Shown: positions 1-64,000 of the stretch, in pieces
How positions within the stretch are numbered: the stretch's first letter is position 1
How the letters are laid out: each line of letters begins with the position of its first letter
Assembly (NCBI GenBank): GCA_045597005.1
Contig: JAZODJ010000026.1
Coordinates: 60,263 to 124,262 of the forward strand
Length of the DNA: 64,000 bases
Direction: 5' to 3'
Source: Alphaproteobacteria bacterium
GTDB taxonomy: Bacteria > Pseudomonadota > Alphaproteobacteria > RF32 > CAG-239
Notes under the pieces: generated by a model
Database searches by the model: none
What the model was told of the DNA's origin: nothing
The model's input: the letters and a program-made list of their open reading frames with translations, nothing else
Program-made: the position numbers and the translations under genes

Positions 1-18
1 ATTAACAACATTAACAAA

Positions 19-336
19 ATGCATCAACTGTTTGAATTATATAACTTTTCAAACATATTTCCATTATTAAATTTAGGTACGACAATTGCATGTGAAGATG
101 ATTTCAATCCGTCAGAACTCCAAGATATCATAAACACATGCCAATATTTTCACATAACAGATTATGATGCTGAATTGAAAAAATTTGTTGTTATCGGCGA
201 AGGAAACGTTGAATATGATAATATAATCGAAAATAAAACCGACGATAGAAACTGCTTTCTATCGCTGGAACCCCACACCGGATATCCTGAAGATTTGCAA
301 ACATCATTAAATGTTCTTATCAGCTTGGAAGATTAG
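19..336 (+). CDS. Hypothetical protein, possibly a C-terminal fragment of an ORF that starts before the window. The reading frame is open back to position 1.
   Basis: Six-frame ORF track. No recognisable motifs. Confidence 0.35.
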   Translation: MHQLFELYNFSNIFPLLNLGTTIACEDDFNPSELQDIINTCQYFHITDYDAELKKFVVIGEGNVEYDNIIENKTDDRNCFLSLEPHTGYPEDLQTSLNVLISLED

Positions 337-886
337 CTTCAGCATCTAATGCATTAATTATATTATGTATTTTTTCAACATATACATCGTTGTGTTTTTT
401 AATATGCCTTTTAGCATATGCTACAAATTCATTTGATAACACACGATAAGATCTTTTGTTTTTATCATAATAACATGATGTCATTGCTGTCTCAAGCTTA
501 TCAATCAATCCTACAAATACAGCCTCTTTGCTGCTTTTATCATTGTATTCTTTGAGTAATTCACAAAGCTTCACCCAACCTATCTCAGTTGCTATTCGTG
601 AAGCAGCATTATCTTCAAGTTGATGCTTTTCGTCCTTTGAGATATCATCAAAAGGTGTAAAATCACCGGTATATATTTCCGCAACATCATGAATCAACGC
701 CAATTCTAAACACTTAAGCTTATCCAAACCTTTCGGAGCTAACATCGCCACCAAAAAAGCCACCCCAAATGAATGATCTGCATCAGATTCCGGCAGTTTT
801 ACATTGTTTTGCAACCATCCGCTACGTTTTAAATCTTTAAACTTCCCCAATAAATTTATTATATTGTTAATTTGCTCTATTTCCAT
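320..886 (-). CDS. HD-domain phosphohydrolase, YfbR-like 5'-deoxynucleotidase family
   Basis: HD motif ...ALIHDVAEIYTGDFTP... and a conserved H..H/D pattern. Length about 190 aa is typical of YfbR. Confidence 0.7.
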   Translation of the reverse strand: MEIEQINNIINLLGKFKDLKRSGWLQNNVKLPESDADHSFGVAFLVAMLAPKGLDKLKCLELALIHDVAEIYTGDFTPFDDISKDEKHQLEDNAASRIATEIGWVKLCELLKEYNDKSSKEAVFVGLIDKLETAMTSCYYDKNKRSYRVLSNEFVAYAKRHIKKHNDVYVEKIHNIINALDAEANLPS

Positions 887-2474
887 AATTTCTCCGCAAA
901 TTCGATGAATAAATCAGTTTTTTTGTATAAGAATGTTTAGGATTTTCAAATACTTTTTTAGCATGATTTAATTCAATTATTTTTCCGTCTTTCATCACAG
1001 CTATATCATCAGCCATAGATCTGACAGCTCTCATATCATGTGAAATAAATAAATAAGAAAGCCCCCTATCCTCTTGTATCTTCTGCAATAATTTTAATAT
1101 TTGAGCAGCTATTGTAACATCTAAAGCAGATGTTGGTTCATCCAGAATCAAAACTTCCGGCTCCACAGCTAAAGCCCTTGCTATTGCAATTCTTTGTCTT
1201 TGCCCGCCGGAAAACTCATGCGGATATTTCTCAAGAGCCTCTTCTTTTAACCCCACCTCTTGCAAAACTTTTTTTATCTTATCCAATCTATGAGCCTTAT
1301 CAATATTACTAAAATGCACTCGAACCCCTTCATCTATAATATCTGCGATTGTCATTCGCGGATTTAAAGAGTTAAAAGGATCTTGAAATACGATTTGTAT
1401 TTTTTTGCGCAAATCTTTATTTTTATACTCTTTTATTGATTTTCCAGCCAAACCTACATAACCATCACAATCATTTAGCCCGGCTATTGCAAAAGCCAAT
1501 GTAGTTTTCCCTGAACCTGACTCACCTACGATTCCTAAAGTTTTACCTTTTTTCATTTTTACTGACACATTATTAACCGCATACAAAAACTCTTTAATTT
1601 TTCCAAAAAAAGTTTTTGCTATCGGATATTTGACAATTAAATGTTTAACTTCGATAATATTATCGCATTTAACAACATTGCTATTGCTTTTCAAAACATT
1701 AGACGAGTAAATTAAAGCTTTAGTGTAAGCATTTTTAGGAGATTTAAAAATAGTATCCGTATCAGCTTGTTCAATAATTTTTCCGTTTTTCATAACTAAA
1801 ACACGATCTGCTATTCTTTTGATAATACTAAGATCGTGACTAATGAAAATAATTGACATATTAAATTCATTTTTCAATTTAACCAATAAATCTAATATCT
1901 GAGCTGCCACGGTAACATCAAGTGCAGTTGTCGGTTCATCAGCAATCAAAATATCCGGTTTATTTGCAATAGCCATTGCAATCATAACTCTTTGTCTTTG
2001 TCCGCCGGAAAGTTCATAAGGATATGCTTTATATCTTAATCGGGCATTCTTAATACCTGTAGTTTCAAGAAGTTTTATTGTTTCTTGTTTAGCTTGTTTT
2101 TTTGTCATACTTTGGTGTAATATCAATGTTTCTGCTATTTGATCACCGATACGATGTAACGGATTAAGACTGGACATAGGTTCCTGAAAAACAAATCCTA
2201 TTTTGTTACCTCTAAATTCATTAATATTCTTTGCATTCAACAATTCTTTTCCATTAAATTTTATCGAACTGTCTTTGCCATGAAAAGCCTTAGGATAAGG
2301 CAACAAACCCAATATTGACAATGCTGTCAATGATTTTCCGGAACCGGATTCACCTACAATTCCCAGAATTTCACCTTTATTCAAATCAAAATTAATACCT
2401 TTTACTACTTTATATTTATATCCGGATGTATGATGAAACCCCACACTCAAATTTTTTACTTCTAATAAAGGCAT
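867..2474 (-). CDS. yejF: ABC transporter ATP-binding protein with two fused ATPase domains, YejF/oligopeptide-microcin type
   Basis: Two Walker A motifs (GESGSGKS, GESGSGKT), two LSGGQ signature motifs and two Walker B motifs (ILIADEPTTALD, LILDEPTSALD). Confidence 0.85.
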   Translation of the reverse strand: MPLLEVKNLSVGFHHTSGYKYKVVKGINFDLNKGEILGIVGESGSGKSLTALSILGLLPYPKAFHGKDSSIKFNGKELLNAKNINEFRGNKIGFVFQEPMSSLNPLHRIGDQIAETLILHQSMTKKQAKQETIKLLETTGIKNARLRYKAYPYELSGGQRQRVMIAMAIANKPDILIADEPTTALDVTVAAQILDLLVKLKNEFNMSIIFISHDLSIIKRIADRVLVMKNGKIIEQADTDTIFKSPKNAYTKALIYSSNVLKSNSNVVKCDNIIEVKHLIVKYPIAKTFFGKIKEFLYAVNNVSVKMKKGKTLGIVGESGSGKTTLAFAIAGLNDCDGYVGLAGKSIKEYKNKDLRKKIQIVFQDPFNSLNPRMTIADIIDEGVRVHFSNIDKAHRLDKIKKVLQEVGLKEEALEKYPHEFSGGQRQRIAIARALAVEPEVLILDEPTSALDVTIAAQILKLLQKIQEDRGLSYLFISHDMRAVRSMADDIAVMKDGKIIELNHAKKVFENPKHSYTKKLIYSSNLRRNYGNRAN

Positions 2475-3508
2475 TACCTGCTTCTCCTTGTATCAAAAGC
2501 ATCTCTAATTCCTTCCCCTATAAACACCAACATTGTCAATAATGATGACAATACCACAAAAATAGAAATACCAATCCAAGGAGCTTGCAAATTATCTTTT
2601 CCTTGTCGCACCAAATCACCTAATGAAGGATATTCATATGATAAACCCAAACCCAAAAAGTCCAGTGCCGTTAATGCAACTATTGATTCCGATAAAATAA
2701 AAGGAATAAACGTAATCGATGCAACCAAAGCATTTGGCAAAATATGTTTAAACATTATTCTTACATCACTAACTCCTAAAGCTTTTGCCGCTTTGACAAA
2801 TTCAAAATTTCTGGTTCTCAAAAATTCTGTACGAACAACACCTACCAATGCGGGCCATCCGAAAAACAACATAATTAAAAGCAACAACCAAAAACCGGGA
2901 GCAAAAACACTTGCTACTATAATTAATATAAACAGTTGTGGCAAAGATTCCCAAATTTCTAAAAATCTTTGTATTATAATATCTGTTTTTCCGCCAAAAT
3001 ATCCCTGAACAGCCCCAACCATTATTCCCACAATCGATGATATAGCTGTTAATGTAAAAGCAAAAATCACCGATAATCTTATTCCATACAATATTCTGGC
3101 CAAAACATCTCGTCCTTCATCATCCGTTCCAAGCCAATGTTTTTTATCAGGAGATGATGGGGTTGGTTTGTCCAATTCATAATCAACAGTATTAAACGAG
3201 TATGGAATTATAGTAAACCAAACTTCTCCGTTATTTTTTATATTTTTTAGAATATATTCATCTTTATAATCTGTTTCTGTAGGAAAATCACCACCAAATT
3301 CTGTTTCATTGTAAGTACTAAAAATAGGAAAAAACCATTTATCGTTATATTTCAGAAGCAACGGCTTATCATTAGCAATAAATTCCGAAAACAAACTAAG
3401 AACAAATAAACAGGTAAATAGCAACAATGACCATTTTGCCCTTTTGTTTTTCATAAAAACACTTAATCGCCTTTTGAATAAAGAATCAGAAATGGCCTTT
3501 TTTTTCAC
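2474..3508 (-). CDS. yejE: ABC transporter permease, YejE-like of the OppC/DppC family
   Basis: Multi-TM protein with the EAA-like region ...ALGVSDVRIMFKHILPN.... Its start overlaps the stop of the ATPase gene. Confidence 0.8.
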   Translation of the reverse strand: MKKKAISDSLFKRRLSVFMKNKRAKWSLLLFTCLFVLSLFSEFIANDKPLLLKYNDKWFFPIFSTYNETEFGGDFPTETDYKDEYILKNIKNNGEVWFTIIPYSFNTVDYELDKPTPSSPDKKHWLGTDDEGRDVLARILYGIRLSVIFAFTLTAISSIVGIMVGAVQGYFGGKTDIIIQRFLEIWESLPQLFILIIVASVFAPGFWLLLLIMLFFGWPALVGVVRTEFLRTRNFEFVKAAKALGVSDVRIMFKHILPNALVASITFIPFILSESIVALTALDFLGLGLSYEYPSLGDLVRQGKDNLQAPWIGISIFVVLSSLLTMLVFIGEGIRDAFDTRRSR

Positions 3509-3528
3509 GGACCAACTCCTTTAACGAT

Positions 3529-6048
3529 TTAATTTTCAATAACTTTAACTTCTATATTCATAATATCTTCCCCTTTGTCAGCAGCCTCTTTCAAAGCTTT
3601 ACGATATTGTTTTTTCAGTTCTTCCGGAGAAAGATTATTACTTTCGACAACAGGAGCTTCTAATACTTTACGTAAATTATCATCCTTATAGTTGTCTTTA
3701 ATATTTTCCTCTTTAACAACTACATCATTTATTTGTTGTTCCAATTTTTGTTGTTTTTCTTTTATTTTTTGCTTAGCTGCAGAGATAGCATCTTCAATCT
3801 CATTATTAATATCTTCAATATCGTCTGAAATTGCTTCAGGAATAACCTCTTCTGCTTTTAATTCAATATCACTGACAGGCTTAACTTCATTATCAGTAAT
3901 ATCTTCAACATCAGCTACAATATCATTAACCTCATTTTCTTTTACTTCGACCTTCAACGGTTCAATATTTTCAATGATTTCTTCTTCTGCCGCTTGAATA
4001 TTTTCAACAGGGTTTAACGTCTCATCGTCAACCGCACTTATTGATTTCATTTTCTGTTCCGGTTCTTCTGCTATAACAGCAGGTACTACCTCGACCTTTT
4101 CAATCTTTTTAGGCTCATTGCTTGACATATTCAATTTAGCAATCGGATTTTCTTTCTTTTGTAGACCGAACTGATTATGAGCTTTCCACGCATCAAACCA
4201 TTTAGAAAAACTATTTCGAGCTGTTTCAATCTCGTGTTTTTTATATTTATCTTGTTCAATGGAGTTTCTGACCTCTTTCATAACTTTTTCGGTTGTTTTA
4301 ACTCCCTTAAATTCTTCGCAAGCCTTCTGTTTGAAGAAGTATGAAGATAAAATATCTTTTATATAACAAACACTATAATCAAGTTTTGATTTTTCTGAAC
4401 CGGCCGATCGTATAGCCAACGCAACTTGATTATTTTCTTGCATTTTACGATAAAAATCTCTTTCATTTTTGTTCAAACCCAAAGGATTATTTAATCCCTC
4501 TATAACAATGGTTGTATTTTCCAAATACCCTAATTTGTCAAGTTGCTGAACAAATTTTTCTAAATATCCATATAAACAACTGACTTGATCGGCGTATGCA
4601 CTTCTACGCTTATCTACTGGATTTTTAACAAAATTCAGCATTTTTTCACTTTGCCAATTTTCCATATTTTTTAATTGGCAAAATTCATCATAGATATATG
4701 TATCAGACGGAATATCAACAACGGCAAAATAAGCATTGTTTCCATTTTGTCTGTCAATATTATCAATTATTTGATCAAACACTTTAAATGAATTTATTCC
4801 ATACAGTTCATTAATTTCAAACCCAAATGGAACCAACGCCGGATTGATATACACGTATTCAAGCATTTTCAAAACAGGATTTATTGATGATACCATTCCC
4901 GTAGAATTAAGCCATTGAGCTGTTAACAATAATGTCTTTTGAATAACCGAAAATTGATTATCCAAACTTATCGGCATATTGACTTTTTCTTTACATGAAT
5001 TAACCGCAATTTTTCCATTAACATAACAAGTGTCAACACCTCTGCTTTGGTAAACATTAACACTATATCCGTCTTTTTTCAAAACATCATACAGCGAATT
5101 ATTTTTCATAAAAATTTTATCTTGTTGTAACGCCGTAAAATCAAAATAATCATTTTTAACCGTTGATGATGATATATGTGCCGTAACATCGTTATCACTA
5201 TTTGAATTATATGCAGAAATCAAATTCATAAACGGATTTTTAACATCCTTAACCAATGCATTAGGATATAAGATAAACCCGTTTTTACTATAAAAACCAA
5301 GAGCATTGTTAAATGCACTCTGAATGTTGATATGTTGTTTAGAACTCTCATACATCTTTTTCAGATTATTGGTTGATGTTAAATCATTAAAAGATAAAAA
5401 TACCAAATTTTTACCGGGTTTATCAGACCTTATACTGGAAGCCGAAGCTACTGTCCGAAAATATTTAGAACTTCCTCCCAAATAAGCTTCACTTAAGAGC
5501 CATCCTTGTAAAGCAACCAAACACAACATCAAGTAGAACAAAAATTGGCGTTTCAATAAATTTAAGAAAAACCAAGATATTAAAAACACCAAAACACCAA
5601 CAAGTAAAAATGAATATTCATACAATATTACATTTATATTTTCGCTGAAAATTCCCTGAAATAATACCAATAAAGCCGATTGTTTTTCAAACGTTGCAAA
5701 TTGATTTATCAAAGCTACAGAGGTTAAAGCAACAATAATCGCCAACAATACATTTTCCAAACTTCTGAAAAAAGACACAATAAACATCAACACAAAACTT
5801 ACTGCAAATATTGCAATATAGATATATTGAGCTTCAATATTCAACCAATTGGATGAAAACAATGAATAATTACCGGAATTAGCAAACAATGTAAAATCTA
5901 TGGAAATTACAGATGCCAAAATAAACGTTTTGACAATTAAATCAAACATATACTGCCAAAAAGTTCTGTGTTTTTTAGCTTTTTCAACCGTAACTTTTAT
6001 TTGCTTTGCCGAAAATTTACGCGGATCTTCCAGATGAATATCATCCAT
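3529..6048 (-). CDS. Membrane-anchored sulfatase/alkaline-phosphatase-superfamily protein (LTA-synthase/phosphoethanolamine-transferase-like) with a roughly 250-aa acidic low-complexity C-terminal tail
   Basis: An N-terminal polytopic membrane region is followed by a sulfatase-like central domain. The C-terminus is E/D/K-rich and coiled-coil-like (EDIEDINNEIEDA...). Confidence 0.55.
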   Translation of the reverse strand: MDDIHLEDPRKFSAKQIKVTVEKAKKHRTFWQYMFDLIVKTFILASVISIDFTLFANSGNYSLFSSNWLNIEAQYIYIAIFAVSFVLMFIVSFFRSLENVLLAIIVALTSVALINQFATFEKQSALLVLFQGIFSENINVILYEYSFLLVGVLVFLISWFFLNLLKRQFLFYLMLCLVALQGWLLSEAYLGGSSKYFRTVASASSIRSDKPGKNLVFLSFNDLTSTNNLKKMYESSKQHINIQSAFNNALGFYSKNGFILYPNALVKDVKNPFMNLISAYNSNSDNDVTAHISSSTVKNDYFDFTALQQDKIFMKNNSLYDVLKKDGYSVNVYQSRGVDTCYVNGKIAVNSCKEKVNMPISLDNQFSVIQKTLLLTAQWLNSTGMVSSINPVLKMLEYVYINPALVPFGFEINELYGINSFKVFDQIIDNIDRQNGNNAYFAVVDIPSDTYIYDEFCQLKNMENWQSEKMLNFVKNPVDKRRSAYADQVSCLYGYLEKFVQQLDKLGYLENTTIVIEGLNNPLGLNKNERDFYRKMQENNQVALAIRSAGSEKSKLDYSVCYIKDILSSYFFKQKACEEFKGVKTTEKVMKEVRNSIEQDKYKKHEIETARNSFSKWFDAWKAHNQFGLQKKENPIAKLNMSSNEPKKIEKVEVVPAVIAEEPEQKMKSISAVDDETLNPVENIQAAEEEIIENIEPLKVEVKENEVNDIVADVEDITDNEVKPVSDIELKAEEVIPEAISDDIEDINNEIEDAISAAKQKIKEKQQKLEQQINDVVVKEENIKDNYKDDNLRKVLEAPVVESNNLSPEELKKQYRKALKEAADKGEDIMNIEVKVIEN

Positions 6049-6123
6049 ATTGTTTTTCCTTCTCTTTATTGTGTTGTATTAAAAAGATAATAGAATATTA
6101 TATGATAAATATCTTTTTTAAAA

Positions 6124-6165
6124 CAAAATCCTCAGAGTTTGCACAACTTCTGAGGATTTTATCTT
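6124..6165 (-). terminator. Rho-independent terminator downstream of rpsD
   Basis: Hairpin aatcctcagag/tctgaggatt flanked by A and T runs. Confidence 0.6.
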
Positions 6166-6179
6166 CAAAAAAGCAATTA

Positions 6180-6791
6180 CTATCTTGAATAGAACTCGAT
6201 TACCAAGTTTGGTTCCATCAATGAAGCATAAGGAACATCTTCAAATTTAGGAACAAAAGCAAATTTAGCAACAGCTTTCTTAGCATCCAATTCAACATAT
6301 GAAGGAACATCACGTGAAGAAGATTCTAAAGAAGCTATAACCATCGGCAATTGTTTAGATTTAGTTCTAACTTCAATAACATCACCTGACTTCAACATAT
6401 AAGAAGGAATATTAACTTTCTTTCCGTTAACTGTAACGTGACCATGGTTTACAAACTGACGAGCAGCAAAAACTGTCGGAACAAATTTTGCTTTGTAAAC
6501 AATGTTATCCAAACGAGACTCTAAAATACCGATGAGGTTCTCAGCAGCATCACCTGAACGACGAATAGCTTCAACATAATATTTATGGAATTGTTTTTCA
6601 GAAACGTTACCATAATATGTTTTTAATTTTTGTTTTGCAGACAACTGTACACCGTAATCAGTAGGTTTTTTTCTTCTTTGTCCATGTTGTCCCGGAGCAT
6701 ATTCTCTTTTAGCAACCGAACTGTTCGGAGCGCCCCAAATAACGCCATATTGACGTTCTTTCTTTTTCTTTGCAGAAACAATACTCTTCAT
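6180..6791 (-). CDS. rpsD: 30S ribosomal protein S4
   Basis: Characteristic S4 N-terminus and S4 RNA-binding domain, 203 aa. Confidence 0.92.
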
Positions 6792-7000
6792 TTTATTTTC
6801 CTTTTTTTATTAAATAACATTATTGTCCCGATAGTTTTGGCTTATCTAACCAAACGAGACGGTTGTTTCCGTCTTCATTCTCGGAAGTAAGCGCAATCTA
6901 TTACATTATTATTTCAAAATCAAGTCTTTTTTTACAATTTGACTGGATTTAAATGTATTTTTTTGCTATAAAAGGAACAAGAATATACAAAGGATAAAAA

Positions 7001-8773
7001 ATGTCATATAATGCAATGTTCGACGAAGCTCTTAATTTGTTTGATAACGGCGATTTTGAAAACGCTGAAATCATAGCTCGTCAGCTTATTGAAACAGCAC
7101 CTGATAATCCTGAAATACTTAACCTTATCGGTTTGATTGCTCAAGCTAAAGGATTGCATCATGAAGCATGCAGTTATTTTTCTGTCGCCTTAAGGCAAAA
7201 ACCCAATACTGCATCATACTTGTTTAATTTGGCATTTTCTCTTAAATCGTCTAATCAACTTTCAGATGCTCTTTTCAATTACAACAAAGTTCTGCAAATT
7301 GCCCCTCATATTAAAGAGACACACAATGAAATAGCCTGTATTTATGAACAACTAAATGATATCGACAAGGCCAGAATTCACTGGCAAACAGCCCTTAAAA
7401 TGGATCCCTCATATCTTACTGCAGAGATAAATTTAGCAAACAGCTACCGTGTAGATAATCCGCAAAAAGCCTCTACTCTTCTTCAAAACTTATCCGAAAA
7501 ACATCCTGACGAACCGGCCATATGGTATAATCTGGCTTGGTTAAATTATAACAACAAAAATTTCGAACAGGCAATACACCACGCTAAACAAGCAGAACAA
7601 TTATCACCTCTATCGGAACTTATAAAATATTTACTGGGAATTTGCTCTCTTGAACTGGACAACGAAAATGATGCAAAAAACTATTTCCTTTCTGCGGAAA
7701 TAATAAACCCTGATTACGTAGATGCAAAATTATGCATTGCCGATATATACAGTCGTAACGATGAATTTTTTGAAGCCGAAAAACGCTACAAAAGAATCAT
7801 AGAAATAGATGCAAAAAATTTTTCTGCGCATTGCAATTATGCCGAAATGTTGCATAGACAAAAACGACTACCAGAATCTTTGGAAGAATATCGTAAAGCA
7901 ATAATTATAAACCCTTTATCACCGGAAGTGAGTAACAACTTAGGAACAGTTCTTAAAGATTTACAAGAATATGATGAAGCTCTGGGGCTTTTTTTCAATT
8001 CATTATCATTAGATCCGAAATCTGAAGCCACTTCTGTTAACATTTGGGAAACGATTGTGCTTTTATCATCAATCGATGAAGAAAAGGCTCGCAAAATAGC
8101 TGATAATTGGCACAAATCATACCCTGACAACCCTTTTGCTAAATATGCAAAATCCGCAATGGAAGGAGACAATTTTGCACCTGCTGAAATTTTTACTGAA
8201 CAGTTGTTTGACAATTTTGCTGATAATTACGAGATGGTTATGCAAACTTTGGATTATTCAGCTCCGATGGCTATACGAAGAATTGCAGGACCTCTGGAAG
8301 GTCGTATTGTGGATTTGGGGTGCGGTTCGGGGCTTGTTGGTATGGCTGTTAAAAGCGATAAGAATTATCTCATAGGTGTTGATATATCATCAAATATGCT
8401 TTCCAAAGCATCCGCAAAAAAAATATATTCGGAACTTATAAAAACTGACATATTTAATTTTCTTTCTATTCGCAATGATTTTGAATGGATTATTGCTGCT
8501 GATGTTATGGGGTATCTGGGATCTCCGGAACAACTGTTTATCTTATGCAAAAATAAAAACATCATTTTCACAATTGAAAGTTCATATGACACCTCAACAT
8601 ACCAAATTCAATCCAACGGACGTTTTAAACACAATCCCTATTATATCGAAAATCTGTTGCTTAAAAACAATTTTCATAGTATTTATAAAGAAGAATTAAT
8701 TTTACGCACTGAAAACCAAATTCCGGTAAAGGGTTATATTTTTAAGGCTATAGGAGACAACAAAAATGGCTGA
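7001..8773 (+). CDS. TPR-repeat protein fused to a class I SAM-dependent methyltransferase domain
   Basis: An N-terminal array of about 34-aa TPR repeats. The C-terminus carries the SAM-binding motif VDLGCGSGLVG. Confidence 0.75.
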   Translation: MSYNAMFDEALNLFDNGDFENAEIIARQLIETAPDNPEILNLIGLIAQAKGLHHEACSYFSVALRQKPNTASYLFNLAFSLKSSNQLSDALFNYNKVLQIAPHIKETHNEIACIYEQLNDIDKARIHWQTALKMDPSYLTAEINLANSYRVDNPQKASTLLQNLSEKHPDEPAIWYNLAWLNYNNKNFEQAIHHAKQAEQLSPLSELIKYLLGICSLELDNENDAKNYFLSAEIINPDYVDAKLCIADIYSRNDEFFEAEKRYKRIIEIDAKNFSAHCNYAEMLHRQKRLPESLEEYRKAIIINPLSPEVSNNLGTVLKDLQEYDEALGLFFNSLSLDPKSEATSVNIWETIVLLSSIDEEKARKIADNWHKSYPDNPFAKYAKSAMEGDNFAPAEIFTEQLFDNFADNYEMVMQTLDYSAPMAIRRIAGPLEGRIVDLGCGSGLVGMAVKSDKNYLIGVDISSNMLSKASAKKIYSELIKTDIFNFLSIRNDFEWIIAADVMGYLGSPEQLFILCKNKNIIFTIESSYDTSTYQIQSNGRFKHNPYYIENLLLKNNFHSIYKEELILRTENQIPVKGYIFKAIGDNKNG

Positions 8774-9383
8774 TGAACTTATAGATATTTATGATTCTGA
8801 AATGAATTTGCTCGGAGTAGCTCTAAAAAGCCAAGCTCATCAAGAAGGTTTATGGCATAAAGCCGGACACTGTTGGATCATAACCGAAGATGGTAATATC
8901 TGGTTGCAACTTCGAGGTGCTGACAAACAATTATATCCTAATTTATTTGATATATCTTGTGCCGGTCACATTCAAGTAGGTGAAAATGCTAAACGAGGAT
9001 GTTTGAGAGAAATTGAAGAAGAATTAGGAATTCATCTCAAAGACGACGATTTAACTAAAATGTTTACCCATAAATTAATATTTGATACTCCTTATCATAA
9101 CAGAGAATTTTGTCCGACATATTTACACAAAACACAACTAAAACCTTCAGATTTAAAACTTTGTCCTGATGAAGTAGACGGTGTTTTCGAAGCAGATATA
9201 CAAGATTTGATAGATTTATTTTTCAACGAGGTAAAAAGTATAACCATAACCGGAATAAAAAGAACAAACAATAAATTAAACAGCCAAAAAATCAATATCA
9301 CTAAAAATGATTTTTGCCCTCATGGCGACAAATATTATCAGAAGGTATTTACAACAATACAACGGTTCATTGATAATCAATAA
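8766..9383 (+). CDS. NUDIX hydrolase
   Basis: Nudix box GHIQVGENAKRGCLREIEEELGI. Start overlaps the previous gene by 8 nt. Confidence 0.8.
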   Translation: MADELIDIYDSEMNLLGVALKSQAHQEGLWHKAGHCWIITEDGNIWLQLRGADKQLYPNLFDISCAGHIQVGENAKRGCLREIEEELGIHLKDDDLTKMFTHKLIFDTPYHNREFCPTYLHKTQLKPSDLKLCPDEVDGVFEADIQDLIDLFFNEVKSITITGIKRTNNKLNSQKINITKNDFCPHGDKYYQKVFTTIQRFIDNQ

Positions 9384-9388
9384 AAAAA

Positions 9389-9422
9389 CAGCCACTGAAA
9401 GGAGAAACAGTGGCTGTTTTTC
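9389..9422. terminator. Bidirectional rho-independent terminator
   Basis: cagccactg...cagtggctg hairpin between an A-tract and a T-tract, lying between convergent genes. Confidence 0.6.
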
Positions 9423-9425
9423 ATT

Positions 9426-9791
9426 TTAAGCGTTTGCAAAATCAGGTATTCCTCTTGCAACCGACGCACATAAACATTCATATCTTATTTTATACTCATT
9501 TAGATCTTTCTCAAAATCTTTCATATCAAAACCAGCCTTTATGTATGCATAAATAGCCACATCAACATAATGACTTTCAGTTTCATATGGCATCTTATTA
9601 GTTATTACGGCAACGGCTTTTGACGCATTAAATTTTATGATAACTTCTTGAAAGAAAATATGTTTTGTATTAACTTTTTCCCCTGTTCCGCAAGCCTCAA
9701 ACAATGCATCAAAAATCTGATTTTTTGACGTTATATCACCCTGCACTTCTTTAAGAAAACGCAAACTCTGTTCTTTACTTATTTTCATCAT
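9426..9791 (-). CDS. Hypothetical protein
   Basis: ORF of 121 aa with no recognisable motif. It lies directly downstream of the LRR protein gene and is probably co-transcribed. Confidence 0.45.
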   Translation of the reverse strand: MMKISKEQSLRFLKEVQGDITSKNQIFDALFEACGTGEKVNTKHIFFQEVIIKFNASKAVAVITNKMPYETESHYVDVAIYAYIKAGFDMKDFEKDLNEYKIRYECLCASVARGIPDFANA

Positions 9792-9883
9792 AATACCCTC
9801 CTCCGTATGAGGTTCTCTCTATATATTCAATATAGCACATTTTTAGTATTAAAGCAAGTCGTATGTAACAAAAATGTAACATT

Positions 9884-11254
9884 TTATTCAATAAATCTTT
9901 CGTATATTGTATTGTATATTTTTTTATAAAAAGGCTCCTTTATTAACTCAAAATTATTTTTATCAAAACTGTAAAAAACATTTCCCTGATATTTATTTGT
10001 AATAATCTCACCACAACAATTTTTAATAATCAAATTATTATCCTCAGTTGCTTGCAACAATCCGAATTTTTTACATTTCTCCAAACTCAAAATTCCGCTT
10101 GCTCCATATGCAACCTCGATATGCTCTATTGAAGATTCGTCAAAAATCATATTACCGCTATAATATTTACCTATTGTTACATTTCTCAAACTTCCGGAAA
10201 ACGATGCATCAACCTTCCCTGACATCTTTCGTCCTATTTCCAAAGTTTCAATACTATCATCACCCGTAATATTCAAACTTCCTCCGAAATCATCTCCGAT
10301 AGCAAGTTTACGTACTCCCAATATATTATTATAATTGTTTACTTTAACGGTTCCCTTACAATCATCCCCTATTTTCAAAACATCGACACTCTGATTGGTT
10401 GCATAAAAAACACCCCTAAAAGAATCCCCTACAACAATATCTTTTTTCAAAATATTATTAGACAACATAATATCTGCATACGAATAATACCCTATTCCCA
10501 ATGCATATAGACAACTATTACTTATACTTAAATTACCACTATAAATATCCGCTATTTGTAAATTAAAACATTTTTTTGAATCGGAAATACTCAAATTACA
10601 ACGACAATTATTAGCAATAAAAATACTTGCGACAGTTGTTCTTGATAAATTTACCGTACCGGAAAATCTCTCTCCGATAATCAAACTGTCAATATTTTGA
10701 TTATCACGCAAATCCAGATTAATGCTACAGTCTTCATCAATAATAATTCGCGACACTTTTGCATTTGACAACACATAAGAACAATCTCTTGTTCCGGCAG
10801 GAATTCGGATACTGCGAGCTGACAGCTTAACCACATACACTTTTGCAAAATCTATTCCTGAAGCTATTTTTCGTTTAAGCTGTTTTTCAGATAAATATTC
10901 TTCCCGTCCATCAAGATATTTTATTGTCGAAACACCTAAAACATTTGCCACATCTTTGGAAATAGAACATTTTTTTGCACGAATAAACGATACTAAATAC
11001 CCTTTTTCCAAATCAGACAATACTCCGTTTTCAGGTATTAAAACCTGACTGAAAACTTCTCTACATCCTTCTAGCGTTGCCAAAAGCTGATTTTGACGAT
11101 TTTTAAAAAACAGAGAACATTTATTTCCTTTTATTCTTACTATCCTATAATCTTTATTAATGTTATAAACAACAGCTTCATCGTTTTGTTCCGTCACTTT
11201 TTCTCTCCCTTTGTCCATATCATATATTAACTTTTTCCTATATAATATCGGCAT
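9884..11254 (-). CDS. Protein with a helix-turn-helix-like N-terminal module and C-terminal BspA/TpLRR-type leucine-rich repeats
   Basis: HTH-like segment SISKDVANVLGVSTIKYL. The C-terminus carries roughly 20-23-aa repeats of the form I..IG..F.G...L (for example LKIGDDCKGTVKV and LAIGDDFGGSLNI). Confidence 0.55.
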   Translation of the reverse strand: MPILYRKKLIYDMDKGREKVTEQNDEAVVYNINKDYRIVRIKGNKCSLFFKNRQNQLLATLEGCREVFSQVLIPENGVLSDLEKGYLVSFIRAKKCSISKDVANVLGVSTIKYLDGREEYLSEKQLKRKIASGIDFAKVYVVKLSARSIRIPAGTRDCSYVLSNAKVSRIIIDEDCSINLDLRDNQNIDSLIIGERFSGTVNLSRTTVASIFIANNCRCNLSISDSKKCFNLQIADIYSGNLSISNSCLYALGIGYYSYADIMLSNNILKKDIVVGDSFRGVFYATNQSVDVLKIGDDCKGTVKVNNYNNILGVRKLAIGDDFGGSLNITGDDSIETLEIGRKMSGKVDASFSGSLRNVTIGKYYSGNMIFDESSIEHIEVAYGASGILSLEKCKKFGLLQATEDNNLIIKNCCGEIITNKYQGNVFYSFDKNNFELIKEPFYKKIYNTIYERFIE

Positions 11255-11376
11255 CTTTTAATACTAGGTCTTTACGCAAAAAAATACTAAAACAAATTAG
11301 GCTTTTTATCTAATTGAAAAACACATCATATTGATTATCTGCTATATTGTATAAACAAAATCAAGGAGTTTTTATT

Positions 11377-11859
11377 ATGCAAAATCAAGTAACCGACACG
11401 CAAAAACGTTCTGCAACACCTCAACGTTTAAATGAACATAATTTCATCAGTTCTCTGTTTCATGCTTTAGAATTTCCTCAACATATGGAACCTAAAATTG
11501 AGGTTTCCGAAAACAAGAATAATGTAATGATAACAGCCGAATTGCCTGGTGTAGATGAAAAAGACATTGATTTAGAAATTTCTGCTAATGGCTATCTGAC
11601 CATCAGCGGTGAAAAAAGAAACGAACAAACCACCTCAACAAATGGTGGCTATTTTTCCGAAATATCATATGGACATGTCAGCCGAACAATACCACTGCCG
11701 TGGGATATAGAATATAATAAAGCAACCGCAAATTATAATAACGGAATTCTATCAATCACACTCCCCAAAAGCAACGCAGACAAAAACAAGCGTCAAAAAA
11801 TCAATATCAAAAAAACATCAACAAAGAAACGTAACAAAGCTCAAAATAAAAAAGTATAA
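11377..11859 (+). CDS. Small heat-shock protein, Hsp20/alpha-crystallin family, with a lysine-rich C-terminal tail
   Basis: Alpha-crystallin domain (ITAELPGVDEKDIDLEI...GILSITLPK). An AGGAG Shine-Dalgarno sequence precedes the ATG at 11377. The ORF track begins 30 nt earlier. Confidence 0.8.
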   Translation: MQNQVTDTQKRSATPQRLNEHNFISSLFHALEFPQHMEPKIEVSENKNNVMITAELPGVDEKDIDLEISANGYLTISGEKRNEQTTSTNGGYFSEISYGHVSRTIPLPWDIEYNKATANYNNGILSITLPKSNADKNKRQKINIKKTSTKKRNKAQNKKV

Positions 11860-11866
11860 TCAAAAA

Positions 11867-11897
11867 AACGCCGTCTTTATTCAAGCGGCGTTCTTTT
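11867..11897. terminator. Bidirectional rho-independent terminator
   Basis: aacgccg...cggcgtt hairpin followed by a T-run, between convergent genes. Confidence 0.6.
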
Positions 11898-12215
11898 TTA
11901 TCCTCTTTTAAGTTTATTTATTTTTAATTTTGACAATTCTAAGACAGTTTCAAAATTATCTTCCTCACAAACTTTGTTTCGTCGTTCGAAACCACATTTC
12001 ACACAACGATGCAAAATAATATATTTCCCATCTTTAAATTCCAAATCTATCGGTTTCATCAATCCGCCACATTCTTCTGCTCTGTCTCCCGGATTAATAT
12101 CAACATGCTTTGAATACAAGCAATTCGGACAATGGTTGGTATATCCGTTTCCTTTTACTTCCGCCCCGCAATTTTCACAAACAAAATCTTCTCTTTTTCT
12201 TTGAAATTGTCTCAT
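11898..12215 (-). CDS. RNHCP-domain zinc-ribbon protein
   Basis: Four CxxC pairs: CENCG, CPNC, CGG...C and CVKCG. Length about 105 aa. Confidence 0.65.
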   Translation of the reverse strand: MRQFQRKREDFVCENCGAEVKGNGYTNHCPNCLYSKHVDINPGDRAEECGGLMKPIDLEFKDGKYIILHRCVKCGFERRNKVCEEDNFETVLELSKLKINKLKRG

Positions 12216-12424
12216 TACTATTTCCTAAAAAGCATGATATTACTCTTTTTTTATAAATGTATTAACATATAATTAGCATACTTTCAAATAAAGTAAACAT
12301 ATAAAACTAACTATTTAATTTTTCAGAAAATTAGACGTAAAAAATATTTGATTTTTATAACAAAATAGATTACCATCGACCAATCATTAAAAATTATGTT
12401 GTCTAACTATTTATATTATAAATT

Positions 12425-12643
12425 ATGGAAAAAGTTATTGATTTTATTAATGAATTCTCTTGGAATTTTGTTATCCCGCTAATAATGTCTGTTGTAGGAA
12501 TTGTTTTTTTCGTTGTTATTTATAGTAAAGAAAACAAACGTATTAATAAACACAGAAAAGACATTCAACAACAAATTGTTAATGAGGAATTTGCAAAAAA
12601 ACTTGCAAACAAATATAAAGGCAATGAGGTAAATAACCATTAA
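12425..12643 (+). CDS. Small single-TM membrane protein
   Basis: ORF with one hydrophobic helix and a basic C-terminus. Confidence 0.4.
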   Translation: MEKVIDFINEFSWNFVIPLIMSVVGIVFFVVIYSKENKRINKHRKDIQQQIVNEEFAKKLANKYKGNEVNNH

Positions 12644-12655
12644 AAACTTTGCGTT

Positions 12656-13165
12656 ATGGAAATTTTTTTCATCAACTATGTAAATAGTTCAATGATACTA
12701 TTTACGATAACTCTTTGTTCGGCAATTTACTTTGGGGTCACTTATGACTTATGGAAGTTGTTAACAAATAGAAAGGATTTACAGGAACTAACTCCTAGAG
12801 CCGTAGATCTTTTTAAAGAGAGATATGGCAAAACTCCAAGTAAAGCAGACCTACCTGTAATTAGTATTTACGAAAGGCAAAGTGCATACCTTTATGCTAC
12901 ATCCGAAAAGGTGATTAATGCTTATAAGACGCAGCAGAATATAATTCGTTGGTTGATGTTGTGGTATCTTTGGCCTTTTCCTGTCGCTTTCATTGGAACA
13001 ACTATGACAATGATAAAATACGTAAGTTTCACACATCCATCATTTGTCGCTTGGTGTTTCTTTACAGCCATATGGACTATATTAGGCTTTGGTTTGATAG
13101 CAAAAGCATTAATAGCATCACGCATTGTAAAATTCGGTAAAAATGTTACCTACTTGAATTATTAA
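12656..13165 (+). CDS. Hypothetical polytopic membrane protein
   Basis: ORF of 169 aa with three or four hydrophobic segments. Confidence 0.45.
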   Translation: MEIFFINYVNSSMILFTITLCSAIYFGVTYDLWKLLTNRKDLQELTPRAVDLFKERYGKTPSKADLPVISIYERQSAYLYATSEKVINAYKTQQNIIRWLMLWYLWPFPVAFIGTTMTMIKYVSFTHPSFVAWCFFTAIWTILGFGLIAKALIASRIVKFGKNVTYLNY

Positions 13166-13189
13166 GTACAACAGTTTAACTTAATTAAA

Positions 13190-13217
13190 CCCCTCACAAT
13201 TTTAGTGTTGTGAGGGG
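13190..13217 (+). terminator. Stem-loop immediately after the membrane-protein ORF
   Basis: 10-bp perfect stem cccctcacaa/ttgtgagggg. Confidence 0.4.
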
Positions 13218-13305
13218 TAAACTTTATCTAAGATTTGTATTACACACCAATAAAAAAACGCTCAAAAAGAGTGTTTTTTTATAGTGAAAGCTATGCGCCT
13301 CCGCA

Positions 13306-13324
13306 CTGGTCGGGACTATAGGAT
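13306..13324 (-). repeat. 19-nt direct copy of the tRNA-Pro 3' end (AATCCTATAGTCCCGACCA)
   Basis: Exact match to positions 13486-13504 of the intact tRNA, located 162 bp away. Confidence 0.8.
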
Positions 13325-13459
13325 TACTCTGCGCTGACGCTTGAGTTGCACAGGCGCTCATCAGCTAAAGCTGACCGCGATACTCCCATCTCGCTTTCGT
13401 TGGTAGTCGAACCTACTTTCTCGTAGGTTCAAAACCAATTCCACAATCCAATAAAAAAA

Positions 13460-13483
13460 GACACCGCAAAGGTGTCTTTTTTT
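13460..13483. terminator. Bidirectional terminator that serves tRNA-Pro
   Basis: gacacc-gcaaa-ggtgtc hairpin flanked by A7 and T7 runs. Confidence 0.65.
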
Positions 13484-13485
13484 AT

Positions 13486-13562
13486 TGGTCGGGACTATAG
13501 GATTCGAACCTACGACATCTTGCTCCCAAAGCAAGCGCTCTACCAGGCTGAGCTAAGTCCCG
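13486..13562 (-). tRNA. tRNA-Pro(TGG), with the CCA end encoded
   Basis: Cloverleaf CGGGACT...GTAGGTTCGAATCCTAT...AGTCCCGACCA. The anticodon loop is cTTTGGGa. The C1:G72 pair is typical of bacterial tRNA-Pro. Confidence 0.85.
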
Positions 13563-13621
13563 CTTAACAGCAACAATAACTACCCTAATATTTTCATAAA
13601 AGCAAGCTTTTTTTTCAAAAT

Positions 13622-14908
13622 TTATAACATATTTTCCAATCTTTTTTTATCAGCACTGCTTATTTTTAACTTAAAGAAAATTAAATCATCATTTATTTCA
13701 CTACTTAATACTTCACAATTTCGATATATCCACGATATTTTTTTACCATCAGCAACACTGACTTTAATATCCGTAATTTCACTATTAATCGATAATTTGT
13801 CATCTATCAAAGACAAAAGCTTATCACAATTTTCTCCCGTAATTGCTGAAACTGCTATTTTTCCGGGCTTTAAGTTAATTAAAATGTCTTTCTTTTTATC
13901 TTCACTCAACTCATCTATTTTATTAAACACTTCAATATATCTGGGCGAATTTTCAAAATCATTAAATCCTAAATCTTCTAAAACTGTCAAAACATCTTTA
14001 CGCTGTTCTCTTGAATTTTCAGATGCAATATCTCGTATATGTACAATCAAATCAGCAGACATAACTTCTTCCAAAGTCGCTCTGAAAGACATCACTAATT
14101 CATGTGGTAAATCCGAAATAAATCCTACCGTATCAGACAAAATAACCTCTCTTCCGGAAGGAAGTTTTATCTTACGCATTGAAGGATCTAATGTTGCAAA
14201 CAGCAAATCTTTTGCAAAAACATTACTGTTTGATAATTTGTTAAACAATGTAGATTTTCCGGCATTTGTATACCCAACAAAAGCTACCGATGCATAAGGA
14301 ACTCTTTTTCTTGCCGATCGCTGAATTTGCCTCGTTTGTTTTACTTTTTCCAAATTTTGCTTAATCTTTAATATTTTTTCATCAATAATTCGACGATCCA
14401 ATTCTATCTGAGTTTCACCCGGACCACCCAAAAAACCGGCACCTCCACGTTGACGCTCCAAGTGCGTCCAACTTCTTACCAATCGACTGCGCTGATATGT
14501 AAGATGCGCCAACTCAACCTGCATTTTACCTTCTTTGGTTTTTGCTCTCTCCCCAAAAATTTCCAGTATCAACGCTGTTCGATCAATAACTTTAACTTGT
14601 AACTTTTTTTCTAAATTACGTTGCTGAATAGGTGTTAAAGATGTATCAAATACAATCAATTCGACATTCTGCAACTCAATTACATCTTTTAATCTGTCAA
14701 TAACACCTTGTCCGATCAATGTTGCCGGCTTTACATTGCGAACATTCACAATTTCTTTATAAACAACATCCAAATCTATCGCTATAGCTAAACCAATCGC
14801 CTCTCGCAATCTGGCCTCAGCCGAAAGCGAAACACCCTGCCCATAGACATCAGGGAACACGACCGCTGTCTTGGTCGCAATATTTTTATTAAATTCTACA
14901 AATGACAA
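13622..14908 (-). CDS. hflX: GTPase HflX
   Basis: G-domain motifs (GYTNAGKST, DTVGF, NKID) and the HflX N-terminal domain. Lies immediately downstream of hfq. Confidence 0.9.
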   Translation of the reverse strand: MSFVEFNKNIATKTAVVFPDVYGQGVSLSAEARLREAIGLAIAIDLDVVYKEIVNVRNVKPATLIGQGVIDRLKDVIELQNVELIVFDTSLTPIQQRNLEKKLQVKVIDRTALILEIFGERAKTKEGKMQVELAHLTYQRSRLVRSWTHLERQRGGAGFLGGPGETQIELDRRIIDEKILKIKQNLEKVKQTRQIQRSARKRVPYASVAFVGYTNAGKSTLFNKLSNSNVFAKDLLFATLDPSMRKIKLPSGREVILSDTVGFISDLPHELVMSFRATLEEVMSADLIVHIRDIASENSREQRKDVLTVLEDLGFNDFENSPRYIEVFNKIDELSEDKKKDILINLKPGKIAVSAITGENCDKLLSLIDDKLSINSEITDIKVSVADGKKISWIYRNCEVLSSEINDDLIFFKLKISSADKKRLENML

Positions 14909-14913
14909 TTTTA

Positions 14914-15120
14914 TTAAATTTCAACAGCTTCACCAGGCATAATTGTTGATATGGCGTGTTTGTAAACCAACTGAGTATGCCCGTCCCTACGCAACAACAA
15001 CATTGCATCATCAAAAAAAGTTATAATACCTTGCAATTTCACACCGTTTACTAAAAAAACAGTAACAGAAATTTCATCATTTTTTAATTTTTCCAGAAAA
15101 TCCGTTTTATTTTCACTCAT
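14914..15120 (-). CDS. hfq: RNA chaperone Hfq
   Basis: Sm-like motifs ([22 protein letters not shown]). 68 aa. Confidence 0.9.
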
Positions 15121-15192
15121 AGACGTTTCCTTTTTTTGTTATTATTTATAGAATATATACTAATAACATTTTTTTATTTATGTCAAAGACTT

Positions 15193-16548
15193 TTAACAAA
15201 AAATCTGTTCTGCCTGCTTAATCATTGAAGAATCAACATAAGCCAAAATTGTATCACCAACTTCTAATTTGGTTGTAATATTGGGAAAAATCAATTCATC
15301 CCCTCGCAACAACCCAATCACTCTACACATTTTTGGCAAATTCAGTTCTCCGATTTTTCTTCTTCCGCATGCTGTATTTTCATCCAACTTAACTTCCCAA
15401 ATTTCCCCCATTCCTCGAGCTATAGAATAAGCTTCTTGCAACCTAGCTTTTCGAATCTCTTTTAAGATTTTAGAAATTGTAATTGCACTTCTATCAACCA
15501 AAATATTGTCTGTAATATTAAACATCAGATTATTATATGATGGTGTATTAATAACGGATATTGTTGTCCCCACACCATTTTTAGAAGCTAACAATGAAGC
15601 CAACAAATTATCTTTATCATATTCCGTTAACGCAATCGCCGCATCAGCCGAACTTATATTAGCCTCTTTTAAAATAACATCACTCATCATTTCACCATGT
15701 ATCACAACTACTTGATTCAACTTTCGAGCCAACATCCGCGCTTTGTTTAAATCTTCTTCAATCAATCGACAAGAAACAACACTATCATCATTTTCTATCT
15801 GATTTCCCATATATTCAGAAATCTCATTTCCACCAAAAATAACCAATCGCTCATTTGCCGGTTTTTCTAAACCGAATTCCGATATAACATTATAAATTTC
15901 ATCAGCCTTAACTAAAACATTAATTTGATCATCTGCCTGCAATGTCTCATACATATCAGGTAAAAAACTTTTATTATTGCGAATAATATTAATAAACGTC
16001 ATATCTAATTCGCTGTTTTTTAACAATTCAGCCAACTGAACATTCAACAACGGACAATTTTCATTTACGTTTAATGTCAGAATATAATATTGTTCATTAA
16101 AAACCGGCAAAATTCCGGCACACCCCGGATATTGTAATATTTTCAAAATTTGTTCGGCAATATCAATTTCCGGTGAAATTAACAAATCTATGGGCAAATG
16201 CTTGTCATTATAAAGCATTCCCCACAAAGGATCTGTGAATGTTTGACTGTTAACACTGGCAATTTTTTTAGGAATTGCAAACAACGTATACGCTAACTGG
16301 CAAATAACCATATTTACCTCATCAACACCCGTAACAGCCACTATCATATCACAATCTTTTGCGCCGGCTTTTTCCAAAATATCCGGATGTGAAGGTTTCC
16401 CTTGAATTGGCAACACATCAAACTCCTTTGACAATTCATCCAAATCTCGCTGATTATTGTCAATTACCACAATATCGTTGTTACCTTTAACCAAATAACT
16501 TACAACACTTTTACCAACTTGTCCCGCACCGCAAACGATAATTTTCAT
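15193..16548 (-). CDS. trkA: Trk potassium-uptake system, NAD-binding protein TrkA
   Basis: Two Rossmann GxGxxG motifs (GAGQVGKS and GGNEISEY) and RCK_C domains. 451 aa. Confidence 0.85.
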   Translation of the reverse strand: MKIIVCGAGQVGKSVVSYLVKGNNDIVVIDNNQRDLDELSKEFDVLPIQGKPSHPDILEKAGAKDCDMIVAVTGVDEVNMVICQLAYTLFAIPKKIASVNSQTFTDPLWGMLYNDKHLPIDLLISPEIDIAEQILKILQYPGCAGILPVFNEQYYILTLNVNENCPLLNVQLAELLKNSELDMTFINIIRNNKSFLPDMYETLQADDQINVLVKADEIYNVISEFGLEKPANERLVIFGGNEISEYMGNQIENDDSVVSCRLIEEDLNKARMLARKLNQVVVIHGEMMSDVILKEANISSADAAIALTEYDKDNLLASLLASKNGVGTTISVINTPSYNNLMFNITDNILVDRSAITISKILKEIRKARLQEAYSIARGMGEIWEVKLDENTACGRRKIGELNLPKMCRVIGLLRGDELIFPNITTKLEVGDTILAYVDSSMIKQAEQIFC

Positions 16549-16549
16549 C

Positions 16550-17530
16550 TCAGTTTATCCCTTCTTGTTGCAAAATTACTTCATCAAAAAACGCATTTAT
16601 TTCCTCTAATGCACATTCCATATCATTAATTCTGACATATTTTTCTCTAAAACGTCTGGCATCTCTAAAATTTTTACAATACCAACAAACATATTTTCGA
16701 GATAATGCAAGCGCCAACTTTTTACCATAATAATCTTCTAACCAACTTATATGTTTCAGCAAAGTTTCTTTTATAAGGGTAATCGAAATATTTTTAGAAT
16801 ATTCACCATATTCTAAAAAATTATGAACCTGCGCAATTAACCAGGGTCTTCCCAATGTAGCACGCCCCAACATAACCCCGTCAACTTTAGTATAATCAAT
16901 CATTTCTTTTGCTTTTTCAGGAGTATCAATATCTCCATTACCGACAACAGGTATTTTAACAGCCTGTTTAACTTCTGCTATAATATCCCAATCCGCAATT
17001 CCCGCATAAAAATCCGATCTTGTTCTACCATGAACAGTTATATATTCAGCCCCGCAATTTTCACACATTTTTGCAAAATCAACAGCATTAATGCTATTAT
17101 GATCCCACCCTTTTCTAAATTTAACACTAACAGGAAGATTGGTATATTTTTTCACGGTTTCTATAATTTGTGCAGCTAACCTGGTATCTTTCATTAAATA
17201 AGAACCGGAATTATTAGATACAATTTTTTTTACGGGACACCCCATATTTATATCTATTGAAAAAGCTCCCAATTCTTCAGCTAATTTAGCCGCATCAGCA
17301 AACAACTCTGGCGTACTTCCGACCAATTGAACCACAACAGGATAATTTTCATCTCTGACATCTGCTATTTTATATGTTTTTGGATTTTTACGGGACAACG
17401 CATTTATTGCAACCATTTCCGAAACAATATTACCTCCACCGAAAGAATGAACCAATTTTCGCATGGGTTTATCTGTAATACCTGCCATCGGAGCCAAAAA
17501 AACTCTACTGTCTAATCCTTTTATAAACAT
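16550..17530 (-). CDS. dusB: tRNA-dihydrouridine synthase B
   Basis: Dus family TIM barrel (LAPMAGITD, INMGCP). 326 aa. Confidence 0.85.
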   Translation of the reverse strand: MFIKGLDSRVFLAPMAGITDKPMRKLVHSFGGGNIVSEMVAINALSRKNPKTYKIADVRDENYPVVVQLVGSTPELFADAAKLAEELGAFSIDINMGCPVKKIVSNNSGSYLMKDTRLAAQIIETVKKYTNLPVSVKFRKGWDHNSINAVDFAKMCENCGAEYITVHGRTRSDFYAGIADWDIIAEVKQAVKIPVVGNGDIDTPEKAKEMIDYTKVDGVMLGRATLGRPWLIAQVHNFLEYGEYSKNISITLIKETLLKHISWLEDYYGKKLALALSRKYVCWYCKNFRDARRFREKYVRINDMECALEEINAFFDEVILQQEGIN

Positions 17531-17866
17531 TTATACCTTAAAGTCAAATTCACGATTATTCTTAAATACTAATCCCTCAACAACTGTTGATGAATTATCA
17601 ACTTTACTGTTATTTTGATACGTTTCCGCTACATATTCGCTATTTGCAGGCACATTCTGTCCGATTAGCGAATAAGCTGCTTTTGCATCAACCAGATTAT
17701 AACTTTGATCCTCAACTGACGAAACCGTTCGCAAAGTAATTTCATAAACTTCCGCCCCAAACCTTGGCGTTTCACCTTGCTTTTTTTGCACAATTTTAGA
17801 AGCCAAACGTCCTATCTGTTTTTGCAAACTGTTTATATAGTCATTATTTACAGATGATTTTGTCAC
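17531..17866 (-). CDS. Hypothetical protein
   Basis: ORF of 111 aa wedged between the giant ORF and dusB. Confidence 0.45.
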   Translation of the reverse strand: MTKSSVNNDYINSLQKQIGRLASKIVQKKQGETPRFGAEVYEITLRTVSSVEDQSYNLVDAKAAYSLIGQNVPANSEYVAETYQNNSKVDNSSTVVEGLVFKNNREFDFKV

Positions 17867-17880
17867 GCCAAGTCAAACCC

Positions 17881-20800
17881 TTAATTTAGTTTATTTAATG
17901 CTCTTGCCAAAACATAATAAAGACGTCCCATATCAGCTCCTGAAATAACAGCCATCAAAGCCGCCGAATGTTCATGAGACTTAGATTTTTCTACCAAAGT
18001 TTCAAATTCTTTCATATATGTATCAACTAATTTTCGTAATTCATCATTCTTTTCAAATTCTTTACGCAAAGCACTAATTTGTGAATTACTCATATTTTTG
18101 GCAACAGATCTGATAAATACTTGAGTATCACCATTATAAAACTTCTTCCATAAATCTTCTTCATCACGCGGTTTTAACAACCTGTTTACATCCACAGAAA
18201 CACTTTCTAAAACACTTATAATTTTTGCTGCATCTTTCAAAAATGTATCAACTTTAACATCTTTATATACCGTTGACAAACCTTTCATAACCTTTTCGGC
18301 TTTATTGGCCGTATCGGTAAGTGTTTTGGTTTGTATCGTTACAGTATCATTAAATCTAATACTTTCTTTAACAATATTTTGTCCTTGGGTTTCAAAAGCC
18401 TTTCCTGCATCCACTAAATCAGATAAACTCTTATTAACCTTATCTGCAGTATTGTCAGCCATTGCTGTCAAAGCTTGAGATTGTTTTACAAAAACATCTC
18501 CTGATGACAAAATACTATTAGAAATTCTTTCGGCATTAGCAGCCACTTCATTAAGCGTTGCTCTCAGCCTATCACCTGATTTTTCCATATGAGTAGCACT
18601 TAGCTTTACAGCATCGTCCATTTCTATTCCTAGTTTTTTCAAATCCTGTCCCAAACTTCTGACTTTATCATATGCATCATTAGCCCTGTCGGCCAATTTA
18701 TTAGATGTATCATTCAAAACAGTATTAAAACAATCTACTAACTTTTTGGTATCTTCTGATATTTGAACCATTTTATTGCTTTGAACTGAAATCAAATTAT
18801 TTATTTCAACCACTCCGGTAGATGTTTCTGCCGTAATAGTATTAAAACCGGCCAAATATTTTTCATATTCATTAAATACACCATTAATATTTTCAACAGA
18901 ATGAAATATTGTTGTATCTAAATCCTCACTACACTGATTCAAACGCAAACTTGTCTGATCAATATTTTTTATAGAATCTTTTGCTGCTTTACTAATTGCA
19001 TCACAAGCTTTCAATAATCTGTCACCCAAAACATCAAATTCATATGACAATTTTGTTGTTGTATCAAAAATATTACCGGTATTTTCTTTAAAATTAGTAT
19101 TAATTTCTTGCATTTTAGTCGCAACATCAACAGTTGCATCTGTCAAATACTTAAATTGTTGCGCAAATGATGCTTCTCCTAACCTTGCTTGCGTAGCTAA
19201 AGTATTAATTACTTCAGTAATATTATTCTTTTGCACTTCAAGCATGTGTGCAATACCTTCACCTTGTGAAATCATCTTTAAACCGGTGTTTTCCATATAT
19301 TTTGTTTGTTCATTAAATTTTTGCCATGTTGTCTCGTTTTCTTCCAACAAATCTTTTTGAATCTCTGACAAACGCGACGATGTATCTGAAATTTCTTGCA
19401 ATGTTTCTCCGGCACTAATTTTCATTGTTGAAATTGCAGTATTAAAATCATCCAAATTAAGCTTTACAACATCCACAACACTATTTAACTTAGTAATCGC
19501 ATCTTCAACAGTTTGTATTGTTAATTCGTGTTTAGCCGTCAAGAGTTTTTCAATTTCAGCTAATTCTTTAATTGATTTTTGTGAGTTTGCCACAACAGTT
19601 TCAGCTTTATGCCCTGTATCCTCCTCCAAAATTGTCAAACGAGCAAACAATTTATCGGCTCCCTCTTCTATTCCCGTCATCTGTTTTCTCAAAATTTCAG
19701 ACATTCGATTTGTATTTTCTGAAACTTTCTCACAATAAGTGTTAAAATCTGCTTCTTGTTGACGGAATAACAAATTAATCGTAGCAATCTTATTATCTAA
19801 ACCGGATACCGTATCTGTAATATATTCGGCAGCAACCTTTGATATATCATTAACCATATCGCTCTTAGCTGCAAAATCAGATATCGATTTATTCAAAACA
19901 GCTTCAGATGTTGTGGTAACTTCGTTAAGTTTCTTAATGTGTTTATCTAAATCATTACCTATTTTTTCGTTTTTATCTTCAATATTACTCGTCAATACTT
20001 CCATTGATTGCGACTGTTTAATTAAAATATTTTCAAATTGAGCAACTTTTGCCATTGTCCTGTTCGCTGAAGTATCAAACTGATTGGCCTGTTCAAGCAA
20101 ATTATCATTAATGGTTTTACTTTTATTAATGGCATCATTACATTGCGTTAACATCTTAGCTATATTTGATTTCAAAACTTCCAAAATATTAGCTGCATCT
20201 TTTTCTAAAGTCTCTGATGCTGTTGACAATTCATCAATTTGACGTTTCAATTCATTCTTAATATCTTCAACATGAGCAGCTGTATCGGTAATATGTTTTT
20301 GTTGTTGAGCTAAAGATGCTTCACTTATCTGACTTTGTGTAACAACTATCGATGATGCTTCAGTTAAACTGTTTGTATGTTTATTCATCAACGATGCAAC
20401 CTTATTTATACTCTCTATCGATTGAGCCGTTTGTACCATCATATTTTCGGTAGAAGCATTTATTCCTTTATCAACTTCCGCTAACTGATTCAAATTTCCT
20501 GCAATATTTTTTTGTAAAGTACTATAGCGATTATTCAAAACATCCGTAAGTCCAACAAGTTTATCAATACTATTACCACTTAACTTACCAAATTCATCAA
20601 CTTTCATATTCAAACTATTAATATATGATACAATATCATCATTAGCAATCGAAACCTTATCATCTAAATAGTTTACACTCTCTGCCAAAGATGTTTCCAC
20701 ACTTTGCATTGCTGTAACAGCTTTATCGGAAACGTTCGTAAGATTCGCTACTTGCATAGCAACGGAATCCTCCAAATTAGAGGTTCTGACCATAATCTTA

Positions 20801-22071
20801 TCCAACTCTTGAGCAATATTTTCACCGAACGCCGCAAATTTTTTATTAACTCCATCTGCCCGTTCATCCAAAACTTTTACAAAAGCGATAATATCTTTAT
20901 TATGCTTAGTCAACGACTCTTCAATCTTTTGAATTTGCAAATCCACTACATTATCAACATCATCAAAACCTTTTTTTATGTTATTATTGATAATACCAAC
21001 ATTAGATATTGCTGTTTTTGTAATATCTTCCGTTTTATCTTTCATCTCTTTGGTTGCTTTCTCTAAAACCAACGTTAATTTTTGACTGTGATTATGTAAC
21101 ACATCTTCCATATCCGCAATTTCTTTAGCCACGGTTGTCTTTGCTAAATCACAGTTTGTCATAGCTAAATCAGCCACCTGTTTCAGTGAATTTGCTTGTC
21201 CGACCAAAACTGTTTGCATTTCACCTAAAGTACTGTTTGTTTTTTCGGCAATAAGTTTTAAACTATCATTTGCTTTTACCATATCAATAGTTGAACCATT
21301 GGTTACTTCTCTTAACAAAACAGCAGTATCATTAATTTCCTTAACTTTTGGCAAAAGTTTATCAAATAATGTCATCAAAGACTTTTCAATACCGTTACTG
21401 TCATCCATAAACTCTTTGTTTAACTGAGCAAACCTTTGACTTGATACTTGTGTCTTATTCAACATATTATCAAAATTAGCCATTAAAAATTTAACACCAT
21501 CACTAAGTTCCACAATCGTTTTGGTTGAATAATTATCTAATTTTCCTACTAATTTGGCAAAATCATCCACGTTGTTTTTTATAGCATCTTTAATTTGTGA
21601 TGTTTGTTCATGAGCCAATTTTGAAACCTGTTGCAATTCAACAACTTGCGAACGGATTGCATCAGCCATTGCTTTCGCGGTCTGGGGAGCACCGTCTTCA
21701 GGATAAACCAGCTGATTCATATATGCGCGTAAAAACTTTGCCTCTTGCTTAAAAGATGTTCCGCGGTCAATATAAGCCATAACAACCCAAATAATTGCTA
21801 AAGGCAATGTAACACCAGCCAAAAAACCACCAAATTCATCAGGCATCATCAAAAACAAATTTGACCACCCAAAAAATTGAGTTATATAAATCAATACAAT
21901 AGCAAACCAAACAATACTTACACTAACCATCAACTTGTGTAAATTAGTATTTAGCCAAGATTGCTTTTCTTCTATTTCAATTGAATTTTGATAATTATTG
22001 TTTTCATTCATAAACTGCGGTAAAACTGTAACCTTACCGTTATCAGCTGTTTTATCAGACATCTGAAACAT
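17881..22071 (-). CDS. Giant membrane-anchored alpha-helical/coiled-coil protein of 1396 aa
   Basis: A short N-terminal cytoplasmic segment is followed by two hydrophobic helices (residues about 47-100). The remaining roughly 1250 aa are heptad-like and hydrophilic, rich in N/K/E/Q/L and without enzymatic motifs. Confidence 0.6.
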   Translation of the reverse strand: MFQMSDKTADNGKVTVLPQFMNENNNYQNSIEIEEKQSWLNTNLHKLMVSVSIVWFAIVLIYITQFFGWSNLFLMMPDEFGGFLAGVTLPLAIIWVVMAYIDRGTSFKQEAKFLRAYMNQLVYPEDGAPQTAKAMADAIRSQVVELQQVSKLAHEQTSQIKDAIKNNVDDFAKLVGKLDNYSTKTIVELSDGVKFLMANFDNMLNKTQVSSQRFAQLNKEFMDDSNGIEKSLMTLFDKLLPKVKEINDTAVLLREVTNGSTIDMVKANDSLKLIAEKTNSTLGEMQTVLVGQANSLKQVADLAMTNCDLAKTTVAKEIADMEDVLHNHSQKLTLVLEKATKEMKDKTEDITKTAISNVGIINNNIKKGFDDVDNVVDLQIQKIEESLTKHNKDIIAFVKVLDERADGVNKKFAAFGENIAQELDKIMVRTSNLEDSVAMQVANLTNVSDKAVTAMQSVETSLAESVNYLDDKVSIANDDIVSYINSLNMKVDEFGKLSGNSIDKLVGLTDVLNNRYSTLQKNIAGNLNQLAEVDKGINASTENMMVQTAQSIESINKVASLMNKHTNSLTEASSIVVTQSQISEASLAQQQKHITDTAAHVEDIKNELKRQIDELSTASETLEKDAANILEVLKSNIAKMLTQCNDAINKSKTINDNLLEQANQFDTSANRTMAKVAQFENILIKQSQSMEVLTSNIEDKNEKIGNDLDKHIKKLNEVTTTSEAVLNKSISDFAAKSDMVNDISKVAAEYITDTVSGLDNKIATINLLFRQQEADFNTYCEKVSENTNRMSEILRKQMTGIEEGADKLFARLTILEEDTGHKAETVVANSQKSIKELAEIEKLLTAKHELTIQTVEDAITKLNSVVDVVKLNLDDFNTAISTMKISAGETLQEISDTSSRLSEIQKDLLEENETTWQKFNEQTKYMENTGLKMISQGEGIAHMLEVQKNNITEVINTLATQARLGEASFAQQFKYLTDATVDVATKMQEINTNFKENTGNIFDTTTKLSYEFDVLGDRLLKACDAISKAAKDSIKNIDQTSLRLNQCSEDLDTTIFHSVENINGVFNEYEKYLAGFNTITAETSTGVVEINNLISVQSNKMVQISEDTKKLVDCFNTVLNDTSNKLADRANDAYDKVRSLGQDLKKLGIEMDDAVKLSATHMEKSGDRLRATLNEVAANAERISNSILSSGDVFVKQSQALTAMADNTADKVNKSLSDLVDAGKAFETQGQNIVKESIRFNDTVTIQTKTLTDTANKAEKVMKGLSTVYKDVKVDTFLKDAAKIISVLESVSVDVNRLLKPRDEEDLWKKFYNGDTQVFIRSVAKNMSNSQISALRKEFEKNDELRKLVDTYMKEFETLVEKSKSHEHSAALMAVISGADMGRLYYVLARALNKLN

Positions 22072-22195
22072 TCCCCATAAATAAAAAAAATCCCCATAGC
22101 TTTAAAACAAAAGCCATGAGGCATTATAAGCATATTTTTTAAAATTGGAAACACTATTAAATATCTATGGACGTTTATCCACAAACTTTATTCAC

Positions 22196-22375
22196 TTAAT
22201 TTTTTTCTTCTTTCTTCAATACATAAATCAATTTTTGCATAGCTCGTGTTTTCATCTCACTTTCACTCAAATTTGCAGGAAGAACCACAACCGCCTCTAT
22301 AGCCGTATTTGGTTCAATTGCAGTAACTTTTACCACATTTCCTTGTTTTACAAATTCAAACAAAACCTCAGACAT
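22196..22375 (-). CDS. Small ORF of 59 aa (MSEVLFEFVKQGNVVKVTAIEPNTAIEAVVVLPANLSESEMKTRAMQKLIYVLKKEEKN) lying 5 nt downstream of parC
   Basis: My own translation. It is not in the ORF track because it is under 60 aa. It is tightly coupled to the parC stop. Confidence 0.35.
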   Translation of the reverse strand: MSEVLFEFVKQGNVVKVTAIEPNTAIEAVVVLPANLSESEMKTRAMQKLIYVLKKEEKN

Positions 22376-22380
22376 AACCG

Positions 22381-24603
22381 CTACTTCAAAAATTTATTTG
22401 TTTTTGCAAATCCGAACGGTGCCAATTTTCCGACTTGCGCACGATGCCCCAACCATGTAATCAAATCTTTTTCAATACTGATACCGCCCGATCTGTTATA
22501 GCTGAACCCGTCTTCCTCTTTAAATATTTGAATATCACTTAAGCCACCGTCTTTATATTTCTGCAAACAAACACCATGACCGCGAGCCATTGTCGGCACT
22601 TCTTCAAGTTTAAACACTAATATTTTGCGATTATCACCGATTGTTGCCACCATATCACCGACAATTTTTTTACAGAACATCGTTTTTTCACCTTCGGCAA
22701 CATTCATAATTTTACGTCCTTGTCTGGTTTGTGCTACCAAATGATTCTCATCGACAATAAAACCATAACCCTTATTAGATGCAATCAAATATGATGCTTT
22801 TGGCTCAAAAACAAACATATCCGTAATAGTATCATTGTTCCCAACATCAACCATCAATCTCAGTGGTTGTCCGAAACCTCTACCTGAGGGAATATCACAA
22901 GCATTAATATTAAAAAACTTTCCGGATGAATCAAACAAAACTATCTTATCCGTCGTTTGCGCATGAATAGCCAATAACAAACCGTCATCATCCTTAAATT
23001 TAAATTCGTCCGTCAATGAAACATATCCTTTCATACAACGAATCCATCCTTTTTCAGACAAAATAACGGTTATCGGTTCTTTTTCAACCAATGCTTCCAT
23101 TGATATATCTATGCTTTCCAAATCAACTTCGGCAAATTCAGTTCTCCGACGCCCCAATGCTGTTTTTTTACCAAATTTTTCTTTAATTGCTTTGATTTCC
23201 TCAGCAACTTTTTGCCAACGCAAATTTTCATCAGACATCAGCTTATCAAGTTCTTCTTTTTCTGAAGTCAAATCATCATATTCTTTTCTGATATCAGCTT
23301 CTTCCAATTTTCGAAGGTTTCTCAATTTCATATTCAAAATTGATTCAGCCTGAATTTCACTCAAGTTAAAAGTAACCATCATCTTATTTTTAGGATCATC
23401 ATCCTCACGAATAATTCTGATAATTTCATCCAGATTTAAATAAGCAATCAAATAACCTGATAAAATTTCAAGCCTGTTAATAATTTTTTGCAAACGATGG
23501 TTCGTGCGTCTTTCCAAAACTTTGATACGATGATTTAAAAATTCTCTCAAAACTTCGGCAATACTCATAACTCTGGGAACACCGTCTGAATCCAACACAT
23601 TCATATTCATATTAAATTTGGATTCAAGCTCTGTATTTTTAAACAAAAGTTCCATCAACATATTAGCGTCAACATTTCGATTTTTCGGTTCCAAAACAAT
23701 ACGAACATCTTGAGCTGATTCATCTCTGACATCATTTAACAGAGGAACTTTCTTTTCTTGCAACAACAGAGCAATTCTTTCAATAAGCTTGGACTTAACC
23801 ACTTGATATGGTATCTCACTAACTACAATTTGATACTGCCCCATTCCAAGGTCTTCTTTTTCCCATTTTGCTCTAACCCTGAAATTTCCTTTTCCTGTTG
23901 TATAGGCATCTAAAATCGTAGCAAATTTATCAACAATGATTCCGCCGGTAGGAAAATCAGGACCTTTTAATTTTCTGACCAAACTTTCAATTGTTGCATC
24001 AGGCTTCTCAATCATCAAAAGTAAAGCATCACAAACCTCAGACAAATTATGAGGCGGAATATTAGTTGCCATACCCACAGCAATACCGTTTGACCCGTTG
24101 CATAACAAGTTAGGTACCGCCCCAGGCATTACAACCGGTTCTTGCTCCTCTCCATCATAAGTATCTCTGAAATCAACGGCATCTTCATTCAAACCTTCCA
24201 TCAAAGCAATGGCATATTCGGTTAATCTGGCCTCGGTATAACGCATTGCAGCCGGGCTATCACCGTCTATATTACCAAAGTTACCCTGTCCGTCTACAAG
24301 CGGATAGCGCACCGAAAAATCTTGTGCCAACCGACACATCGCCCCATAAACGGAACTATCACCATGAGGATGATATTTACCGATAACATCACCGACAACA
24401 CGTGCGCATTTCTTAAAACCTGACTTAGGATCCAGATGGAGTTGTCTCATCGCATACATCAAACGACGATGTACCGGCTTTAATCCGTCTCTGACATCCG
24501 GAAGAGAACGAGACACAATTGTCGACATCGCATACGACAAATAACGACTACTTAATTCTTCCGCCAATGCAACTGTTTTTATTTTTTCTTCTATCTCAGC
24601 CAT
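22381..24603 (-). CDS. parC: DNA topoisomerase IV subunit A
   Basis: GyrA/ParC N-terminal domain with the active-site region ...[10 protein letters not shown].... The 740-aa length and short C-terminal domain fit ParC better than GyrA. Confidence 0.85.
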
Positions 24604-24611
24604 TTACAATC

Positions 24612-25331
24612 CTAAACATTCCATATAATTTCTGCCAAATTAACACGACAATCCGGAAATTTCAAGTTGTGAATTGCAAAAAAGTTTTTATTGAGGAAAA
24701 ATTCCGTCATTCTCAACAAATCCGCCACTTCTGCATTTGTAGGCTCAAAATTTTGCTCAACCACAAAATGCGGAAATTTAAATAATCTGTCTTTATACGG
24801 CTCGCCGGATTCTTTACAAACAGCTTTTGCCGATTTCGGAGAAACAAATTCCAAATTTTCAGTCTTTCCTGTTGCCGAACACTCGCTTAAATCAATCCCT
24901 ATCCCCAAAAAATCCAACAAATAAAATTCAAACAAAGAATAATTCATTAACCAATGTTTTTCATCTATCAGATTAACAAAACTTTCAACCCAATAATAAA
25001 ATCTATCCAAAGGTTGCAATTCCGGCAAACACAGATTACTCAATACACAAAAACAAGACAGCACTCGTAATTTATCGGCAGACGATATAAAATTAACGGC
25101 ATATGGTTTTATCAACTCTGTTTTCAGCAACAACATATTATCATCAACACGCGACCACGCATCAATTTTTATTTTATTTCCTAACTGAAAAACAGCCAAA
25201 TTTTTTTTAGAAACACCAGACTTCACATATCCGCAAACTTTGCCGTATTCCTTGCATAAAATCGTCAATACTAACGATTTTTCGCCATGTTTTCGACAAT
25301 TTATAATATATCCCTCATCTGTAAATTGCAT
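24612..25331 (-). CDS. recO: DNA repair protein RecO
   Basis: RecO N-terminal OB-fold-like region. Size and context fit. Similarity is modest. Confidence 0.6.
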   Translation of the reverse strand: MQFTDEGYIINCRKHGEKSLVLTILCKEYGKVCGYVKSGVSKKNLAVFQLGNKIKIDAWSRVDDNMLLLKTELIKPYAVNFISSADKLRVLSCFCVLSNLCLPELQPLDRFYYWVESFVNLIDEKHWLMNYSLFEFYLLDFLGIGIDLSECSATGKTENLEFVSPKSAKAVCKESGEPYKDRLFKFPHFVVEQNFEPTNAEVADLLRMTEFFLNKNFFAIHNLKFPDCRVNLAEIIWNV

Positions 25332-25334
25332 TTT

Positions 25335-26198
25335 CTAAAAATAATCACTAATTTTTGTCTTAGTCAAAACATCATATTCTTTTAAATATGACAACATATT
25401 CTTCATATCTTTTAAAGCAATTGTATTAGGACCATCTGACAAAGCCTTATCCGGATTTTCATGCGTTTCAACAAACAATCCGCCTATTCCGGCAGCAATA
25501 GCAGCTCGAGCCAAAACAGGAGCCATTTCACGATTACCTCCGGTAGCAGTTCCTAACCCTCCCGGTTTCTGTACCGAGTGTGTACAATCAAAAATAACCG
25601 GACACCCTGTTGTTTTTGCCATTGTCGGAAAGCCTGTCATATCAACTACTAAAGTATGATATCCGAATGACGTACCGCGTTCTGTCAAACAAACACTGCT
25701 GTTTCCGGCATCCAAACACTTCTGAACAGCATTTTTCATATCTTCAGGAGCTAAAAACTGTCCTTTTTTAATATTTACAACTTTACCAGTCTTAGCGGCA
25801 GCTACCACCAAATCAGTTTGTCGGCACAAAAATGCCGGAATTTGTAACATATCAACATGTTTTGCAACTTCTGCACATTGTCCGGCTTCATGAACATCAG
25901 TAACTATAGGAATATTATCATAAAGACGTTTTATCTCATCAAATGTTTCCATTCCTTTATCAAAACCTACACCACGAGCGCCATTTATAGAAGAACGATT
26001 CGCTTTATCAAATGATGCTTTAAATATATAGGGAATATTCAATTCTCCGGTAATATCAATCATTGCACCACAAATATCGATTGCATGTTGCTTACTTTCA
26101 ATCTGACATGGACCGCAAATCAAAGCAAAAGGCAAACGATTACCTATCTCAACATTACCAACTTTCACGATTTTTTGTTCCATAGCTACACCTTTCAT
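25335..26198 (-). CDS. kdsA: 2-dehydro-3-deoxyphosphooctonate aldolase (KDO-8-phosphate synthase)
   Basis: DAHP/KDO8P synthase barrel (GPCQIES, KASFDKANRSS). The alternative internal start MEQKIVKV is plausible. Confidence 0.88.
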   Translation of the reverse strand: MKGVAMEQKIVKVGNVEIGNRLPFALICGPCQIESKQHAIDICGAMIDITGELNIPYIFKASFDKANRSSINGARGVGFDKGMETFDEIKRLYDNIPIVTDVHEAGQCAEVAKHVDMLQIPAFLCRQTDLVVAAAKTGKVVNIKKGQFLAPEDMKNAVQKCLDAGNSSVCLTERGTSFGYHTLVVDMTGFPTMAKTTGCPVIFDCTHSVQKPGGLGTATGGNREMAPVLARAAIAAGIGGLFVETHENPDKALSDGPNTIALKDMKNMLSYLKEYDVLTKTKISDYF

Positions 26199-26301
26199 AG
26201 ATAGTTCAACATGACGAGCAAAATATCATTTATTTCATATTTTTGCAACCAATAAATTAAAAACCAATATAGACAAAAAAATATTTATATTTTTAATTAT
26301 C

Positions 26302-26307
26302 TTGACA
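26302..26307 (+). promoter_or_regulatory. Candidate -35 hexamer TTGACA of the perR-rbr promoter
   Basis: Consensus -35 hexamer about 15-17 nt upstream of a TATAAA-like element and the Per-box. Confidence 0.3.
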
Positions 26308-26330
26308 ACCATTAGTTTATCATATAAAAA

Positions 26331-26345
26331 CAATAATTATTATCA
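26331..26345 (+). promoter_or_regulatory. Candidate Fur/PerR box (CAATAATTATTATCA) overlapping the promoter of the fur-like/rubrerythrin operon
   Basis: 12 of 15 positions match the 7-1-7 consensus TTATAATnATTATAA. It lies just downstream of a TTGACA -35 element. Confidence 0.4.
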
Positions 26346-26361
26346 CTTTATATTAAAGAGT

Positions 26362-26766
26362 ATGAAAATGAACTATTCAAAACAAAGGAATCTTATTTTA
26401 GCGGCTGTACAAAACGGCCCTCATCACCCCACTGCCGAGCAAGTGTACGAACAAGTACACAAACAAGATGCTCACATATCTTTAGCAACCGTATATCGTA
26501 ATCTTAACCAACTTGCCGAAAATGATATAATTAAAAAAATAGATCATCTGGACAATCAAGCTCACTTTGACCACACTTTGAGTGATCATTATCACTTCAT
26601 CTGTTCAGAATGTTCTTGTATTATTGACATCGATTGCAATATCGTATCTAATCTCAAACAACACCTTTTGACACAAAACGGTTTAAGTGTTGACAGTATT
26701 GAGCTGTCATTTCATGGCTTATGTCCCGAATGTCAAAAGAAAAATATAACTAACCACAAGGAGTAA
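26362..26766 (+). CDS. Fur-family transcriptional regulator, PerR-like
   Basis: Fur DNA-binding helix ([10 protein letters not shown]), an HHxH metal site and C-terminal CxxC pairs. Lies immediately upstream of rubrerythrin. The start was moved to MKMNYSK because of an SD-like aagag. Confidence 0.75.
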
Positions 26767-26771
26767 AACAA

Positions 26772-27311
26772 ATGGAACTAAAAGGTTCAAAAACCGAAAA
26801 AAACTTAATGGATGCTTTTGCAGGTGAATCTCAGGCTCGCAATAAATATACTTATTATGCATCAAAAGCCAAAAAAGAAGGTTATAATATTATAGCAGCC
26901 AAATTTGAAGAAACAGCCAACAACGAAAAAGAACATGCCAAAATTTGGTTCAAATTACTTCATGGTGGTGAAGTTCCCTCCACAATGGAAAACTTAAAAG
27001 ATGCTGCTGAAGGCGAAAACTACGAATGGACAGATATGTATGCTCGTATGGCTAAAGAAGCTCGCGAAGAAGGTTTTACCAAAATTGCCGCATTGTTTGA
27101 TATGGTAGGTAAAATCGAAAAAGGCCACGAAGAACGCTATCAAGCTTTGTTGAAATCACTAACCGAAGGTACCATCTTTAATCGTCCTACAAAAGTAATT
27201 TGGGAATGTGCAAACTGCGGTTGTCGCATTGAATCCGCCAATGCGCCTGCCAAATGCCCTGTTTGCGATCATCCGCAATCATATTTCTTTGAATTACAAG
27301 AACAATTCTAA
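26772..27311 (+). CDS. rbr: Rubrerythrin
   Basis: Ferritin-like di-iron E..H motifs plus a C-terminal rubredoxin-like CxxC...CxxC (CANCGC...CPVCDHP). Confidence 0.88.
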
Positions 27312-27331
27312 TCAAAATATTCAAAAAACCA

Positions 27332-27362
27332 AAGCCCATTCTTTTCAGAATGGGCTTTTTCT
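27332..27362. terminator. Bidirectional rho-independent terminator
   Basis: aagcccattc-ttttcag-aatgggctt followed by a T-run. Confidence 0.65.
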
Positions 27363-27380
27363 ATAACCAAAAAACTTGAT

Positions 27381-27602
27381 TTATGCTTCAACAGCTTCTT
27401 CTACAAGTTTCAAACTTCCGGCAACAGTTTTTTCTCTTTCAGTCTTAAGCTCATAGCTCACCTTTGCATTTTCACGCAAAGTAAACATACCGGCCTCTTT
27501 AACAGCTGTAATATGTACAAAAACATCATTACCGCCCTCATCCGGAGTAATAAAACCATACCCTTTTTTCTTATTAAACCATTTAACTGTTCCTGTTGCC
27601 AT
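27381..27602 (-). CDS. cspA: Cold-shock protein, CspA family
   Basis: [18 protein letters not shown]..., with RNP1/RNP2 motifs. The start was moved to the internal Met. The ORF track has a 20-aa upstream extension. Confidence 0.85.
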
Positions 27603-27797
27603 CTCGAATAATCCTTCACTTAAAAACAGGTTGATATAGAAGCGCAAAAAACATCGCTCCATGATTCATTCATCACGTCATTAAGTGTAATACAGTATTT
27701 TTTTGTTGGCAAGAATATTTTAGCTAAACATACTTGGAAATTAACAAGATATTCTTATTTTAAATAGCACATCAACACCAAAGAAAGGAAAACAAAA

Positions 27798-28049
27798 ATG
27801 CGCAAATATATTGCTTTGATATTACTTTTACCGACTGCATTTATGATTATTTCCGGCGCAGCCAATGCCCAACGCAAAAACACTACAGCTCACGATGTTC
27901 CCTCCAAAATCGAAGCTGATATCAAAAATTTCGAAAAAGACATAAAAGAAAAAACAGACAAATATGATTGCAAATGCAAAGAAATTAAACATTGTTGCAA
28001 AAAGTGCAAAAAAATGCGCAAAAAACACAAAAAAGAAACTAATAATTAA
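27798..28049 (+). CDS. Small secreted Cys/Lys-rich protein
   Basis: Signal peptide MRKYIALILLLPTAFMIISGAANA followed by QR.... The C-terminus reads CKCKEIKHCCKKCKKMRKKHKK. Confidence 0.45.
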   Translation: MRKYIALILLLPTAFMIISGAANAQRKNTTAHDVPSKIEADIKNFEKDIKEKTDKYDCKCKEIKHCCKKCKKMRKKHKKETNN

Positions 28050-28159
28050 TTTTCAACAAAAAACTTCACAAAATTAAAATATGTGTTATAGTCATTACTC
28101 GCATGCCTGCACCAATGGGGGTGTGGGCATTTCATTACGTTATGAAAAGGAATAAACAA

Positions 28160-29677
28160 ATGACTATAAAAAAACTTAGAAAAGATAATTACCCTGAGTG
28201 GTATCAATGTGTTGTAGCTGAATCTGATATGGCTGAAAACTCTTCATCTCCCGGCTGTATGGTTATAAAACCTTGGGGATATGGAATTTGGGAGCGTATC
28301 AGAGACGTTTTCGATGAAAAAATTAAATCAGCAGATCATGAAAATTGTTATTTCCCAATGTTTATTCCGCTTTCATTTTTTCAAAAAGAAGCCGATCACG
28401 TTGAAGGATTTGCTAAGGAAATGGCTGTTGTAACTCATTCTCGTTTGGCTTCAGAAAACGGTAAACTAAAACCCTCATCTGAGCTTGACGAACCTCTTAT
28501 TGTTCGTCCGACATCCGAGGCCATTATTGCCGATTCTTTTTCCAAATGGGTAAAATCATATCGTGATTTACCGGTTTTAATCAACCAATGGGCCAATGTT
28601 GTACGTTGGGAAATGCGCCCTCGCCTGTTTTTACGTACTCGTGAATTTTTATGGCAAGAAGGCCATACTGCTCATTCTTCAGCAACCGAAGCAGAAGCAG
28701 AAACAAAATGGGCTTTGGAAGCATATCGTGAACTCAGTGAAGAAACTTTGGCTATGCCGGTATTAGTAGGTCGCAAACCGGAACACGAAAAATTCCCCGG
28801 AGCAATTGACACCTATTGTATTGAAGCAATGATGCAGGACGGCAAAGCTCTGCAAGCCGGAACATCTCACTTTTTGGGACAAAATTTTGCTAAATCGGCC
28901 AACATATCGTTTGTCAACAAAAACAATCAACAAGAATATGCTTATACAACATCTTGGGGGGTATCAACACGCCTTATCGGTGGCGTTATAATGACTCATG
29001 CCGATGACGAAGGAATGGTTACACCACCTAAGATTGCTCCGTACCAAATTGTTATTGTGCCGGTTATCAAAAACGAAGCCGATACCGATGCTGTTATGGC
29101 TTATATCAAAGCATTACAGGCAGATTTGCAAAAACAAACTCCATTTGGTGAAAAAATACGTGTAAAACTGGACAAACGAGATAAGGCATCAGTTGACAAA
29201 TTCTGGGAATGGACACGTAAAGGTACTCCGATTATTTTAGAAATCGGCAAACGCGATGCTGACGGCAATAACCTTATGGTTAAAACACGTATTCATATCA
29301 ATACTCCCGAAGGCAAAAAAATCATCTCTCGTGATGAATTTGTTAATAATGCCGCCAAATATATCGAAGATATCCAAGCAGCAATGTTCGCCAAAGCCAA
29401 AGAACGTATGGATAACAATATTCGCACCGACATCACAACCAAAGAAGCGTTTGCTGAATATTTTGCTAATTCCAACGAATGGATTGAAGACGGCAAACAA
29501 GGCAAAGTTGCTTTTGTTCGCGGTAAATGGTGTGGTGATGATGCAACCGAAGAAATCTTAAAGTCAATGAAGATAACCATTCGTTGCATTCCTTTTGACC
29601 AATCCGGCACAAGCGGGGAATGTTTGCTTACCGGCAAACCGGCAACGATGGACGTTATTTACGCCAGAAGTTATTAA
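28160..29677 (+). CDS. proS: Proline--tRNA ligase of the archaeal/eukaryotic-like type with a C-terminal Zn-binding domain
   Basis: Class II aaRS motifs. There is no INS editing domain. The C-terminal ...ARSY end is typical of the ProRS_C_1 type. The start was moved to MTIKKLRK. Confidence 0.85.
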   Translation: MTIKKLRKDNYPEWYQCVVAESDMAENSSSPGCMVIKPWGYGIWERIRDVFDEKIKSADHENCYFPMFIPLSFFQKEADHVEGFAKEMAVVTHSRLASENGKLKPSSELDEPLIVRPTSEAIIADSFSKWVKSYRDLPVLINQWANVVRWEMRPRLFLRTREFLWQEGHTAHSSATEAEAETKWALEAYRELSEETLAMPVLVGRKPEHEKFPGAIDTYCIEAMMQDGKALQAGTSHFLGQNFAKSANISFVNKNNQQEYAYTTSWGVSTRLIGGVIMTHADDEGMVTPPKIAPYQIVIVPVIKNEADTDAVMAYIKALQADLQKQTPFGEKIRVKLDKRDKASVDKFWEWTRKGTPIILEIGKRDADGNNLMVKTRIHINTPEGKKIISRDEFVNNAAKYIEDIQAAMFAKAKERMDNNIRTDITTKEAFAEYFANSNEWIEDGKQGKVAFVRGKWCGDDATEEILKSMKITIRCIPFDQSGTSGECLLTGKPATMDVIYARSY

Positions 29678-29691
29678 TCAACATCTTAAAC

Positions 29692-29719
29692 AAAAGCCTC
29701 TCTTTTCAGAGAGGCTTTT
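29692..29719. terminator. Rho-independent terminator after proS
   Basis: aagcctctc-ttttca-gagaggctt followed by a T-run. A second hairpin gggcggaaat/atttccgccc with a T-run lies at 29771-29800. Confidence 0.6.
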
Positions 29720-29816
29720 GTTTGATTAATAAAAAAAACTACGGCTAAGTTAGAAAAGAACTAAGACCATGGGCGGAAATGAATTTCCGCCCTTTTCCTT
29801 TTTTTATCATATTATA

Positions 29817-31268
29817 TTATTTCATATCTTTTTGGTTTTGACCTTGTTCTACATAGGTTTCAACCTGACGAGCTGCTTTTTTGGCCAAAGCTATACATCC
29901 CGGACCGGCAATACAACCGCCCTCACAACACATAACTTCAATCATATTATTTTCACACCCTTTTGTAGCATAGCGTTTCAATAATTTGATATTTTCTTTA
30001 CTCAAACCATCGATTCTTTCCGGTCTGAAATCAACCTTTCCTTCAACCAAATTACCAACCGCAGCGGCAACACCGCCGGACAGCGGATATTTACGTGCTT
30101 GTGCTGACGAAACTTTTGCAAATTCTGTCGGTTCACAATCACCGATTTCGATTCCGGCACCGACAAACATTGCTCCGATTTCTTCAAATGTCAAAACATA
30201 ATCAACATTAGGATCATATTCGGCCTCTGTACGTTTTGCCAAACAAGGACCTACAAACACGGAAATACAATCCGGTTGCTCTTTTTTAAGCATCTCAGCC
30301 GTATAATACATCGGCGTTTTCGTATTTGATACATACTCTTTTAATTCCGGAATATGAACTTGTGCCGCTCTGTAATAAGCCGGACAACAAGAAGTTGTCA
30401 TAAATTTAGCACCTTCTTCCATACGCTCAATAAATTCTGCCGATTCATTTGTTGATGTAATATCAGCACCGGCTGCAACCTCAACAACATCAGCAAATCC
30501 GGCTTTTTTCAAAGCTCCGACAACTTGTTTCAATTCAAACGGAAACTGTCCGACAACCGCAGGAGCAAGCATTGCCACGACTTTTTTGTCACTATTGTGT
30601 ATCAAATTTAATACATCAACTAATTGCGAACGTTCTACAATCGCTCCAAAAGGACAAGATTGCAAACATTTACCGCAAGAAATACAAGCTTCTTCATCAA
30701 TATGTTCAACCCCGTTCTCATCTTTTCTGATTGCACCTACAGGACAAGCTTCTTCACAAGGAACCGGCAACTTAACAATTGCATGATACGGACAGACTTC
30801 CATACATTTTCCGCAAGAAACACACATATCAGGATCTATATGAGATTTTCCGTTTACAAACGAAATAGCTTGCTTTGGACAATTCATAACACACGGACGA
30901 GCAAAACACCCTCTGCACGCATCAGTAACCATATATTGCGACTTAACACATGCCGAACATGCAATATCAATTACCGACAAACAACTTTTAGCATGATTTT
31001 GACGTTTTAACGCTTGTTTGCCATACTCACGCAACGTTGTAACCTCGCTAACTTCTTCTTGAGGTGTAATTCCCATAGCAGCCATAAGACGATACTTCAA
31101 AATGGCTCTATCTTTATAAATACAACAACGGCTTGAATCATAGTCCTTAGGACGCATCTCTATAGGAATCTCATCCGCTGTTTCAAAACGATCTTTATAA
31201 AAACTTTCAACAACCTTAACCAGAATTCTTGTGCGCATCTGGTTTGCATAATTCTTAGGTATTAACAA
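29817..31268 (-). CDS. [FeFe]-hydrogenase-like protein (HfsD-like) with N-terminal multi-[4Fe-4S] ferredoxin domains and an atypical H-cluster domain
   Basis: Several CxxCxxCxxxCP clusters. H-domain motifs TTSCCPAY (L1), GPCLAKRTE (L2) and EVMCCEGGCIAGPG (L3). L3 deviates from the canonical MACPGGC. Confidence 0.75.
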   Translation of the reverse strand: MLIPKNYANQMRTRILVKVVESFYKDRFETADEIPIEMRPKDYDSSRCCIYKDRAILKYRLMAAMGITPQEEVSEVTTLREYGKQALKRQNHAKSCLSVIDIACSACVKSQYMVTDACRGCFARPCVMNCPKQAISFVNGKSHIDPDMCVSCGKCMEVCPYHAIVKLPVPCEEACPVGAIRKDENGVEHIDEEACISCGKCLQSCPFGAIVERSQLVDVLNLIHNSDKKVVAMLAPAVVGQFPFELKQVVGALKKAGFADVVEVAAGADITSTNESAEFIERMEEGAKFMTTSCCPAYYRAAQVHIPELKEYVSNTKTPMYYTAEMLKKEQPDCISVFVGPCLAKRTEAEYDPNVDYVLTFEEIGAMFVGAGIEIGDCEPTEFAKVSSAQARKYPLSGGVAAAVGNLVEGKVDFRPERIDGLSKENIKLLKRYATKGCENNMIEVMCCEGGCIAGPGCIALAKKAARQVETYVEQGQNQKDMK

Positions 31269-31534
31269 TTCTCTTCTTCCTCTTTTGCAATTACTTCTCT
31301 GATCTTAGATACAACTTTTTCCAATGTTGCTTCTTCAATTAATTCTCCGTTAACTTCAACAAAAGGTCCTTTGTTATAACCACCTTTATTACAATGATTC
31401 ATACATCTGACCTCTGTAATTTCGATTTTATCAGCCAAATCTTCCGGAGCCGAAAACTCCAAAGCTTGAACTTGCGGCGCACCCATTACAAAACAAGCTG
31501 TTCCCGCACAAATTTTTACTTTTACTTTTTCCAT
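31262..31534 (-). CDS. Thioredoxin-like [2Fe-2S] ferredoxin, NuoE/HoxE-like
   Basis: Cys pattern C-x4-C...C-x3-C (CAGTAC, CMNHC). Overlaps the downstream gene by 7 nt. Confidence 0.65.
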   Translation of the reverse strand: MEKVKVKICAGTACFVMGAPQVQALEFSAPEDLADKIEITEVRCMNHCNKGGYNKGPFVEVNGELIEEATLEKVVSKIREVIAKEEEENC

Positions 31535-31553
31535 CTGCTTTTATCCTTTTTTA

Positions 31554-32732
31554 TTAAACATATTTAACGCTTATCTCTTTTAAGAATTTGCTTTGCAGAA
31601 TTCTAAAAATCTTTTTAACAATATTTCTGCGAATGTCAAGCTCCATCGGCAAATTTGGATCCTGATGAGCTTCATTTATTTTTGTTCCGACAACAAAATC
31701 AATTTTATCTGAATCCAACAACAATCTGGTCAATCTGGTTGCTGCGTTATCTTTGTCTTCGTCAAGACCTTCTTTCAACATCCGATAAACATCCGTCAGA
31801 GTAAGAATTCCTTCTGTTACCAAATCAATTCCTGGCATTATTGATGCCATAGGTATATTAGGATCAAAGGTTGTTTTATCCATTTCACACTTCAGACAAA
31901 GCTCTCTTTCAATAATATTTGCCGTAGTACCGCCGCAAATTGCCGTTTTTCCATCATAATAATCTATCATTTCAGCAATCTCTTTGTCTTTTTCCTCATC
32001 AAACGGCGGACCACTCAACAACAACAATTTTCTGGGCTTTCTAAAATAAACAACCGTACAACTTATATCATCTCCGGCCTTTCCTTCGGGTTCTTTTGAA
32101 AGTGCCTCATGAACTATAGCTTCAGCTAAATCTGTTGCAGAAATATGCGGATGACGTCTTATTTGATTTTCAATAAACTTCCACACACCTTCCCGTTGCC
32201 ACCCTAACGGATATTTAGGATTTCCCAATCCTGCTTGTGTAACTCCGTCAGACATAATTATGATTCTGTCTTCTTCTTGAGCTAAAAATTGGTAAACATT
32301 TATAATTCTATCTTTCCAATTTTCAGCCGTAATTTCATGATGAGCCGGACAATATTGCTGAAAATCTCTGACAATAAAACACCCCGGATTATCCATTTCA
32401 TAAATTCTTGTTTTTCCTTCGAGCATTGCATCAATTATTGAAAAAGTTGCATAGCTTATTTTTCTTACCTGACAAACAGGCAAGGCTTGCATCATCACTT
32501 CGGCCGAACGAACCAAATCCAAATCACTCTCAACAAACTTAATTGCCATTCTTGATGTCATTGAAGACAAAATATTTGCTTTTACTCCGCTTCCCAAACC
32601 ATCAGACAAAACTGTTATTATACGCTGCTCTTCCGGCAATTTTTTCGATGCTACCGAATCACCAAAACAATTCTCACTATATTTATGTTCTTGATGTGAG
32701 CCTATTTCAATATAAAGAGAATCGCTCATCAA
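31554..32732 (-). CDS. SpoIIE/PP2C-family serine phosphatase (HfsC-like) with an additional C-terminal domain
   Basis: PP2C motifs (VLSDGLGSG, MSDGVTQAG, GDDISCTV). Overlaps the hydS stop by 4 nt. Confidence 0.7.
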   Translation of the reverse strand: MMSDSLYIEIGSHQEHKYSENCFGDSVASKKLPEEQRIITVLSDGLGSGVKANILSSMTSRMAIKFVESDLDLVRSAEVMMQALPVCQVRKISYATFSIIDAMLEGKTRIYEMDNPGCFIVRDFQQYCPAHHEITAENWKDRIINVYQFLAQEEDRIIIMSDGVTQAGLGNPKYPLGWQREGVWKFIENQIRRHPHISATDLAEAIVHEALSKEPEGKAGDDISCTVVYFRKPRKLLLLSGPPFDEEKDKEIAEMIDYYDGKTAICGGTTANIIERELCLKCEMDKTTFDPNIPMASIMPGIDLVTEGILTLTDVYRMLKEGLDEDKDNAATRLTRLLLDSDKIDFVVGTKINEAHQDPNLPMELDIRRNIVKKIFRILQSKFLKEISVKYV

Positions 32733-34486
32733 CTATTCCTTCTGTTTCGAATCGTTATATTGGGTCTGTCTGTAACATCTCCGGCATAATCCTTTGCTAT
32801 AGAACGCAACAAAACCTCTGTTTCTGCCATATGTTCACCTAATGTACACGCAATTTGTTGTACCGTTGCCAAATTCTTTTCAATAACTTCTTTAGCCTTT
32901 TCTGCTATTTTTTCACGCTTAATTTCAACATTGGTAACATCTTCGATTACTCCGCCGACAACCTGTTTTTGCTCGATATTAAACACCATAACATCATAAA
33001 CTTTATCATTATGATGAGCATTTTCTCGTTTTACATCTTCACCCAAGTCCAACGAAGCAGAAAATAAATTTGTAAAACTTATAAAATCACGTAAATTAGC
33101 TCCGATTAAATTTCCTCTGTCATATATATCGGCATGTGCCTCATCATTCCAAAAAGCATCTAAAAATTGTTCATTATACTCTATAATTGAAAGCTTTGAA
33201 TTTACAATTACAATAGGAGACGGAATACATTTCAACAATGCATTGGCCTTGCGCTGAGCCTGATGTTTGATATGCGACACACACATATCAATTTCAGCCT
33301 TTCCATCCAAAATAGCCTTTGCAAAATTTCTACAATTATCATATCCGCAAGCATTACAATTTATCTCATCTTCTATTGTATGTTTACCTAAAATTTTCAA
33401 CACTCTTTTTATTTGTTCTTCATCATATATTTTACTTACAACAGGGGCATTCTTATATTCACAAGTTATATCAATTTCATTTTTTCTTTTTCCGGTATTT
33501 TTGGAAATTTTAACATCATTCAACACTCTGGCTCTTTTTTCAAATCCTGATTTATGACCTCTGGTGCAAGGTCCGTTTACACACCCTCCTTCACAAGCCA
33601 AACATTCTATAAACACCGGATTTTTAGGATGCGTCCCTTTAATATCAGATAATTCCCTTTGAATATTATCCAAACCTGTTAACTGCATCATATAAACGTG
33701 ATCGGTCTTTTTATAACGCTTTATTGTTTCAATCATTCCTCCTTCAATAGGATAATAGCGTCCCTCTTCCGCATTTTTATAAATAAAATCAATTCCTTTT
33801 CGAGGTTCAATATTATGATAATTAATACCGGCCTCACGGAACCATCTGCGCAAATCCCTAAAAGAGATACTTAAATTTAACAAATTACCGTTTCTATCTG
33901 CTTCAAACTTCTTTGCAATACAAGGACCTACAAAAACAATCTTTATATTTTTTCCCAGTTTTTCTCTCATTAATTTACAATGAGCCAACAAAGGCGATAC
34001 AACCGGTGTCAAATTTTCAGTCAACTCCGGCATATATTTATTAATATATTCCACAAAAGACGGACATGCCGTTGAAAGATATATGCCATTTGTTTTATCT
34101 GACAAAAAATCAGCCAAATGTGCCGAAACTTCTTCTGCCCCTACAGCTGTTTCACTAACACCTGAAAAACCTAACTTTTCAATTGCCGTAAGCAGTTGTT
34201 CTTTTGTAACATTATCAAATTCTGCTATCCATGAAGGCGCTAATGATACATAAATTTTTTCGCCGGTTGCCAACATATTTTTAGCTCTTGTAACATCATC
34301 TCTATCTTGTTTTGCTCTTACCGGACAAACTTTATAGCACGTACCGCAAGCAACGCATAATTCAGGCACTATTTGTGCCGAATTATCTTCAATTTTTATT
34401 GCTTTTACCGGACATCTTCTTACACACTTATAACAATCCTGACAATTATTTTTAACCGTAAACAACGGATGAATTCTGCTGGACAT
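32729..34486 (-). CDS. hydS: Putative sensory [FeFe]-hydrogenase (HydS/HfsB-like): two N-terminal [4Fe-4S] motifs, an H-cluster domain and a C-terminal PAS domain
   Basis: CxxCxxCxxxCP twice. L1 is STACPSF, with one Cys replaced as in HydS. L2 is GPCIAKKFE and L3 is ECLACEGGCVNGP. The C-terminal roughly 130 aa are PAS-like. Confidence 0.75.
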   Translation of the reverse strand: MSSRIHPLFTVKNNCQDCYKCVRRCPVKAIKIEDNSAQIVPELCVACGTCYKVCPVRAKQDRDDVTRAKNMLATGEKIYVSLAPSWIAEFDNVTKEQLLTAIEKLGFSGVSETAVGAEEVSAHLADFLSDKTNGIYLSTACPSFVEYINKYMPELTENLTPVVSPLLAHCKLMREKLGKNIKIVFVGPCIAKKFEADRNGNLLNLSISFRDLRRWFREAGINYHNIEPRKGIDFIYKNAEEGRYYPIEGGMIETIKRYKKTDHVYMMQLTGLDNIQRELSDIKGTHPKNPVFIECLACEGGCVNGPCTRGHKSGFEKRARVLNDVKISKNTGKRKNEIDITCEYKNAPVVSKIYDEEQIKRVLKILGKHTIEDEINCNACGYDNCRNFAKAILDGKAEIDMCVSHIKHQAQRKANALLKCIPSPIVIVNSKLSIIEYNEQFLDAFWNDEAHADIYDRGNLIGANLRDFISFTNLFSASLDLGEDVKRENAHHNDKVYDVMVFNIEQKQVVGGVIEDVTNVEIKREKIAEKAKEVIEKNLATVQQIACTLGEHMAETEVLLRSIAKDYAGDVTDRPNITIRNRRNS

Positions 34487-34492
34487 TGAAAC

Positions 34493-34735
34493 TTACCCCT
34501 TAAAAACTTTATCAAGAATATCTATAAGTGTTCCTGAATCAACATTATTATATTCAACCCCTTCAATCGTAAGATTAGGTCCCTTAGAACACAAATCACA
34601 ACATCTTAATCCGCTGAGTTCTATTTCTGCCTCTAAGTTATTATCTTTAAGATACTTTGATATAAGTTGTAAATTTTGGTTATTTCCTCTTGCAAAACAA
34701 GAACTCCCCATACAAATTTGTATCTTTTTAGACAT
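34493..34735 (-). CDS. Thioredoxin-like [2Fe-2S] ferredoxin (HfsA-like small subunit)
   Basis: CMGSSC...RCCDLC four-Cys pattern. 80 aa. Confidence 0.6.
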   Translation of the reverse strand: MSKKIQICMGSSCFARGNNQNLQLISKYLKDNNLEAEIELSGLRCCDLCSKGPNLTIEGVEYNNVDSGTLIDILDKVFKG

Positions 34736-34780
34736 TAAACCATCCTCCTCCGATTAAAGGGGTTATTTTACATAGTCATC

Positions 34781-37375
34781 CTATATTTTTCCGTTAAAAG
34801 CATCAAGATAAATTTTTCTTATATCTTCCATTAACGGATAAACAGGATTTGCACCGGTGCATTGATCATCAAAAGCATTCTCAACCAACCAATCCAGTTT
34901 GGCTTCAAAATCTTTTTTACTTATACCCCAGTCTTTAATAGATGCCGGAATATCAACTTCTTTTTTCAAAGCTTCAATAGCTTCAATTAAAGCATCGATT
35001 TTCTCATCTTCCGTTTTACCTTTCAAATTCAAATTATTTGCAATTTGAGCATAACGTCTTTTAGCTTCCGGCATTTTATATTGCGGGAAAATTGCCTGCT
35101 TGCGCGGACAATCGGTAGCATTATACTTAATAACCTGATTAATCAATAATGCATTAGCAATACCATGCGGAATATTAAATGCAGCCCCCAATTTATGTGC
35201 CATTGAATGACACAATCCCAAGAAAGAGTTTGCAAATGCCATACCGGCAATTGTAGCTGCGTGATGCATTTTCTCTCTTGCTTTCGGGTCATTAGCACCT
35301 TCTTTATATGCTCTCGGCAAATATCTGAATACTTGCTTAATGGCTTCTAAAGCTGTCGAATTAGTAAAGTTTGTAGCCATAACCGACACATAAGCTTCAA
35401 TAGCATGAACCAATGCGTCAATTCCACCTGCCGAAGTCAAACCTTTAGGCATATTATCAACAAAATTTGCATCAATAATAGCCATATTCGGTGTCAATGC
35501 ATAATCAGCCAACGCATATTTTACATGTGTTTCGTCATCTGTAATAACAGCAAAAGGTGTAACTTCAGATCCTGTTCCTGACGTCGTTGGAATAGCCACC
35601 ATAGAAGCCTTTTTACCCAATTCACCGATAGTACAAATACGTTTTCTGATGTCCATAAAACGCATTGCCACATCTTCAAATGCGATTTCCGGTTTTTCAT
35701 ATTTAAGCCACATAACCTTAGCAGCATCCATCGGAGAACCGCCACCGAATGAAATAAATACATCCGGCTTAAACACATTAATCATAACAAGAGCTTCTTC
35801 AATAGTAGCTATTGTCGGATCTGGTTTAACATCAAAGAAAATTTGATATTCAATATCCATATCTTCCAGTACATTGGTAATAGCATTAACCATACCGGAA
35901 TCAAATAAATATCTATCCGTAACAATAAAAGCCCTTTTCTTTCCTTCTAATTCTCTCAAAGCAACATCCGTTGCTCCGCGCTTAAAATAAATTTTTGGTG
36001 GAACTCTGAACCACAACATATTTTCTCTCCTCTCGGCAACGGTTTTATAGTTTAACAAATGTTTTACACCAACATTTTCACTCACTGAGTTGCCTCCCCA
36101 TGATCCGCAACCCAATGTTAATGACGGCTCCAATCTAAAGTTAAACAAATCTCCTATACCTCCTTGAGATGAAGGAGAGTTAATTAATAAACGACCTGTA
36201 GGCAATTTTGTCGCAAAATAATCAACTCGATCTTGTTTGCGAGTATCCGTATAAAGCACAGATGTATGCCCCATTCCGCCAAGTTCTACCAAAGCCAAAG
36301 CCTTATCAACAGCTTTTTCAAAATCATCAGCTTTATACAAAGTCAAAATCGGAGACAATTTTTCATGAGCAAACGGATTTGTTACATCAACTGATGTTTG
36401 TTCTGACAACAATACCTTTGAATATTCCGGAACGGAAATCCCTGCCATTTTAGCAATTTTTACTGCAGGTTGACCTACTATTTCCGGATTAACACCTTTC
36501 GGCGTTAATATAATTTTAGCCAACTTATCAGCTTCTTTTGCTGTTAACAAATACGCACCGCGACGCACAAATTCCTGCTTAACTTTTTCATAAACGGATT
36601 TAATGGCTATAACAGATTGTTCCGAAGCGCAAATCATTCCATTGTCAAAAGTCTTAGACATCAATATATACGATACAGCCATTTCCAAATCAGCTGTTTC
36701 ATCAATAACGGCCGGAGTATTTCCCGCACCGACACCTAATGCCGGTTTTCCTGATGAATATGCAGCCTTTACCATACCGGGACCGCCTGTCGCTAAAATT
36801 CCATGAACATCAGGATGTTTCATCAACATGTCTGTAAGCTCCAAAGACGGCTCATCAATCCATCCTATAATATTTTCCGGAGCACCTGCTTTAACAGCTG
36901 CTTCATAAACAACTTTAGCTGCTTCGATTGTTGATTTTTTAGCTCGTGGATGTGGTGAAAAAATAATTGCATTACGTGTCTTCAAACAAATAAGTGATTT
37001 AAATATAGCCGTAGATGTCGGATTTGTTGTCGGTATAACACCGGCAACGATTCCCAAAGGTTCTGCCACAATCTTAATTCCGTTTGTCTTATCAGATTTT
37101 ATAATACCGCATGTTTTTTCATTTTTGTATTTATTGTATATATATTCTGACGCAAAATGGTTTTTAATAATTTTATCTTCAACAACACCCATTCCCGTAT
37201 CACTCGCCGCCATTTTAGCTAAAGGAATACGAGCCTTATCTGCTGCTGTAGCCGCAGCCTTAAAAATACGATTAATTTTATCCTGTTCAAACGTTGCAAA
37301 AACTCTTTGAGCCTCTTTAACTTTTTTTATCAAGGCTTCCAAATCTTTTACTGTTTTAACTTCTTTATTTGCCAT
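34781..37375 (-). CDS. adhE: Bifunctional aldehyde/alcohol dehydrogenase AdhE
   Basis: N-terminal ALDH domain with the catalytic Cys region. C-terminal Fe-ADH domain (GGGSPMDAAK, HxxxH). 864 aa. Confidence 0.92.
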   Translation of the reverse strand: MANKEVKTVKDLEALIKKVKEAQRVFATFEQDKINRIFKAAATAADKARIPLAKMAASDTGMGVVEDKIIKNHFASEYIYNKYKNEKTCGIIKSDKTNGIKIVAEPLGIVAGVIPTTNPTSTAIFKSLICLKTRNAIIFSPHPRAKKSTIEAAKVVYEAAVKAGAPENIIGWIDEPSLELTDMLMKHPDVHGILATGGPGMVKAAYSSGKPALGVGAGNTPAVIDETADLEMAVSYILMSKTFDNGMICASEQSVIAIKSVYEKVKQEFVRRGAYLLTAKEADKLAKIILTPKGVNPEIVGQPAVKIAKMAGISVPEYSKVLLSEQTSVDVTNPFAHEKLSPILTLYKADDFEKAVDKALALVELGGMGHTSVLYTDTRKQDRVDYFATKLPTGRLLINSPSSQGGIGDLFNFRLEPSLTLGCGSWGGNSVSENVGVKHLLNYKTVAERRENMLWFRVPPKIYFKRGATDVALRELEGKKRAFIVTDRYLFDSGMVNAITNVLEDMDIEYQIFFDVKPDPTIATIEEALVMINVFKPDVFISFGGGSPMDAAKVMWLKYEKPEIAFEDVAMRFMDIRKRICTIGELGKKASMVAIPTTSGTGSEVTPFAVITDDETHVKYALADYALTPNMAIIDANFVDNMPKGLTSAGGIDALVHAIEAYVSVMATNFTNSTALEAIKQVFRYLPRAYKEGANDPKAREKMHHAATIAGMAFANSFLGLCHSMAHKLGAAFNIPHGIANALLINQVIKYNATDCPRKQAIFPQYKMPEAKRRYAQIANNLNLKGKTEDEKIDALIEAIEALKKEVDIPASIKDWGISKKDFEAKLDWLVENAFDDQCTGANPVYPLMEDIRKIYLDAFNGKI

Positions 37376-37434
37376 TCTTAGACCTCATATAAAAATTTAC
37401 CACAACATTAAATTATACATTTCAATTATTAAAA

Positions 37435-37465
37435 AAGGTTTACCATACACGGTAAACCTTTTTTA
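37435..37465. terminator. Bidirectional terminator between the ABC exporter gene and the adhE promoter region
   Basis: aggtttacc-atacac-ggtaaacct followed by a T-run. Confidence 0.6.
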
Positions 37466-37471
37466 GATAGA

Positions 37472-39262
37472 TTATTTTAGTTGCGCTTGATACAAAGACG
37501 CATAAACAGAATTTTTCTTTTTCAATAATTCATCATGCGACCCCAATTCAACCAATTCACCATAATTAATAACAGCTATCTTATCCGCATTTCTGACTGT
37601 AGACAAGCGATGCGCTATAATAAACACAGTTCTGTCTTTCATCAGATTATCAACGGCTTTCTGAACAACAGCCTCAGATTTATTATCTAATGCCGATGTA
37701 GCTTCATCCAAAATAACAATCGGAGCGTTTTTTAAAAAGGCTCTTGCAATAGCAATTCTTTGTTTTTGCCCACCGGAAAGCAAAGCTCCTCTTTCCCCAA
37801 TCTGCGTATCTAAACCTTTATCAAGACTGGCAATAAACTCATCCAAACAAGCATTTTTAATTGCCGCATTCACTTCTTTTTCTGTGGCATTATGATTTCC
37901 CAACATTATATTATCACGAATCGTACCGGAAAACAAAAAATTATCTTGAAAAACAACTGCAATATTATCCCTGACAGAATCTAGATCCAAATCACGAACA
38001 TCAACACCATCAAATAACAAAGCACCAGATTTTACATCATAAAACCTTGGCAACAAATTTACCATCGTAGTTTTTCCGCCACCAGAATTTCCGACAAAAG
38101 CAACCGTTTCTCCTTTTTTGATTTTCAAATTTATATTTTTCAAAACAGGTTTATCAGCATCATACTCAAAACAAACATCCTTATATTCTATTTCCTTCTT
38201 CACTTTGGACATTTTTTGAGCTTTCTTTTTATTCACAATTTCAGGTTTACTGTCCAATAATTCAAACACTCTTTCCATCGCCATCAAAGCCGTTTGAACA
38301 GCATTATAATTATTACCGATAGCTTTAATCGGAGTATAAAGCATAATTAATGCAGCAATAAACGAAACAAAATTACCGGGAGTTATTGCATCTGTTACAA
38401 TTAAATAACTTCCCAACCAAATAACCGCCGCAATACCTATTGAAACAATAAAGTGCATCATCGGAGACATAATTCCTGTTCGTTGCGTCATTTTGATTCC
38501 AAGCTTAAAACATTGTTTTAGCGTACTGTCAAATTTATGTGCCTGATAATCATACAAATTATATGATGTAACAATTCTATTACCGCTAAAAGTTTCATTA
38601 AAATGAGTAACAACAGCCGCTCCGGAAAAAACTGTCTTATCCATAATCGATTTAATTTTTTTCTTTACCGTTGTTAACGGATATAAAGCCCCAAGCAAAA
38701 CAACAACAGCAACAATAGCCAATTGCCATGAATTGTAGAACAACACCGCAATCAAAGATAATGATGAAAATAATCTGGTTGTAAAAAGTTTCAAATTAGA
38801 AAGTAAACCGTTACAACTGGTATCAACATCTTTACTGAAACGATAAACTATTTCTCCGGAATTACGCTTATCAAAAAAAGAAGCGTCAAATCGCAAAAGC
38901 TTCTTAAACAAATCAGACTTCAATCCCATCGAAACCTTTTGTCCCACCCAGGTATTCAAATAGGTGGCTGAATAATTAAAAATACTTTGAATCAAAGTAA
39001 ACAATATTATTAAAAGAGGAATATATGCCGTATTATAATTGCTATTGCTTTCAATCATAATAACGTCCATATAAGGTTTTAACGCCCATGCAATCACTGC
39101 ATCCATAGCACCGATAGGAATAGTAACCAATATAGCTAAAAGCGCCCGCCCCCAATATGGTTTTACATATTTCCACATTTTGGAATAATTTTTTACCATT
39201 TGACCATTTTTAATATTGTTTCTGATTTTCTTAAACATAAGTTCACCGTTAAAAATTAACAA
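37472..39262 (-). CDS. ABC exporter with fused permease and ATPase, MsbA/lipid-A-exporter-like
   Basis: Six-TM domain followed by Walker A (GNSGGGKTT), LSGGQKQR and Walker B (ILDEATSALD). Confidence 0.8.
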   Translation of the reverse strand: MLIFNGELMFKKIRNNIKNGQMVKNYSKMWKYVKPYWGRALLAILVTIPIGAMDAVIAWALKPYMDVIMIESNSNYNTAYIPLLIILFTLIQSIFNYSATYLNTWVGQKVSMGLKSDLFKKLLRFDASFFDKRNSGEIVYRFSKDVDTSCNGLLSNLKLFTTRLFSSLSLIAVLFYNSWQLAIVAVVVLLGALYPLTTVKKKIKSIMDKTVFSGAAVVTHFNETFSGNRIVTSYNLYDYQAHKFDSTLKQCFKLGIKMTQRTGIMSPMMHFIVSIGIAAVIWLGSYLIVTDAITPGNFVSFIAALIMLYTPIKAIGNNYNAVQTALMAMERVFELLDSKPEIVNKKKAQKMSKVKKEIEYKDVCFEYDADKPVLKNINLKIKKGETVAFVGNSGGGKTTMVNLLPRFYDVKSGALLFDGVDVRDLDLDSVRDNIAVVFQDNFLFSGTIRDNIMLGNHNATEKEVNAAIKNACLDEFIASLDKGLDTQIGERGALLSGGQKQRIAIARAFLKNAPIVILDEATSALDNKSEAVVQKAVDNLMKDRTVFIIAHRLSTVRNADKIAVINYGELVELGSHDELLKKKNSVYASLYQAQLK

Positions 39263-39326
39263 TCAACTCGCAGTTTATGGTAAAAATGTTTCAAATGCAA
39301 ATGCTTTCGAAAAGATATTCCCGAAC

Positions 39327-40709
39327 TTATAAACAAATTTTAAAAATAGTATATTTATCAACACCCGATCTTACAAAAATTTTAGCACCTATAGCCAAAG
39401 CCGTTTTTTTAACAATATTTAACCCTATTCCGATACCGCCTTTTTTACGATCATCTTTTTCATTACATTGATAAAAAGCATCAAAAATATGTTTTTTTGC
39501 ACATTCATTTATTCCTATGCCATCATCAATAACCCAAAAACAATTTTCATCATTACCTATAACTATTTTTGTCTTTGCATATTTAACAGCATTACTCAAC
39601 AAATTACGCACAATACGTTCAAGTAAAAAAGTATCCTGATAAACAATTGTTGTTTTTAACCTGAATATTATATTTTTTTCTGTAGTTTGTTTATACTCAT
39701 CAGCAATCTTTCTCAATAATTCAGCCAAATCAAAATACTGAGGATCAAACATTGTCTCTCCAGAATCAAACTTTGCAAAATCCAACAAATTATTGAGCAT
39801 TGTTGATAAATTTTTACTCAACAACAATATCTTGTCAGCTATTTCAGCATATTTTGAAATCGGTGCCGTCTTTAATCCTTCCGCAAATAAATTTATTGCT
39901 TGCAACGGTTGTCTTATATCATGACCGGCTTGTGCCAAAAAGTAAGTTTTTGCCAAATTAGCCTCTTCAGCTTTTACTTTTGCAGTTGTTAATTCAGCTT
40001 GAATTTTAATTAACTCACTCACATCTTGAAAAACACCGGCAATTTTTTCTTCTCCGTTTTCATAAATAATTCCAGCCATAAAACGACAATATTTTAAGAT
40101 ATTATTTTTACTGACAATTCTTACTTGTCCTTGTATATCATTCTTTTTATTAACCAATTCTTTTATTTTTTGTTTATAGATATACAAATCATCTTTATGT
40201 ATTAATTTGCGAATCAAATTTGAATGATATGATCCTTTATCTTTGTCTATTCCGAATAGCTTATACATCTCATCGGACCAATAAAATTGCTTTTTTATTA
40301 AATCTAACTCCCAATAACCTGTTTTAGATATTTTCTCAACAAATTTTATTCTCTGACTATTTACTTGTAACAAATGCGCTAATTGCCTTTTTTCGGAAAT
40401 ATCATCCAAAACCACCCAAACACTTTTATCTTTCGGATAAACATACACCAGATAAAATCTCTGTTGAAATTTCCAATAGAAATGGTGAGGATGATTATGA
40501 TAAAAAGCAATTTCCATATTTTTTAACAAGACTTCTGCATCATCAAGAGACAGAATATCGCTAATTTTCTTTGCTGTCACAATATTGCTGAACACACAAT
40601 TTGCCTTTTGATTAAAAAACAAAATCATACCGGATTTTGTAAGTTCCAGCATTACAGAATTTGAAATATCAGCAATAGTTTTTGATGTTTTATCTTTAAT
40701 ACAACTCAT
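39327..40709 (-). CDS. Sensor histidine kinase (PAS-HisKA-HATPase). It is cytoplasmic, and no response regulator lies adjacent.
   Basis: HisKA H-box (FLAQAGHDIRQPL) and HATPase_c N/G boxes (VIDDGIGI, GGIGIGL). N-terminal PAS-like repeats. Confidence 0.75.
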   Translation of the reverse strand: MSCIKDKTSKTIADISNSVMLELTKSGMILFFNQKANCVFSNIVTAKKISDILSLDDAEVLLKNMEIAFYHNHPHHFYWKFQQRFYLVYVYPKDKSVWVVLDDISEKRQLAHLLQVNSQRIKFVEKISKTGYWELDLIKKQFYWSDEMYKLFGIDKDKGSYHSNLIRKLIHKDDLYIYKQKIKELVNKKNDIQGQVRIVSKNNILKYCRFMAGIIYENGEEKIAGVFQDVSELIKIQAELTTAKVKAEEANLAKTYFLAQAGHDIRQPLQAINLFAEGLKTAPISKYAEIADKILLLSKNLSTMLNNLLDFAKFDSGETMFDPQYFDLAELLRKIADEYKQTTEKNIIFRLKTTIVYQDTFLLERIVRNLLSNAVKYAKTKIVIGNDENCFWVIDDGIGINECAKKHIFDAFYQCNEKDDRKKGGIGIGLNIVKKTALAIGAKIFVRSGVDKYTIFKICL

Positions 40710-40724
40710 TTACCATCTAATGTC

Positions 40725-41699
40725 TCATATCAGATTAAAATTTTCCAAAATTTTTGTATGACTTGGATACAACGCAAAAAACCATCCGTCATACAAAAAA
40801 CTGTTATCTCTGATATAATCATTAACTGATGCAATTGGTAGAGGTGTTTTAGATAATTTTATATTTATCCATCCGATATTATTCCCATCAATATACAAAT
40901 TTAAGATAAATTTCAATCCGTAAAAAGTCTCTATCTCAAACTGTTTTTCTTTTTTTATCGTCAAACTTTGCTTCTTAAAATTTTCTTCTTTTACAGCTGA
41001 AAAAACATTAAGTCCCGATAACAAATCTTCCAATATAAATGTCGAAACTTTCATCCCTTTTTCATCAAAAAAATCACCATTTTTAACACTTCTACTTATA
41101 TAATTTTCACCTATTTTTATGGTTTCTATAGCCCCTTTTGGAATTGATAATATTGGTTTTAACAACCACCCTTCACTAGTTATTGGTAAATCAAATTGTC
41201 CGTCAATCATCCAAATATCATCCTGCATTGATCTGGCATAAAAATATGTTCCATCTTCATCAGACAATCCGATTATAAGCTCGTCCAACAATTCATCTCC
41301 GACATATGTTCTTATCAGCATTCCCGAACTTTCTTTTTCAACCTCAGGATTAACCAAATATTTTTCTTTAATTAATTTATCATCAAACGGCAATTTAATC
41401 GAATAAACGCTAGTGTTTATAGATGTAAGCAACTTATGAATATATGTAAAATCCGCAAAATATCCGTCTTTATTTTTCACCGTCCAAAAACTATCATTTT
41501 GATTAAGCTCTATAACATCTTCCGCTGTAGTTATAACTATTTTATCCACATTTTCACCATCATCATACGTAGACGCAAAAACCAATTTACCTTGCATCTC
41601 GTTAGATTTTACAATCATCATGGACACTATCGTTACAACGGTAACAACAAAAACAACCGCAACCGCCATAACAACTTTAAATAAATATCTTTTATCCAT
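40725..41699 (-). CDS. DUF4340-like membrane-anchored protein that typically accompanies GldG-type ABC auxiliaries
   Basis: N-terminal TM helix. Position directly downstream of the GldG-like gene, with overlapping ends. Confidence 0.5.
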   Translation of the reverse strand: MDKRYLFKVVMAVAVVFVVTVVTIVSMMIVKSNEMQGKLVFASTYDDGENVDKIVITTAEDVIELNQNDSFWTVKNKDGYFADFTYIHKLLTSINTSVYSIKLPFDDKLIKEKYLVNPEVEKESSGMLIRTYVGDELLDELIIGLSDEDGTYFYARSMQDDIWMIDGQFDLPITSEGWLLKPILSIPKGAIETIKIGENYISRSVKNGDFFDEKGMKVSTFILEDLLSGLNVFSAVKEENFKKQSLTIKKEKQFEIETFYGLKFILNLYIDGNNIGWINIKLSKTPLPIASVNDYIRDNSFLYDGWFFALYPSHTKILENFNLI

Positions 41700-43554
41700 T
41701 TATCAAAATCCTTGTTTTTTGTCTGATTCTTACGCAAAAACACTTATATACTATCCATACCGTCAATATCTCCAACAAGGGTACAATAAATACTATAAAT
41801 ATCCCAAAAAAAGATACCAAAAAATCATACATTTTGCCACTTTGATAAATTAATTTCCTTAATTTCTTTTCTGTTTTTATTTCCTGTCTTGTTAAATTTT
41901 CTATTTTCTTTGCAGCATTTATAGACACCACTTTTTGACCGCTAGTTTTTTCTCTCTGTTCACTTATATCTTTTCTCACATTAATCAATTCATCCGAAGC
42001 ATTTTTTATCCTATCCGCAAAATATCCGTCAACCATTTTCATAATTGAATTAGCAATACTGATATTATTACCGACTTTATATTTATTGATATAATGAGTT
42101 AATTGTGAATTGGTCATATAATCTATCGTATTACGAATAAAATGAATATTATCCGACAAATAAATAAAACCATAGCCGTTTTCATCTTGAATATTCGTTT
42201 TCCACAATCTGTCACTCAACATATCAATATCCGCAACAAGCAACATTTTACCTTCTTTTTTCGACTTTTTCAAAAAAACAGGCATTTTTTTTAAGATATT
42301 TTCATCAAATACTATTGTATGATCAAAAGATGAAGTAAATTTTCCTTCCATTAATAAAACCAACGGATAATTACTATTAGTAACCTGATAATCTTTTATA
42401 AGAGTTTCATAACTTAAATTAGTCAAATCTCTTGCTAACATAACACCACTGGCTAATGATGTCTCGACCAACACCGTTGTCCTTAAATCTTGCTTATTTT
42501 CATATTCAAAAAAACCGCTATGATTCAATAATAAAGTACCAATTCCTTCAGTAATATCATGTTTCTTTATTAAATCACCGGTCAATGTAAGATTAAAAGG
42601 ATACTGAGTTAAGCGACCTTCCAACATAATATTCCGGTTATTCACATTGTCCCCCACCAAAACATTTTCAACATATTCCAAACCATTAGCAGCAAAAAAA
42701 CTTTGCATACCGCTATTATATGAAAAATATTTATTTTTTCCTATAAAACGCTCTTCTGCAAAACTATCCAACATCACAATAACATTTCCACCTCTTAACA
42801 AATATTGTTCAAGAGCATATAATGCCCTTTTGTCTAGCCCCAACGGATAAAAAACTAAAACTACATCAAAACTATCATCAATTATAGGTGTTGTTTCTCT
42901 TAATCCGACAACATTATACCCCAAAACATTCAATTGCTCTACAAAAGGCCAATTATTAAAAGCAATCATTGGATTTGCCGTATTAGTAACCTGAAAAAAA
43001 GGAGACAGCATACCTATTTTTATATTTTCATTTTGTGTCAACACCGACAACATTCTGGTTATATCATCCTCTACAAATCTTTTTCTTTCAAGCAAAAATC
43101 TATCTATTGCTTTTGTCTTACCTTTAGCATTTGAAAAACTCGCCCCCAAATATAAATAATTTTTTCCTTCTGCTGTCTCTAATTCTTTTATTCCTGACTT
43201 TTCTGCTTCAGCTTGAGAATTGGTAAAAGGTTTAACATTAATTGTCATTAAGGATATTTTACCATCAGATTTTCGTACATATTCGGACAACAACTTATGT
43301 AAATATCTTGCATATTGTCCTAGTTCCGATTTCATTCCATATAAATTATCCGAAACATAAAATCTTATTACAATATTTTCTTTATTATTTTTTAACATAT
43401 TCTTCGACACATCGCTTAAGCTATATGTTTTATCCGGTGTTAAATCGACAGTCACACCATCCAACAAAAGAGCTGCCAATATATTAAACATTACTGCCAA
43501 AACAGATATGCTCATAACTAAAATCAACAAAACTTTAATTTTATGGATTTTCAT
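41692..43554 (-). CDS. GldG-like auxiliary component of an ABC-2 transporter (ABC-type uncharacterised transport system)
   Basis: N- and C-terminal TM anchors flanking a large periplasmic domain. Part of an ATPase-permease-GldG gene triad. Confidence 0.6.
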   Translation of the reverse strand: MKIHKIKVLLILVMSISVLAVMFNILAALLLDGVTVDLTPDKTYSLSDVSKNMLKNNKENIVIRFYVSDNLYGMKSELGQYARYLHKLLSEYVRKSDGKISLMTINVKPFTNSQAEAEKSGIKELETAEGKNYLYLGASFSNAKGKTKAIDRFLLERKRFVEDDITRMLSVLTQNENIKIGMLSPFFQVTNTANPMIAFNNWPFVEQLNVLGYNVVGLRETTPIIDDSFDVVLVFYPLGLDKRALYALEQYLLRGGNVIVMLDSFAEERFIGKNKYFSYNSGMQSFFAANGLEYVENVLVGDNVNNRNIMLEGRLTQYPFNLTLTGDLIKKHDITEGIGTLLLNHSGFFEYENKQDLRTTVLVETSLASGVMLARDLTNLSYETLIKDYQVTNSNYPLVLLMEGKFTSSFDHTIVFDENILKKMPVFLKKSKKEGKMLLVADIDMLSDRLWKTNIQDENGYGFIYLSDNIHFIRNTIDYMTNSQLTHYINKYKVGNNISIANSIMKMVDGYFADRIKNASDELINVRKDISEQREKTSGQKVVSINAAKKIENLTRQEIKTEKKLRKLIYQSGKMYDFLVSFFGIFIVFIVPLLEILTVWIVYKCFCVRIRQKTRILING

Positions 43555-43559
43555 ATTGT

Positions 43560-44294
43560 TTAACTCCTCTTGTATTCAACGACAACAACCGTAATCCATA
43601 ATGACGCTATTATTAACAAACAAAAATATATTAACGGTATCAAACCTATTTGCCCCATTATCATATCATTATATTGCTTTCCAAAATCAAAAGCTTCAGC
43701 TATTCTATACAAAAACACTTCCGACGGCAAAAACTTAAACACTAATTGTCCTAATGGAACTGATACCATAATGACACAAGCAATCAATCCGGCAAAAAAA
43801 GCACCTATTACATTATAAAATATTGTTGCTCCCAACAAGCTGATAGCACAAAGCACCCCACTCATAAGAAAAACAACAAAATAATTTATTAAAACCCACA
43901 ATATGTCCGTAGAAGAAAAATATTCCGTAACGAACCAAAACGGTGTCGATAATAATAGCATAATTCCGACAACACTCCAAGTTGCCAAAAATTTTCCGAT
44001 AACAACATCCTGATACCATATAGGTTGTGACAACAAAACTTCTAAAGTATTATGTTTCACCTCATCTGCCCACAATCTCATAGTAAGCGCAGGAATAATC
44101 ATCGCCATAACTCCGGGCTGAAATTTAAAAAACTGATACATATTTATTGTAGGATTCGTAAAAATATCTGTCGTATAAAAAGTAATAGCAAAAACCAAAG
44201 ATGTATATATAAACAACAACAAATAAATCATCTTAGTTTGAAAAAAGAATCTGAAATCCTTACAAAAGCACACGAACATCGTATTATTAACCAT
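43560..44294 (-). CDS. ABC-2 family permease (GldF-like)
   Basis: Six hydrophobic helices. Overlaps the ATPase gene by 8 nt. Confidence 0.65.
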   Translation of the reverse strand: MVNNTMFVCFCKDFRFFFQTKMIYLLLFIYTSLVFAITFYTTDIFTNPTINMYQFFKFQPGVMAMIIPALTMRLWADEVKHNTLEVLLSQPIWYQDVVIGKFLATWSVVGIMLLLSTPFWFVTEYFSSTDILWVLINYFVVFLMSGVLCAISLLGATIFYNVIGAFFAGLIACVIMVSVPLGQLVFKFLPSEVFLYRIAEAFDFGKQYNDMIMGQIGLIPLIYFCLLIIASLWITVVVVEYKRS

Positions 44295-45036
44295 CTTTAT
44301 CTCCGACTGAGTTTCCTATAATAGTATAAAATGATTGTTCTATTCTATCTTTTAATGTAATTCTTTTTAAATCATTCGGTGTTGTATCACACACCAATTT
44401 ACCATCATTAATGACTAAAATTCTGTTTGCCATTGCTTCAACCTCTTCCATAATGTGTGTAGAAATTAAAACAATATTCTTTTTTGCATATTCCACTAAA
44501 AAATCTCGCAGATTTATTTTTTGATTAGGATCCAATCCTTCTGTAGGTTCATCTAAAATCAAAACTTTAGGTTCAGAAATCATTGCTCCGGCAATTGCTA
44601 CTCTCCTTTTATATCCTTTTGACAATATATCACACTTCTTATTTATTACCGATTCTAAATCAAGTTTTTTTATAATATTGACGAACCTCTGTTCAAACAA
44701 CGTTTTCGACATTTTTTTTATATCAAACATAAATTTAATATATTCATAAACGGTCATATCCGGATAAATTCCGCCGGTTTCAGGAACATAGGCAATATTT
44801 TTCAATACATCAACTCTATCATTCGACAAACTTTTTTTACCTTGCAAGATTTCCCCTTCATCAGGCTCATAAAATCCCATAATACAACGCATCAACGTTG
44901 TTTTTCCGGCTCCGTTAGGTCCTACAAGAGCAACCACCTCTCCTTTTTTTAAGCAAAAATTTATATTATGTAAAATACACTTACCACTTAAAAATTTTGT
45001 AATATTTTTTACAACTAACATTTTTTTTCCAAACAT
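44287..45036 (-). CDS. ABC transporter ATP-binding protein (GldA-like)
   Basis: Walker A (GPNGAGKTT), signature LSKGYKRR and Walker B (LILDEPTEGLD). Confidence 0.8.
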   Translation of the reverse strand: MFGKKMLVVKNITKFLSGKCILHNINFCLKKGEVVALVGPNGAGKTTLMRCIMGFYEPDEGEILQGKKSLSNDRVDVLKNIAYVPETGGIYPDMTVYEYIKFMFDIKKMSKTLFEQRFVNIIKKLDLESVINKKCDILSKGYKRRVAIAGAMISEPKVLILDEPTEGLDPNQKINLRDFLVEYAKKNIVLISTHIMEEVEAMANRILVINDGKLVCDTTPNDLKRITLKDRIEQSFYTIIGNSVGDKDG

Positions 45037-45177
45037 AACTTCTGACTTTTGTAATCATACTAACAGATAATTTTAAAATTTTAACAATTATTTTCATTTT
45101 TCAAAATCTTTGATGACAAACAACTAATTTTATTTTATATATATGATAACTTTAATATCGGAAAGAAATCTAAAGAC

Positions 45178-45681
45178 ATGAAAATTATTGAAATATACAG
45201 CAAAGATGAAACAAAAAATTTGAGAATGGGATTAAGTATTATAGCTCTTATTTTATTGATATTTTTTGCTGTATTATACACCAGAAACGACATTTCACAC
45301 AAAGACGGTGGACGCTACTATCAGGTATACGCTCGCTTTAATAGAACCGACGGACTTTTAGTCGGTGATTTGGTTCGTCTTGCCGGAATGGATATCGGTC
45401 GTGTTGTAGATGCAAAACTTGATGATAATTTTAAAGCAATTCTCACCCTTGAAATCAAAGACAGTGTCAAAATACCCGATGATAGTTCTGCAGCCATCGT
45501 CAGTTCCGGAATTATGGGCAATAAATACATTGAAATCGAACCGGGCGGATCAGAAGATTTTATAAATAAAGGTGATGAATTTTCATATACTCAAGATGCA
45601 ATGGTTCTTGAAGAACTTATTGAACGAATTATTGGTATCGGCAAAGCTAAGCGCCAAAACAACAAAGGAGATGATAAATAA
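45178..45681 (+). CDS. mlaD: MlaD/MCE-domain protein (first copy)
   Basis: N-terminal TM plus an MCE domain (...GLLVGDLVRLAGMDIGRV...). Confidence 0.7.
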   Translation: MKIIEIYSKDETKNLRMGLSIIALILLIFFAVLYTRNDISHKDGGRYYQVYARFNRTDGLLVGDLVRLAGMDIGRVVDAKLDDNFKAILTLEIKDSVKIPDDSSAAIVSSGIMGNKYIEIEPGGSEDFINKGDEFSYTQDAMVLEELIERIIGIGKAKRQNNKGDDK

Positions 45682-46148
45682 TGAGTAAAGATTTTTTAAT
45701 ATATAAACGTCCCGTAGAAACAATCATGGGAATTTTAGTTTTGGTTGTTGCAGCTTTATTCTGCTACTTTGCATATAGTGTATCTGATTTACAGGTTGTT
45801 AAAGGCTATAATGTATCTGCCAAATTTTTAAAAGTCGGCGGTCTCAATACCGGTTCTGACGTACGTATCAACGGAATTAAAATCGGAACGGTTGTCAGCC
45901 AAAAACTCAACGACGAAGACTACACTGCAAATGTAGTAATGAGTTTATCACCGGATATAAAACTTCCCTCTGACAGTACAGCATCAATTGTTTCTGACGG
46001 ACTTATGGGAAATAAATTTATCAAAATTGATCCGGGACATTCAAAAGATTTCTTAAAAGATGGCGATGTTGTACAAAATACCAAAGATTTCAAAACTATT
46101 GAAGATTTGGTGGGCGAAGTTATTTTTATGGTTACCGGTGATGAATAA
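45681..46148 (+). CDS. MlaD/MCE-domain protein (second, tandem paralog)
   Basis: Same architecture and motif order as the first copy (VRINGIKIGTV, ...GLMGNKFIKIDPG). Confidence 0.7.
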   Translation: MSKDFLIYKRPVETIMGILVLVVAALFCYFAYSVSDLQVVKGYNVSAKFLKVGGLNTGSDVRINGIKIGTVVSQKLNDEDYTANVVMSLSPDIKLPSDSTASIVSDGLMGNKFIKIDPGHSKDFLKDGDVVQNTKDFKTIEDLVGEVIFMVTGDE

Positions 46149-46890
46149 CAAATTTACAACTGTCCTTCTTACATCCGCACTCTGCTTAGCATATGGTAAG
46201 CTATATGCTTCGGACGTAGTAATGAATACGGCCAGAATGCAAGCTATGGATAAAATAACGGGTAAAGTTAGCGAAATTAATGTACCGGTTAATGGTTTGG
46301 CAAATTTTGGAACATTTTCAATACTTGTCAGAAAGTGTGTTTCAAAATCACCTGAAGAAACTCCTGAAAATACAGCTTTTGTTGATGTAGTAGACAATTA
46401 TACTTCATCTGAACCTATAAATATTTTTAAAGGATGGATGTTTTCTTCAACACCGGCACTAAATGCTGTTGAACATCCTATTTATGATATTTGGTTGCTT
46501 GAATGCTACAATCAAAAGCACGACAGTTCTCGAATCCTTACAACTGAACAACTGGCAATTCGTGATGATATTCCTATGATACGTTCACAAAAAATCGAAC
46601 AAAATATCCATCTGACTATTACAGATAAAAACGAAGAGACTTCATCTGTAACAGAAAATAATATGCCTTCTCAAAATAATAGTGACGAAACAAATTCAAA
46701 CGAAACAGATGTTATAAAACTTAATGTAGACTCAACTTCTGAAATTGATGAAAAAATATCCGACAGCGAGGATTTTGTTTCTGAAGGGGAAGAACAGATT
46801 CCTGAAACTGATAAACTCGAGGTTGCCAATACCGATGCAAACAATAATGAAGATGAGAACAACTACGAAACCATAATAATCACCGAATAA
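46141..46890 (+). CDS. Secreted hypothetical protein with an acidic low-complexity C-terminal tail
   Basis: Signal peptide MNNKFTTVLLTSALCLAYGKLYA. The start overlaps the mlaD-2 stop by 8 nt. The C-terminus is E/D/N-rich. Confidence 0.5.
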   Translation: MNNKFTTVLLTSALCLAYGKLYASDVVMNTARMQAMDKITGKVSEINVPVNGLANFGTFSILVRKCVSKSPEETPENTAFVDVVDNYTSSEPINIFKGWMFSSTPALNAVEHPIYDIWLLECYNQKHDSSRILTTEQLAIRDDIPMIRSQKIEQNIHLTITDKNEETSSVTENNMPSQNNSDETNSNETDVIKLNVDSTSEIDEKISDSEDFVSEGEEQIPETDKLEVANTDANNNEDENNYETIIITE

Positions 46891-46907
46891 CTTTCTATCA
46901 AAAAAAT

Positions 46908-46937
46908 AAACCGCCAAATAACATTGGCGGTTTATTT
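46908..46937. terminator. Bidirectional rho-independent terminator
   Basis: aaaccgccaa-ataacat-ttggcggttt followed by a T-run. Confidence 0.65.
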
Positions 46938-46938
46938 T

Positions 46939-48381
46939 TTATCTCCAAAAACTTCTCGTAAATAACACTAAAACGGTAAGAACTTCCAATCGTCCCAATA
47001 TCATCGTAAAAGCTAAAAGACACTTAACCGAATCAGCCAAACTTCCATAATTTCCCATTGGACCTATCAACGAAGTATTACCGGGACCGGAATTAGTAAT
47101 ACATGCAATCGTTGCACTAAAAGATGTCGCAAAATCAACTCCACTTAAAGCAACCAACAAACTTATAACAGCTACACTAAAAGCATACGCAATAAAAAAC
47201 ACAAATATTGAACTTGCAACATCATGTCCTATTGTTGTTCCGCCGATTTTCAACGGAACTAATCGATTCGGTTCTGTCGTCATAATAAAAGAACGTTTTA
47301 ATTGAGCTGCCACCACTTGCCATCTGAAGATTTTTACACCTCCGGAAGTCGAACCGGTGCAACCTCCCGTCAACGCAAATACAACAAATGCTGTTGCCGC
47401 AAAAGCTCCCCATTCCAACCAATTGGCTGAATTATATCCTGTAGAAGTAACCACTGCCACAATATTAAATGTCGCGTTTCGCAAAGCATCAAATGGTTGA
47501 TAAACATCATTATAAACCAACCAAATGGTCATCACTGTAATATAAACAGCTAAAACTCCAATAAAAGCCGAGACCTGATTAGAACGTAAAGAGTGCATGT
47601 CTTTGGTAACAATTAAACTATGATATAGCGTCAACGGAATTGCCCCCAAAAACATAAATACCGTTATAATCCATTCAATTGTCGGACTATTAAAATATCC
47701 TATTGATGCATTCTTTGTAGAAAAACCGCCCGTAGATGTTGTTGTTAAAGCATGACAAATTGCATCAAACCACCCCATTCCTGCTGATTTCAATGAAATG
47801 ATACAAGTTATCATCAATACCAAATATACAATAATTATTTGTTTAGCAATATAGCTTATCTTAGGCATAAATTTTTCGTTCACATCAGAATTTTCACGCT
47901 GAAAAATCTGCATTCCGCCGATTCCCAAAAAAGGCAACATCGCAATAGCAAAAATAACTATACCGACACCACCCATTCCGCTCAACAAAGCTCTCCACAA
48001 CAAAATAGCTTTAGGCAATTTTTCAACATCTTCATAAATGGACGCTCCCGTCGTCGAAATACCCGAAGCAGCCTCGAATATAGCATCTGGTATCGAAGTT
48101 CCGAAAAAGATAAAGGGAAGAGCCGCCAACACCGCCACCGATGTCCAACTTATAACAGTTAATAAATACGCCTGTCGTATCGTTATTTCTTTGATTTTGC
48201 CACGATTTGCCAAAAACAAAGATAATCCTATAAAAATCGCCACGATAGACGAGTTTATGAAAATTGACCAATTAATACCACTGTAATAAATATCGACTGC
48301 GGCTGGAATCAACATCGCAACTCCTAACACACTGATAAAATAACCGCAAATCATCAAAACCGGTTGCCACATAGGTTGCAA
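46939..48381 (-). CDS. trkH: Trk-type K+ transporter membrane subunit
   Basis: Polytopic protein of about 10 TM helices with TrkH selectivity-filter-like GxG repeats (TTGAS, STGGFS, TSTGYN). Confidence 0.85.
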   Translation of the reverse strand: MQPMWQPVLMICGYFISVLGVAMLIPAAVDIYYSGINWSIFINSSIVAIFIGLSLFLANRGKIKEITIRQAYLLTVISWTSVAVLAALPFIFFGTSIPDAIFEAASGISTTGASIYEDVEKLPKAILLWRALLSGMGGVGIVIFAIAMLPFLGIGGMQIFQRENSDVNEKFMPKISYIAKQIIIVYLVLMITCIISLKSAGMGWFDAICHALTTTSTGGFSTKNASIGYFNSPTIEWIITVFMFLGAIPLTLYHSLIVTKDMHSLRSNQVSAFIGVLAVYITVMTIWLVYNDVYQPFDALRNATFNIVAVVTSTGYNSANWLEWGAFAATAFVVFALTGGCTGSTSGGVKIFRWQVVAAQLKRSFIMTTEPNRLVPLKIGGTTIGHDVASSIFVFFIAYAFSVAVISLLVALSGVDFATSFSATIACITNSGPGNTSLIGPMGNYGSLADSVKCLLAFTMILGRLEVLTVLVLFTRSFWR

Positions 48382-48387
48382 TCCTTT

Positions 48388-49197
48388 TTAATTCAAACTT
48401 ACGTCTTTAGAATATCCTAAATCAACCAATCGTTGATTGATATTTATTCCGTCATATACGCATATTCCCGTCGCTGTAGCATCTTGAGTATATGCAACAA
48501 TTCGACACTTAATCGTTTTCCCTGCAATTTCATTCTGCAAATATTGCATAGCGGCGATACCTTCTTGTGATGACGGCTCTGCATATATACCATATAAAAA
48601 CAAAACTTTGGCTCCGACTTTTATTTCATTTGCATTAACAATCTCTGCAATATCTGTCAAATCTTCAGGATTCTCCATATATATCAATCCGAGATTATCA
48701 TCCCGTCTAAACTTAAAAATATCATTTCTTACTAATTTATCTGTTCGTTCCAATGTAGCCTTAACATCAACAGGAATATCTTGTGCTGCCTCAAAAACTT
48801 TTCGGGTTAAAGCTCGCGGAGAATCATAAGAAACCATCTCATCTTTTCCGGGTTTTTTATCAACGGATTTTACATTAACATTTTGTCCGACGATATCAGA
48901 CAATTTTTGTTCTGTATTATCTTTCAAAGGCATAATCAAGCCATTTTCAACAGTCTTTTGTGCCTTTTCATAATAAGCTACAATATGTTTTTTATACCAC
49001 TCCGGTATATCCGAAAATTCAACCCCATTATATGAAGGTAATGCAATCAATGCAACCAACACAACGATAACTCCGACAAAAAACCACAAAGGATGAATAA
49101 AAGGATATAAAATAAATCTGAAAAATTTAGTAGCCCACTTTACCCAACCGGTACTGGGACCTAACTTGTCATCATTTTTCTTTCTACGACCGAACAT
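48388..49197 (-). CDS. Membrane-anchored SNase-like (thermonuclease-fold) protein. The catalytic motif appears degenerate.
   Basis: N-terminal TM. C-terminal ...LYGIYAEPSSQEG...CRIVAYTQDATATGICVYDGININQRLVDLGY resembles the SNc fold, but the GIDAPE motif is altered. Confidence 0.45.
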   Translation of the reverse strand: MFGRRKKNDDKLGPSTGWVKWATKFFRFILYPFIHPLWFFVGVIVVLVALIALPSYNGVEFSDIPEWYKKHIVAYYEKAQKTVENGLIMPLKDNTEQKLSDIVGQNVNVKSVDKKPGKDEMVSYDSPRALTRKVFEAAQDIPVDVKATLERTDKLVRNDIFKFRRDDNLGLIYMENPEDLTDIAEIVNANEIKVGAKVLFLYGIYAEPSSQEGIAAMQYLQNEIAGKTIKCRIVAYTQDATATGICVYDGININQRLVDLGYSKDVSLN

Positions 49198-50886
49198 TTA
49201 TTTAGAACTCCCATATTTTGTTTTCAGTTCCTCAATTTTTTCAGGAGCAATACGCTCAAACAACATATCTCCGATTTCAAAATTTTCACCGCCTTGAAGT
49301 ACATCCATTTCTTTTTTTACATCAAAGTTATTCAAACCGCACATTTTTTGCCCTAATTTATCAAGCATATTTTGAGCAACCGTCGGCATAATAGGAGCTG
49401 ACAATATTGCAAAGATTCTAATCAAATTAATACACGTACGCAAAATAACCTTTGCTCTTTGTTCATCAGTTTTAATAACCGTCCACGGCTCTGTAACCGA
49501 AATATAGTTATTTCCCTCTACCCAAATAGCTCTCAATTCACCCAAAGCCTTACGAAATTCCATTTCGTTCATATATTTGATATAATCATTAACTCTTGTC
49601 TGCAATGTCGCAATCAATTCTTCTTCTACTTGAGTATATTCTCCTCCCTCCGGTACAACATCACCCAATTTTGAAGAAGTCATTTTCAACACACGCGATA
49701 CAAAATTCCCCAATACTCCGTTAAGATCCTTATTAACCGCACCGGCAAACAAATCCCAATCAAACGACGAATCTGATCCCTCAGGAGCATTTGCCATCAA
49801 CCAATATCTCCAATAATCAGCAGGAAATTCCTTAACGGCATCTTCTGCAAAAATACCTCTGTTTTCAGACTTTGAAAATTTTCCTCCCTCATAAGTAAGG
49901 TAACTTAAACCCTTTAAGAAATCAACCTGTGTCCAATTCTCTCTTGTTCCTAAAAGGGTCGCCGGAAAAGTAATTGAATGATACGGTACATTATCTTTTC
50001 CCATAAATTCGACATGACGAACATTTTCAGGATTCTGCCACCAATCTTTCCAATTACGTTCTTCCGGTTTTTCATCCGCCCATTGTTTAGTAATCCCTAT
50101 ATAACCGATTGGCGCATCAAACCACACATAAAAAACCTTGTCTTCATATCCTGGTTTATTAACCGGAAATCCCCATTTCAAATCACGTGTAATACAACGT
50201 TCCTGCAAACCTTCCTTCAACCATTTTTGCGCAATAGTATAAGCAACATCCGGCCAAAACGGTTCTTTAGTTTTAAGCCAACTTGCTAATTCCGTTTCAA
50301 TCTTTGGCAAATTAAGGAACAAATGTTTTGTTTCTCTGACTTCTAAATTTTTAGAACCGGAAATTGAACTTCTGGCATCAACAAGTTCTGTCGGCTCCAA
50401 AACTTTGGTACAATTTTCACACTGATCTCCCCTCGCCTTATCATAACCGCAATACGGACAAGTACCGGTAATATATCTGTCGGCCAAAAACATCTTATCA
50501 TCAATCGAATAAACCTGTTTAATAGTCTTTTCTTCAATAAATCCGTTTTTATCCAATTGTTCAAATATATGATAAGTCATCTCTTTGTTTTGTTCGGTTG
50601 AGGTACGACCAAAGAAATCAAAAGACAAATTAAAATCTTTATAAGTCTGAGCATGACGTGCATGATTCATATCACAATATGCTTGAACATCCATTCCAGC
50701 CTTCAAAGCACCTACTTCCGACGTAGTACCATGTTCATCTGTTCCGCAAACGTATAAAACCTCGTGTCCCATCATTCGCATAAATCTGGCATAAGTATCC
50801 GAGGGCAACAAACACCCAACCATATGACCGAGATGCGGCACGCCGTTAATATAGGGCAATGCTGATGTAACCAAGATTTTAGACAT
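49198..50886 (-). CDS. metG: Methionine--tRNA ligase
   Basis: HIGH motif (PYINGVPHLGHM), KMSKS motif (KFSKS) and Zn-knuckle cysteines. Confidence 0.92.
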   Translation of the reverse strand: MSKILVTSALPYINGVPHLGHMVGCLLPSDTYARFMRMMGHEVLYVCGTDEHGTTSEVGALKAGMDVQAYCDMNHARHAQTYKDFNLSFDFFGRTSTEQNKEMTYHIFEQLDKNGFIEEKTIKQVYSIDDKMFLADRYITGTCPYCGYDKARGDQCENCTKVLEPTELVDARSSISGSKNLEVRETKHLFLNLPKIETELASWLKTKEPFWPDVAYTIAQKWLKEGLQERCITRDLKWGFPVNKPGYEDKVFYVWFDAPIGYIGITKQWADEKPEERNWKDWWQNPENVRHVEFMGKDNVPYHSITFPATLLGTRENWTQVDFLKGLSYLTYEGGKFSKSENRGIFAEDAVKEFPADYWRYWLMANAPEGSDSSFDWDLFAGAVNKDLNGVLGNFVSRVLKMTSSKLGDVVPEGGEYTQVEEELIATLQTRVNDYIKYMNEMEFRKALGELRAIWVEGNNYISVTEPWTVIKTDEQRAKVILRTCINLIRIFAILSAPIMPTVAQNMLDKLGQKMCGLNNFDVKKEMDVLQGGENFEIGDMLFERIAPEKIEELKTKYGSSK

Positions 50887-51087
50887 TTTTAAAAACTCCT
50901 ATTTATTATTATTTTAACCTCTTCAATCTACTACATTCTCAGCAATTCTCAAGCAAAAATTTAGTCTTTTTATATGTTTGAAAATTTATCAAAAAATTTT
51001 GTCAATTTTTGTATTGCAACAGTACTAATTTTATGCTACAATCCACCTCATTAAAAAATATTATTAACCTTTTAAACTTTATAAAAT

Positions 51088-52284
51088 ATGGCAAAAGACA
51101 ACTTTAGCCGCATGAACATTACCGAGGGTAAGTTTATGCTTGAGAGTAAAAGAGTTTCAGACAAGTATGGTTGCGGTGCAGTCGGAAGACAGGAAATGAC
51201 ACGTCGTGTCAAAGTAAAGGAACAACGACCGTTGCCTCCCCAAACTAACTCTCAAAGGATTTTTGAGATAGCCGAAAAAATCGGAGGTCTTCTTCCCGGT
51301 GAGGCGTTTGAATATCCGACACTTTACGGATACCAAATAGCCCGGATGTGTTCTTTAATGAACATTCCAGAAATGGTAAATCCGTTTTTGGTTTGTTTCA
51401 GCGGACATATGGGTGCTCCGCTCTTTGCAATGGAAGCTATTCGCTTCTATGCAAAGAAATATGGCAAGCTGTTACCATTTCTTGCCATTGGCAAAGGCGG
51501 TAATAAAGGACTTTTTGAAAAGGTTTACAACCGTAGTGAAGGTATTGTTGTCAGCTCTGAAGCTGAAGCCTACTGCAACATCATGTCGATGATGGCTCCT
51601 GAAACTTACGTCCGTAAGTATCAGCAAACTTTCAACGATATGGATACTGAAGGCAATCTGCGCGAATTATACCGCTTTGCTAAGGAACACGGTTTGCAGG
51701 AAGTATCATACATCCTTGTAACGGGACAACCTTGGTATGACAAGCGTGTCTTAGCAGAATGGATGTGGATGCTGAACAGAGACGAGTTCGCCGAGATTAA
51801 AATAAATCTCATCATGGTACATTGTCCGATTTGGCTCAAAGGTCACACACCGGATACATCCATAAGCGAAATCAGCTTGGGATACGTTGCCGCAAGTCTT
51901 GGTCCTTTAACAAAGGACACAATTGGTTTTGATGGCAAAACTAAATCCGACAGACCAGAACGCTACCTGATACCTAGTCTTTCAGGAATAAGTTGGCAAC
52001 CGGTCAAAGAAATAATAACTAAGTGTAACAACATGGGATGGCCAGACTATTCCAAATTGTTGTACAACACGCCTCATGACGAGGCTGTGGCGGAAGTTTT
52101 TATGGCGCATCTGTTTGCACTAAAGAGCTTCAGTGCCAACACCTACGACGAAGGTATCAAAAAAGACATCGAGTATTACAAATACAAAATGTCTTTGTGT
52201 AGTGCCGGTTATTTCAACGGTACTACAGAGGAAGAATTTCTTGAATGGTGTCAAAAAACACCAAACAAATTATTCTTCCAATAA
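51088..52284 (+). CDS. DUF218/YdcF-like domain protein with an N-terminal extension. Its GC content is visibly higher than that of its neighbours.
   Basis: YdcF-like core (...IVVSSEAEAYCNIM...DTEGNLRE...ILVTGQPWYDKRV...). Local GC is roughly 40% or more, against about 30% in the flanks. AT-rich 200-bp region upstream. Confidence 0.5.
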   Translation: MAKDNFSRMNITEGKFMLESKRVSDKYGCGAVGRQEMTRRVKVKEQRPLPPQTNSQRIFEIAEKIGGLLPGEAFEYPTLYGYQIARMCSLMNIPEMVNPFLVCFSGHMGAPLFAMEAIRFYAKKYGKLLPFLAIGKGGNKGLFEKVYNRSEGIVVSSEAEAYCNIMSMMAPETYVRKYQQTFNDMDTEGNLRELYRFAKEHGLQEVSYILVTGQPWYDKRVLAEWMWMLNRDEFAEIKINLIMVHCPIWLKGHTPDTSISEISLGYVAASLGPLTKDTIGFDGKTKSDRPERYLIPSLSGISWQPVKEIITKCNNMGWPDYSKLLYNTPHDEAVAEVFMAHLFALKSFSANTYDEGIKKDIEYYKYKMSLCSAGYFNGTTEEEFLEWCQKTPNKLFFQ

Positions 52285-52302
52285 AAAATTAAACTAAGAA
52301 AA

Positions 52303-52332
52303 AAGTGTCTGACTTTTGTCAGACACTTTTTT
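52303..52332. terminator. Bidirectional rho-independent terminator
   Basis: Perfect 10-bp stem agtgtctgac-tttt-gtcagacact followed by T6. Confidence 0.7.
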
Positions 52333-52334
52333 CT

Positions 52335-53189
52335 TTACAGCTTGTTTTTCAAAAACTCCGGCAATTTCTTAAGTCCGGATGCACCCGCAGCCTTTTTATG
52401 TCCACCACCACCAAAAGTTGCCGCAATCTTAGATACATCAACATCATCTTTGGCCGTATAAAAAGACAAATTCCATGCATTTTTTCCGTTCATAAAAAAA
52501 TTACACATAAAATCATAATCTTTAATATTCTTAACTCCGTCATAAAACTCCGAATATCCTTGCGGCATATTGGCACAAATACATTTATACCCCATATAAG
52601 TACTATCAAATGACATTGCTTTACACAAACGATGATTGCGATTTTTGATATATGACAATATCGCTTCGCCTTTTTTTACCATTTCATCTACACTAATTTT
52701 TCCGGAAAACAAGTCTTTCCAATTTTTATCTGTAGGTTTATTAACTCCCAATGATTGAAAAGCATATTCAAACGGACGTACTCGCTTATCACGCAAATCA
52801 AACAAATCATTCAAAGCCAACAGTTTAACTCCTTCAGGCACCTTTTCATCAGGAAAGAAATATTCCCAAGTCAACATAATTGCAGCCGTTCCGTTTCTCC
52901 TTAATCCTTTAATTTCCTTAGCCCCGTCTTTTATTCTGTTTTCATATTCTTCAATCATCGAAACATGATGATCAATCCATATCAGATCTTTTGTTTCATT
53001 GAGCCTAAACATTGTATCCATCGGCAAAGATATATCGCATATAACAATCTCATCATGTTTTTCTATTAAATCACTCGGAGCATCCATATCATGATTAAGC
53101 CCGAAAAATTCAACATTTTTATATTTTTTTCCCACAATCGCTGCAGATCCCTTCCCGTCATGATCTGCCAAATGATAAATACAAAGCAT
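52335..53189 (-). CDS. DHH/DHHA1-family phosphoesterase (NrnA-like)
   Basis: DHH motif (IDHHV) and DHHA1 motif GGGGH. Confidence 0.7.
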   Translation of the reverse strand: MLCIYHLADHDGKGSAAIVGKKYKNVEFFGLNHDMDAPSDLIEKHDEIVICDISLPMDTMFRLNETKDLIWIDHHVSMIEEYENRIKDGAKEIKGLRRNGTAAIMLTWEYFFPDEKVPEGVKLLALNDLFDLRDKRVRPFEYAFQSLGVNKPTDKNWKDLFSGKISVDEMVKKGEAILSYIKNRNHRLCKAMSFDSTYMGYKCICANMPQGYSEFYDGVKNIKDYDFMCNFFMNGKNAWNLSFYTAKDDVDVSKIAATFGGGGHKKAAGASGLKKLPEFLKNKL

Positions 53190-53192
53190 ATC

Positions 53193-53978
53193 CTACCACT
53201 CCACTTTCAAATTATCATACGCCGGTTGTACAAAATCCGGTGTATGTTCATTTACAAAATCATAATCACATTCACTTGCCATATGATTAAATACAACCTT
53301 CTCAGGACTAAACATATCAACATATTCCAATGCCTCTTTTAATCCCACATGATGTTTGTGTTGTTTAACTACAGTCAAAGGCATAACCATAAGCTTAGGC
53401 TTTATTTTTGCAATCTGCTTTTTTGCCGAATCTGCAAAATATCTGAAATCTCCGATATGAACAATTTCATCATTAATAATATAACCGTATGACAGTATAT
53501 TATGTCCTAACAACTTTATCGGAATTATTTTAATTCCTTTTATATAAAATTCTCTATTAGGCTTAACAATGTTGGTAATCATTCCTCCTCTGGACAAATA
53601 AAAATCCGGCACATCATTTTTTATTATCATATATCCGTAACGTCTTTTTATCTCTTTCATAACTACCGCCGGCGCATAAATATCCAAAGGCCTGCACGTT
53701 CTTCTGTTTATTTCTCTTAACTCATCAATTCCGGAAATATGATCAAAATGTGCATGAGTATAAAGAACCGCATCAATATTATATATCTTATTATCCAGCA
53801 TTTGGGCGCGCAAATCAGGCGATGTATCAATCAAAATATCAATACCGTTTATTTTATACAATGTAGATGTACGTCTTCTGATATTTTTAGGATTGTTTGG
53901 ATTACACGCTCCAAAACCGCAACTTATCGAAGGAACACCCGGCGATGCACCCGCCCCTAAAAAAATAACTTCTGTCAT
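53193..53978 (-). CDS. MBL-fold metallo-hydrolase
   Basis: HxHxDH motif (YTHAHFDHISG). Confidence 0.75.
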   Translation of the reverse strand: MTEVIFLGAGASPGVPSISCGFGACNPNNPKNIRRRTSTLYKINGIDILIDTSPDLRAQMLDNKIYNIDAVLYTHAHFDHISGIDELREINRRTCRPLDIYAPAVVMKEIKRRYGYMIIKNDVPDFYLSRGGMITNIVKPNREFYIKGIKIIPIKLLGHNILSYGYIINDEIVHIGDFRYFADSAKKQIAKIKPKLMVMPLTVVKQHKHHVGLKEALEYVDMFSPEKVVFNHMASECDYDFVNEHTPDFVQPAYDNLKVEW

Positions 53979-54733
53979 ATTTCAAACAACCTCTTAAAAT
54001 TCATTGTTGTAACTTCTGCTATTTTATCAAAACTTACATTTTTAATCTCAGCTAATTTTTGTGCCGTAAACACCACATTGGCAGATTCATTAACCTGTCC
54101 TCTTTTAGGTACCGGAGCCAAATACGGTGCATCTGTTTCAATCAACAGTCTATCTAGCGGAACATTTGCAAAATTATCTCTGATATCTGTCAACTTAGGA
54201 AAAGTAATCATTCCTGATGCAGAAATATAAAACCCCAAATCCAAAGCAATTTCAGCCAATTTCCAACTTGATGAATAACAATGAATTACAGCCTTAAATT
54301 CTTTTTTTTCATAAGCTTTTTGCAAAACCATTATCATATCATCGTCTGATTCTCTATTATGAATAATCAATGGCTTTTGGGTAATCTGTGCTGCTTCAAT
54401 ATTTTTTTTAAATAATTCTATTTGCAAATCTTTAGGCGCAAAATCATAAAAATAATCAAGTCCTGCTTCACCTATAGCTTTAACTTTTTTATTATCTGCA
54501 ATTTTTACAATATCTGAAACTTTTAAATCAACAAATTTTTTTGCTTCGTGCGGATGAGCCCCTGCTGCAGTATAAACACCTTCATATCTTTCACAAATAT
54601 CTATATGAGCATTTATATTATCAATATTGCTTCCTGCATCCAAAATATAACCAACACCCACCTCTTTCGCCCGTTTTATCAATTCAGGCAACTCATTATT
54701 ATTCTCTAAATGACAATGACTATCAGCTAACAT
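53975..54733 (-). CDS. tatD: TatD-family deoxyribonuclease
   Basis: TatD metal-binding motifs (DSHCHL, ...IGEAGLD..., HCYS...). Confidence 0.85.
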   Translation of the reverse strand: MLADSHCHLENNNELPELIKRAKEVGVGYILDAGSNIDNINAHIDICERYEGVYTAAGAHPHEAKKFVDLKVSDIVKIADNKKVKAIGEAGLDYFYDFAPKDLQIELFKKNIEAAQITQKPLIIHNRESDDDMIMVLQKAYEKKEFKAVIHCYSSSWKLAEIALDLGFYISASGMITFPKLTDIRDNFANVPLDRLLIETDAPYLAPVPKRGQVNESANVVFTAQKLAEIKNVSFDKIAEVTTMNFKRLFEI

Positions 54734-54736
54734 TTC

Positions 54737-55792
54737 TTAATAAATCCTACAAACACTGACCATAATGTTCATAACAGCTTGTCTTTTATCCAAATTAAGA
54801 CTATCCGTTTCCAAAAAAATTTTTGTAGCTTTATCAAAAACATCAGCACTTTCTTCGATTTTATTAAGAGATTTTACCTGTTCATTCAAAAATTTCAAAA
54901 TCAATTCCTTAAACAAACTATAATTATCTTCAGTACTTGTTGCTTCATCACAAAATTTTAACATATCCGAAGTCTTAAAATTTTGCCCCGATGTTGCCAA
55001 AGCATATATTTTATCATAAAATTTAACAGCATTACCATCAACATAAGCTATTGCTTTACCTATACTTCCACCTGATATTGCTACAGTTTTCTTTATTTGT
55101 TCTTCTGAAATATTCGAACGATATCGTCTTAATAAACTTGCTACCTCATTATCTTTTAACGGACGCAATTCTAATTTTGCACAACGAGAACGTATTGTGG
55201 GCAATAATCGATTCGGATTGTGAGAAACCAACAACATCAATGTTTTTTGCGGTGGTTCCTCCAAAATTTTTAAAACAGCATTTGCTGAATTAGTATTCAT
55301 CTCATCAGCACTATCAATCAAAACAACTCGCCATCGCCCATCCGCTGATTTTTTTGATAAAAACTCATTAACCGTACGCACATCATCAACAGTAATAACA
55401 TTTGATTTCTTCAACTCTCCTAATTCTTCATCAGTCATATAATTACCGTCTTTAATAGCCTTAACTATTTTTTGTCGCTCTGTTTTTAAATATCCTCGCT
55501 CAATCAATTTAAAATCTGGATGAGACCCATTGCTTATTTGCTTAAAAGTCTGAGTATCAGAAGCAATTTCCAATGACGTATAAATATCTTTTTTATTTTC
55601 ATCTGCTTCCAACAAAAATCTGGCCAATCTGTAAGCAAAAGTTGCTTTGCCGATACCTTTTTTGCCGGAAATAAGCCATGATTGATGCAATGTTCCTTTT
55701 TTCCAAGCATCCAAAAACATCTTTTCTGCGTCTTCACAACCAAGCAAATACGCATTATCTTTAGGATAAAAAGATGTTTGCCCTTCAATCAT
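54737..55792 (-). CDS. holB: DNA polymerase III delta' subunit
   Basis: AAA+-like clamp-loader fold with a degenerate P-loop (GKKGIGKATFA). Conserved tmk-holB order. Confidence 0.75.
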   Translation of the reverse strand: MIEGQTSFYPKDNAYLLGCEDAEKMFLDAWKKGTLHQSWLISGKKGIGKATFAYRLARFLLEADENKKDIYTSLEIASDTQTFKQISNGSHPDFKLIERGYLKTERQKIVKAIKDGNYMTDEELGELKKSNVITVDDVRTVNEFLSKKSADGRWRVVLIDSADEMNTNSANAVLKILEEPPQKTLMLLVSHNPNRLLPTIRSRCAKLELRPLKDNEVASLLRRYRSNISEEQIKKTVAISGGSIGKAIAYVDGNAVKFYDKIYALATSGQNFKTSDMLKFCDEATSTEDNYSLFKELILKFLNEQVKSLNKIEESADVFDKATKIFLETDSLNLDKRQAVMNIMVSVCRIY

Positions 55793-55795
55793 TGC

Positions 55796-56440
55796 TTACA
55801 ATCCCAATTTTTCTTCAACAACTTTTACAATATCACTATGTAATTCTTCTATCGTTTTATCCGCATCCAATACAACACATCTATCAGATTCAAATTTTGC
55901 AATTTCCAAAAAACCTTTACGCAAATTTTGATGAAATTCTAATTCTCGCCCCTCAAAACGCAACTCTTTAACATCCATAGTCTTAGCTTTATTAAAAGAA
56001 CGAGCCAAACCTTTTTTGGGATCAATGTCTAATATTATTGTCAAATCAGGTTTAAAAGTCCCAACAGCAATTTTATATAATTCATCCAACACTTCTTTGC
56101 TGACTCTTTTATCATAACCATAATATTGATACGCAAAAGTAGAATCTGCAAACCTATCACTCAATACTATAGCCCCTTGTTCCATAGCCGGCCAAACTTT
56201 TTTAACCAAATGAATATGTCTGTCCGCAAAATACAACAAAGCCTCTGCTACCGCATCAAACTTATCTTTATCACCACAAACCAACAATTTTCTGATTTCT
56301 AACCCAACTTCTGTACCACCTGGTTCTTTTGTAACAACAATATCTTTATTTTTTTGTTTAAGATATTCTGCCAACAATTTGATTTGCGTTGATTTTCCAG
56401 TCCCTTCACCACCTTCAAAAGTGATAAACATTCCCTTCAT
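55796..56440 (-). CDS. tmk: Thymidylate kinase
   Basis: P-loop FITFEGGEGTGKST and the DR(F/Y) motif. Confidence 0.9.
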   Translation of the reverse strand: MKGMFITFEGGEGTGKSTQIKLLAEYLKQKNKDIVVTKEPGGTEVGLEIRKLLVCGDKDKFDAVAEALLYFADRHIHLVKKVWPAMEQGAIVLSDRFADSTFAYQYYGYDKRVSKEVLDELYKIAVGTFKPDLTIILDIDPKKGLARSFNKAKTMDVKELRFEGRELEFHQNLRKGFLEIAKFESDRCVVLDADKTIEELHSDIVKVVEEKLGL

Positions 56441-56442
56441 TA

Positions 56443-57591
56443 TTATTGCTCTCCTGACAACAAATATTTGATATTAAGCTTAATTTTGCCCCACAAACCA
56501 ACTTTATTAATCGTCTGTCCTGCCAATAAATCTACTTCTTTTGCACTTTCATTCGGTAATTCTATTTTTAAGACGCCTATTTTTTGACCGATATTAACAG
56601 GAGCCTTAACCGGACGATCATATATAGCGGTCATCTTAACTTGATTACGATAACTTTTTTTCATTGTTTCAATTATATCACTTCCGACAACCATAGGAAC
56701 AGTTTTATCAACACCATACCAAACAGGCACATCGGCAATCTTATCGCCTTTATTCTTTAACGTATAGTTATCATATTCCCTAAATCCCCACGACATCATC
56801 TTATCAGCCTCATCCGAACGTTCTTTGTTTGATGTCAATCCGGTCATAACACCTATTATTCTGCGATCACCCTTCTTAGCTGAAGCTGTCAAACAAAAAC
56901 CGGCTTCATCCGTATGCCCTGTTTTCAAACCATCAGCATACGACATAGAATACAATAACGGATTTCTGTTTCCCTGACGAATATTGTTATAAACAAATTC
57001 TTTTTGAGAAAACAAATGATAAAACTGAGGAAATTCTTCTATCAATTTACGAGCTAATATAGCCAAATCCTCAACAGACATCTTATGATCCGGATGAGGT
57101 AAACCGGTTACATTAGCAAAATTAGAATTTTTCAAACCGATATCCTTAGCCTTTTTATTCATCCTTTCAACAAAAGAATCCTCATCTCCGGCAATATTTT
57201 CCGCTGCAACTATACAAGCATCATTTCCTGATTGAATAATTATACCCTTCAAAATCTGATCAACCGATACTTCATCACCTATTGCCAAAAACATCGTCGA
57301 TCCACCACTGGCTGCTCCACCTTTTCTCCAAGCATTTTCACTAACCTTAAAAGTATCATCCAAAGACAAACTACCATCACGAAGTTTATCAAAGATCATA
57401 TAAACCGTCATCAATTTACTCATCGATGCCGGAGGTATCGGCTCAAAAATATCCTTTTCATACAAATACTTACCTGTAGTATAATCCATCAAAATCATAT
57501 TTTTTGCTTTTGTATCAATAGCCGATGCACTTGTAGAAGCCATAAACACAATAGCAGCAATTCCACTTAACAAAATGTTTTTCTTTTTCAT
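56443..57591 (-). CDS. dacA: D-alanyl-D-alanine carboxypeptidase (PBP5/6 family)
   Basis: Signal peptide. SxxK (SMSKLMT), SGN and KTG motifs. Confidence 0.85.
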   Translation of the reverse strand: MKKKNILLSGIAAIVFMASTSASAIDTKAKNMILMDYTTGKYLYEKDIFEPIPPASMSKLMTVYMIFDKLRDGSLSLDDTFKVSENAWRKGGAASGGSTMFLAIGDEVSVDQILKGIIIQSGNDACIVAAENIAGDEDSFVERMNKKAKDIGLKNSNFANVTGLPHPDHKMSVEDLAILARKLIEEFPQFYHLFSQKEFVYNNIRQGNRNPLLYSMSYADGLKTGHTDEAGFCLTASAKKGDRRIIGVMTGLTSNKERSDEADKMMSWGFREYDNYTLKNKGDKIADVPVWYGVDKTVPMVVGSDIIETMKKSYRNQVKMTAIYDRPVKAPVNIGQKIGVLKIELPNESAKEVDLLAGQTINKVGLWGKIKLNIKYLLSGEQ

Positions 57592-57619
57592 AATTTTTTC
57601 AGCCTTTCAACCAATCTTA

Positions 57620-58438
57620 TTAATCTGAAACAATCTTAGCATCATAAATTCCATCATTTTTTAGTCGCGCCAACATTACAACAGCCTCTTTTTCATTTGC
57701 AAACGGTCCGACTCTGACACGATAAAAATTTTCTCCGTTAACGTTAACATAATAAATATTACTCTCTACATCTAACTGAGCCGCCATATTTTGCGCACCG
57801 CTTTCCATAGAATATGAACCCACCTGAACAAAATAACTTCCCTTCGGATACGAATCAACAGCTAAACTTTTTGAACTTGAAACCGGAGCATTTTTTTGGA
57901 CAGTATAAACATCATCATATTTTTCACCGGTAAGTGCTGCTTTCAAAGCCTTGCTTTCTTTTTCCATAACCTCAACACGAACTTTGGTTGTTCCTTGTGT
58001 TTGAAAACCCAAAAGCTGAGAAGCCCTTTTTGAAACATCAATTATTCTGTTTTTTGCATAAGGACCTCGATCATTTATTCGTAAAACCAACGATCTTCCA
58101 TTTTCTAAATTGGTAACCTTAACAATTGATGGCAATGGTAGTGTTCGATGAGCTGCTGTTAAAGAATACATATCATATTTTTCACCGTTTGCAGTCCTCT
58201 TTGCATGAAAATCTTCACCATACCACGATGCTGTTCCCACTTCGGAATAGTCATAATCTTCTTTAGGATAATACCATTTACCCATAATTTTATAAGGATT
58301 TCCGACTTTATATACTCCCCCTTGTCCGGTAATAGCTGAAGCCTGAGTGTGTTTTCCATTTCCCAAATCAACACTACCGTACGCACAAGCAGTCAAAAAC
58401 AATACTGTTGCCAAATAAAAATATTTAGTTCCAAACAT
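57620..58438 (-). CDS. rlpA: Septal-ring lytic transglycosylase RlpA with a C-terminal SPOR domain
   Basis: DPBB domain (GTASWYG...HRTLPLPS...RINDRGP) plus a SPOR-like C-terminus. Confidence 0.82.
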   Translation of the reverse strand: MFGTKYFYLATVLFLTACAYGSVDLGNGKHTQASAITGQGGVYKVGNPYKIMGKWYYPKEDYDYSEVGTASWYGEDFHAKRTANGEKYDMYSLTAAHRTLPLPSIVKVTNLENGRSLVLRINDRGPYAKNRIIDVSKRASQLLGFQTQGTTKVRVEVMEKESKALKAALTGEKYDDVYTVQKNAPVSSSKSLAVDSYPKGSYFVQVGSYSMESGAQNMAAQLDVESNIYYVNVNGENFYRVRVGPFANEKEAVVMLARLKNDGIYDAKIVSD

Positions 58439-58510
58439 ACCAAACCCTGCAATTAAACACCATTTTTAATTGCTATCAATCTATAATCTTTTTTAAGTGA
58501 CGTAAAGCGA

Positions 58511-59812
58511 TTATTTTGCCTTGTGTAATTTTCTTTCCGGAACCGGAATAGCAAACCCCACATTACTGTTATAGCTGTTAATTTTATACAACAAACTATA
58601 ATCAGGATACCCGTCTTGAGGTAATCTGGCTTCTTTTTGTACTTTTTTTATCGCCTCTCTGGTCTTTGACCCCAATTGCCCATCTTCATCAAGCTTAAAC
58701 CAACCAAGCTTATTAATAAAAGATTGTATTTTAATAACATCATCCTTTTTTACACGTTGAGCCGAACTTTCCGGAATTTTTTTCCATTTTTTTCCTGTTT
58801 TAATATAATCAGATAATATTCCGACAGCCAAAGCATAATTTTCCGAACGATTCCAATGCATTATTTTATAAAAATTATCTGTTATCAGATAAGCACGTCC
58901 TTTTTTTCCTTCCGGAGTAATAATCGACGTTTTTAAATCTTTTGGCAAAATAATCTTCTTGCCATTAATCGTCCTAACCCCTATCTTATTCCATCTTTCA
59001 ACACTAATATCCTTATTTCTTCCGGTTAAAGCATAATCAAAGTTCCAAGGTAAAGACACTTCCATTCCCCAAGGAATATCTTTTTTCCAACCGATTGTTG
59101 TCAAATAATTGGCTGCAGAAGCCGCCGCATCTTCAAAACTTGACCAGATATCTATCTTTCCATCTTTATTAAAATCAACTGCGTAGGTATTAAACGTTGA
59201 CGGCATAAACTGAAAATGCCCCATTGCTCCGGCCCATGAACCTTGCATTTTGGTAAAATCGACATCCCAATCATCAACAATCTTTAAAGCTTGATAAAGT
59301 TCTTTTCTGAAAAACTGAGGTCTTCTTTTATCATAACTCATTTCAGTTAACGCATCTATTACATTATGCCCGCCAAAATTAGTCCCAAAATTAGTCTCTA
59401 TTCCCCAAAATGCTACTATATATTCTCCGGGTAAAGCATATTGCATCTCAATTTTTTCCATCAAAGACCTTAAATCACGATAATTATTCTGCCCTCTTTC
59501 AACTCTTATTTTATTTACAACACGATTTAAATACTCATTTGATGTAAGTAAAAACTCTAATTGTTTTCTGTCTTTTTTTACAGCTTCCGGTTGCGGATGA
59601 TAATAATCAAAAGCATAAACCTTATCTATTGTTTTTTGAGAAATTCCTTTCTCAACCATTTCTTTTTTTAAGCAATCCAACCACTCCAAATACTCTTTTG
59701 GAGCTAAAGAGGTAACATTAGCTGACGCACAAGCCGTCGTGCTTAACAATATCCCAAAAGAAACCACCAACATTTTTTTTGAAAACATTATAATATTACC
59801 TTTATTATGCAA
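58511..59812 (-). CDS. mltB: Lytic murein transglycosylase (MltB family) with a C-terminal PG_binding_1 domain
   Basis: Signal peptide, MltB-like core and a C-terminal peptidoglycan-binding repeat (...FINKLGWFKLDEDGQLGSKTREAI...). Confidence 0.75.
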   Translation of the reverse strand: MHNKGNIIMFSKKMLVVSFGILLSTTACASANVTSLAPKEYLEWLDCLKKEMVEKGISQKTIDKVYAFDYYHPQPEAVKKDRKQLEFLLTSNEYLNRVVNKIRVERGQNNYRDLRSLMEKIEMQYALPGEYIVAFWGIETNFGTNFGGHNVIDALTEMSYDKRRPQFFRKELYQALKIVDDWDVDFTKMQGSWAGAMGHFQFMPSTFNTYAVDFNKDGKIDIWSSFEDAAASAANYLTTIGWKKDIPWGMEVSLPWNFDYALTGRNKDISVERWNKIGVRTINGKKIILPKDLKTSIITPEGKKGRAYLITDNFYKIMHWNRSENYALAVGILSDYIKTGKKWKKIPESSAQRVKKDDVIKIQSFINKLGWFKLDEDGQLGSKTREAIKKVQKEARLPQDGYPDYSLLYKINSYNSNVGFAIPVPERKLHKAK

Positions 59813-59896
59813 AATTTATTTGCATAATAAATCAATTTGGTTAAAATACCGCTAAACAAAAATATTACTTATACAATAACTTAAAAATTAAAACTT

Positions 59897-60154
59897 ATGA
59901 AAGAATTACTGGAACATCTTATGAGTGGATTAACTCCTGGACAGAGTTTGTTCTTTATAGCCTGTTTGTTGGTAATAATGACGACAATTGCTTGCTGGAG
60001 TATCAAGAAACTAATTGAAGTCTGGTTCAATTTGTTGGCACTTTGGAAACAACAAAAAAATCCCGATTTAAATAAACAAAATCGAGGAATTGCCTACAAC
60101 AAAAAGACTCAAAAACTTGTAGAAACTTGTACAGAAAAAGTACCTTTTGAATAA
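59897..60154 (+). CDS. Small membrane protein
   Basis: ORF with one hydrophobic helix. Confidence 0.35.
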   Translation: MKELLEHLMSGLTPGQSLFFIACLLVIMTTIACWSIKKLIEVWFNLLALWKQQKNPDLNKQNRGIAYNKKTQKLVETCTEKVPFE

Positions 60155-60174
60155 AACAAAAAAAACAAAAGCCT

Positions 60175-60471
60175 ATGAACAATCATGTTTTATTTGGTGA
60201 CGTAGTACAAGACCTCGTTTGGTTATGCATTGTAGCGATTATTATCACATTGTTATTTCTTCGCATTTTTATAAAAAACAACAATGGTCAAAAAAACGCT
60301 AAATGGCAAAACAAACTGCTTGCTAACTACTTCAAATTTCTCTTCATATGGATATTCACATTCATTGTTTATGTCCCTATGTTAGGAAAGGTAGAATCAT
60401 GGATTAACTATGTTGTCCTTATCGCACTGGTTTTAGTTGGTAATTATCTTGCCCGCTCAACACGCAAATAG
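60175..60471 (+). CDS. Small two-TM membrane protein
   Basis: ORF with two hydrophobic helices. Confidence 0.4.
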   Translation: MNNHVLFGDVVQDLVWLCIVAIIITLLFLRIFIKNNNGQKNAKWQNKLLANYFKFLFIWIFTFIVYVPMLGKVESWINYVVLIALVLVGNYLARSTRK

Positions 60472-60491
60472 CCACTCAAAAAAAAACATCA

Positions 60492-60525
60492 AAGCCACCT
60501 TTTTTTCAAAAGGTGGCTTCATCTT
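60492..60525. terminator. Bidirectional rho-independent terminator
   Basis: aagccacctttt-tttc-aaaaggtggctt flanked by A and T runs. Confidence 0.65.
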
Positions 60526-60538
60526 TAAAATCAATTTG

Positions 60539-60778
60539 TTATGAACACAACGTTTTTACACTAACCCCATCCAATTTTTCAATTTGCTCGGCAACTTTTT
60601 TAACTACATCTTCCGGAGCATCCAATGCAATACTGATTATATAAAGTCCTTTTGTTCTGTACGGCAACCCCATTCTACCGATAATATATTGAGAATAATC
60701 ATGTAAAATGGAATTTATTTTTTCGGCAGATTTATTGTCATCAACAATTATGCCCATAATTGCTATTTTGTTTTCCAT
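60539..60778 (-). CDS. Small ACT-fold protein resembling the TM1266-type putative iron-only-hydrogenase system regulator family
   Basis: 79 aa. The pattern MENKIAIMGIIVDDNKSAEKINSILHDYSQYIIGRMGLPYR...IISIAL...GVSVKT matches my recollection of the TM1266/ACT-like family. This is from memory, not computed. Confidence 0.45.
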   Translation of the reverse strand: MENKIAIMGIIVDDNKSAEKINSILHDYSQYIIGRMGLPYRTKGLYIISIALDAPEDVVKKVAEQIEKLDGVSVKTLCS

Positions 60779-60932
60779 AGTTTCACCTCACAAAGTTAAT
60801 AACCACACACAATATATATCACAAATTTTCTTAAAAAGCAATACAATCAGAGGATATTTTGACCAATTCTGTAACATGCCACTGTAACACCCTTGAATTT
60901 TGGGTTTTTACAGAGGTTTTTGTTAATAAAAA

Positions 60933-60956
60933 AGCCCGTTATTTCAACGGGCTAAA
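60933..60956 (-). terminator. Terminator downstream of tRNA-Ser
   Basis: agcccgtt-atttca-aacgggct followed by a T-run on the minus strand. Confidence 0.55.
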
Positions 60957-60963
60957 TACATAT

Positions 60964-61053
60964 TGGCGGAGAGGGTGAGATTCGAACTCACGGAGGGCTC
61001 GCACCCTCGACGGTTTTCAAGACCGCTGCATTAAACCGCTCTGCCACCTCTCC
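60964..61053 (-). tRNA. tRNA-Ser(TGA), with a long variable arm and the CCA end encoded
   Basis: GGAGAGGTGGCAGAGCGG...GCGGTCTTGAAAACCGTC...variable arm...GAGTTCGAATCTCACCCTCTCCGCCA. 90 nt. Confidence 0.85.
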
Positions 61054-61092
61054 ATACAGTGGACTAAGTTTCAAAATAATTATTGGAGAAAA

Positions 61093-61190
61093 CCGTCATA
61101 AACTTCGTTTACTCTCGACGGTTTGGGCTTCCAGCCATCTCACGATTCCAAGACCGCTGCATTAAACCTTTTCAAGCACCTCTCCACGAA
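61093..61190 (-). pseudogene. Degenerate partial copy of the 5' two-thirds of tRNA-Ser (pseudo-tRNA or decayed tandem duplicate)
   Basis: Shares ctcgacggttt, caagaccgctgcattaaacc (20 nt) and cacctctcca with the adjacent tRNA-Ser in the same order. Lacks the 3' half. Confidence 0.6.
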
Positions 61191-61348
61191 ACATCATCGC
61201 AATTTACGAAAAACCTTTTATATTAAACTTTTCCAAAGGTCAAGAATTTTTTTATATATTTTATATTTTTTTGCACAAGCTCATTTTTTATTTGCAAATC
61301 ACCAAAATTAATAGTACATTCCGACCACATATTTAAATATAAGATATT

Positions 61349-61735
61349 ATGAAGTTAATGAAAATTATCAATTCTTTGCGAGGTTACAAGGAATTGAAGG
61401 TCATGGCGACAGTCGGAAATTACGTTGTCGTTGCCAACCTTAATGGGCAAATTGTTGGTCTTATGAGCAAATCTGATGCTCCTGCTGTGCCGGAGTTTAT
61501 CGGAAAAGTTTCATCTACGACCATACCTGTATCAGAGTGCACACCCGCGTCATATAAACACAATATGAGCGTAAGTCCTGTGTTCGTAAACGAACAAAAC
61601 GACCAAGGGTGGTGCGAGTTAGATAACGGCGAAGAAATCGCAATATTGTATGATTGCAAGCCGCAATGGAAAAAGCTCCAAGTTGCCGCTAATTACAATG
61701 GCCAAATTTTCTTCCCCGTAGTAAAACCTCTGTGA
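61349..61735 (+). CDS. Hypothetical protein with elevated GC content, an orphan gene next to the tRNA-Ser locus
   Basis: ORF of 128 aa. Its GC content is visibly higher than that of flanking DNA. Followed by a strong hairpin terminator. Confidence 0.45.
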   Translation: MKLMKIINSLRGYKELKVMATVGNYVVVANLNGQIVGLMSKSDAPAVPEFIGKVSSTTIPVSECTPASYKHNMSVSPVFVNEQNDQGWCELDNGEEIAILYDCKPQWKKLQVAANYNGQIFFPVVKPL

Positions 61736-61752
61736 ACTTTCACAGTCCCAAA

Positions 61753-61785
61753 AGCACTTTGTCAATAACGGACAAAGTGCTATTT
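61753..61785. terminator. Bidirectional terminator
   Basis: Perfect 11-bp stem agcactttgtc-aataacg-gacaaagtgct. Confidence 0.65.
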
Positions 61786-61788
61786 ATA

Positions 61789-62175
61789 TTAAAAAACACA
61801 ATCATCTCCGCTAAAATTATATCCGATAATCACACCTCGTTGAATAACAAAATTTGTTTTACAATAAAATATTTTTCTTTCTTTTTCTTTTGGAGGACCA
61901 AACAAATCATTCCACCATCCTCCCTCTCCCATTCCTTGATAATATAATTCATTTGAATAAACATCCTTTTTTTCGGATGAATATCTTTTAATATAGCTAA
62001 CCATCTTCTTATCAGGAGTTATAAAAAAAACATTATTCGGATTTCCCCAAACACTATACAGCTGGTACTCAGAATGCCCTACCCATCCCTGCAAAACATT
62101 TGAATATGAATTATTATCAACACTCTTGCAGGCAAAAAGCAAAAATATTCCCAAGAAAAACAAAAAACGATGCAT
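61789..62175 (-). CDS. Putative lipoprotein
   Basis: Lipobox LLFAC. 128 aa. Confidence 0.5.
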   Translation of the reverse strand: MHRFLFFLGIFLLFACKSVDNNSYSNVLQGWVGHSEYQLYSVWGNPNNVFFITPDKKMVSYIKRYSSEKKDVYSNELYYQGMGEGGWWNDLFGPPKEKERKIFYCKTNFVIQRGVIIGYNFSGDDCVF

Positions 62176-62227
62176 AAATTTTCTCCCACATAATTATTAT
62201 AAATAATACCTTTTAATCACAAAAAAA

Positions 62228-62256
62228 GCTCCGAAACAAATTTCGGAGCCTTAAAC
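62228..62256 (-). terminator. Rho-independent terminator
   Basis: gctccgaaa-caaa-tttcggagc followed by T7 on the minus strand. Confidence 0.6.
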
Positions 62257-62273
62257 ACTACAATTTTAAGAAA

Positions 62274-63071
62274 CTAATCCCAAAATTTAACCTTATCAAG
62301 CAAACCATCTGTTTTTTCAGATACCGCATTTTTAGCTGTATCCAAAGTTGCTGATGCAGCTTTTTTTGCCATATCCGATGCACTGCCCAAAGCTTTAGTT
62401 ACTACAGATGTAGCATTAAACAAAATCTTGTTAAAGATTGTTGTAATCGATTCGCGAATTGACATTTTTTCCTTACCTTCTCCAATACCTTCCAATTCAA
62501 TAGCAGGCAAAGCCAATGTCAAAGCAGTATCATTATTTTGCAACGGAGTAATAGCACTTAAAGCACCACCTTCAACCAAAACCTTTTTAATGATAACATT
62601 TTTAGATGCTGTTTCTGTTTTTGGTTCTTCAGATTTTTCTTCTTCAACAACCTCTACCTTATTATCTGAAGCAGTATTTTTTGCAATATTTTGCTGAATC
62701 TGCATAACATTACTTGTAGAAAAATCAGGCATTTCATAAGTAATTTCCGGTTTCAAAACAGTGATATCTTCAACAATTATTGTATTTGTCATAAGACTGT
62801 TTACATCAACCTTAACTTTAATATCACCCAAACTCAACAAATTAGGAGCCGAATAACCTGTTGGATTAGCAACAGTTAAACCACCAACCTCAACTTCTCC
62901 GGCAAACGGATTAAACTTAAACTTAGCCAAATTAACCTCTGTACCGACAATCTGAGTACCATATTTATGAACAACACCTTTTACCAAAGGCTCCATATAT
63001 AACCAACCGGCAACAACAGCACCGATAACCAAAAGCAACAATGCTAGTAAAACATACTTCACTATTTTCAT
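62274..63071 (-). CDS. Membrane-anchored hypothetical protein (possibly AsmA-like N-terminus)
   Basis: N-terminal TM followed by a periplasmic region with an acidic linker. No catalytic motifs. Confidence 0.45.
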   Translation of the reverse strand: MKIVKYVLLALLLLVIGAVVAGWLYMEPLVKGVVHKYGTQIVGTEVNLAKFKFNPFAGEVEVGGLTVANPTGYSAPNLLSLGDIKVKVDVNSLMTNTIIVEDITVLKPEITYEMPDFSTSNVMQIQQNIAKNTASDNKVEVVEEEKSEEPKTETASKNVIIKKVLVEGGALSAITPLQNNDTALTLALPAIELEGIGEGKEKMSIRESITTIFNKILFNATSVVTKALGSASDMAKKAASATLDTAKNAVSEKTDGLLDKVKFWD

Positions 63072-63213
63072 ATACTAAAATCTCCTCATAAAAATGTTTG
63101 TCCATTTATTTATATATCAAAATCTGATTAAAGCAAGTTTTTAATAAAAAAAAACAATACATTTCTAAACGATCCAATTTATGAGTGAACAGCTTATTTT
63201 GATAACTTTTGGT

Positions 63214-63972
63214 TTACTCTTTTACAATATTGTCCATAATACTATCCCAACCATTATTATGAGTTGCCTTTGGCACAACAATTACAGGAGCATTGTTTTT
63301 TATAAATTGTTTTACTAATGTCGGTGGTATAACTCTGTCTTTTTCACCGACATAGTGAATTTGAGGTATTTTTATAAAGTTGTTATAATAATCAGCAAGA
63401 TTTAGAGATTCATTTAATGATAATAAATTATGATAATCAGTCCATGCCTGATGGTCTAAATTGCCCGCAATAGTAATGATTTTTTCAACATTTAATCCTT
63501 GTTTAGCGGATGATACTAAACCAACAATTTGAGCTCCGCCGGAGAATCCAATAAAAATAACATCATTATTTCCGACAATTTCTTTAATTGCCTGATATTC
63601 TGAATTTATAACTTCTGATGAAAATCTTGCTGTTGTCCAATGTCTTTGCGAGCAAATAGGCGATTTTATATATTGACAAGGTCTTGCTAAATAAATGACA
63701 TTTTCATTTTTATCATTAAAAGCAAATTTTCTAACCAATGTTCCTCTCGGTGTGGGATCTTTTGTAGGTCTGCCATATCTATCAAAAGCATATCCGTCAC
63801 CTTCAACATAAACTTTATATTTAGCCTTCGGATTGGTTATTTTTTGCCAGCTTGCTAAATTAAATGTATCTGTTTGTATTTCTTGATATACAAAATCATT
63901 TGGTACGGTTATTGATGAACAACCGGTTAGCAAAAGGAAACAAATAAATATTTTTAACAAACTTTTTTTCAT
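63214..63972 (-). CDS. Lipoprotein, alpha/beta-hydrolase-fold
   Basis: Lipobox LLTGCSS and the GxSxG nucleophile elbow (IGFSGGAQ). Confidence 0.55.
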   Translation of the reverse strand: MKKSLLKIFICFLLLTGCSSITVPNDFVYQEIQTDTFNLASWQKITNPKAKYKVYVEGDGYAFDRYGRPTKDPTPRGTLVRKFAFNDKNENVIYLARPCQYIKSPICSQRHWTTARFSSEVINSEYQAIKEIVGNNDVIFIGFSGGAQIVGLVSSAKQGLNVEKIITIAGNLDHQAWTDYHNLLSLNESLNLADYYNNFIKIPQIHYVGEKDRVIPPTLVKQFIKNNAPVIVVPKATHNNGWDSIMDNIVKE

Positions 63973-64000
63973 GAACTATACTTTATATTAAAAACAAATA

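Follow-up and report, generated by a model that had tools for sequence, protein, structure and literature searches.

Organization of the locus

The window, by which we mean the whole stretch of 64,000 nucleotides analyzed here, contains an open reading frame (ORF) of 1396 codons on its minus strand (17881..22071), as described in an earlier note on this DNA. The giant protein that it encodes is numbered below from the first codon of this ORF. The gene and its surroundings comprise the following features.

22196..24603, minus strand: upstream unit, with parC (22381-24603) and a DUF6898 ORF of 59 aa (22196-22375)
22123..22151, minus strand: promoter-like site (TTTCCA, 17 nt, TATAAT), kept upstream of the gene in closer relatives
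22092..22121, minus strand: 12-bp hairpin with a trailing U-run, placed between the -10 box and the ribosome-binding site
22071..22076, minus strand: Shine-Dalgarno sequence GGGGAA for ATG 22062
17881..22062, minus strand: likely coding sequence of the giant protein (1393 aa), with its stop codon at 17881-17883; the ORF as called mechanically reaches ATG 22071
17531..17866, minus strand: companion ORF of 111 aa, which starts 14 nt past the stop codon of the giant gene and ends at the start of dusB
13622..17530, minus strand: downstream string of dusB (16550-17530), trkA (15193-16548), hfq (14914-15120) and hflX (13622-14908)

Translation likely begins at the fourth codon (ATG 22062), because the Shine-Dalgarno sequence is located 9 nt upstream of this ATG, a 100% identical protein at NCBI (P0001) has 1393 aa, and residues M4 and S5 are invariant across the family alignment. 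The stem of the preceding hairpin varies in sequence among relatives with its pairing kept, and its 3´ arm ends in GGGGA(A)T.

The ORF is a real gene and not a chance ORF, since 204 homologues were found at E ≤ 1e-3, a relative is encoded in 149 GTDB species, and all 80 related loci that were kept match the giant protein over nearly its whole length. The median length is 1393 aa (5th-95th percentile, 1331-1417) among the 120 matches listed of these 204. Orthologs, for which the earlier note had asked, are intact and of near-constant length in the 80 related assemblies, with identities of 35-90%. These assemblies are gut and rumen metagenome-assembled alphaproteobacterial genomes, and the window itself encodes [FeFe]-hydrogenase-like proteins and AdhE, which argues against the endosymbiont origin suggested previously.

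In each of the 80 loci, which were covered with flanks of up to 8 kb, the giant gene immediately precedes dusB, followed by trkA and hflX where the locus extends far enough, confirming its position at the head of the dusB-trkA-hfq-hflX string. Upstream, kdsA-recO-parC is present in most related loci, with insertions between parC and the giant gene in several of them. In other Alphaproteobacteria the cluster has the order nifR3-ntrBC-ntrYX-trkA-hfq-hflX, in which the ntr genes follow dusB/nifR3. The numbering of Paracoccus NifR3 (Pden_4131) and NtrX (Pden_4127) is consistent with this placement (PMC9409073). Here, dusB abuts trkA, so that the ntr genes are merely missing from the cluster; the giant gene flanks dusB on its opposite side and does not replace ntr genes upstream of dusB as had been proposed. 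Of 20 loci examined, 16 carry an ORF of 111-195 aa in the slot of the companion ORF, and these ORFs share an N-terminal motif. The companion ORF itself matched no known family; it may be translationally coupled to the giant gene and might represent a clade-specific partner.

The membrane hairpin and the N-terminal module

The N-terminal part of the giant protein contains the following elements.

21472..21960, minus strand: conserved N-terminal module, residues 38-200, with the transmembrane hairpin and juxtamembrane helices; homologous to GPR 139-236
21862..21933, minus strand: transmembrane helix 1, residues 47-70, a hydrophobic segment modelled as a helix
21835..21861, minus strand: inter-helix loop NLFLMMPDE, short, invariant and without Lys or Arg; predicted to be periplasmic
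21769..21834, minus strand: transmembrane helix 2, residues 80-101, a hydrophobic segment modelled as a helix

The two closely spaced hydrophobic helices noted previously thus correspond to residues 47-70 and 80-101. Together with approximately 100 juxtamembrane residues they form the N-terminal module, whose unusual conservation (column identity of at least 0.9 across residues 51-150) had been overlooked, as had the C-terminal domain described below. The 9-residue loop contains no Lys or Arg residue and the flank after transmembrane helix 2 contains four; therefore, both termini are predicted to be cytoplasmic. Neither the N-terminal nor the C-terminal module is covered by a Pfam or NCBIfam model. 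Searches of the giant protein against Pfam, NCBIfam and PDB sequences gave no enzymatic family match, which, with the hydrophobic segments and the AlphaFold2 models, bears out the description of a membrane-anchored, mostly helical protein lacking an enzymatic domain. An ATPase of the SMC/Rad50/MukB type was considered and rejected: no ABC-type head domains were found with Pfam or NCBIfam, and the Foldseek E-values exceeded 0.1.

The helical body and the C-terminal domain

Behind the N-terminal module, the chain is divided as follows.

18175..21684, minus strand: amphipathic α-helical body, residues 130-1299, approximately 1170 residues and nearly continuous
20416..21480, minus strand: apolipoprotein A-IV-like stretch, residues 198-552, from a family-profile match
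20068..20604, minus strand: internal repeat copy A, residues 490-668, by hhalign against copy B
18910..19458, minus strand: internal repeat copy B, residues 872-1054, by hhalign against copy A
17884..18237, minus strand: conserved C-terminal domain, residues 1279-1396, with homology to the final ~115 residues of GPR

AlphaFold2 models of the two halves, assigned with DSSP, show residues ~130-1299 as helix with only a few short breaks. The global confidence of these models is low (mean pLDDT 66, pTM 0.2-0.3), so secondary structure alone was used from them. The entire protein has only seven prolines (residues 18, 77, 90, 124, 129, 241 and 1301). Its commonest residues are Leu, Lys, Ala, Asn, Thr, Ser, Val, Asp and Glu, rather than the Asn/Lys/Glu/Gln-rich composition reported in the earlier note. 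The body is variable at residues ~200-550 and ~850-950 and contains conserved islands. Repeat copies A and B were aligned by hhalign with a probability of 94-95% (E of 1e-7 to 3e-8), revealing an internal duplication.

The earlier description of this region as heptad-like is correct in part. Heptad windows are enriched over shuffled sequences (24% compared with 6.5%), but the register shifts every 40-60 residues, the hydrophobic periodicity is 3.55-3.6 rather than 3.5 all along the body, and a 3.6-period pattern is more strongly enriched (17% compared with 1.6% in shuffles). Likewise, the uninterrupted helix of ~1250 residues is nearly continuous across ~130-1299, but the final 95-118 residues make up a conserved, compact domain of several helices and not a coiled coil. 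AlphaFold2 models residues ~1304-1393 of this domain as six short helices packed into a compact bundle.

Similarity of the end modules to GPR/RgsE

A search with residues 1-1200 returned 513 matches, many of which were confined to residues 48-180. A C-terminal HMM was built from the last 132 residues, outside the 1-1200 query, and matched these distant proteins at their extreme C-terminal ends with E-values of 1e-17 to 1e-40. These proteins include members from Roseospira (1075 aa), Sphingomonas jatrophae (890 aa) and Polymorphobacter (708 aa), and their neighbor genes are unrelated to those here. Both end modules recur in alphaproteobacterial proteins of ~330 to ~2200 aa, in which the helical middle spans ~60 to ~1900 residues, and relatives were found in gut alphaproteobacteria, Rhodospirillales and Sphingomonadales.

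The closest characterized relative is the growth pole ring protein GPR of Agrobacterium tumefaciens (Atu1348, 2115 aa; sequence taken from Fig. S3 of PMC8262873), a polar morphogenetic scaffold, which agrees with the resemblance to polar landmark or tethering proteins remarked on in the earlier note. Bit scores were computed on GPR segments (residues 91-300 or the last 150) with 1000 shuffles as the null. A C-terminal profile built from the clade alone matched GPR residues 1986-2098 with an E-value of 1.7e-16 and scored 53.3 bits on the last 150 residues, compared with at most 6.5 bits in the shuffles; the broadened C-terminal profile reached 97 bits. At the other end, an N-terminal profile broadened with distant members, with GPR left out, scored 38.6-44.4 bits on GPR 139-236 (shuffles, at most 9.2). 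For the clade-only and broadened C-terminal profiles and the broadened N-terminal profile together, the shuffles stayed at or below 9.6 bits. The clade-only N-terminal profile was marginal on GPR, with 11.6 bits that were equalled by one of 1000 shuffles. BLASTP aligned residues 1279-1396 with GPR 1983-2099 (E = 1e-7) and, collinear with this match, residues 51-143 with GPR 105-203 (E = 0.022).

Identity to GPR is approximately 20-24% and limited to the two end modules; profile comparison of the helical middle revealed no specific similarity, and this region cannot be aligned. In GPR, too, a continuous helix runs for more than 1000 residues and has weak similarity to apolipoprotein A-IV. The C-terminal region of GPR, which includes the homologous domain, is essential, and its deletion abolishes GPR function. 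RgsE of Sinorhizobium meliloti (SMc00190, 2089 aa) is the GPR orthologue, with 42% identity and the same architecture, and reporter fusions have verified its membrane anchoring and cytoplasmic location. Compared with GPR, the giant protein is approximately 720 residues shorter, lacks the proline-rich disordered regions near both termini, has no PF01442 match at Pfam's threshold, and belongs to an uncultured, anaerobic gut lineage outside Rhizobiales in which its gene keeps a set place upstream of dusB. A Pfam scan of 18 ORFs of the window showed no cell-shape gene. Because both end modules match GPR at corresponding positions, the giant protein is probably a distant, shorter member of the GPR/RgsE family without proline-rich regions, and would act as an inner-membrane-anchored cytoplasmic scaffold, likely for cell-envelope growth.

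Multiple PF01442 apolipoprotein domains cover approximately 75% of GPR. They are a descriptive feature of GPR and not the basis of the homology.

Alternative functions

The amphipathic body could instead define an apolipoprotein-like lipid binder or membrane remodeller, which might, for example, coat lipid inclusions or stabilize membrane domains and would take no part in placing the machinery of growth or division. The family profile matches human apolipoprotein A-IV over residues 198-552 (E of 5e-8 for the full-length chain and 1e-8 for a shorter chain), matches ApoE and ApoA-I more weakly than ApoA-IV, and also matches apolipophorin III. The periodicity of 3.55-3.6 resembles that of the amphipathic helices of the exchangeable apolipoproteins (~3.6), relatives give sub-threshold PF01442 and ApoLp-III matches, and lipid sequestration was proposed by the GPR authors themselves. 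However, PF01442 was absent from the giant protein at E ≤ 0.01, was found at this threshold in one of 16 family members tested, and reached 30.9 bits in a distant relative compared with the Pfam gathering cut-off of 90. At the profile level, the match to ApoA-IV chains shows that the resemblance is present but weaker than in GPR. These weak matches occur alongside designed helical bundles and chemoreceptors, and the similarity may thus reflect composition and periodicity only. The proline-punctuated 11/22-residue repeats of apolipoproteins are also absent from the giant protein, which is anchored in the membrane and exceeds them three- to fivefold in length; the likeness may have arisen by convergence. 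Furthermore, the strongest conservation is in the membrane hairpin module and the C-terminal domain rather than in the amphipathic body, and loss of GPR mislocalizes peptidoglycan synthesis. A purely lipid-binding function is therefore unlikely, although it is the alternative that we take most seriously.

TipN of Caulobacter crescentus, to which the earlier note had compared the protein, has two N-terminal membrane helices ahead of a long helical region in the cytoplasm and is shorter than the giant protein. This gross architecture is indeed shared, and a TipN-like landmark would mark the new pole after division. In contrast, both end modules match GPR, the homology pointing to the GPR/RgsE proteins of Rhizobiales, and the named relatives recovered were GPR-type or hypothetical, with none annotated as TipN. 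We consider a TipN-like landmark improbable.

A tether of the chromosome or nucleoid, functionally tied to the adjacent parC and recO, is more doubtful still. The presence of kdsA-recO-parC upstream in most related loci and the top Foldseek matches to the Rad50 and MukB coiled coils would be compatible with it, but those matches are non-significant (E > 0.1), and neither an ATPase head nor a DNA-binding domain was found with Pfam or NCBIfam. The hairpin with its U-run and the gene's own promoter-like site divide the two units, insertions separate parC from the gene in several loci, and distant family members have unrelated neighbors. Finally, the earlier note also suggested a filamentous effector that a host-associated bacterium secretes or displays on its surface. 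A large repetitive helical protein of a gut-associated lineage would suit this idea, but it can practically be dismissed: a signal peptide is lacking, Pfam and NCBIfam revealed no secretion-system domain, the positive charges on the body side of the hairpin predict a cytoplasmic body, RgsE is cytoplasmic, and the gene keeps one place among housekeeping genes with near-constant length across the clade.

A proposed scaffold in the cell envelope

As a probable member of the GPR/RgsE family, the giant protein may self-assemble into a platform at the membrane, from which the machinery for cell-envelope growth or division would be positioned. By analogy with the published work on GPR and RgsE, the N-terminal module would attach to a membrane partner that is itself conserved, the C-terminal domain would supply an essential output or targeting function, and the helical body would act as a lipid- or protein-binding spacer whose length is specific to each clade. 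GPR/RgsE is among the few known organizers of unipolar growth and is typical of unipolar growers that have further Rgs proteins and lack the MreB rod system. RgsE, which interacts with TolQ, RgsA and RgsS, operates in an Rgs/Tol-Pal network of this growth mode. The RgsE authors found none of the other Rgs proteins in orders with only distant RgsE homologues; they noted such homologues in Rhodospirillales and Emcibacterales and suggested a different role for them.

Relatives of the giant protein occur in Sphingomonadales, which, to our knowledge, are not unipolar growers; a polar-growth role should therefore not be assumed, and the role of the family may extend beyond polar growth. It is conceivable, although we hold it only tentatively, that the GPR/RgsE end modules define an ancient family present throughout Alphaproteobacteria and not a polar-growth device of Rhizobiales. 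Fixed docking and output modules would then flank a spacer of ~60 to ~1900 residues set per lineage and kept within narrow limits inside a clade, giving the 1331-1417-aa proteins of the gut clade, and the small downstream ORF would be a clade-specific partner. If so, the giant protein would be a molecular ruler or scaffold for the spatial order of the cell envelope in bacteria that grow in quite dissimilar ways. The similarity to GPR/RgsE gives a first functional handle on hundreds of proteins listed as hypothetical in the genomes of gut and rumen alphaproteobacteria.

The N-terminal membrane module and the C-terminal domain form a conserved core common to much shorter and much longer proteins, which makes them targets for experiments. 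At the extreme C-terminus, RgsE ends in AAGRFS (read from a cloning primer) and GPR in AAGRFN, and the distant members carry AAGK or AGRK at this position.

Intact reading frame and predicted membrane anchor of the giant protein

The minus-strand ORF at 17881..22071, a 4.2-kb reading frame of 1396 codons in the earlier note, is present as described there and reads through uninterrupted. The fourth codon, an ATG at 22062, is probably the true start, because a GGGGAA ribosome-binding site is located 9 nt 5´ of it and immediately adjoins the first ATG, the identical NCBI protein P0001 ('MAG: hypothetical protein E7017_00920, Alphaproteobacteria bacterium') has 1393 aa, and M4 and S5 never vary across the family alignment (1396-codon numbering). 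The two closely spaced hydrophobic helices noted previously were found at residues 47–70 and 80–101. The 9-residue loop between them contains no Lys or Arg, compared with four such residues in the stretch just past the second helix, from which both termini are predicted to be cytoplasmic. Searches of Pfam, NCBIfam and PDB sequences gave no enzymatic family match, in agreement with the reported lack of an enzymatic motif.

Conservation in a gut-associated clade

The protein database contains 204 homologues of the window protein at E ≤ 1e-3; the 120 listed are 41–100% identical to it and have a median length of 1393 aa (5th–95th percentile 1331–1417). Relatives were observed in 149 GTDB species, scanned with one genome per species. 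The best 80 of these 149 all come from metagenome-assembled genomes or uncultured isolates; the samples were human, chicken, rabbit, sheep, deer and rumen, and some entries carry the label Candidatus Scatocola (Rhodospirillales incertae sedis in the NCBI taxonomy) or 'Azospirillum sp.'. All 80 loci kept (35–90% identity) contain a near full-length match with the gene directly upstream of dusB. trkA and hflX follow dusB wherever the loci extend far enough, and kdsA-recO-parC is located upstream of the giant gene in most of them. Because the gene is intact in every one of these independent assemblies, the frameshifts that could have exposed it as an artefact did not appear, and a pseudogene or assembly artefact is ruled out.

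Conservation of the giant protein is strongly modular. Residues 51–150, which include both membrane helices, the loop NLFLMMPDE and the segment YIDRG...LVYPE..., exhibit a column identity of at least 0.9 among sequences with ~45% overall identity. Residues 950–1200 and 1276–1396 are also well conserved; residues 200–550 and 850–950 are variable.

Two end modules define a wider family

An exhaustive phmmer search of 1.84 billion representative proteins with residues 1–1200 returned 513 matches, most of which, outside the close clade, cover only residues 48–180. An HMM built on the final 132 residues, outside this query, matches those same distant proteins at their very C-terminal end (E 1e-17 to 1e-40). 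Since this HMM is independent of the query, it supports a shared predicted architecture in which a helical spacer joins an N-terminal membrane module to a C-terminal domain. Two-module members measure 326–2208 aa, which leaves a spacer of ~60 to ~1900 residues. Among the named members are hypothetical proteins from Roseospira visakhapatnamensis (1075 aa), Sphingomonas jatrophae (890 aa) and Polymorphobacter multimanifer (708 aa). Pfam has no model for either end module, and the PDB sequence search returned zero matches both for the single protein and for the C-terminal domain profile. Against a word-indexed database, the latter profile matched only short fragments (77–236 aa) and no named full-length protein.

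In five distant members examined, the neighbouring genes are unrelated to those around the giant gene. The dusB link is thus clade-specific with little bearing on function, and synteny was dropped as a functional clue outside the clade. The 708-aa P. multimanifer member (locus L084:3620-8127) is located directly after two CDP-alcohol phosphatidyltransferase genes of phospholipid synthesis, an adjacency that may be incidental.

Probable homology to GPR and RgsE

The growth pole ring protein GPR of Agrobacterium tumefaciens (Atu1348, 2115 aa) has two membrane helices in its N-terminal part, a continuous helix of 1700 aa similar to apolipoprotein A-IV, and a C-terminus that is essential. Both end modules of the window protein family were aligned to it.

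Matches to GPR. The GPR sequence was taken from Fig. S3 of PMC8262873 (machine-read PDF, 2099/2115 residues, a few errors); bit scores are scores on GPR segments (residues 91–300, or the last 150).
Query; GPR region; score; best of 1000 shuffles
C-terminal HMM, 16 clade members only; 1986–2098 (very end); E 1.7e-16, 53.3 bits; 6.5 bits
C-terminal profile broadened with distant members, GPR excluded; last 150 residues; 95–97 bits; 9.6 bits
N-terminal profile, clade members only; 91–300; 11.6 bits, marginal, equalled by 1 shuffle; 12.5 bits
N-terminal profile broadened with distant members; 139–236 (second membrane helix and juxtamembrane segment); 38.6–44.4 bits; 9.2 bits
BLASTP, window protein residues 1279–1396; 1983–2099; 23.5% identity, E 1e-7; –
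BLASTP, window protein residues 51–143; 105–203; 20% identity, E 0.022; –

The two BLASTP matches are collinear, and the N-terminal match depends on the broadened profile. A search with a full-length profile of the distant members recovered named Sphingomonadales proteins and no Rhizobiales GPR. On these alignments, homology of the window protein to GPR and to its Sinorhizobium meliloti orthologue RgsE (SMc00190) is very probable, and the protein is assigned to their family as a new, distant member. The C-terminal ends of RgsE and GPR are AAGRFS (read from a cloning primer) and AAGRFN, respectively. The earlier proposal of a TipN-like polar landmark or tether was right in kind; the more probable relative, found through both end modules, is GPR/RgsE rather than TipN.

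According to the RgsE authors, Rhodospirillales and Emcibacterales have distant homologues of RgsE but none of the other Rgs proteins, a pattern that the gut clade fits and extends. Two points extend the literature consulted: the GPR/RgsE family probably takes in a large clade of uncultured gut alphaproteobacteria with a fixed protein length and gene position, and it is delimited by a conserved module at each end of a spacer that varies greatly in length. The 2208-aa distant member P0392 (L081:6001-12627) has, like GPR, a proline-rich stretch just before the C-terminal domain; a pentapeptide-repeat protein gene (L081:12624-13757) overlaps its stop codon.

A body of amphipathic helices

Two half-protein AlphaFold2 models, used for secondary structure alone (mean pLDDT 66, pTM 0.2–0.3), form an almost unbroken helix at residues ~130–1299 and a compact bundle of six short helices at residues ~1304–1393. 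The whole protein contains seven prolines. The sequence had been called heptad-like, and heptad patterns do exceed those of shuffled sequences; however, the hydrophobic periodicity is 3.55–3.6 rather than 3.5 in each 100-residue window, the register shifts every 40–60 residues, and the 3.6-period pattern is more strongly enriched. The periodicity and the frequent register changes rule out a canonical long two-stranded coiled coil as the only reading, and suggest a succession of amphipathic helices like those of helical bundles or apolipoproteins. An old duplication was observed inside the body (hhalign probability 94–95%):

20068–20604 (-), duplication copy, residues 490–668
18910–19458 (-), duplication copy, residues 872–1054

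The motif LTE..(V)..Q..(I/L)(S/G)EASLAQQ(Q/Y)K is common to both copies.

The apolipoprotein A-IV likeness that is a hallmark of GPR is present in the window family, but weaker. The family profile matches human apolipoprotein A-IV at E 1e-8 (one chain), and its residues 198–552 match the full-length chain at E 5e-8. Weaker matches to ApoE, ApoA-I and apolipophorin III occur alongside designed helical bundles and chemoreceptors. The window protein has no PF01442 match at E ≤ 0.01; relatives exhibit scattered matches to PF01442, ATG17-like and other helical families, and those inspected in detail score under the Pfam thresholds. The similarity may largely reflect amphipathic periodicity.

Proposed function and lifestyle of the bacterium

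The predicted protein is anchored by a membrane hairpin and has a cytoplasmic body, a long run of amphipathic helices of clade-specific length between two end modules that appear homologous to those of GPR. By analogy with GPR/RgsE, it may form, at a pole, at the septum or elsewhere, a higher-order membrane scaffold that positions envelope-growth or division proteins, a role that we consider somewhat favoured; this transfer of function spans low sequence identity. The N-terminal module, invariant and including the loop predicted to be periplasmic, would dock on a conserved membrane partner; the two-hybrid partners of RgsE are TolQ, RgsA and RgsS. An essential role in output or targeting could fall to the C-terminal domain; in GPR, removal of the last 221 residues abolishes function, and a deletion of only 10 residues is enough to impair it. 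The helical body would serve as a spacer and as a lipid- or protein-binding surface; fully extended, 1170 helical residues measure ~175 nm at 0.15 nm per residue. GPR-type proteins are also present in Sphingomonadales and Rhodospirillales. To our knowledge, members of these orders are not unipolar growers.

A secreted or surface effector, the alternative raised in the earlier note, is at odds with the predicted topology, with the absence of a signal peptide and with a gene position that stays fixed among housekeeping genes. The replacement of ntr genes proposed there misplaces the gene order. In many other Alphaproteobacteria, ntrBC and ntrYX are located between dusB/nifR3 and trkA. Paracoccus Pden_4131 (NifR3) and Pden_4127 (NtrX) agree with this order (PMC9409073). 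In the window these ntr genes are missing from that slot, where dusB directly adjoins trkA, and the giant gene flanks dusB on its opposite side. Nor does an endosymbiotic setting fit: two [FeFe]-hydrogenase large-subunit-like proteins with a SpoIIE-type phosphatase between them, and the bifunctional aldehyde/alcohol dehydrogenase AdhE (29817–31268, 32729–34486 and 34781–37375, minus strand), indicate an anaerobic, fermentative bacterium, as judged from gene content.

Putative promoter, hairpin and downstream genes

A 59-aa DUF6898 ORF (22196–22375, minus strand; E 2.6e-21) begins 6 nt past the parC stop. Two elements separate it from the giant gene:

22151–22123 (-), promoter-like TTTCCA-17-TATAAT, downstream of the DUF6898 ORF
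22121–22092 (-), 12-bp hairpin with U-run, followed by the GGGGAA ribosome-binding site and the start codon

Their position points to a promoter of its own for the giant gene, at the predicted head of a tightly packed string. Both elements are kept at the equivalent site in closer relatives (loci L001–L033, L054, L073 and L079). The hairpin stem sequences vary with pairing preserved, and the 3´ arm ends in GGGGA(A)T in every case, repeating the ribosome-binding motif 10–18 nt downstream. Folding z-scores of the leader were -2.4 to -5.2 in 11 of 12 tested, and the region has no Rfam match. The hairpin could terminate the parC-DUF6898 unit, overlapping the promoter region of the giant gene, or it could form a regulatory 5´ leader.

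A 111-aa ORF (17531–17866, minus strand) starts 14 nt past the giant gene's stop, and dusB starts right after it. The trkA start overlaps the dusB stop (15193–17530, minus strand), and hfq and hflX are next. Among 20 loci examined, the small-ORF slot is empty in L013, L075, L078 and L080 and filled in the other 16, with ORFs of 111–195 aa that start 10–25 nt past the giant gene's stop (for example, L015:12190-12522 and L036:12007-12567). These ORFs matched no known family, Pfam models included. They evolve fast and have in common an N-terminal motif of the type L..(Q/E)I..SV..IK; the product may be a partner protein.

Follow-up and report, generated by a model that had tools for sequence, protein, structure and literature searches.

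Within the window, the whole 64,000-nucleotide stretch of DNA that was analysed, six open reading frames follow one another on the minus strand in the order adhE, fdx1, hydS, PP2C, fdx2 and hydB. The genes and the elements around them are as follows.

37435..37460, minus strand: intrinsic-terminator-like hairpin at the end of the upstream ABC-exporter gene, AAGGTTTACC-GTGTAT-GGTAAACCTT and then a T-run (sequence reading)
37412..37419, minus strand: candidate promoter element of the extended -10 type, TGTATAAT, with the adhE ATG about 37 nt further on (sequence reading)
34781..37375, minus strand: adhE, bifunctional acetaldehyde-CoA/alcohol dehydrogenase, 864 aa (NF010378, PF00171, PF00465, PF25137)
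34736..34780, minus strand: adhE-fdx1 spacer, 45 nt, with a GGAGG ribosome-binding site
34493..34735, minus strand: fdx1, thioredoxin-like [2Fe-2S] ferredoxin, 80 aa (PF01257; C8-x4-C13 ... C45-x3-C49)
32729..34486, minus strand: hydS/hfsB-like group C3 putative sensory [FeFe]-hydrogenase, 585 aa (PF02906, PF04060)
31554..32729, minus strand: SpoIIE/PP2C Ser/Thr phosphatase, 391 aa (PF07228); its ATG overlaps the hydS stop by 1 nt
31262..31534, minus strand: fdx2, thioredoxin-like [2Fe-2S] ferredoxin, 90 aa (PF01257; C9-x4-C14 ... C44-x3-C48)
29817..31268, minus strand: hydB/hfsD/hydA2-like group B [FeFe]-hydrogenase of catalytic type, 483 aa (TIGR04105)
29692..29792, no strand assigned: a pair of hairpins in the interval where hydB and proS converge, one at 29771-29792 and a bidirectional 11-bp stem at 29692-29719

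An earlier sequence-only reading of this DNA had described six tight, operon-like minus-strand genes with the same identities, and the coordinates, gaps and domain matches agree with that description. The intergenic gaps across the block are 45, 6, -4, 19 and -7 nt. The hydS/PP2C gap of -4 nt corresponds to a phosphatase of 392 aa and becomes -1 nt (TGATG) if the protein starts at ATG 32729, the start favoured by gene callers, which gives 391 aa. The fdx2 stop codon overlaps the start of hydB. Of the profiles that the same reading had proposed for checking, PF02906, PF07228, PF01257, PF00171 and PF00465 gave matches.

AdhE scores 1388 bits against NF010378 (cutoff 951). HydB scores 541 bits against TIGR04105 FeFe_hydrog_B1 (cutoff 450) and has the motifs TSCCP, PCxxK and ExMxCxxGCxxG intact, by which it is predicted to be a catalytic-type group B enzyme and more than the 'hydrogenase-like' protein described previously. 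The products of fdx1 and fdx2 match PF01257 with 33 and 29 bits respectively (cutoff 24.8); these small 2Fe-2S proteins precede both hydrogenase genes and resemble the NuoE/HydC C-terminal domain. The phosphatase matches PF07228 with 40 bits (cutoff 25), and the PP2C fold is present with invariant metal-binding ligands. At the C-terminus (about residues 235-391) lies a further alpha/beta domain, conserved but unannotated.

HydS matches PF02906 (E 6e-48) as well as PF04060 and two [4Fe-4S] clusters. As had been proposed for the 585-aa protein, it carries both an H-cluster domain and a PAS domain, just as the 392-aa protein has its PP2C domain. The layout is 2x[4Fe-4S], H-domain, a 4-Cys cluster (C377, C380, C385, C402), PAS (at about 425-516) and a long C-terminal helix. 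The H-cluster cysteines C141, C189, C298 and C302 are invariant. At the sensory-type positions (CpI numbering) C299 is replaced by A140, M353 by G187 and M497 by L296, leaving the protein without the proton-transfer cysteine and without both second-sphere methionines. The group C3 proteins TmHydS and TamHydS show the same layout through to the PAS domain and likewise have Ala for the proton-transfer Cys, Gly for M353 and a non-Met residue for M497, although this last is Ser in TmHydS and Leu here. In the HydDB classification group C3 is phosphatase-linked and group B ferredoxin-linked; H2 sensing in vivo has so far been shown in the literature for no HydS.

The hairpins that had been proposed to bracket the block are both present (37435-37460, followed by the T-run, and 29692-29719), and the hairpin at 29771-29792 is an additional one. 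Taken as intrinsic terminators, the hairpin at 37435..37460 marks the upstream boundary of the six-gene unit and those at 29692..29792 the downstream boundary. The region holds 7 terminator-like sites against 5.1 +/- 2.1 expected from shuffles, which is no excess, and such hairpins are informative only by their position at gene ends. The upstream hairpin is kept in two of three relatives. In the third (L015) the ABC-exporter gene stops 25 nt before adhE without a hairpin, which means that some strains may have a longer transcription unit. The candidate -10 element TGTATAAT is partly conserved in L012 and L016 and would serve as a promoter element for adhE; it was missed by a two-hexamer promoter scan because a good -35 element is absent. 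The six-gene order is identical in species-level relatives (HydS 80-85% identity) and the cluster is present on at least 9 independent metagenome contigs, so that the clustering exceeds chance. The six genes are probably co-transcribed in the source organism, and a weak promoter may lie inside the block.

A cluster of related content, rex-adhE-kinase-fd-fd-hydS-PP2C-hydA2, lies on plasmid pRUMAL01 of R. albus 7 (Zheng et al., 2014; Greening et al., 2019). These eight genes are co-regulated, and co-culture with an H2 consumer lowers their expression 111-fold (Greening, 2019, PMC6776011); the cluster is expressed at high H2 (the mode of ethanol and ferredoxin-only H2 formation), and removal of H2 by a partner represses it. 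Shared with the window are adhE, small 2Fe-2S ferredoxins, a PAS-containing HydS, a ferredoxin-type hydrogenase of roughly 480 aa and a SpoIIE-type PP2C with the same additional C-terminal domain, and in both clusters the genes all point the same way and are very closely spaced. The five proteins in common can be aligned from end to end, with identities that are low, 30-37% (HydS 31%, PP2C 30.5%, HydB against HydA2 37%), except for AdhE at 60%. This comparison shows directly that, as had been claimed, the sensor is homologous to HydS/HfsB, the phosphatase to HfsC and the hydrogenase to HydA2/HfsD. The R. albus cluster also contains rex and a 'phosphotransferase' kinase, both absent from the window, and no Rex box was found near adhE; the output pathway known from R. 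albus can therefore not be assumed unchanged for the window. Both R. albus ferredoxin genes precede hydS, whereas one of those in the window precedes hydB, and the R. albus locus belongs to a Firmicutes mobilizable megaplasmid while that of the window lies on the chromosome of an alphaproteobacterial MAG lineage. By this analogy the window unit would most likely be the functional and evolutionary equivalent of the R. albus 7 cluster.

Many phyla share the conserved gene order fd-hydS-PP2C-fd-hydB. Among 85 non-redundant HydS loci, an fdx1-type gene lies immediately upstream of hydS in 74, a phosphatase gene follows hydS in 80, and adhE is adjacent and co-oriented in 11. Seven of these 11, polyphyletic in the HydS tree, fall outside the window clade; the adhE-linked loci include Planctomycetaceae, Opitutia, Gastranaerophilales and RUG14252. 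Four gut and rumen MAG loci have the five-gene content and order of the window with adhE directly attached, as adhE-rex-fd-hydS-PP2C-fd-hydB in Gastranaerophilales (L028), RUG11253 (L047) and RGIG4844 (L025, in which hydB was not detected) and as fd-hydS-PP2C-fd-hydB-adhE-rex in RUG14252 (L063). In these loci rex lies among the genes or behind them, while the window clade lacks it and has the 45-nt spacer. No publications describing these four loci, which are unannotated sequence, were found. The joining of adhE to a HydS module is thus already described (in R. albus) and recurs in many gut bacteria, of which this is another example. The statement that the module is not normally one transcription unit with adhE is not supported, in view of the co-regulated R. 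albus cluster and of adjacency in at least 7 other unrelated lineages. The related statement that no operon-level description was known appears to hold for the window's lineage, for which none was found in the searchable literature, but not for the arrangement itself.

We think it likely that the block is one operon of an uncultured host-associated alphaproteobacterium, uniting two fermentative electron sinks with a presumed regulator. The host had been proposed previously and is borne out by homologues named 'MAG: Alphaproteobacteria bacterium' or 'Azospirillum sp.' and by samples that include rumen and gut metagenomes. AdhE would re-oxidise NADH, two for each acetyl-CoA reduced to ethanol, and the group B HydB, probably with a small 2Fe-2S partner, would re-oxidise reduced ferredoxin with formation of H2. 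HydS, with its own 2Fe-2S partner, would be a low-activity H-cluster protein whose redox state signals H2 or ferredoxin pressure, via the C-terminal 4-Cys cluster and PAS domain, to PP2C. The phosphatase, translationally coupled to HydS, would act on a target encoded outside the locus; no kinase or other partner for it is encoded in the locus, as had been noted before. We infer H2 as the signal for HydS, an interaction of HydS with PP2C, and the direction of regulation of the block. If this is true, adhE and the hydrogenase module form one unit for a high-H2 fermentation mode.

It is also conceivable, though rather unlikely, that HydS is not primarily a sensor but one component of a multimeric, ferredoxin-linked hydrogenase of the Hfs type (Fd1-HydS-Fd2-HydB) tuned by PP2C, with adhE co-expressed only for ethanol/H2 stoichiometric balance. 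The hfsABCD operon of T. saccharolyticum and T. thermosaccharolyticum, likened to the window here by its description in the literature, encodes HfsB, a hydrogenase with a PAS domain, together with the Ser phosphatase HfsC and the ferredoxin-linked hydrogenase HfsD. At its discovery it was identified as the source of the main H2-evolving hydrogenase in Thermoanaerobacterium. Published accounts call HfsA hard to align and in part similar to hydrogenases, and its equivalence to the 80-aa ferredoxin is putative. The NuoE/HydC-like protein ahead of each hydrogenase gene, the conservation of all H-cluster ligands in HydS and the measurable activity kept by TmHydS would also suit a subunit. Against this, the HydS substitutions follow the pattern of low-activity sensory enzymes, the protein contains a PAS domain, a phosphatase gene comes next in nearly every locus, and about half of the loci have HydS-PP2C without HydB alongside or beside a HydABC-type enzyme instead. 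Moreover, deletion of hfsB increased hydrogenase activity (PMC5707799). In support of the regulatory reading, the operon is also tied genetically to adhE, which unlike in the window lies outside the four genes in published descriptions: deletion of hfsA or hfsB raises adhE transcripts and ethanol yield, an effect that needs hfsC and hfsD (PMC5707799).

That the adhE adjacency is a neutral rearrangement, with adhE and the five downstream genes transcribed and regulated separately, seems to us improbable. The 45-nt adhE-fdx1 spacer is the largest of the block, and a sister clade of gut alphaproteobacterial MAGs has the module with adhE elsewhere, so that linkage is not obligatory; the nearest AdhE relatives outside the window clade (76-81% identity) are also stand-alone genes. 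However, in this spacer neither a terminator (fold z = 0.01, T-run absent) nor, by scan, a promoter-like site was found, and the arrangement is kept across several species of the clade with spacers of 23-51 nt. Adjacency has also arisen in at least 7 further lineages and in R. albus, whose cluster was measured to be co-regulated, and is observed in about 9% outside the window clade against a chance value of about 0.5% per lineage (a rough estimate for a single-copy gene within a few genes). We give almost no weight to the earlier proposal that the adhE-sensor block in its entirety is of Firmicutes type and reached a reduced alphaproteobacterium by recent horizontal transfer. The characterised examples (R. 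albus, Thermoanaerobacterium and C. thermocellum) are indeed Firmicutes, the R. albus copy is on a mobilizable megaplasmid, and the HydS tree ignores phylum boundaries, so that transfer must have occurred at some depth. A Firmicutes origin is nevertheless opposed by the presence of the module in many phyla and by HydS identities of 44-47% to the nearest non-alphaproteobacterial proteins, from Lentisphaerota, Planctomycetota and Gastranaerophilales, against 31% to those of R. albus, Monoglobus and Acetoanaerobium; Clostridiales contribute only 1 of the 80 best genome loci. Block acquisition as the source of the linkage fares no better: in the HydS tree the window clade is sister to the alphaproteobacterial clade without adjacent adhE, the clusters matching the stand-alone AdhE relatives carry the name 'MAG: Alphaproteobacteria bacterium', and the GC and GC3 of the locus (GC3 0.24-0.28 against a window background of 0.265 +/- 0.045) are typical. 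The best reading is that this group of gut Alphaproteobacteria has long carried fd-hydS-PP2C-fd-hydB as a resident module, next to which a native adhE moved in the window's genus-level clade.

The six minus-strand open reading frames that a sequence-only reading had placed at 29817-37375 were all found there. They are flanked by hairpins on both sides.

34781-37375, minus strand: adhE; NF010378 at 1388 bits (cutoff 951), with PF00171, PF00465 and PF25137 (profile search)
34493-34735, minus strand: fdx1, thioredoxin-like [2Fe-2S] ferredoxin; PF01257, Cx4C...Cx3C
32729-34486, minus strand: hydS, putative sensory [FeFe]-hydrogenase; H-domain, N-terminal 2x[4Fe-4S], C-terminal PF04060 4-Cys motif (profile search)
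31554-32732, minus strand: SpoIIE-type PP2C phosphatase (profile search)
31262-31534, minus strand: fdx2, thioredoxin-like [2Fe-2S] ferredoxin; PF01257, Cx4C...Cx3C
29817-31268, minus strand: hydB, monomeric group B1 [FeFe]-hydrogenase; TIGR04105 at 541 bits (cutoff 450)
37435-37460: hairpin with T-run, ending the upstream ABC-exporter gene
29771-29792 and 29692-29719: two hairpins between hydB and the convergent proS

Successive genes are separated by 45, 6, -4, 19 and -7 nt. On identical metagenome contigs, gene callers prefer an ATG one codon later as the start of the phosphatase, which leaves a 1-nt TGATG overlap with hydS. The spacer between adhE and fdx1 carries a GGAGG ribosome-binding site; no terminator was found in this spacer (fold z = 0.01). 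A candidate extended -10 element, TGTATAAT, lies at 37412-37419 and is partially conserved in relatives. Scans for terminators and promoters within the block were uninformative because the counts were at or below shuffle expectation. The operon is probably co-transcribed in the host organism. Directly 5' of adhE, at 37472-40709, are genes for a 596-aa ABC exporter and a 460-aa histidine kinase (PAS-HisKA-HATPase), and this pair is conserved throughout the window clade (upstream regions of the relatives L012, L015 and L016). No cognate response regulator was seen near the kinase. At L015 just 25 nt separate the end of the ABC gene from adhE and the hairpin is missing, so the transcription unit might reach further upstream in some strains.

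AdhE has fused ALDH and Fe-ADH domains and scores over the equivalog cutoff. HydS (585 aa) retains all four H-cluster cysteines, C141, C189, C298 and C302, in its H-domain. At the positions of C299, M353 and M497 of the reference enzyme CpI it has A140 (STACPS), G187 (GPC) and L296 (ECLAC). Sensory group C enzymes have been reported to carry alanine in ~43% and glycine in ~51% of cases at these second-sphere positions (PMC10055695), and the substitutions in HydS agree with the frequencies reported for sensory enzymes. The C-terminal 4-Cys cluster is followed by a PAS domain, as the sequence-only reading had proposed. In the window protein itself this domain is under the Pfam threshold (E 0.008), though it is supported by matches at the same position in full-length homologues (PAS_8 in 42 of 60, PAS in 20 of 60) and by an AlphaFold model (pLDDT 89) in which residues 425-516 form a canonical unit of two strands, helices and three strands, with a long helix next. 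A PDB sequence search returned no solved HydS structure. The phosphatase gene overlaps the hydS stop codon, and in a tblastn comparison of the six window proteins with 85 non-redundant loci it lies directly 3' of hydS in 80. In the HydDB classification (PMC5037454), HydS falls under the putative sensors of group C3 ('phosphatase-linked') and HydB under the group B hydrogenases ('colonic-type'). HydB (483 aa) has intact TSCCP, PCxxK (PCLAK) and ExMxCxxGC (EVMCCEGGC) motifs. It had been described as a second hydrogenase-like protein; it is indeed a hydrogenase, but the '-like' can be dropped, since its TIGR04105 score marks it as a full catalytic-type group B enzyme. Ferredoxin-dependent H2 evolution is predicted for it from family-level work (HydDB class description; Welsh, 2025).

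The 392-aa product has a PP2C fold with the conserved metal-binding aspartates of the SpoIIE subfamily, in agreement with the domain previously assigned to it. All-against-all clustering of open reading frames across the 85 loci yielded, near the phosphatase, no kinase, STAS or anti-sigma family that recurs and could represent partner-switching components (STAS antagonist, RsbW-type kinase). No homologue of the 'phosphotransferase' kinase encoded in the Ruminococcus albus 7 cluster occurs in the window or among 97 loci, and tblastn of this kinase and of Rex against the 64-kb window gave nothing below E 0.4. The earlier suggestion that the partner of the phosphatase is not encoded at the locus therefore stands. 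Recurrent neighbours of the module across the 85 loci are Rex (14), AdhE (11) and HydABC-type NuoE/NuoF subunits (10), together with HydE/F/G maturases.

Rex, the commonest extra neighbour of the ferredoxin-hydS-PP2C unit and absent from the whole window, is placed before the module, between it and adhE, or ahead of an adjoining HydABC operon (L024, L025, L028, L039, L043, L045, L047, L052, L059, L063, L083, L093, L095 and L098:4351-4953). Control of the window block by Rex was considered and rejected: there is no rex homologue, no match to the operator TTGTKAAN4TTMACAA (up to two mismatches) occurs near adhE, and the only three matches found are distant from the locus and at or below chance.

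The module is spread over many phyla. An exhaustive HMMER search with HydS returned 863 clusters (50% identity level) at E < 1e-30; the top matches were mostly full-length with 30-48% identity, and those that were named came from Sedimentisphaerales and Lentisphaerota. In a scan of species-representative genomes, the best 80 loci spanned Lentisphaeria/Victivallales, Planctomycetota, Gastranaerophilales/Melainabacteria, Elusimicrobia, Treponema and other spirochaetes, Bacteroidales/Marinilabiliales, Acidobacteriota, Desulfovibrio, Opitutia and others, with Clostridiales contributing only one. A small ferredoxin gene precedes hydS in 74 of the 85 loci, and the complete order ferredoxin-hydS-PP2C-ferredoxin-hydB is found in 40. 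Variants of the module were seen at L088 (9001-15351), L096 (8494-12865) and L097 (1176-5523). Labilibaculum has two hydS-PP2C pairs in tandem, in two Bacteroidetes MAGs the group B enzyme comes upstream of hydS, and several Victivallales, Cloacimonetes and Acidobacteriota loci have a rex-HydABC operon directly upstream of ferredoxin-hydS-PP2C, without the group B enzyme.

The linkage to adhE is likewise recurrent. An adjoining, co-oriented adhE was found in 11 of the 85 loci, seven of them outside the window clade. The order adhE-rex-ferredoxin-hydS-PP2C-ferredoxin-hydB occurs in Gastranaerophilales (L028) and RUG11253 (L047), and is kept as far as the second ferredoxin in RGIG4844 (L025), where hydB was not detected. 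adhE lies directly 5' of the module in RUG12906 (L049) and Opitutia (L077) and ~0.9 kb upstream in Planctomycetaceae (L023), while adhE-rex is immediately 3' of hydB in RUG14252 (L063). The closest known system is that of R. albus 7, where a cluster comprising a ferredoxin-only hydrogenase, a bifunctional alcohol/aldehyde dehydrogenase and elements of regulation, a group C hydrogenase among them, has been reported, the sensor being described as co-transcribed with the hydrogenase and alcohol dehydrogenase genes (Greening et al., 2019, PMC6776011). On pRUMAL01 the order is rex, adhE, 'phosphotransferase', two 2Fe-2S ferredoxin genes, hydS, SpoIIE phosphatase and hydA2; all point the same way and no gap exceeds ~20 nt. 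As in R. albus, adhE, the 2Fe-2S ferredoxins, hydS, PP2C and a ferredoxin-type hydrogenase are contiguous and co-oriented in the window. The five shared proteins align at full length, the phosphatase's C-terminal domain included, and HydA2 is 37% identical to HydB over its full length; the R. albus cluster differs in having rex and a protein kinase, whereas the window block has neither. H2-dependent co-regulation of a whole cluster has been shown solely for R. albus 7, and by analogy might apply to the window block.

The observation made by the sequence-only reading is accurate and its gene calls are right, but the two claims that carried its novelty fail: the module here is neither Firmicutes-type nor of Firmicutes descent, and its joining with adhE, held not to be normal in one transcription unit, is found in R. 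albus 7, the HydS organism studied best, as well as in numerous unrelated lineages from gut and rumen. As that reading supposed, no description of an adhE-sensor arrangement in the gut alphaproteobacterial lineage (RF32 / 'Azospirillum sp. CAG') was found in the searchable literature, the arrangement itself being known elsewhere. Degli Esposti (2016) treats HydABC-like and other [FeFe]-hydrogenases of gut alphaproteobacteria, and the terms sensor, phosphatase and alcohol dehydrogenase do not occur in that text. What is new is modest: the lineage, and a minimal version without rex or kinase, with the survey generalising the R. albus pattern.

Identical HydS is present on at least nine metagenome contigs. 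The best 120 HydS homologues have at least 58% identity, and where a name is given, which is seldom, it is 'MAG: Alphaproteobacteria bacterium' or 'Azospirillum sp.'; the flanking genes dusB, trkA, hflX, metG and trkH are consistent with this placement. Relatives with HydS at 80-85% identity retain the order histidine kinase, ABC exporter, adhE, ferredoxin, hydS, PP2C, ferredoxin, hydB, with an adhE-ferredoxin spacer of 23-51 nt and differing downstream flanks. A sister clade (HydS 59-62% identity), which includes the 1.89-Mb genome GCA_047014165.1, has the five-gene module and no adjoining adhE. Outside the window clade, the AdhE proteins most similar to that of the block (76-81% identity) are encoded by stand-alone genes, one followed by rex, and the clusters they match bear alphaproteobacterial MAG names. 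The four large block genes have a GC3 of 0.24-0.28 against 0.265 +/- 0.045 for other window genes, with no compositional sign of horizontal transfer. Since the sister clade has the module without adhE, the nearest AdhE genes stand alone and GC3 is typical, the simplest history is of a long-resident module next to which a native adhE was brought in one genus-level lineage, and these same data count against the horizontal acquisition of the block that had been proposed. A neighbour-joining HydS tree makes sister groups of the two alphaproteobacterial clades and sets them among PVC and Melainabacteria sequences, with R. albus on a long branch. 'Alphaproteobacteria' or 'proteobacterium' MAGs at L055, L060 and L063 fall elsewhere in this tree, which indicates that transfers happened at depth. 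Nothing points to a Firmicutes donor; HydS of R. albus, Monoglobus and Acetoanaerobium is ~31% identical to that of the window, and a recent transfer from Firmicutes is very improbable.

The best-supported reading of the operon is that it packages a 'high-H2' redox solution, in which AdhE would re-oxidise NADH and the group B hydrogenase would re-oxidise reduced ferredoxin. By textbook stoichiometry, glucose could then yield acetate, ethanol, 2 CO2 and 2 H2. HydS, its own ferredoxin and PP2C would form the regulatory arm: high H2 would reduce the low-activity H-cluster, and the conserved 4-Cys cluster and PAS domain would carry the signal on to the phosphatase. H2 as the ligand, contact between HydS and PP2C and the direction of regulation are presumed in this scheme. 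How sensory [FeFe]-hydrogenases pass on their signal is still unsolved according to a 2024 review. In Thermoanaerobacterium, deletion of hfsA or hfsB raises adhE transcripts and ethanol yield, and hfsC and hfsD are needed for this (PMC5707799); these genetics lend independent functional support to the adhE link. The likeness of the block to hfsABCD (ACU11594-97) is as described in the papers, and it is doubtful whether HfsA has a true counterpart in it. HydS is unlikely to be a structural part of a hydrogenase complex of the Hfs type, in view of its sensory-type second-sphere residues and the phosphatase gene that follows it. A neutral adjacency of adhE appears distinctly improbable; the adhE-linked loci are dispersed over the HydS tree. 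A further reading takes AdhE or adhE transcription as the direct and general output of HydS-PP2C, given their repeated and independent joining, often with rex, in at least six phyla. The alphaproteobacterial form lacking rex and kinase would then be minimal, its phosphatase acting on AdhE or the hydrogenase directly through the conserved, still unannotated Rossmann-like C-terminal domain, with no transcription factor; we regard this as rather improbable. If such direct action were true, the compact operon would be a handy system for studying signal transmission by sensory [FeFe]-hydrogenases.

Returning to the high-H2 reading, the locus gives comparative support to the idea, drawn from work on R. 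albus and Thermoanaerobacterium, of HydS-PP2C control over an AdhE plus ferredoxin-hydrogenase mode, with a linkage that recurs across phyla and includes a Gram-negative alphaproteobacterial gut lineage. The choice between H2 and ethanol by fermenters bears on interspecies hydrogen transfer, ruminant methane and gut gas balance. The locus does not represent a novel type of system; in practice it is of use mainly as a minimal six-gene form, lacking rex and kinase, for which heterologous expression could be feasible.

In the sister clade the module is preceded by a divergent hybrid histidine kinase/receiver gene and by two proteins with weak EAL-domain hits (L007/L008 3673-7570, GCA_047014165.1), which may represent an alternative signalling context. 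At L005 and L103, two loci with identical HydS, hydB is followed by a 118-aa acetate-kinase fragment (5347-5703 in both) and then a large opposite-strand gene in place of proS; this could be a strain-level rearrangement or an assembly chimera. Four sizeable open reading frames of the window have no Pfam match (E <= 1e-5), at 17881-22071 (1396 aa), 9884-11254 (456 aa), 51088-52284 (398 aa) and 48388-49197 (269 aa), the 398-aa frame having the highest GC content of the window (0.425). A rubrerythrin gene is present at 26772-27311 with a cold-shock protein gene nearby, and an adjoining Fur/PerR-type gene was seen in the retrieved locus L001 (17175-18118); this pairing fits an oxygen-sensitive anaerobic host.

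Follow-up and report, generated by a model that had tools for sequence, protein, structure and literature searches.

The region analysed here is one fermentative redox-control operon with the gene order adhE - fdx (80 aa) - hydS - pp2C - fdx (90 aa) - hydB, and its host is an uncultured low-GC gut alphaproteobacterium. Judging from the sequence, this single operon very probably brings together an H2 producer (HydB), a sensing unit consisting of HydS and the PP2C phosphatase, and AdhE. Since the pairing of a slow H2-sensing protein and its phosphatase with a normal group B H2 producer is already known, the finding is largely an ordinary one; what is new is the lineage of the host.

Operon structure

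The six genes are contiguous on the minus strand of the 64-kb window (that is, the whole stretch of DNA that was analysed), with gaps of at most 45 nt and junctions that are tight or overlapping. In the order of transcription, the features are as follows.

34781..37375, minus strand: adhE, bifunctional aldehyde/alcohol dehydrogenase, 864 aa (Pfam Aldedh, Fe-ADH and ADH_Fe_C)
34493..34735, minus strand: small thioredoxin-like [2Fe-2S] ferredoxin, 80 aa, just upstream of hydS (Pfam PF01257, E=5.8e-8)
32729..34486, minus strand: HydS-like putative H2 sensor, group C / M2f [FeFe] hydrogenase, 585 aa (Pfam Fe_hyd_lg_C 5.8e-48, PF04060 4.7e-10, weak PAS_9)
31554..32732, minus strand: SpoIIE/RsbU-type PP2C Ser/Thr phosphatase, 391-392 aa (Pfam SpoIIE), its start overlapping the hydS stop codon
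31262..31534, minus strand: second small thioredoxin-like [2Fe-2S] ferredoxin, 90 aa (Pfam PF01257, E=1.1e-6; Cys9/14/44/48)
29817..31268, minus strand: monomeric group B [FeFe] hydrogenase HydB, 483 aa (TIGR04105, 540.9 bits; Pfam Fe_hyd_lg_C 6.3e-60 and Fer4 families)
29771..29792, no strand assigned: G+C-rich hairpin in the gap where proS and the hydrogenase gene converge, terminator-like, with 9 pairs of which 6 are G-C

The adhE gene is probably the first of the transcription unit: the 45-nt gap that separates it from the 80-aa ferredoxin gene contains a ribosome-binding site (GGAGGAGG), and the minus strand has no terminator-like site there. The hairpin that follows hydB is the single one found for the operon and likely marks its end. 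The operon is surrounded by housekeeping genes (proS, recO and topoisomerase IV).

An earlier sequence-only reading of this DNA had described two hydrogenase-like proteins of 483 aa and 585 aa, whose reading frames are both confirmed on the minus strand (29817-31268 and 32729-34486), and had proposed from their H-cluster motifs that possibly neither product is catalytic. This proposal is retained for the 585-aa protein, which as a putative sensor carries the M2f hallmarks, but not for the 483-aa protein, which matches the group B model TIGR04105 and keeps its proton pathway. The two are distant paralogs, with 29% identity over 292 residues.

The group B hydrogenase HydB

The motif register was taken from phmmer alignments against CpI (1c4a/3c8y/4xdc) and against HydA1 of 8a6t, and the positions were confirmed by re-translation. 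The motifs that had been quoted for both proteins are present in the canonical L1/L2/L3 register and are not offset; in the 483-aa protein, the adjacent cysteines are kept, Trp is replaced by Tyr, Ala of L3 by Cys, and position 500 is Glu, all as originally read.

30375-30395, minus strand: L1, TSCCPAY; C299 and C300 kept, W303 replaced by Y
30375..30446, minus strand: L1 with the preceding proton-pathway segment ESAEFIER (equivalents of E279, E282 and R286, from the CpI alignment and family conservation)
30225-30251, minus strand: L2, GPCLAKRTE; M353 replaced by G, with C355, K358 and E361 kept
29901-29939, minus strand: L3, EVMCCEGGCIAGP; M497, C499 and C503 kept, A498 replaced by C (clade-specific), position 500 is E, G507 replaced by P

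HydB consists of a conserved N-terminal region, a Cys-rich ferredoxin-like region (30654-30983) and the H-domain. Its TTG start is supported by the N-terminus (MLIPKN...), which is conserved among homologs. Against TIGR04105, the NCBIfam model of monomeric group B enzymes, it scores 540.9 bits (cut-off 450), with residues 6-459 covering positions 3-459 of the 462 in the model, whereas it fails the group A model TIGR02512 (144.2 bits, cut-off 405.95) and its L2 starts with Gly instead of Met353. Its L1, TSCCPAY, lacks the three adjacent cysteines of the group B2 / M2a (TSCCCP) subgroup. According to the CpI alignment, all four H-cluster cysteines are present (C295, C342, C448 and C452, equivalent to C300, C355, C499 and C503) and C294 corresponds to the proton-relay C299; with the equivalents of E279, S319, E282 and R286, the whole group A proton pathway is kept. 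The sequence-only reading was silent on these last four positions. Neither a PAS domain nor a C-terminal Cx2Cx4Cx16C motif was found in HydB by Pfam or by motif scanning.

For comparison, residues were surveyed in 92 full-length group B representatives, one per 50%-identity cluster. Position 353 is Gly in 83 of them and position 507 is Pro in 63; position 303 is F, Y or W in 35, 34 and 21, respectively, and position 500 is most often Glu (33/92). The same variants are the norm among 120 close homologs of HydB. The Glu in L3, which had been regarded as an unusual feature common to both paralogs, thus indicates no special link between them, because the departures of the 483-aa protein are the group B consensus.

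A characterised counterpart is BfHydM, a group B enzyme of Bacteroides fragilis for which H-cluster binding and H2 evolution have been demonstrated and which resembles HydB in its size of about 55 kDa and its multiple ferredoxin-like clusters. HydB shows the motif pattern of this enzyme (TSCCPxY, GPCxAKRxE, EVMxCEGGCxxGP), and the motifs are colinear: TSCCPSY, GPCVAKRKE and EVMACEGGCISGP stand at T294, G342 and E448 in BfHydM, as against T292, G340 and E444 in HydB. The two differ at position 498, which is Cys in HydB and Ala in BfHydM, and the HydB gene lies inside a sensor operon, behind the gene of a small [2Fe-2S] protein. HydDB class B enzymes are described as ones that may couple Fdred oxidation to H2 evolution (PMC5037454). 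By its motifs and domains, HydB is a genuine ferredoxin-type [FeFe] hydrogenase of group B whose H-cluster site and proton pathway are both complete, and it is predicted to be a ferredoxin-dependent H2-evolving enzyme.

The putative sensor HydS

From the N-terminus, HydS is composed of a region for two [4Fe-4S] clusters (34313-34453), the H-domain, a Cx2Cx4Cx16C motif (33281-33358), a PAS domain (about 32927-33229) and a C-terminal helix. Its H-cluster motifs are as follows.

34055..34075, minus strand: L1, STACPSF; proton-relay Cys299 replaced by Ala
33902-33928, minus strand: L2, GPCIAKKFE; M353 replaced by G
33569..33607, minus strand: L3, ECLACEGGCVNGP; M497 replaced by L, position 500 is E

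The cluster cysteines C141, C189, C298 and C302 are kept, whereas the equivalents of E279, E282 and R286 are lost under every alignment tried. STACP and Cx2Cx4Cx16C are conserved in all 120 HydS homologs, and position 497 is Leu in 75 of the 75 related loci with a readable L3. Fer4 families match residues 12-58 and PF04060 matches residues 375-403 (E=4.7e-10), the four-Cys motif starting at residue 377. The Pfam match to PAS_9 is below threshold (E=0.008; 16.9 bits versus 27; 7/17 members). An AF2 model of residues 345-585 has a low-confidence mean pLDDT of 58.7, with values of 72-87 across most of the predicted PAS domain, and nearly all top matches of this model in a Foldseek search against PDB are PAS domains. 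With moderate confidence, therefore, a PAS domain is predicted to follow the C-terminal cluster.

The Ala at the proton-relay position had been likened to that of sensory enzymes, and this comparison holds: all hallmarks published for the group C / M2f enzymes with a putative sensory role (PMC8163306) are present, together with an adjoining PP2C gene. HydDB class C3 denotes phosphatase-linked enzymes (PMC5037454), and here the PP2C gene adjoins hydS and overlaps its stop codon. HydS is thus a model case of a putative H2 sensor of group C (M2f; C3, phosphatase-linked), predicted to bind an H-cluster but lacking the proton relay; the sensory role of group C enzymes is still called putative in reviews (also PMC5037454).

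According to published descriptions, TmHydS of Thermotoga maritima (group C, M2f) shares with HydS the two [4Fe-4S] clusters, a non-Cys residue at 299, Gly in place of Met353, Cx2Cx4Cx16C and PAS, and differs from it at position 497, which is Ser in TmHydS and Leu in HydS (PMC8163306). Group D (M2e) was also considered. Its member TamHydS from Thermoanaerobacter mathranii likewise lacks Cys299 and has Leu497 and a C-terminal four-Cys cluster (PMC8163306). However, group D is defined by the absence of PAS and by Ser/Thr353 (PMC8163306), and this assignment was ruled out because HydS has a predicted PAS domain and Gly at position 353.

The phosphatase and the small ferredoxins

Residues 7-228 of the PP2C match SpoIIE and RsbX phosphatase structures in a profile search, its top Foldseek matches are PP2C phosphatases, and its metal-binding Asp/Gly motifs are invariant. 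The C-terminal alpha/beta domain (residues about 235-392) is conserved as well, with invariant GGTT, DLVTEG and AHQDP. In the 80-aa ferredoxin, Cys8/13/45(46)/49 form a Cx4C...Cx3C pattern; the last nucleotides of the 90-aa ferredoxin gene overlap the beginning of hydB.

Related genomes and known systems

Synteny was examined in the 80 best related genome loci. The order fdx-hydS-pp2C-fdx-hydB recurs in 52 of these loci, which belong to several phyla. PP2C adjoins hydS in 77/80, and a homolog of the 80-aa ferredoxin lies upstream of hydS in 70/80. The partner is a group B enzyme in 52 loci, always preceded by the second ferredoxin gene (52/52), and a group A enzyme with canonical motifs (MFTSCCPAW / IMPCTAKKFE / EVMACPGGC) in nine, only one of which has the second ferredoxin gene at this place. 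An adjacent adhE was found in eight of the 80 loci, which fall into four groups. None of the 80 is labelled Firmicutes, and the cassette of the related loci has no conserved kinase, STAS protein or transcription factor.

Judged against published descriptions, the operon has the make-up of the hfs and Ruminococcus albus-type clusters, in which a sensor hydrogenase, a PP2C and a ferredoxin-type hydrogenase are clustered and adhE is linked. The hfsABCD operon of Thermoanaerobacterium saccharolyticum (ACU11594-ACU11597), as described, similarly encodes a small protein, the PAS-hydrogenase HfsB, the PP2C HfsC and the ferredoxin-linked group B enzyme HfsD. It has a single small protein, HfsA, whereas two thioredoxin-like ferredoxins are found here, and in the present operon, unlike in hfsABCD, adhE is physically linked to the other genes. 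When hfsB is deleted, adhE expression and ethanol yield both rise (PMC5707799). In R. albus 7, one co-regulated cluster is described as containing a group C sensor with a PAS domain, together with a phosphatase, AdhE and a hydrogenase of the ferredoxin type (PMC6776011; PMC10838669). This eight-gene cluster, which encodes a ferredoxin-only hydrogenase, a bifunctional alcohol/aldehyde dehydrogenase, and the sensory HydS along with a Ser/Thr phosphatase, is 111-fold down at low H2 (PMC6776011). Its partner hydrogenase HydA2 is classed as group A1 (PMC6776011), whereas the partner here belongs to group B, and the cluster is carried on a plasmid of a Firmicute, whereas the present operon lies among proS, recO and topoisomerase IV in an alphaproteobacterium.

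Proposed mechanism

We propose that HydB would re-oxidise reduced ferredoxin through H2 production and that HydS would turn over slowly and report the H2 partial pressure. The redox state of the HydS H-cluster would be relayed through the C-terminal [4Fe-4S] cluster to the PAS domain and would modulate the co-encoded SpoIIE-type PP2C, which in turn would alter the phosphorylation of some target and so set how strongly the ferredoxin hydrogenase and AdhE are expressed, or how active they are. When H2 accumulates, the cell would then shift its electron sink between H2 and ethanol. Each of the two thioredoxin-like [2Fe-2S] proteins may serve a single partner, in one case the sensor and in the other the enzyme. 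H2-dependent regulation of the operon is suggested by the published work on the R. albus and Thermoanaerobacterium clusters.

A variant of this scheme, which we regard as unlikely, is that the module is a self-contained post-translational H2 feedback, in which the phosphatase, under HydS control, has as its direct target the group B hydrogenase with its ferredoxin subunit, or AdhE, and does not work via transcription. It is allowed by a cassette without kinase, STAS protein or transcription factor, by the conserved C-terminal domain of the PP2C, and by the presence of one [2Fe-2S] protein per hydrogenase-like protein. In this variant, the clade-specific Cys beside the bridging Cys (EVMCCEGGC) might tune or protect the H-cluster.

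Alternative explanations

The view that the 483-aa protein is a further sensor, or an enzyme with a deliberately low turnover, so that neither paralog is the H2-evolving catalyst, now appears very unlikely. The replacement of Met353 by Gly is indeed common to this protein and the sensor TmHydS (PMC8163306), there is an extra Cys beside the bridging Cys in its L3, and no maturases are encoded in the window; moreover, group B enzymes appear to fall somewhat short of group A1 activity when assayed in lysates, those of B. vulgatus and B. thetaiotaomicron reaching 2-8% of CrHydA1. However, B. fragilis HydM, whose motif variants match, reaches 34% of the CrHydA1 rate of H2 evolution. The motif variants of the 483-aa protein are the group B consensus, it passes the curated group B model with 540.9 bits, and it keeps the proton-relay Cys and E279/S319/E282/R286, which published sensors lose (PMC8163306); PAS and Cx2Cx4Cx16C are both missing, and a canonical group A enzyme takes the neighbouring partner's place in nine of the related loci. 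It is very doubtful indeed that HydS instead works in metabolism as a hydrogenase of low rate (such as one that takes up H2 to feed its small [2Fe-2S] partner) and that the PP2C is regulated by something else. Low-rate reversible H+/H2 conversion by TmHydS and TamHydS (PMC8163306), the dedicated thioredoxin-like ferredoxin upstream in 70/80 best loci and the label "putative" in reviews are in keeping with such a role, but the proton pathway is lost, PAS and a C-terminal cluster are typical of signalling modules, the hydS-pp2C pairing is almost obligatory (77/80 best loci), and regulatory phenotypes have been published for the hfsB deletion (PMC5707799) and the R. albus cluster (PMC6776011).

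That both proteins are non-functional relics, with H-cluster maturation impossible for lack of HydE, HydF and HydG, is scarcely credible. The absence of hydE, hydF and hydG from the 64 kb, noted in the sequence-only reading, is borne out: no ORF of at least 100 aa in the window contains the CX3CX2C radical-SAM motif, and the only stand-alone GTPase is HflX, leaving no HydF-like ORF. This absence is uninformative, however, because related gut Rhodospirillales MAGs are reported with maturases, whose accession numbers are not all consecutive (PMC4967309). Both proteins and the cassette are strongly conserved across phyla, with all cluster ligands invariant, which also speaks against relics.

Significance

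Reading the 585-aa protein as the putative sensor and the 483-aa protein as the predicted H2 producer leaves current understanding unchanged, and illustrates that judging motif deviations by group A references can be misleading. The sensor-phosphatase-hydrogenase-AdhE layout, known from Firmicutes, is extended to MAGs labelled gut Alphaproteobacteria, Melainabacteria/Gastranaerophilales, Lentisphaerae, Spirochaetes and Planctomycetota, and the recurrence of adhE beside these genes lends support to the connection that has been published between H2 sensing and the formation of ethanol.

Operon structure

The two hydrogenase-like genes belong to a set of six head-to-tail genes on the minus strand (29817-37375), listed here in gene order with their domain assignments.

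Genes of the operon, all on the minus strand
First gene, (-): adhE, 864 aa
Second gene, (-): fdx80, thioredoxin-like [2Fe-2S] protein, 80 aa
32729-34486 (-): hydS, hydrogenase-like protein, 585 aa
Fourth gene, (-): pp2C, SpoIIE-type PP2C phosphatase, 392 aa
31262-31534 (-): fdx90, thioredoxin-like [2Fe-2S] protein, 90 aa
29817-31268 (-): hydB, hydrogenase-like protein, 483 aa

No junction is longer than 45 nt, and at two of them neighbouring genes overlap, the pp2C start with the stop of hydS and the TTG start of hydB with that of fdx90. This TTG start is supported by the N-terminus MLIPKN..., which is kept in homologs. A strong hairpin (29771-29792) lies 3' of hydB, the last gene. Because the gap between adhE and fdx80 (34736-34780) is only 45 nt long and contains no terminator-like site on the coding strand, adhE is probably co-transcribed with the sensor cassette in the window.

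The 483-aa protein

The sequence-only reading held that both paralogs carry non-canonical H-cluster motifs, that possibly neither is catalytic, and that the 483-aa protein may be a second sensor or a low-turnover enzyme. Alignment with phmmer to CpI and to HydA1 of 8a6t, together with re-translation of the coordinates, confirmed the motif register quoted for both proteins. The L1, L2 and L3 motifs are TSCCPAY, GPCLAKRTE and EVMCCEGGCIAGP in the 483-aa protein, and STACPSF, GPCIAKKFE and ECLACEGGCVNGP in the 585-aa protein. The two are distant paralogs (29% identity across 292 residues), and the PDB sequence matches of both include no group C or D chain. Comparison with TmHydS, TamHydS, HfsB/HfsD and R. 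albus HydS/HydA2 was made through published motif descriptions.

The 483-aa protein scores 540.9 bits against TIGR04105 (monomeric [FeFe] hydrogenase; cut-off 450), and just 144 bits against the group A model (cut-off 406). It keeps the cluster cysteines, C299 (CpI numbering, also for the positions below) and the equivalents of E279, E282, R286 and S319, so that its predicted proton pathway is the complete group A pathway. To describe the family, 1.84 billion cluster representatives were searched and 92 full-length members were aligned with MAFFT. Position 353 is Gly in 83 of these, position 303 is Phe, Tyr or Trp in 35, 34 and 21, position 500 is Glu in 33 and Pro in 17, position 507 is Pro in 63, and position 498 is Ala in 46, Ser in 11 and Cys in nine; E279, E282, S319 and C299 are kept in 90, 82, 87 and 88, respectively. 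Read against this alignment, the residues that had been judged odd are the family norm. The sensor or low-turnover reading of the 483-aa protein is thus not borne out, given the TIGR04105 score, the retained C299 and pathway, and the ordinary nature of the variants; judged by its sequence, it is a typical group B hydrogenase in which no residue expected for catalysis is missing.

The sole clade-specific feature is Cys498, which is usual in the alphaproteobacterial homologs and also characterises one further locus (L077); outside the alphaproteobacterial clade the position varies among Ala, Ser, Thr and Cys. In the window this residue is C447 (29928-29930), directly before the bridging cysteine (EVMCCEGGC). 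Assignment to B2/M2a was ruled out, the protein being without the CCC triad.

HfsD is regarded as a ferredoxin-linked, H2-producing group B enzyme. The group B enzyme of B. fragilis bound an H-cluster, and its H2 evolution in lysate assays reached 34% of the rate of CrHydA1. It has the same motifs as the 483-aa protein, namely T294SCCPSY, G342PCVAKRKE and E448VMACEGGCISGP (PMC12578642, supplementary text), those of the window protein starting at residues 292, 340 and 444.

The 585-aa protein and the phosphatase

The 585-aa protein has an N-terminal 2x[4Fe-4S] region. In its H-domain the four cluster cysteines are all present, but C299 is replaced by Ala, M353 by Gly and M497 by Leu; E279, E282 and R286 are not retained, whichever alignment is used. 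A Cx2Cx4Cx16C motif occupies residues 377-402 (PF04060, E=4.7e-10). The PAS_9 match is sub-threshold, and the AF2 model of the PAS region has low overall confidence, with pLDDT of 72-87 across most of the predicted PAS; PDB matches of this model are almost exclusively PAS domains. All 120 of the closest HydS homologs share both STACP and the 4-Cys motif. Position 497 is Leu in 75 of 75 loci with a readable L3 (L005-L084), and, as an exception in L1, the double Cys (STCCP) persists in the HydS of a Cloacimonadota locus (L074).

In its sequence features, the 585-aa protein fits the published description of the M2f/group C putative sensors (PMC8163306). Since a PP2C gene adjoins, it falls into HydDB class C3, termed "phosphatase-linked" (PMC5037454). 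[quoted passage not shown] The earlier reading of this protein as a putative sensor therefore stands, on the change of C299 to Ala, the loss of the proton pathway, the 4-Cys motif, the PAS and the adjacent PP2C, and it is already textbook for such proteins.

Profile search and fold comparison both relate residues 7-228 of the phosphatase to PP2C structures of the SpoIIE/RsbX type, and the Asp/Gly metal-site motifs are invariant. Residues ~235-392 (31554-32030) make up a C-terminal alpha/beta domain that is conserved and includes the invariant motifs GGTT, DLVTEG and AHQDP..P...RR. Neither Pfam nor PDB sequences gave a match to this domain, and its AF2 confidence is moderate (50-85). The cassette encodes no conserved kinase or partner-switching protein.

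The cassette in other genomes

Species-representative genomes were scanned with the HydS alignment, and the best 80 loci were then searched by tblastn with the six operon proteins of the window. The closest loci come from gut or rumen MAGs labelled Alphaproteobacteria; the remainder are labelled Victivallales/Lentisphaeria, Gastranaerophilales/Melainabacteria, Spirochaetes, Planctomycetota, Cloacimonadota and other groups, and none of the best 80 of the genome scan is labelled Firmicutes. The exact proteins, among the matches listed, occur only on metagenome contigs of at most 36 kb. In one metagenome strain variant (L001, 5347-5703), an acetate-kinase fragment lies 3' of the hydrogenase, in the place taken by proS in the window.

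The pp2C gene lies 3' of hydS in 77 of the 80 loci, and in the other three the contig ends less than 500 nt from hydS. A group B hydrogenase (44-96% identity to the 483-aa protein) is nearby in 52 loci, and in almost every one it lies 3' of the second ferredoxin gene. Nine loci have instead a canonical group A partner (MFTSCCPAW / IMPCTAKKFE / EVMACPGGC..GAG; 579-1295 aa as extracted), and in 19 no partner hydrogenase was seen, about half of these being cut by a contig end. TSCC and the Glu/Ser pathway residues are kept in 16 of 16 aligned group B partners. Every partner seen thus belongs to group B or is a canonical group A enzyme, as would be expected if it were the regulated catalyst and not another sensor.

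The fdx90 gene follows the PP2C gene in all 52 group B loci. Its co-occurrence with a group B partner (52/52) compares with one of nine loci for a group A partner, and the fdx90 product is a candidate obligate small subunit for this group B subclass.

The fdx90-hydB gaps of seven Melainabacteria-type loci contain no conserved kinase or regulator; the genes there are unrelated inserts or XRE-type HTH genes that occur sporadically. Three such XRE-type genes (L054 13680-13904, L063 13166-13495 and L083 3661-3990) are candidate local regulators.

Maturases and the rest of the window

The hydEFG genes are indeed absent from the 64 kb, as no ORF of at least 100 aa contains a CX3CX2C motif and HflX is the only free-standing GTPase. 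Little can be concluded from this absence. Related Rhodospirillales MAGs from the human gut are reported to encode HydE, HydF and HydG, whose accession numbers do not run consecutively throughout (PMC4967309).

A PAS-HisKA-HATPase histidine kinase (39327-40709) lies two genes upstream of adhE, with an ABC exporter between. An ORF of 1396 aa occupies 17881-22071; two others, at 9884-11254 (456 aa) and 51088-52284 (398 aa), match no Pfam family at E<=0.001. The GC content of 29-39% is very low for an alphaproteobacterium. The window encodes rubrerythrin, Fur and [FeFe] hydrogenases, which are markers of an anaerobe. The best matches come from gut and rumen samples and are MAGs labelled Alphaproteobacteria, Rhodospirillales or Azospirillum sp.

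Relation to known systems

Among the best 80 loci, adhE adjoins the cassette in eight, in four groups (L005-L008, L022, L041, L052 and L072): the five closest alphaproteobacterial MAGs, a spirochaete MAG, a Sedimentisphaerales MAG and an Azospirillum-labelled MAG. This adjacency agrees with two described systems. The eight-gene cluster of R. albus likewise joins an AdhE-type enzyme with sensor, phosphatase and hydrogenase; it comprises a ferredoxin-only hydrogenase, an alcohol/aldehyde dehydrogenase and a sensory hydrogenase with phosphatase, and is down-regulated 111-fold once a partner organism removes H2 (PMC6776011; PMC10838669). In Thermoanaerobacterium, deletion of hfsB raises adhE expression and ethanol yield (PMC5707799). 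The locus is a known H2-sensor/PP2C/ferredoxin-hydrogenase/AdhE arrangement; the arrangement itself was already known, and what is new here is its host, a little-studied gut alphaproteobacterial lineage.
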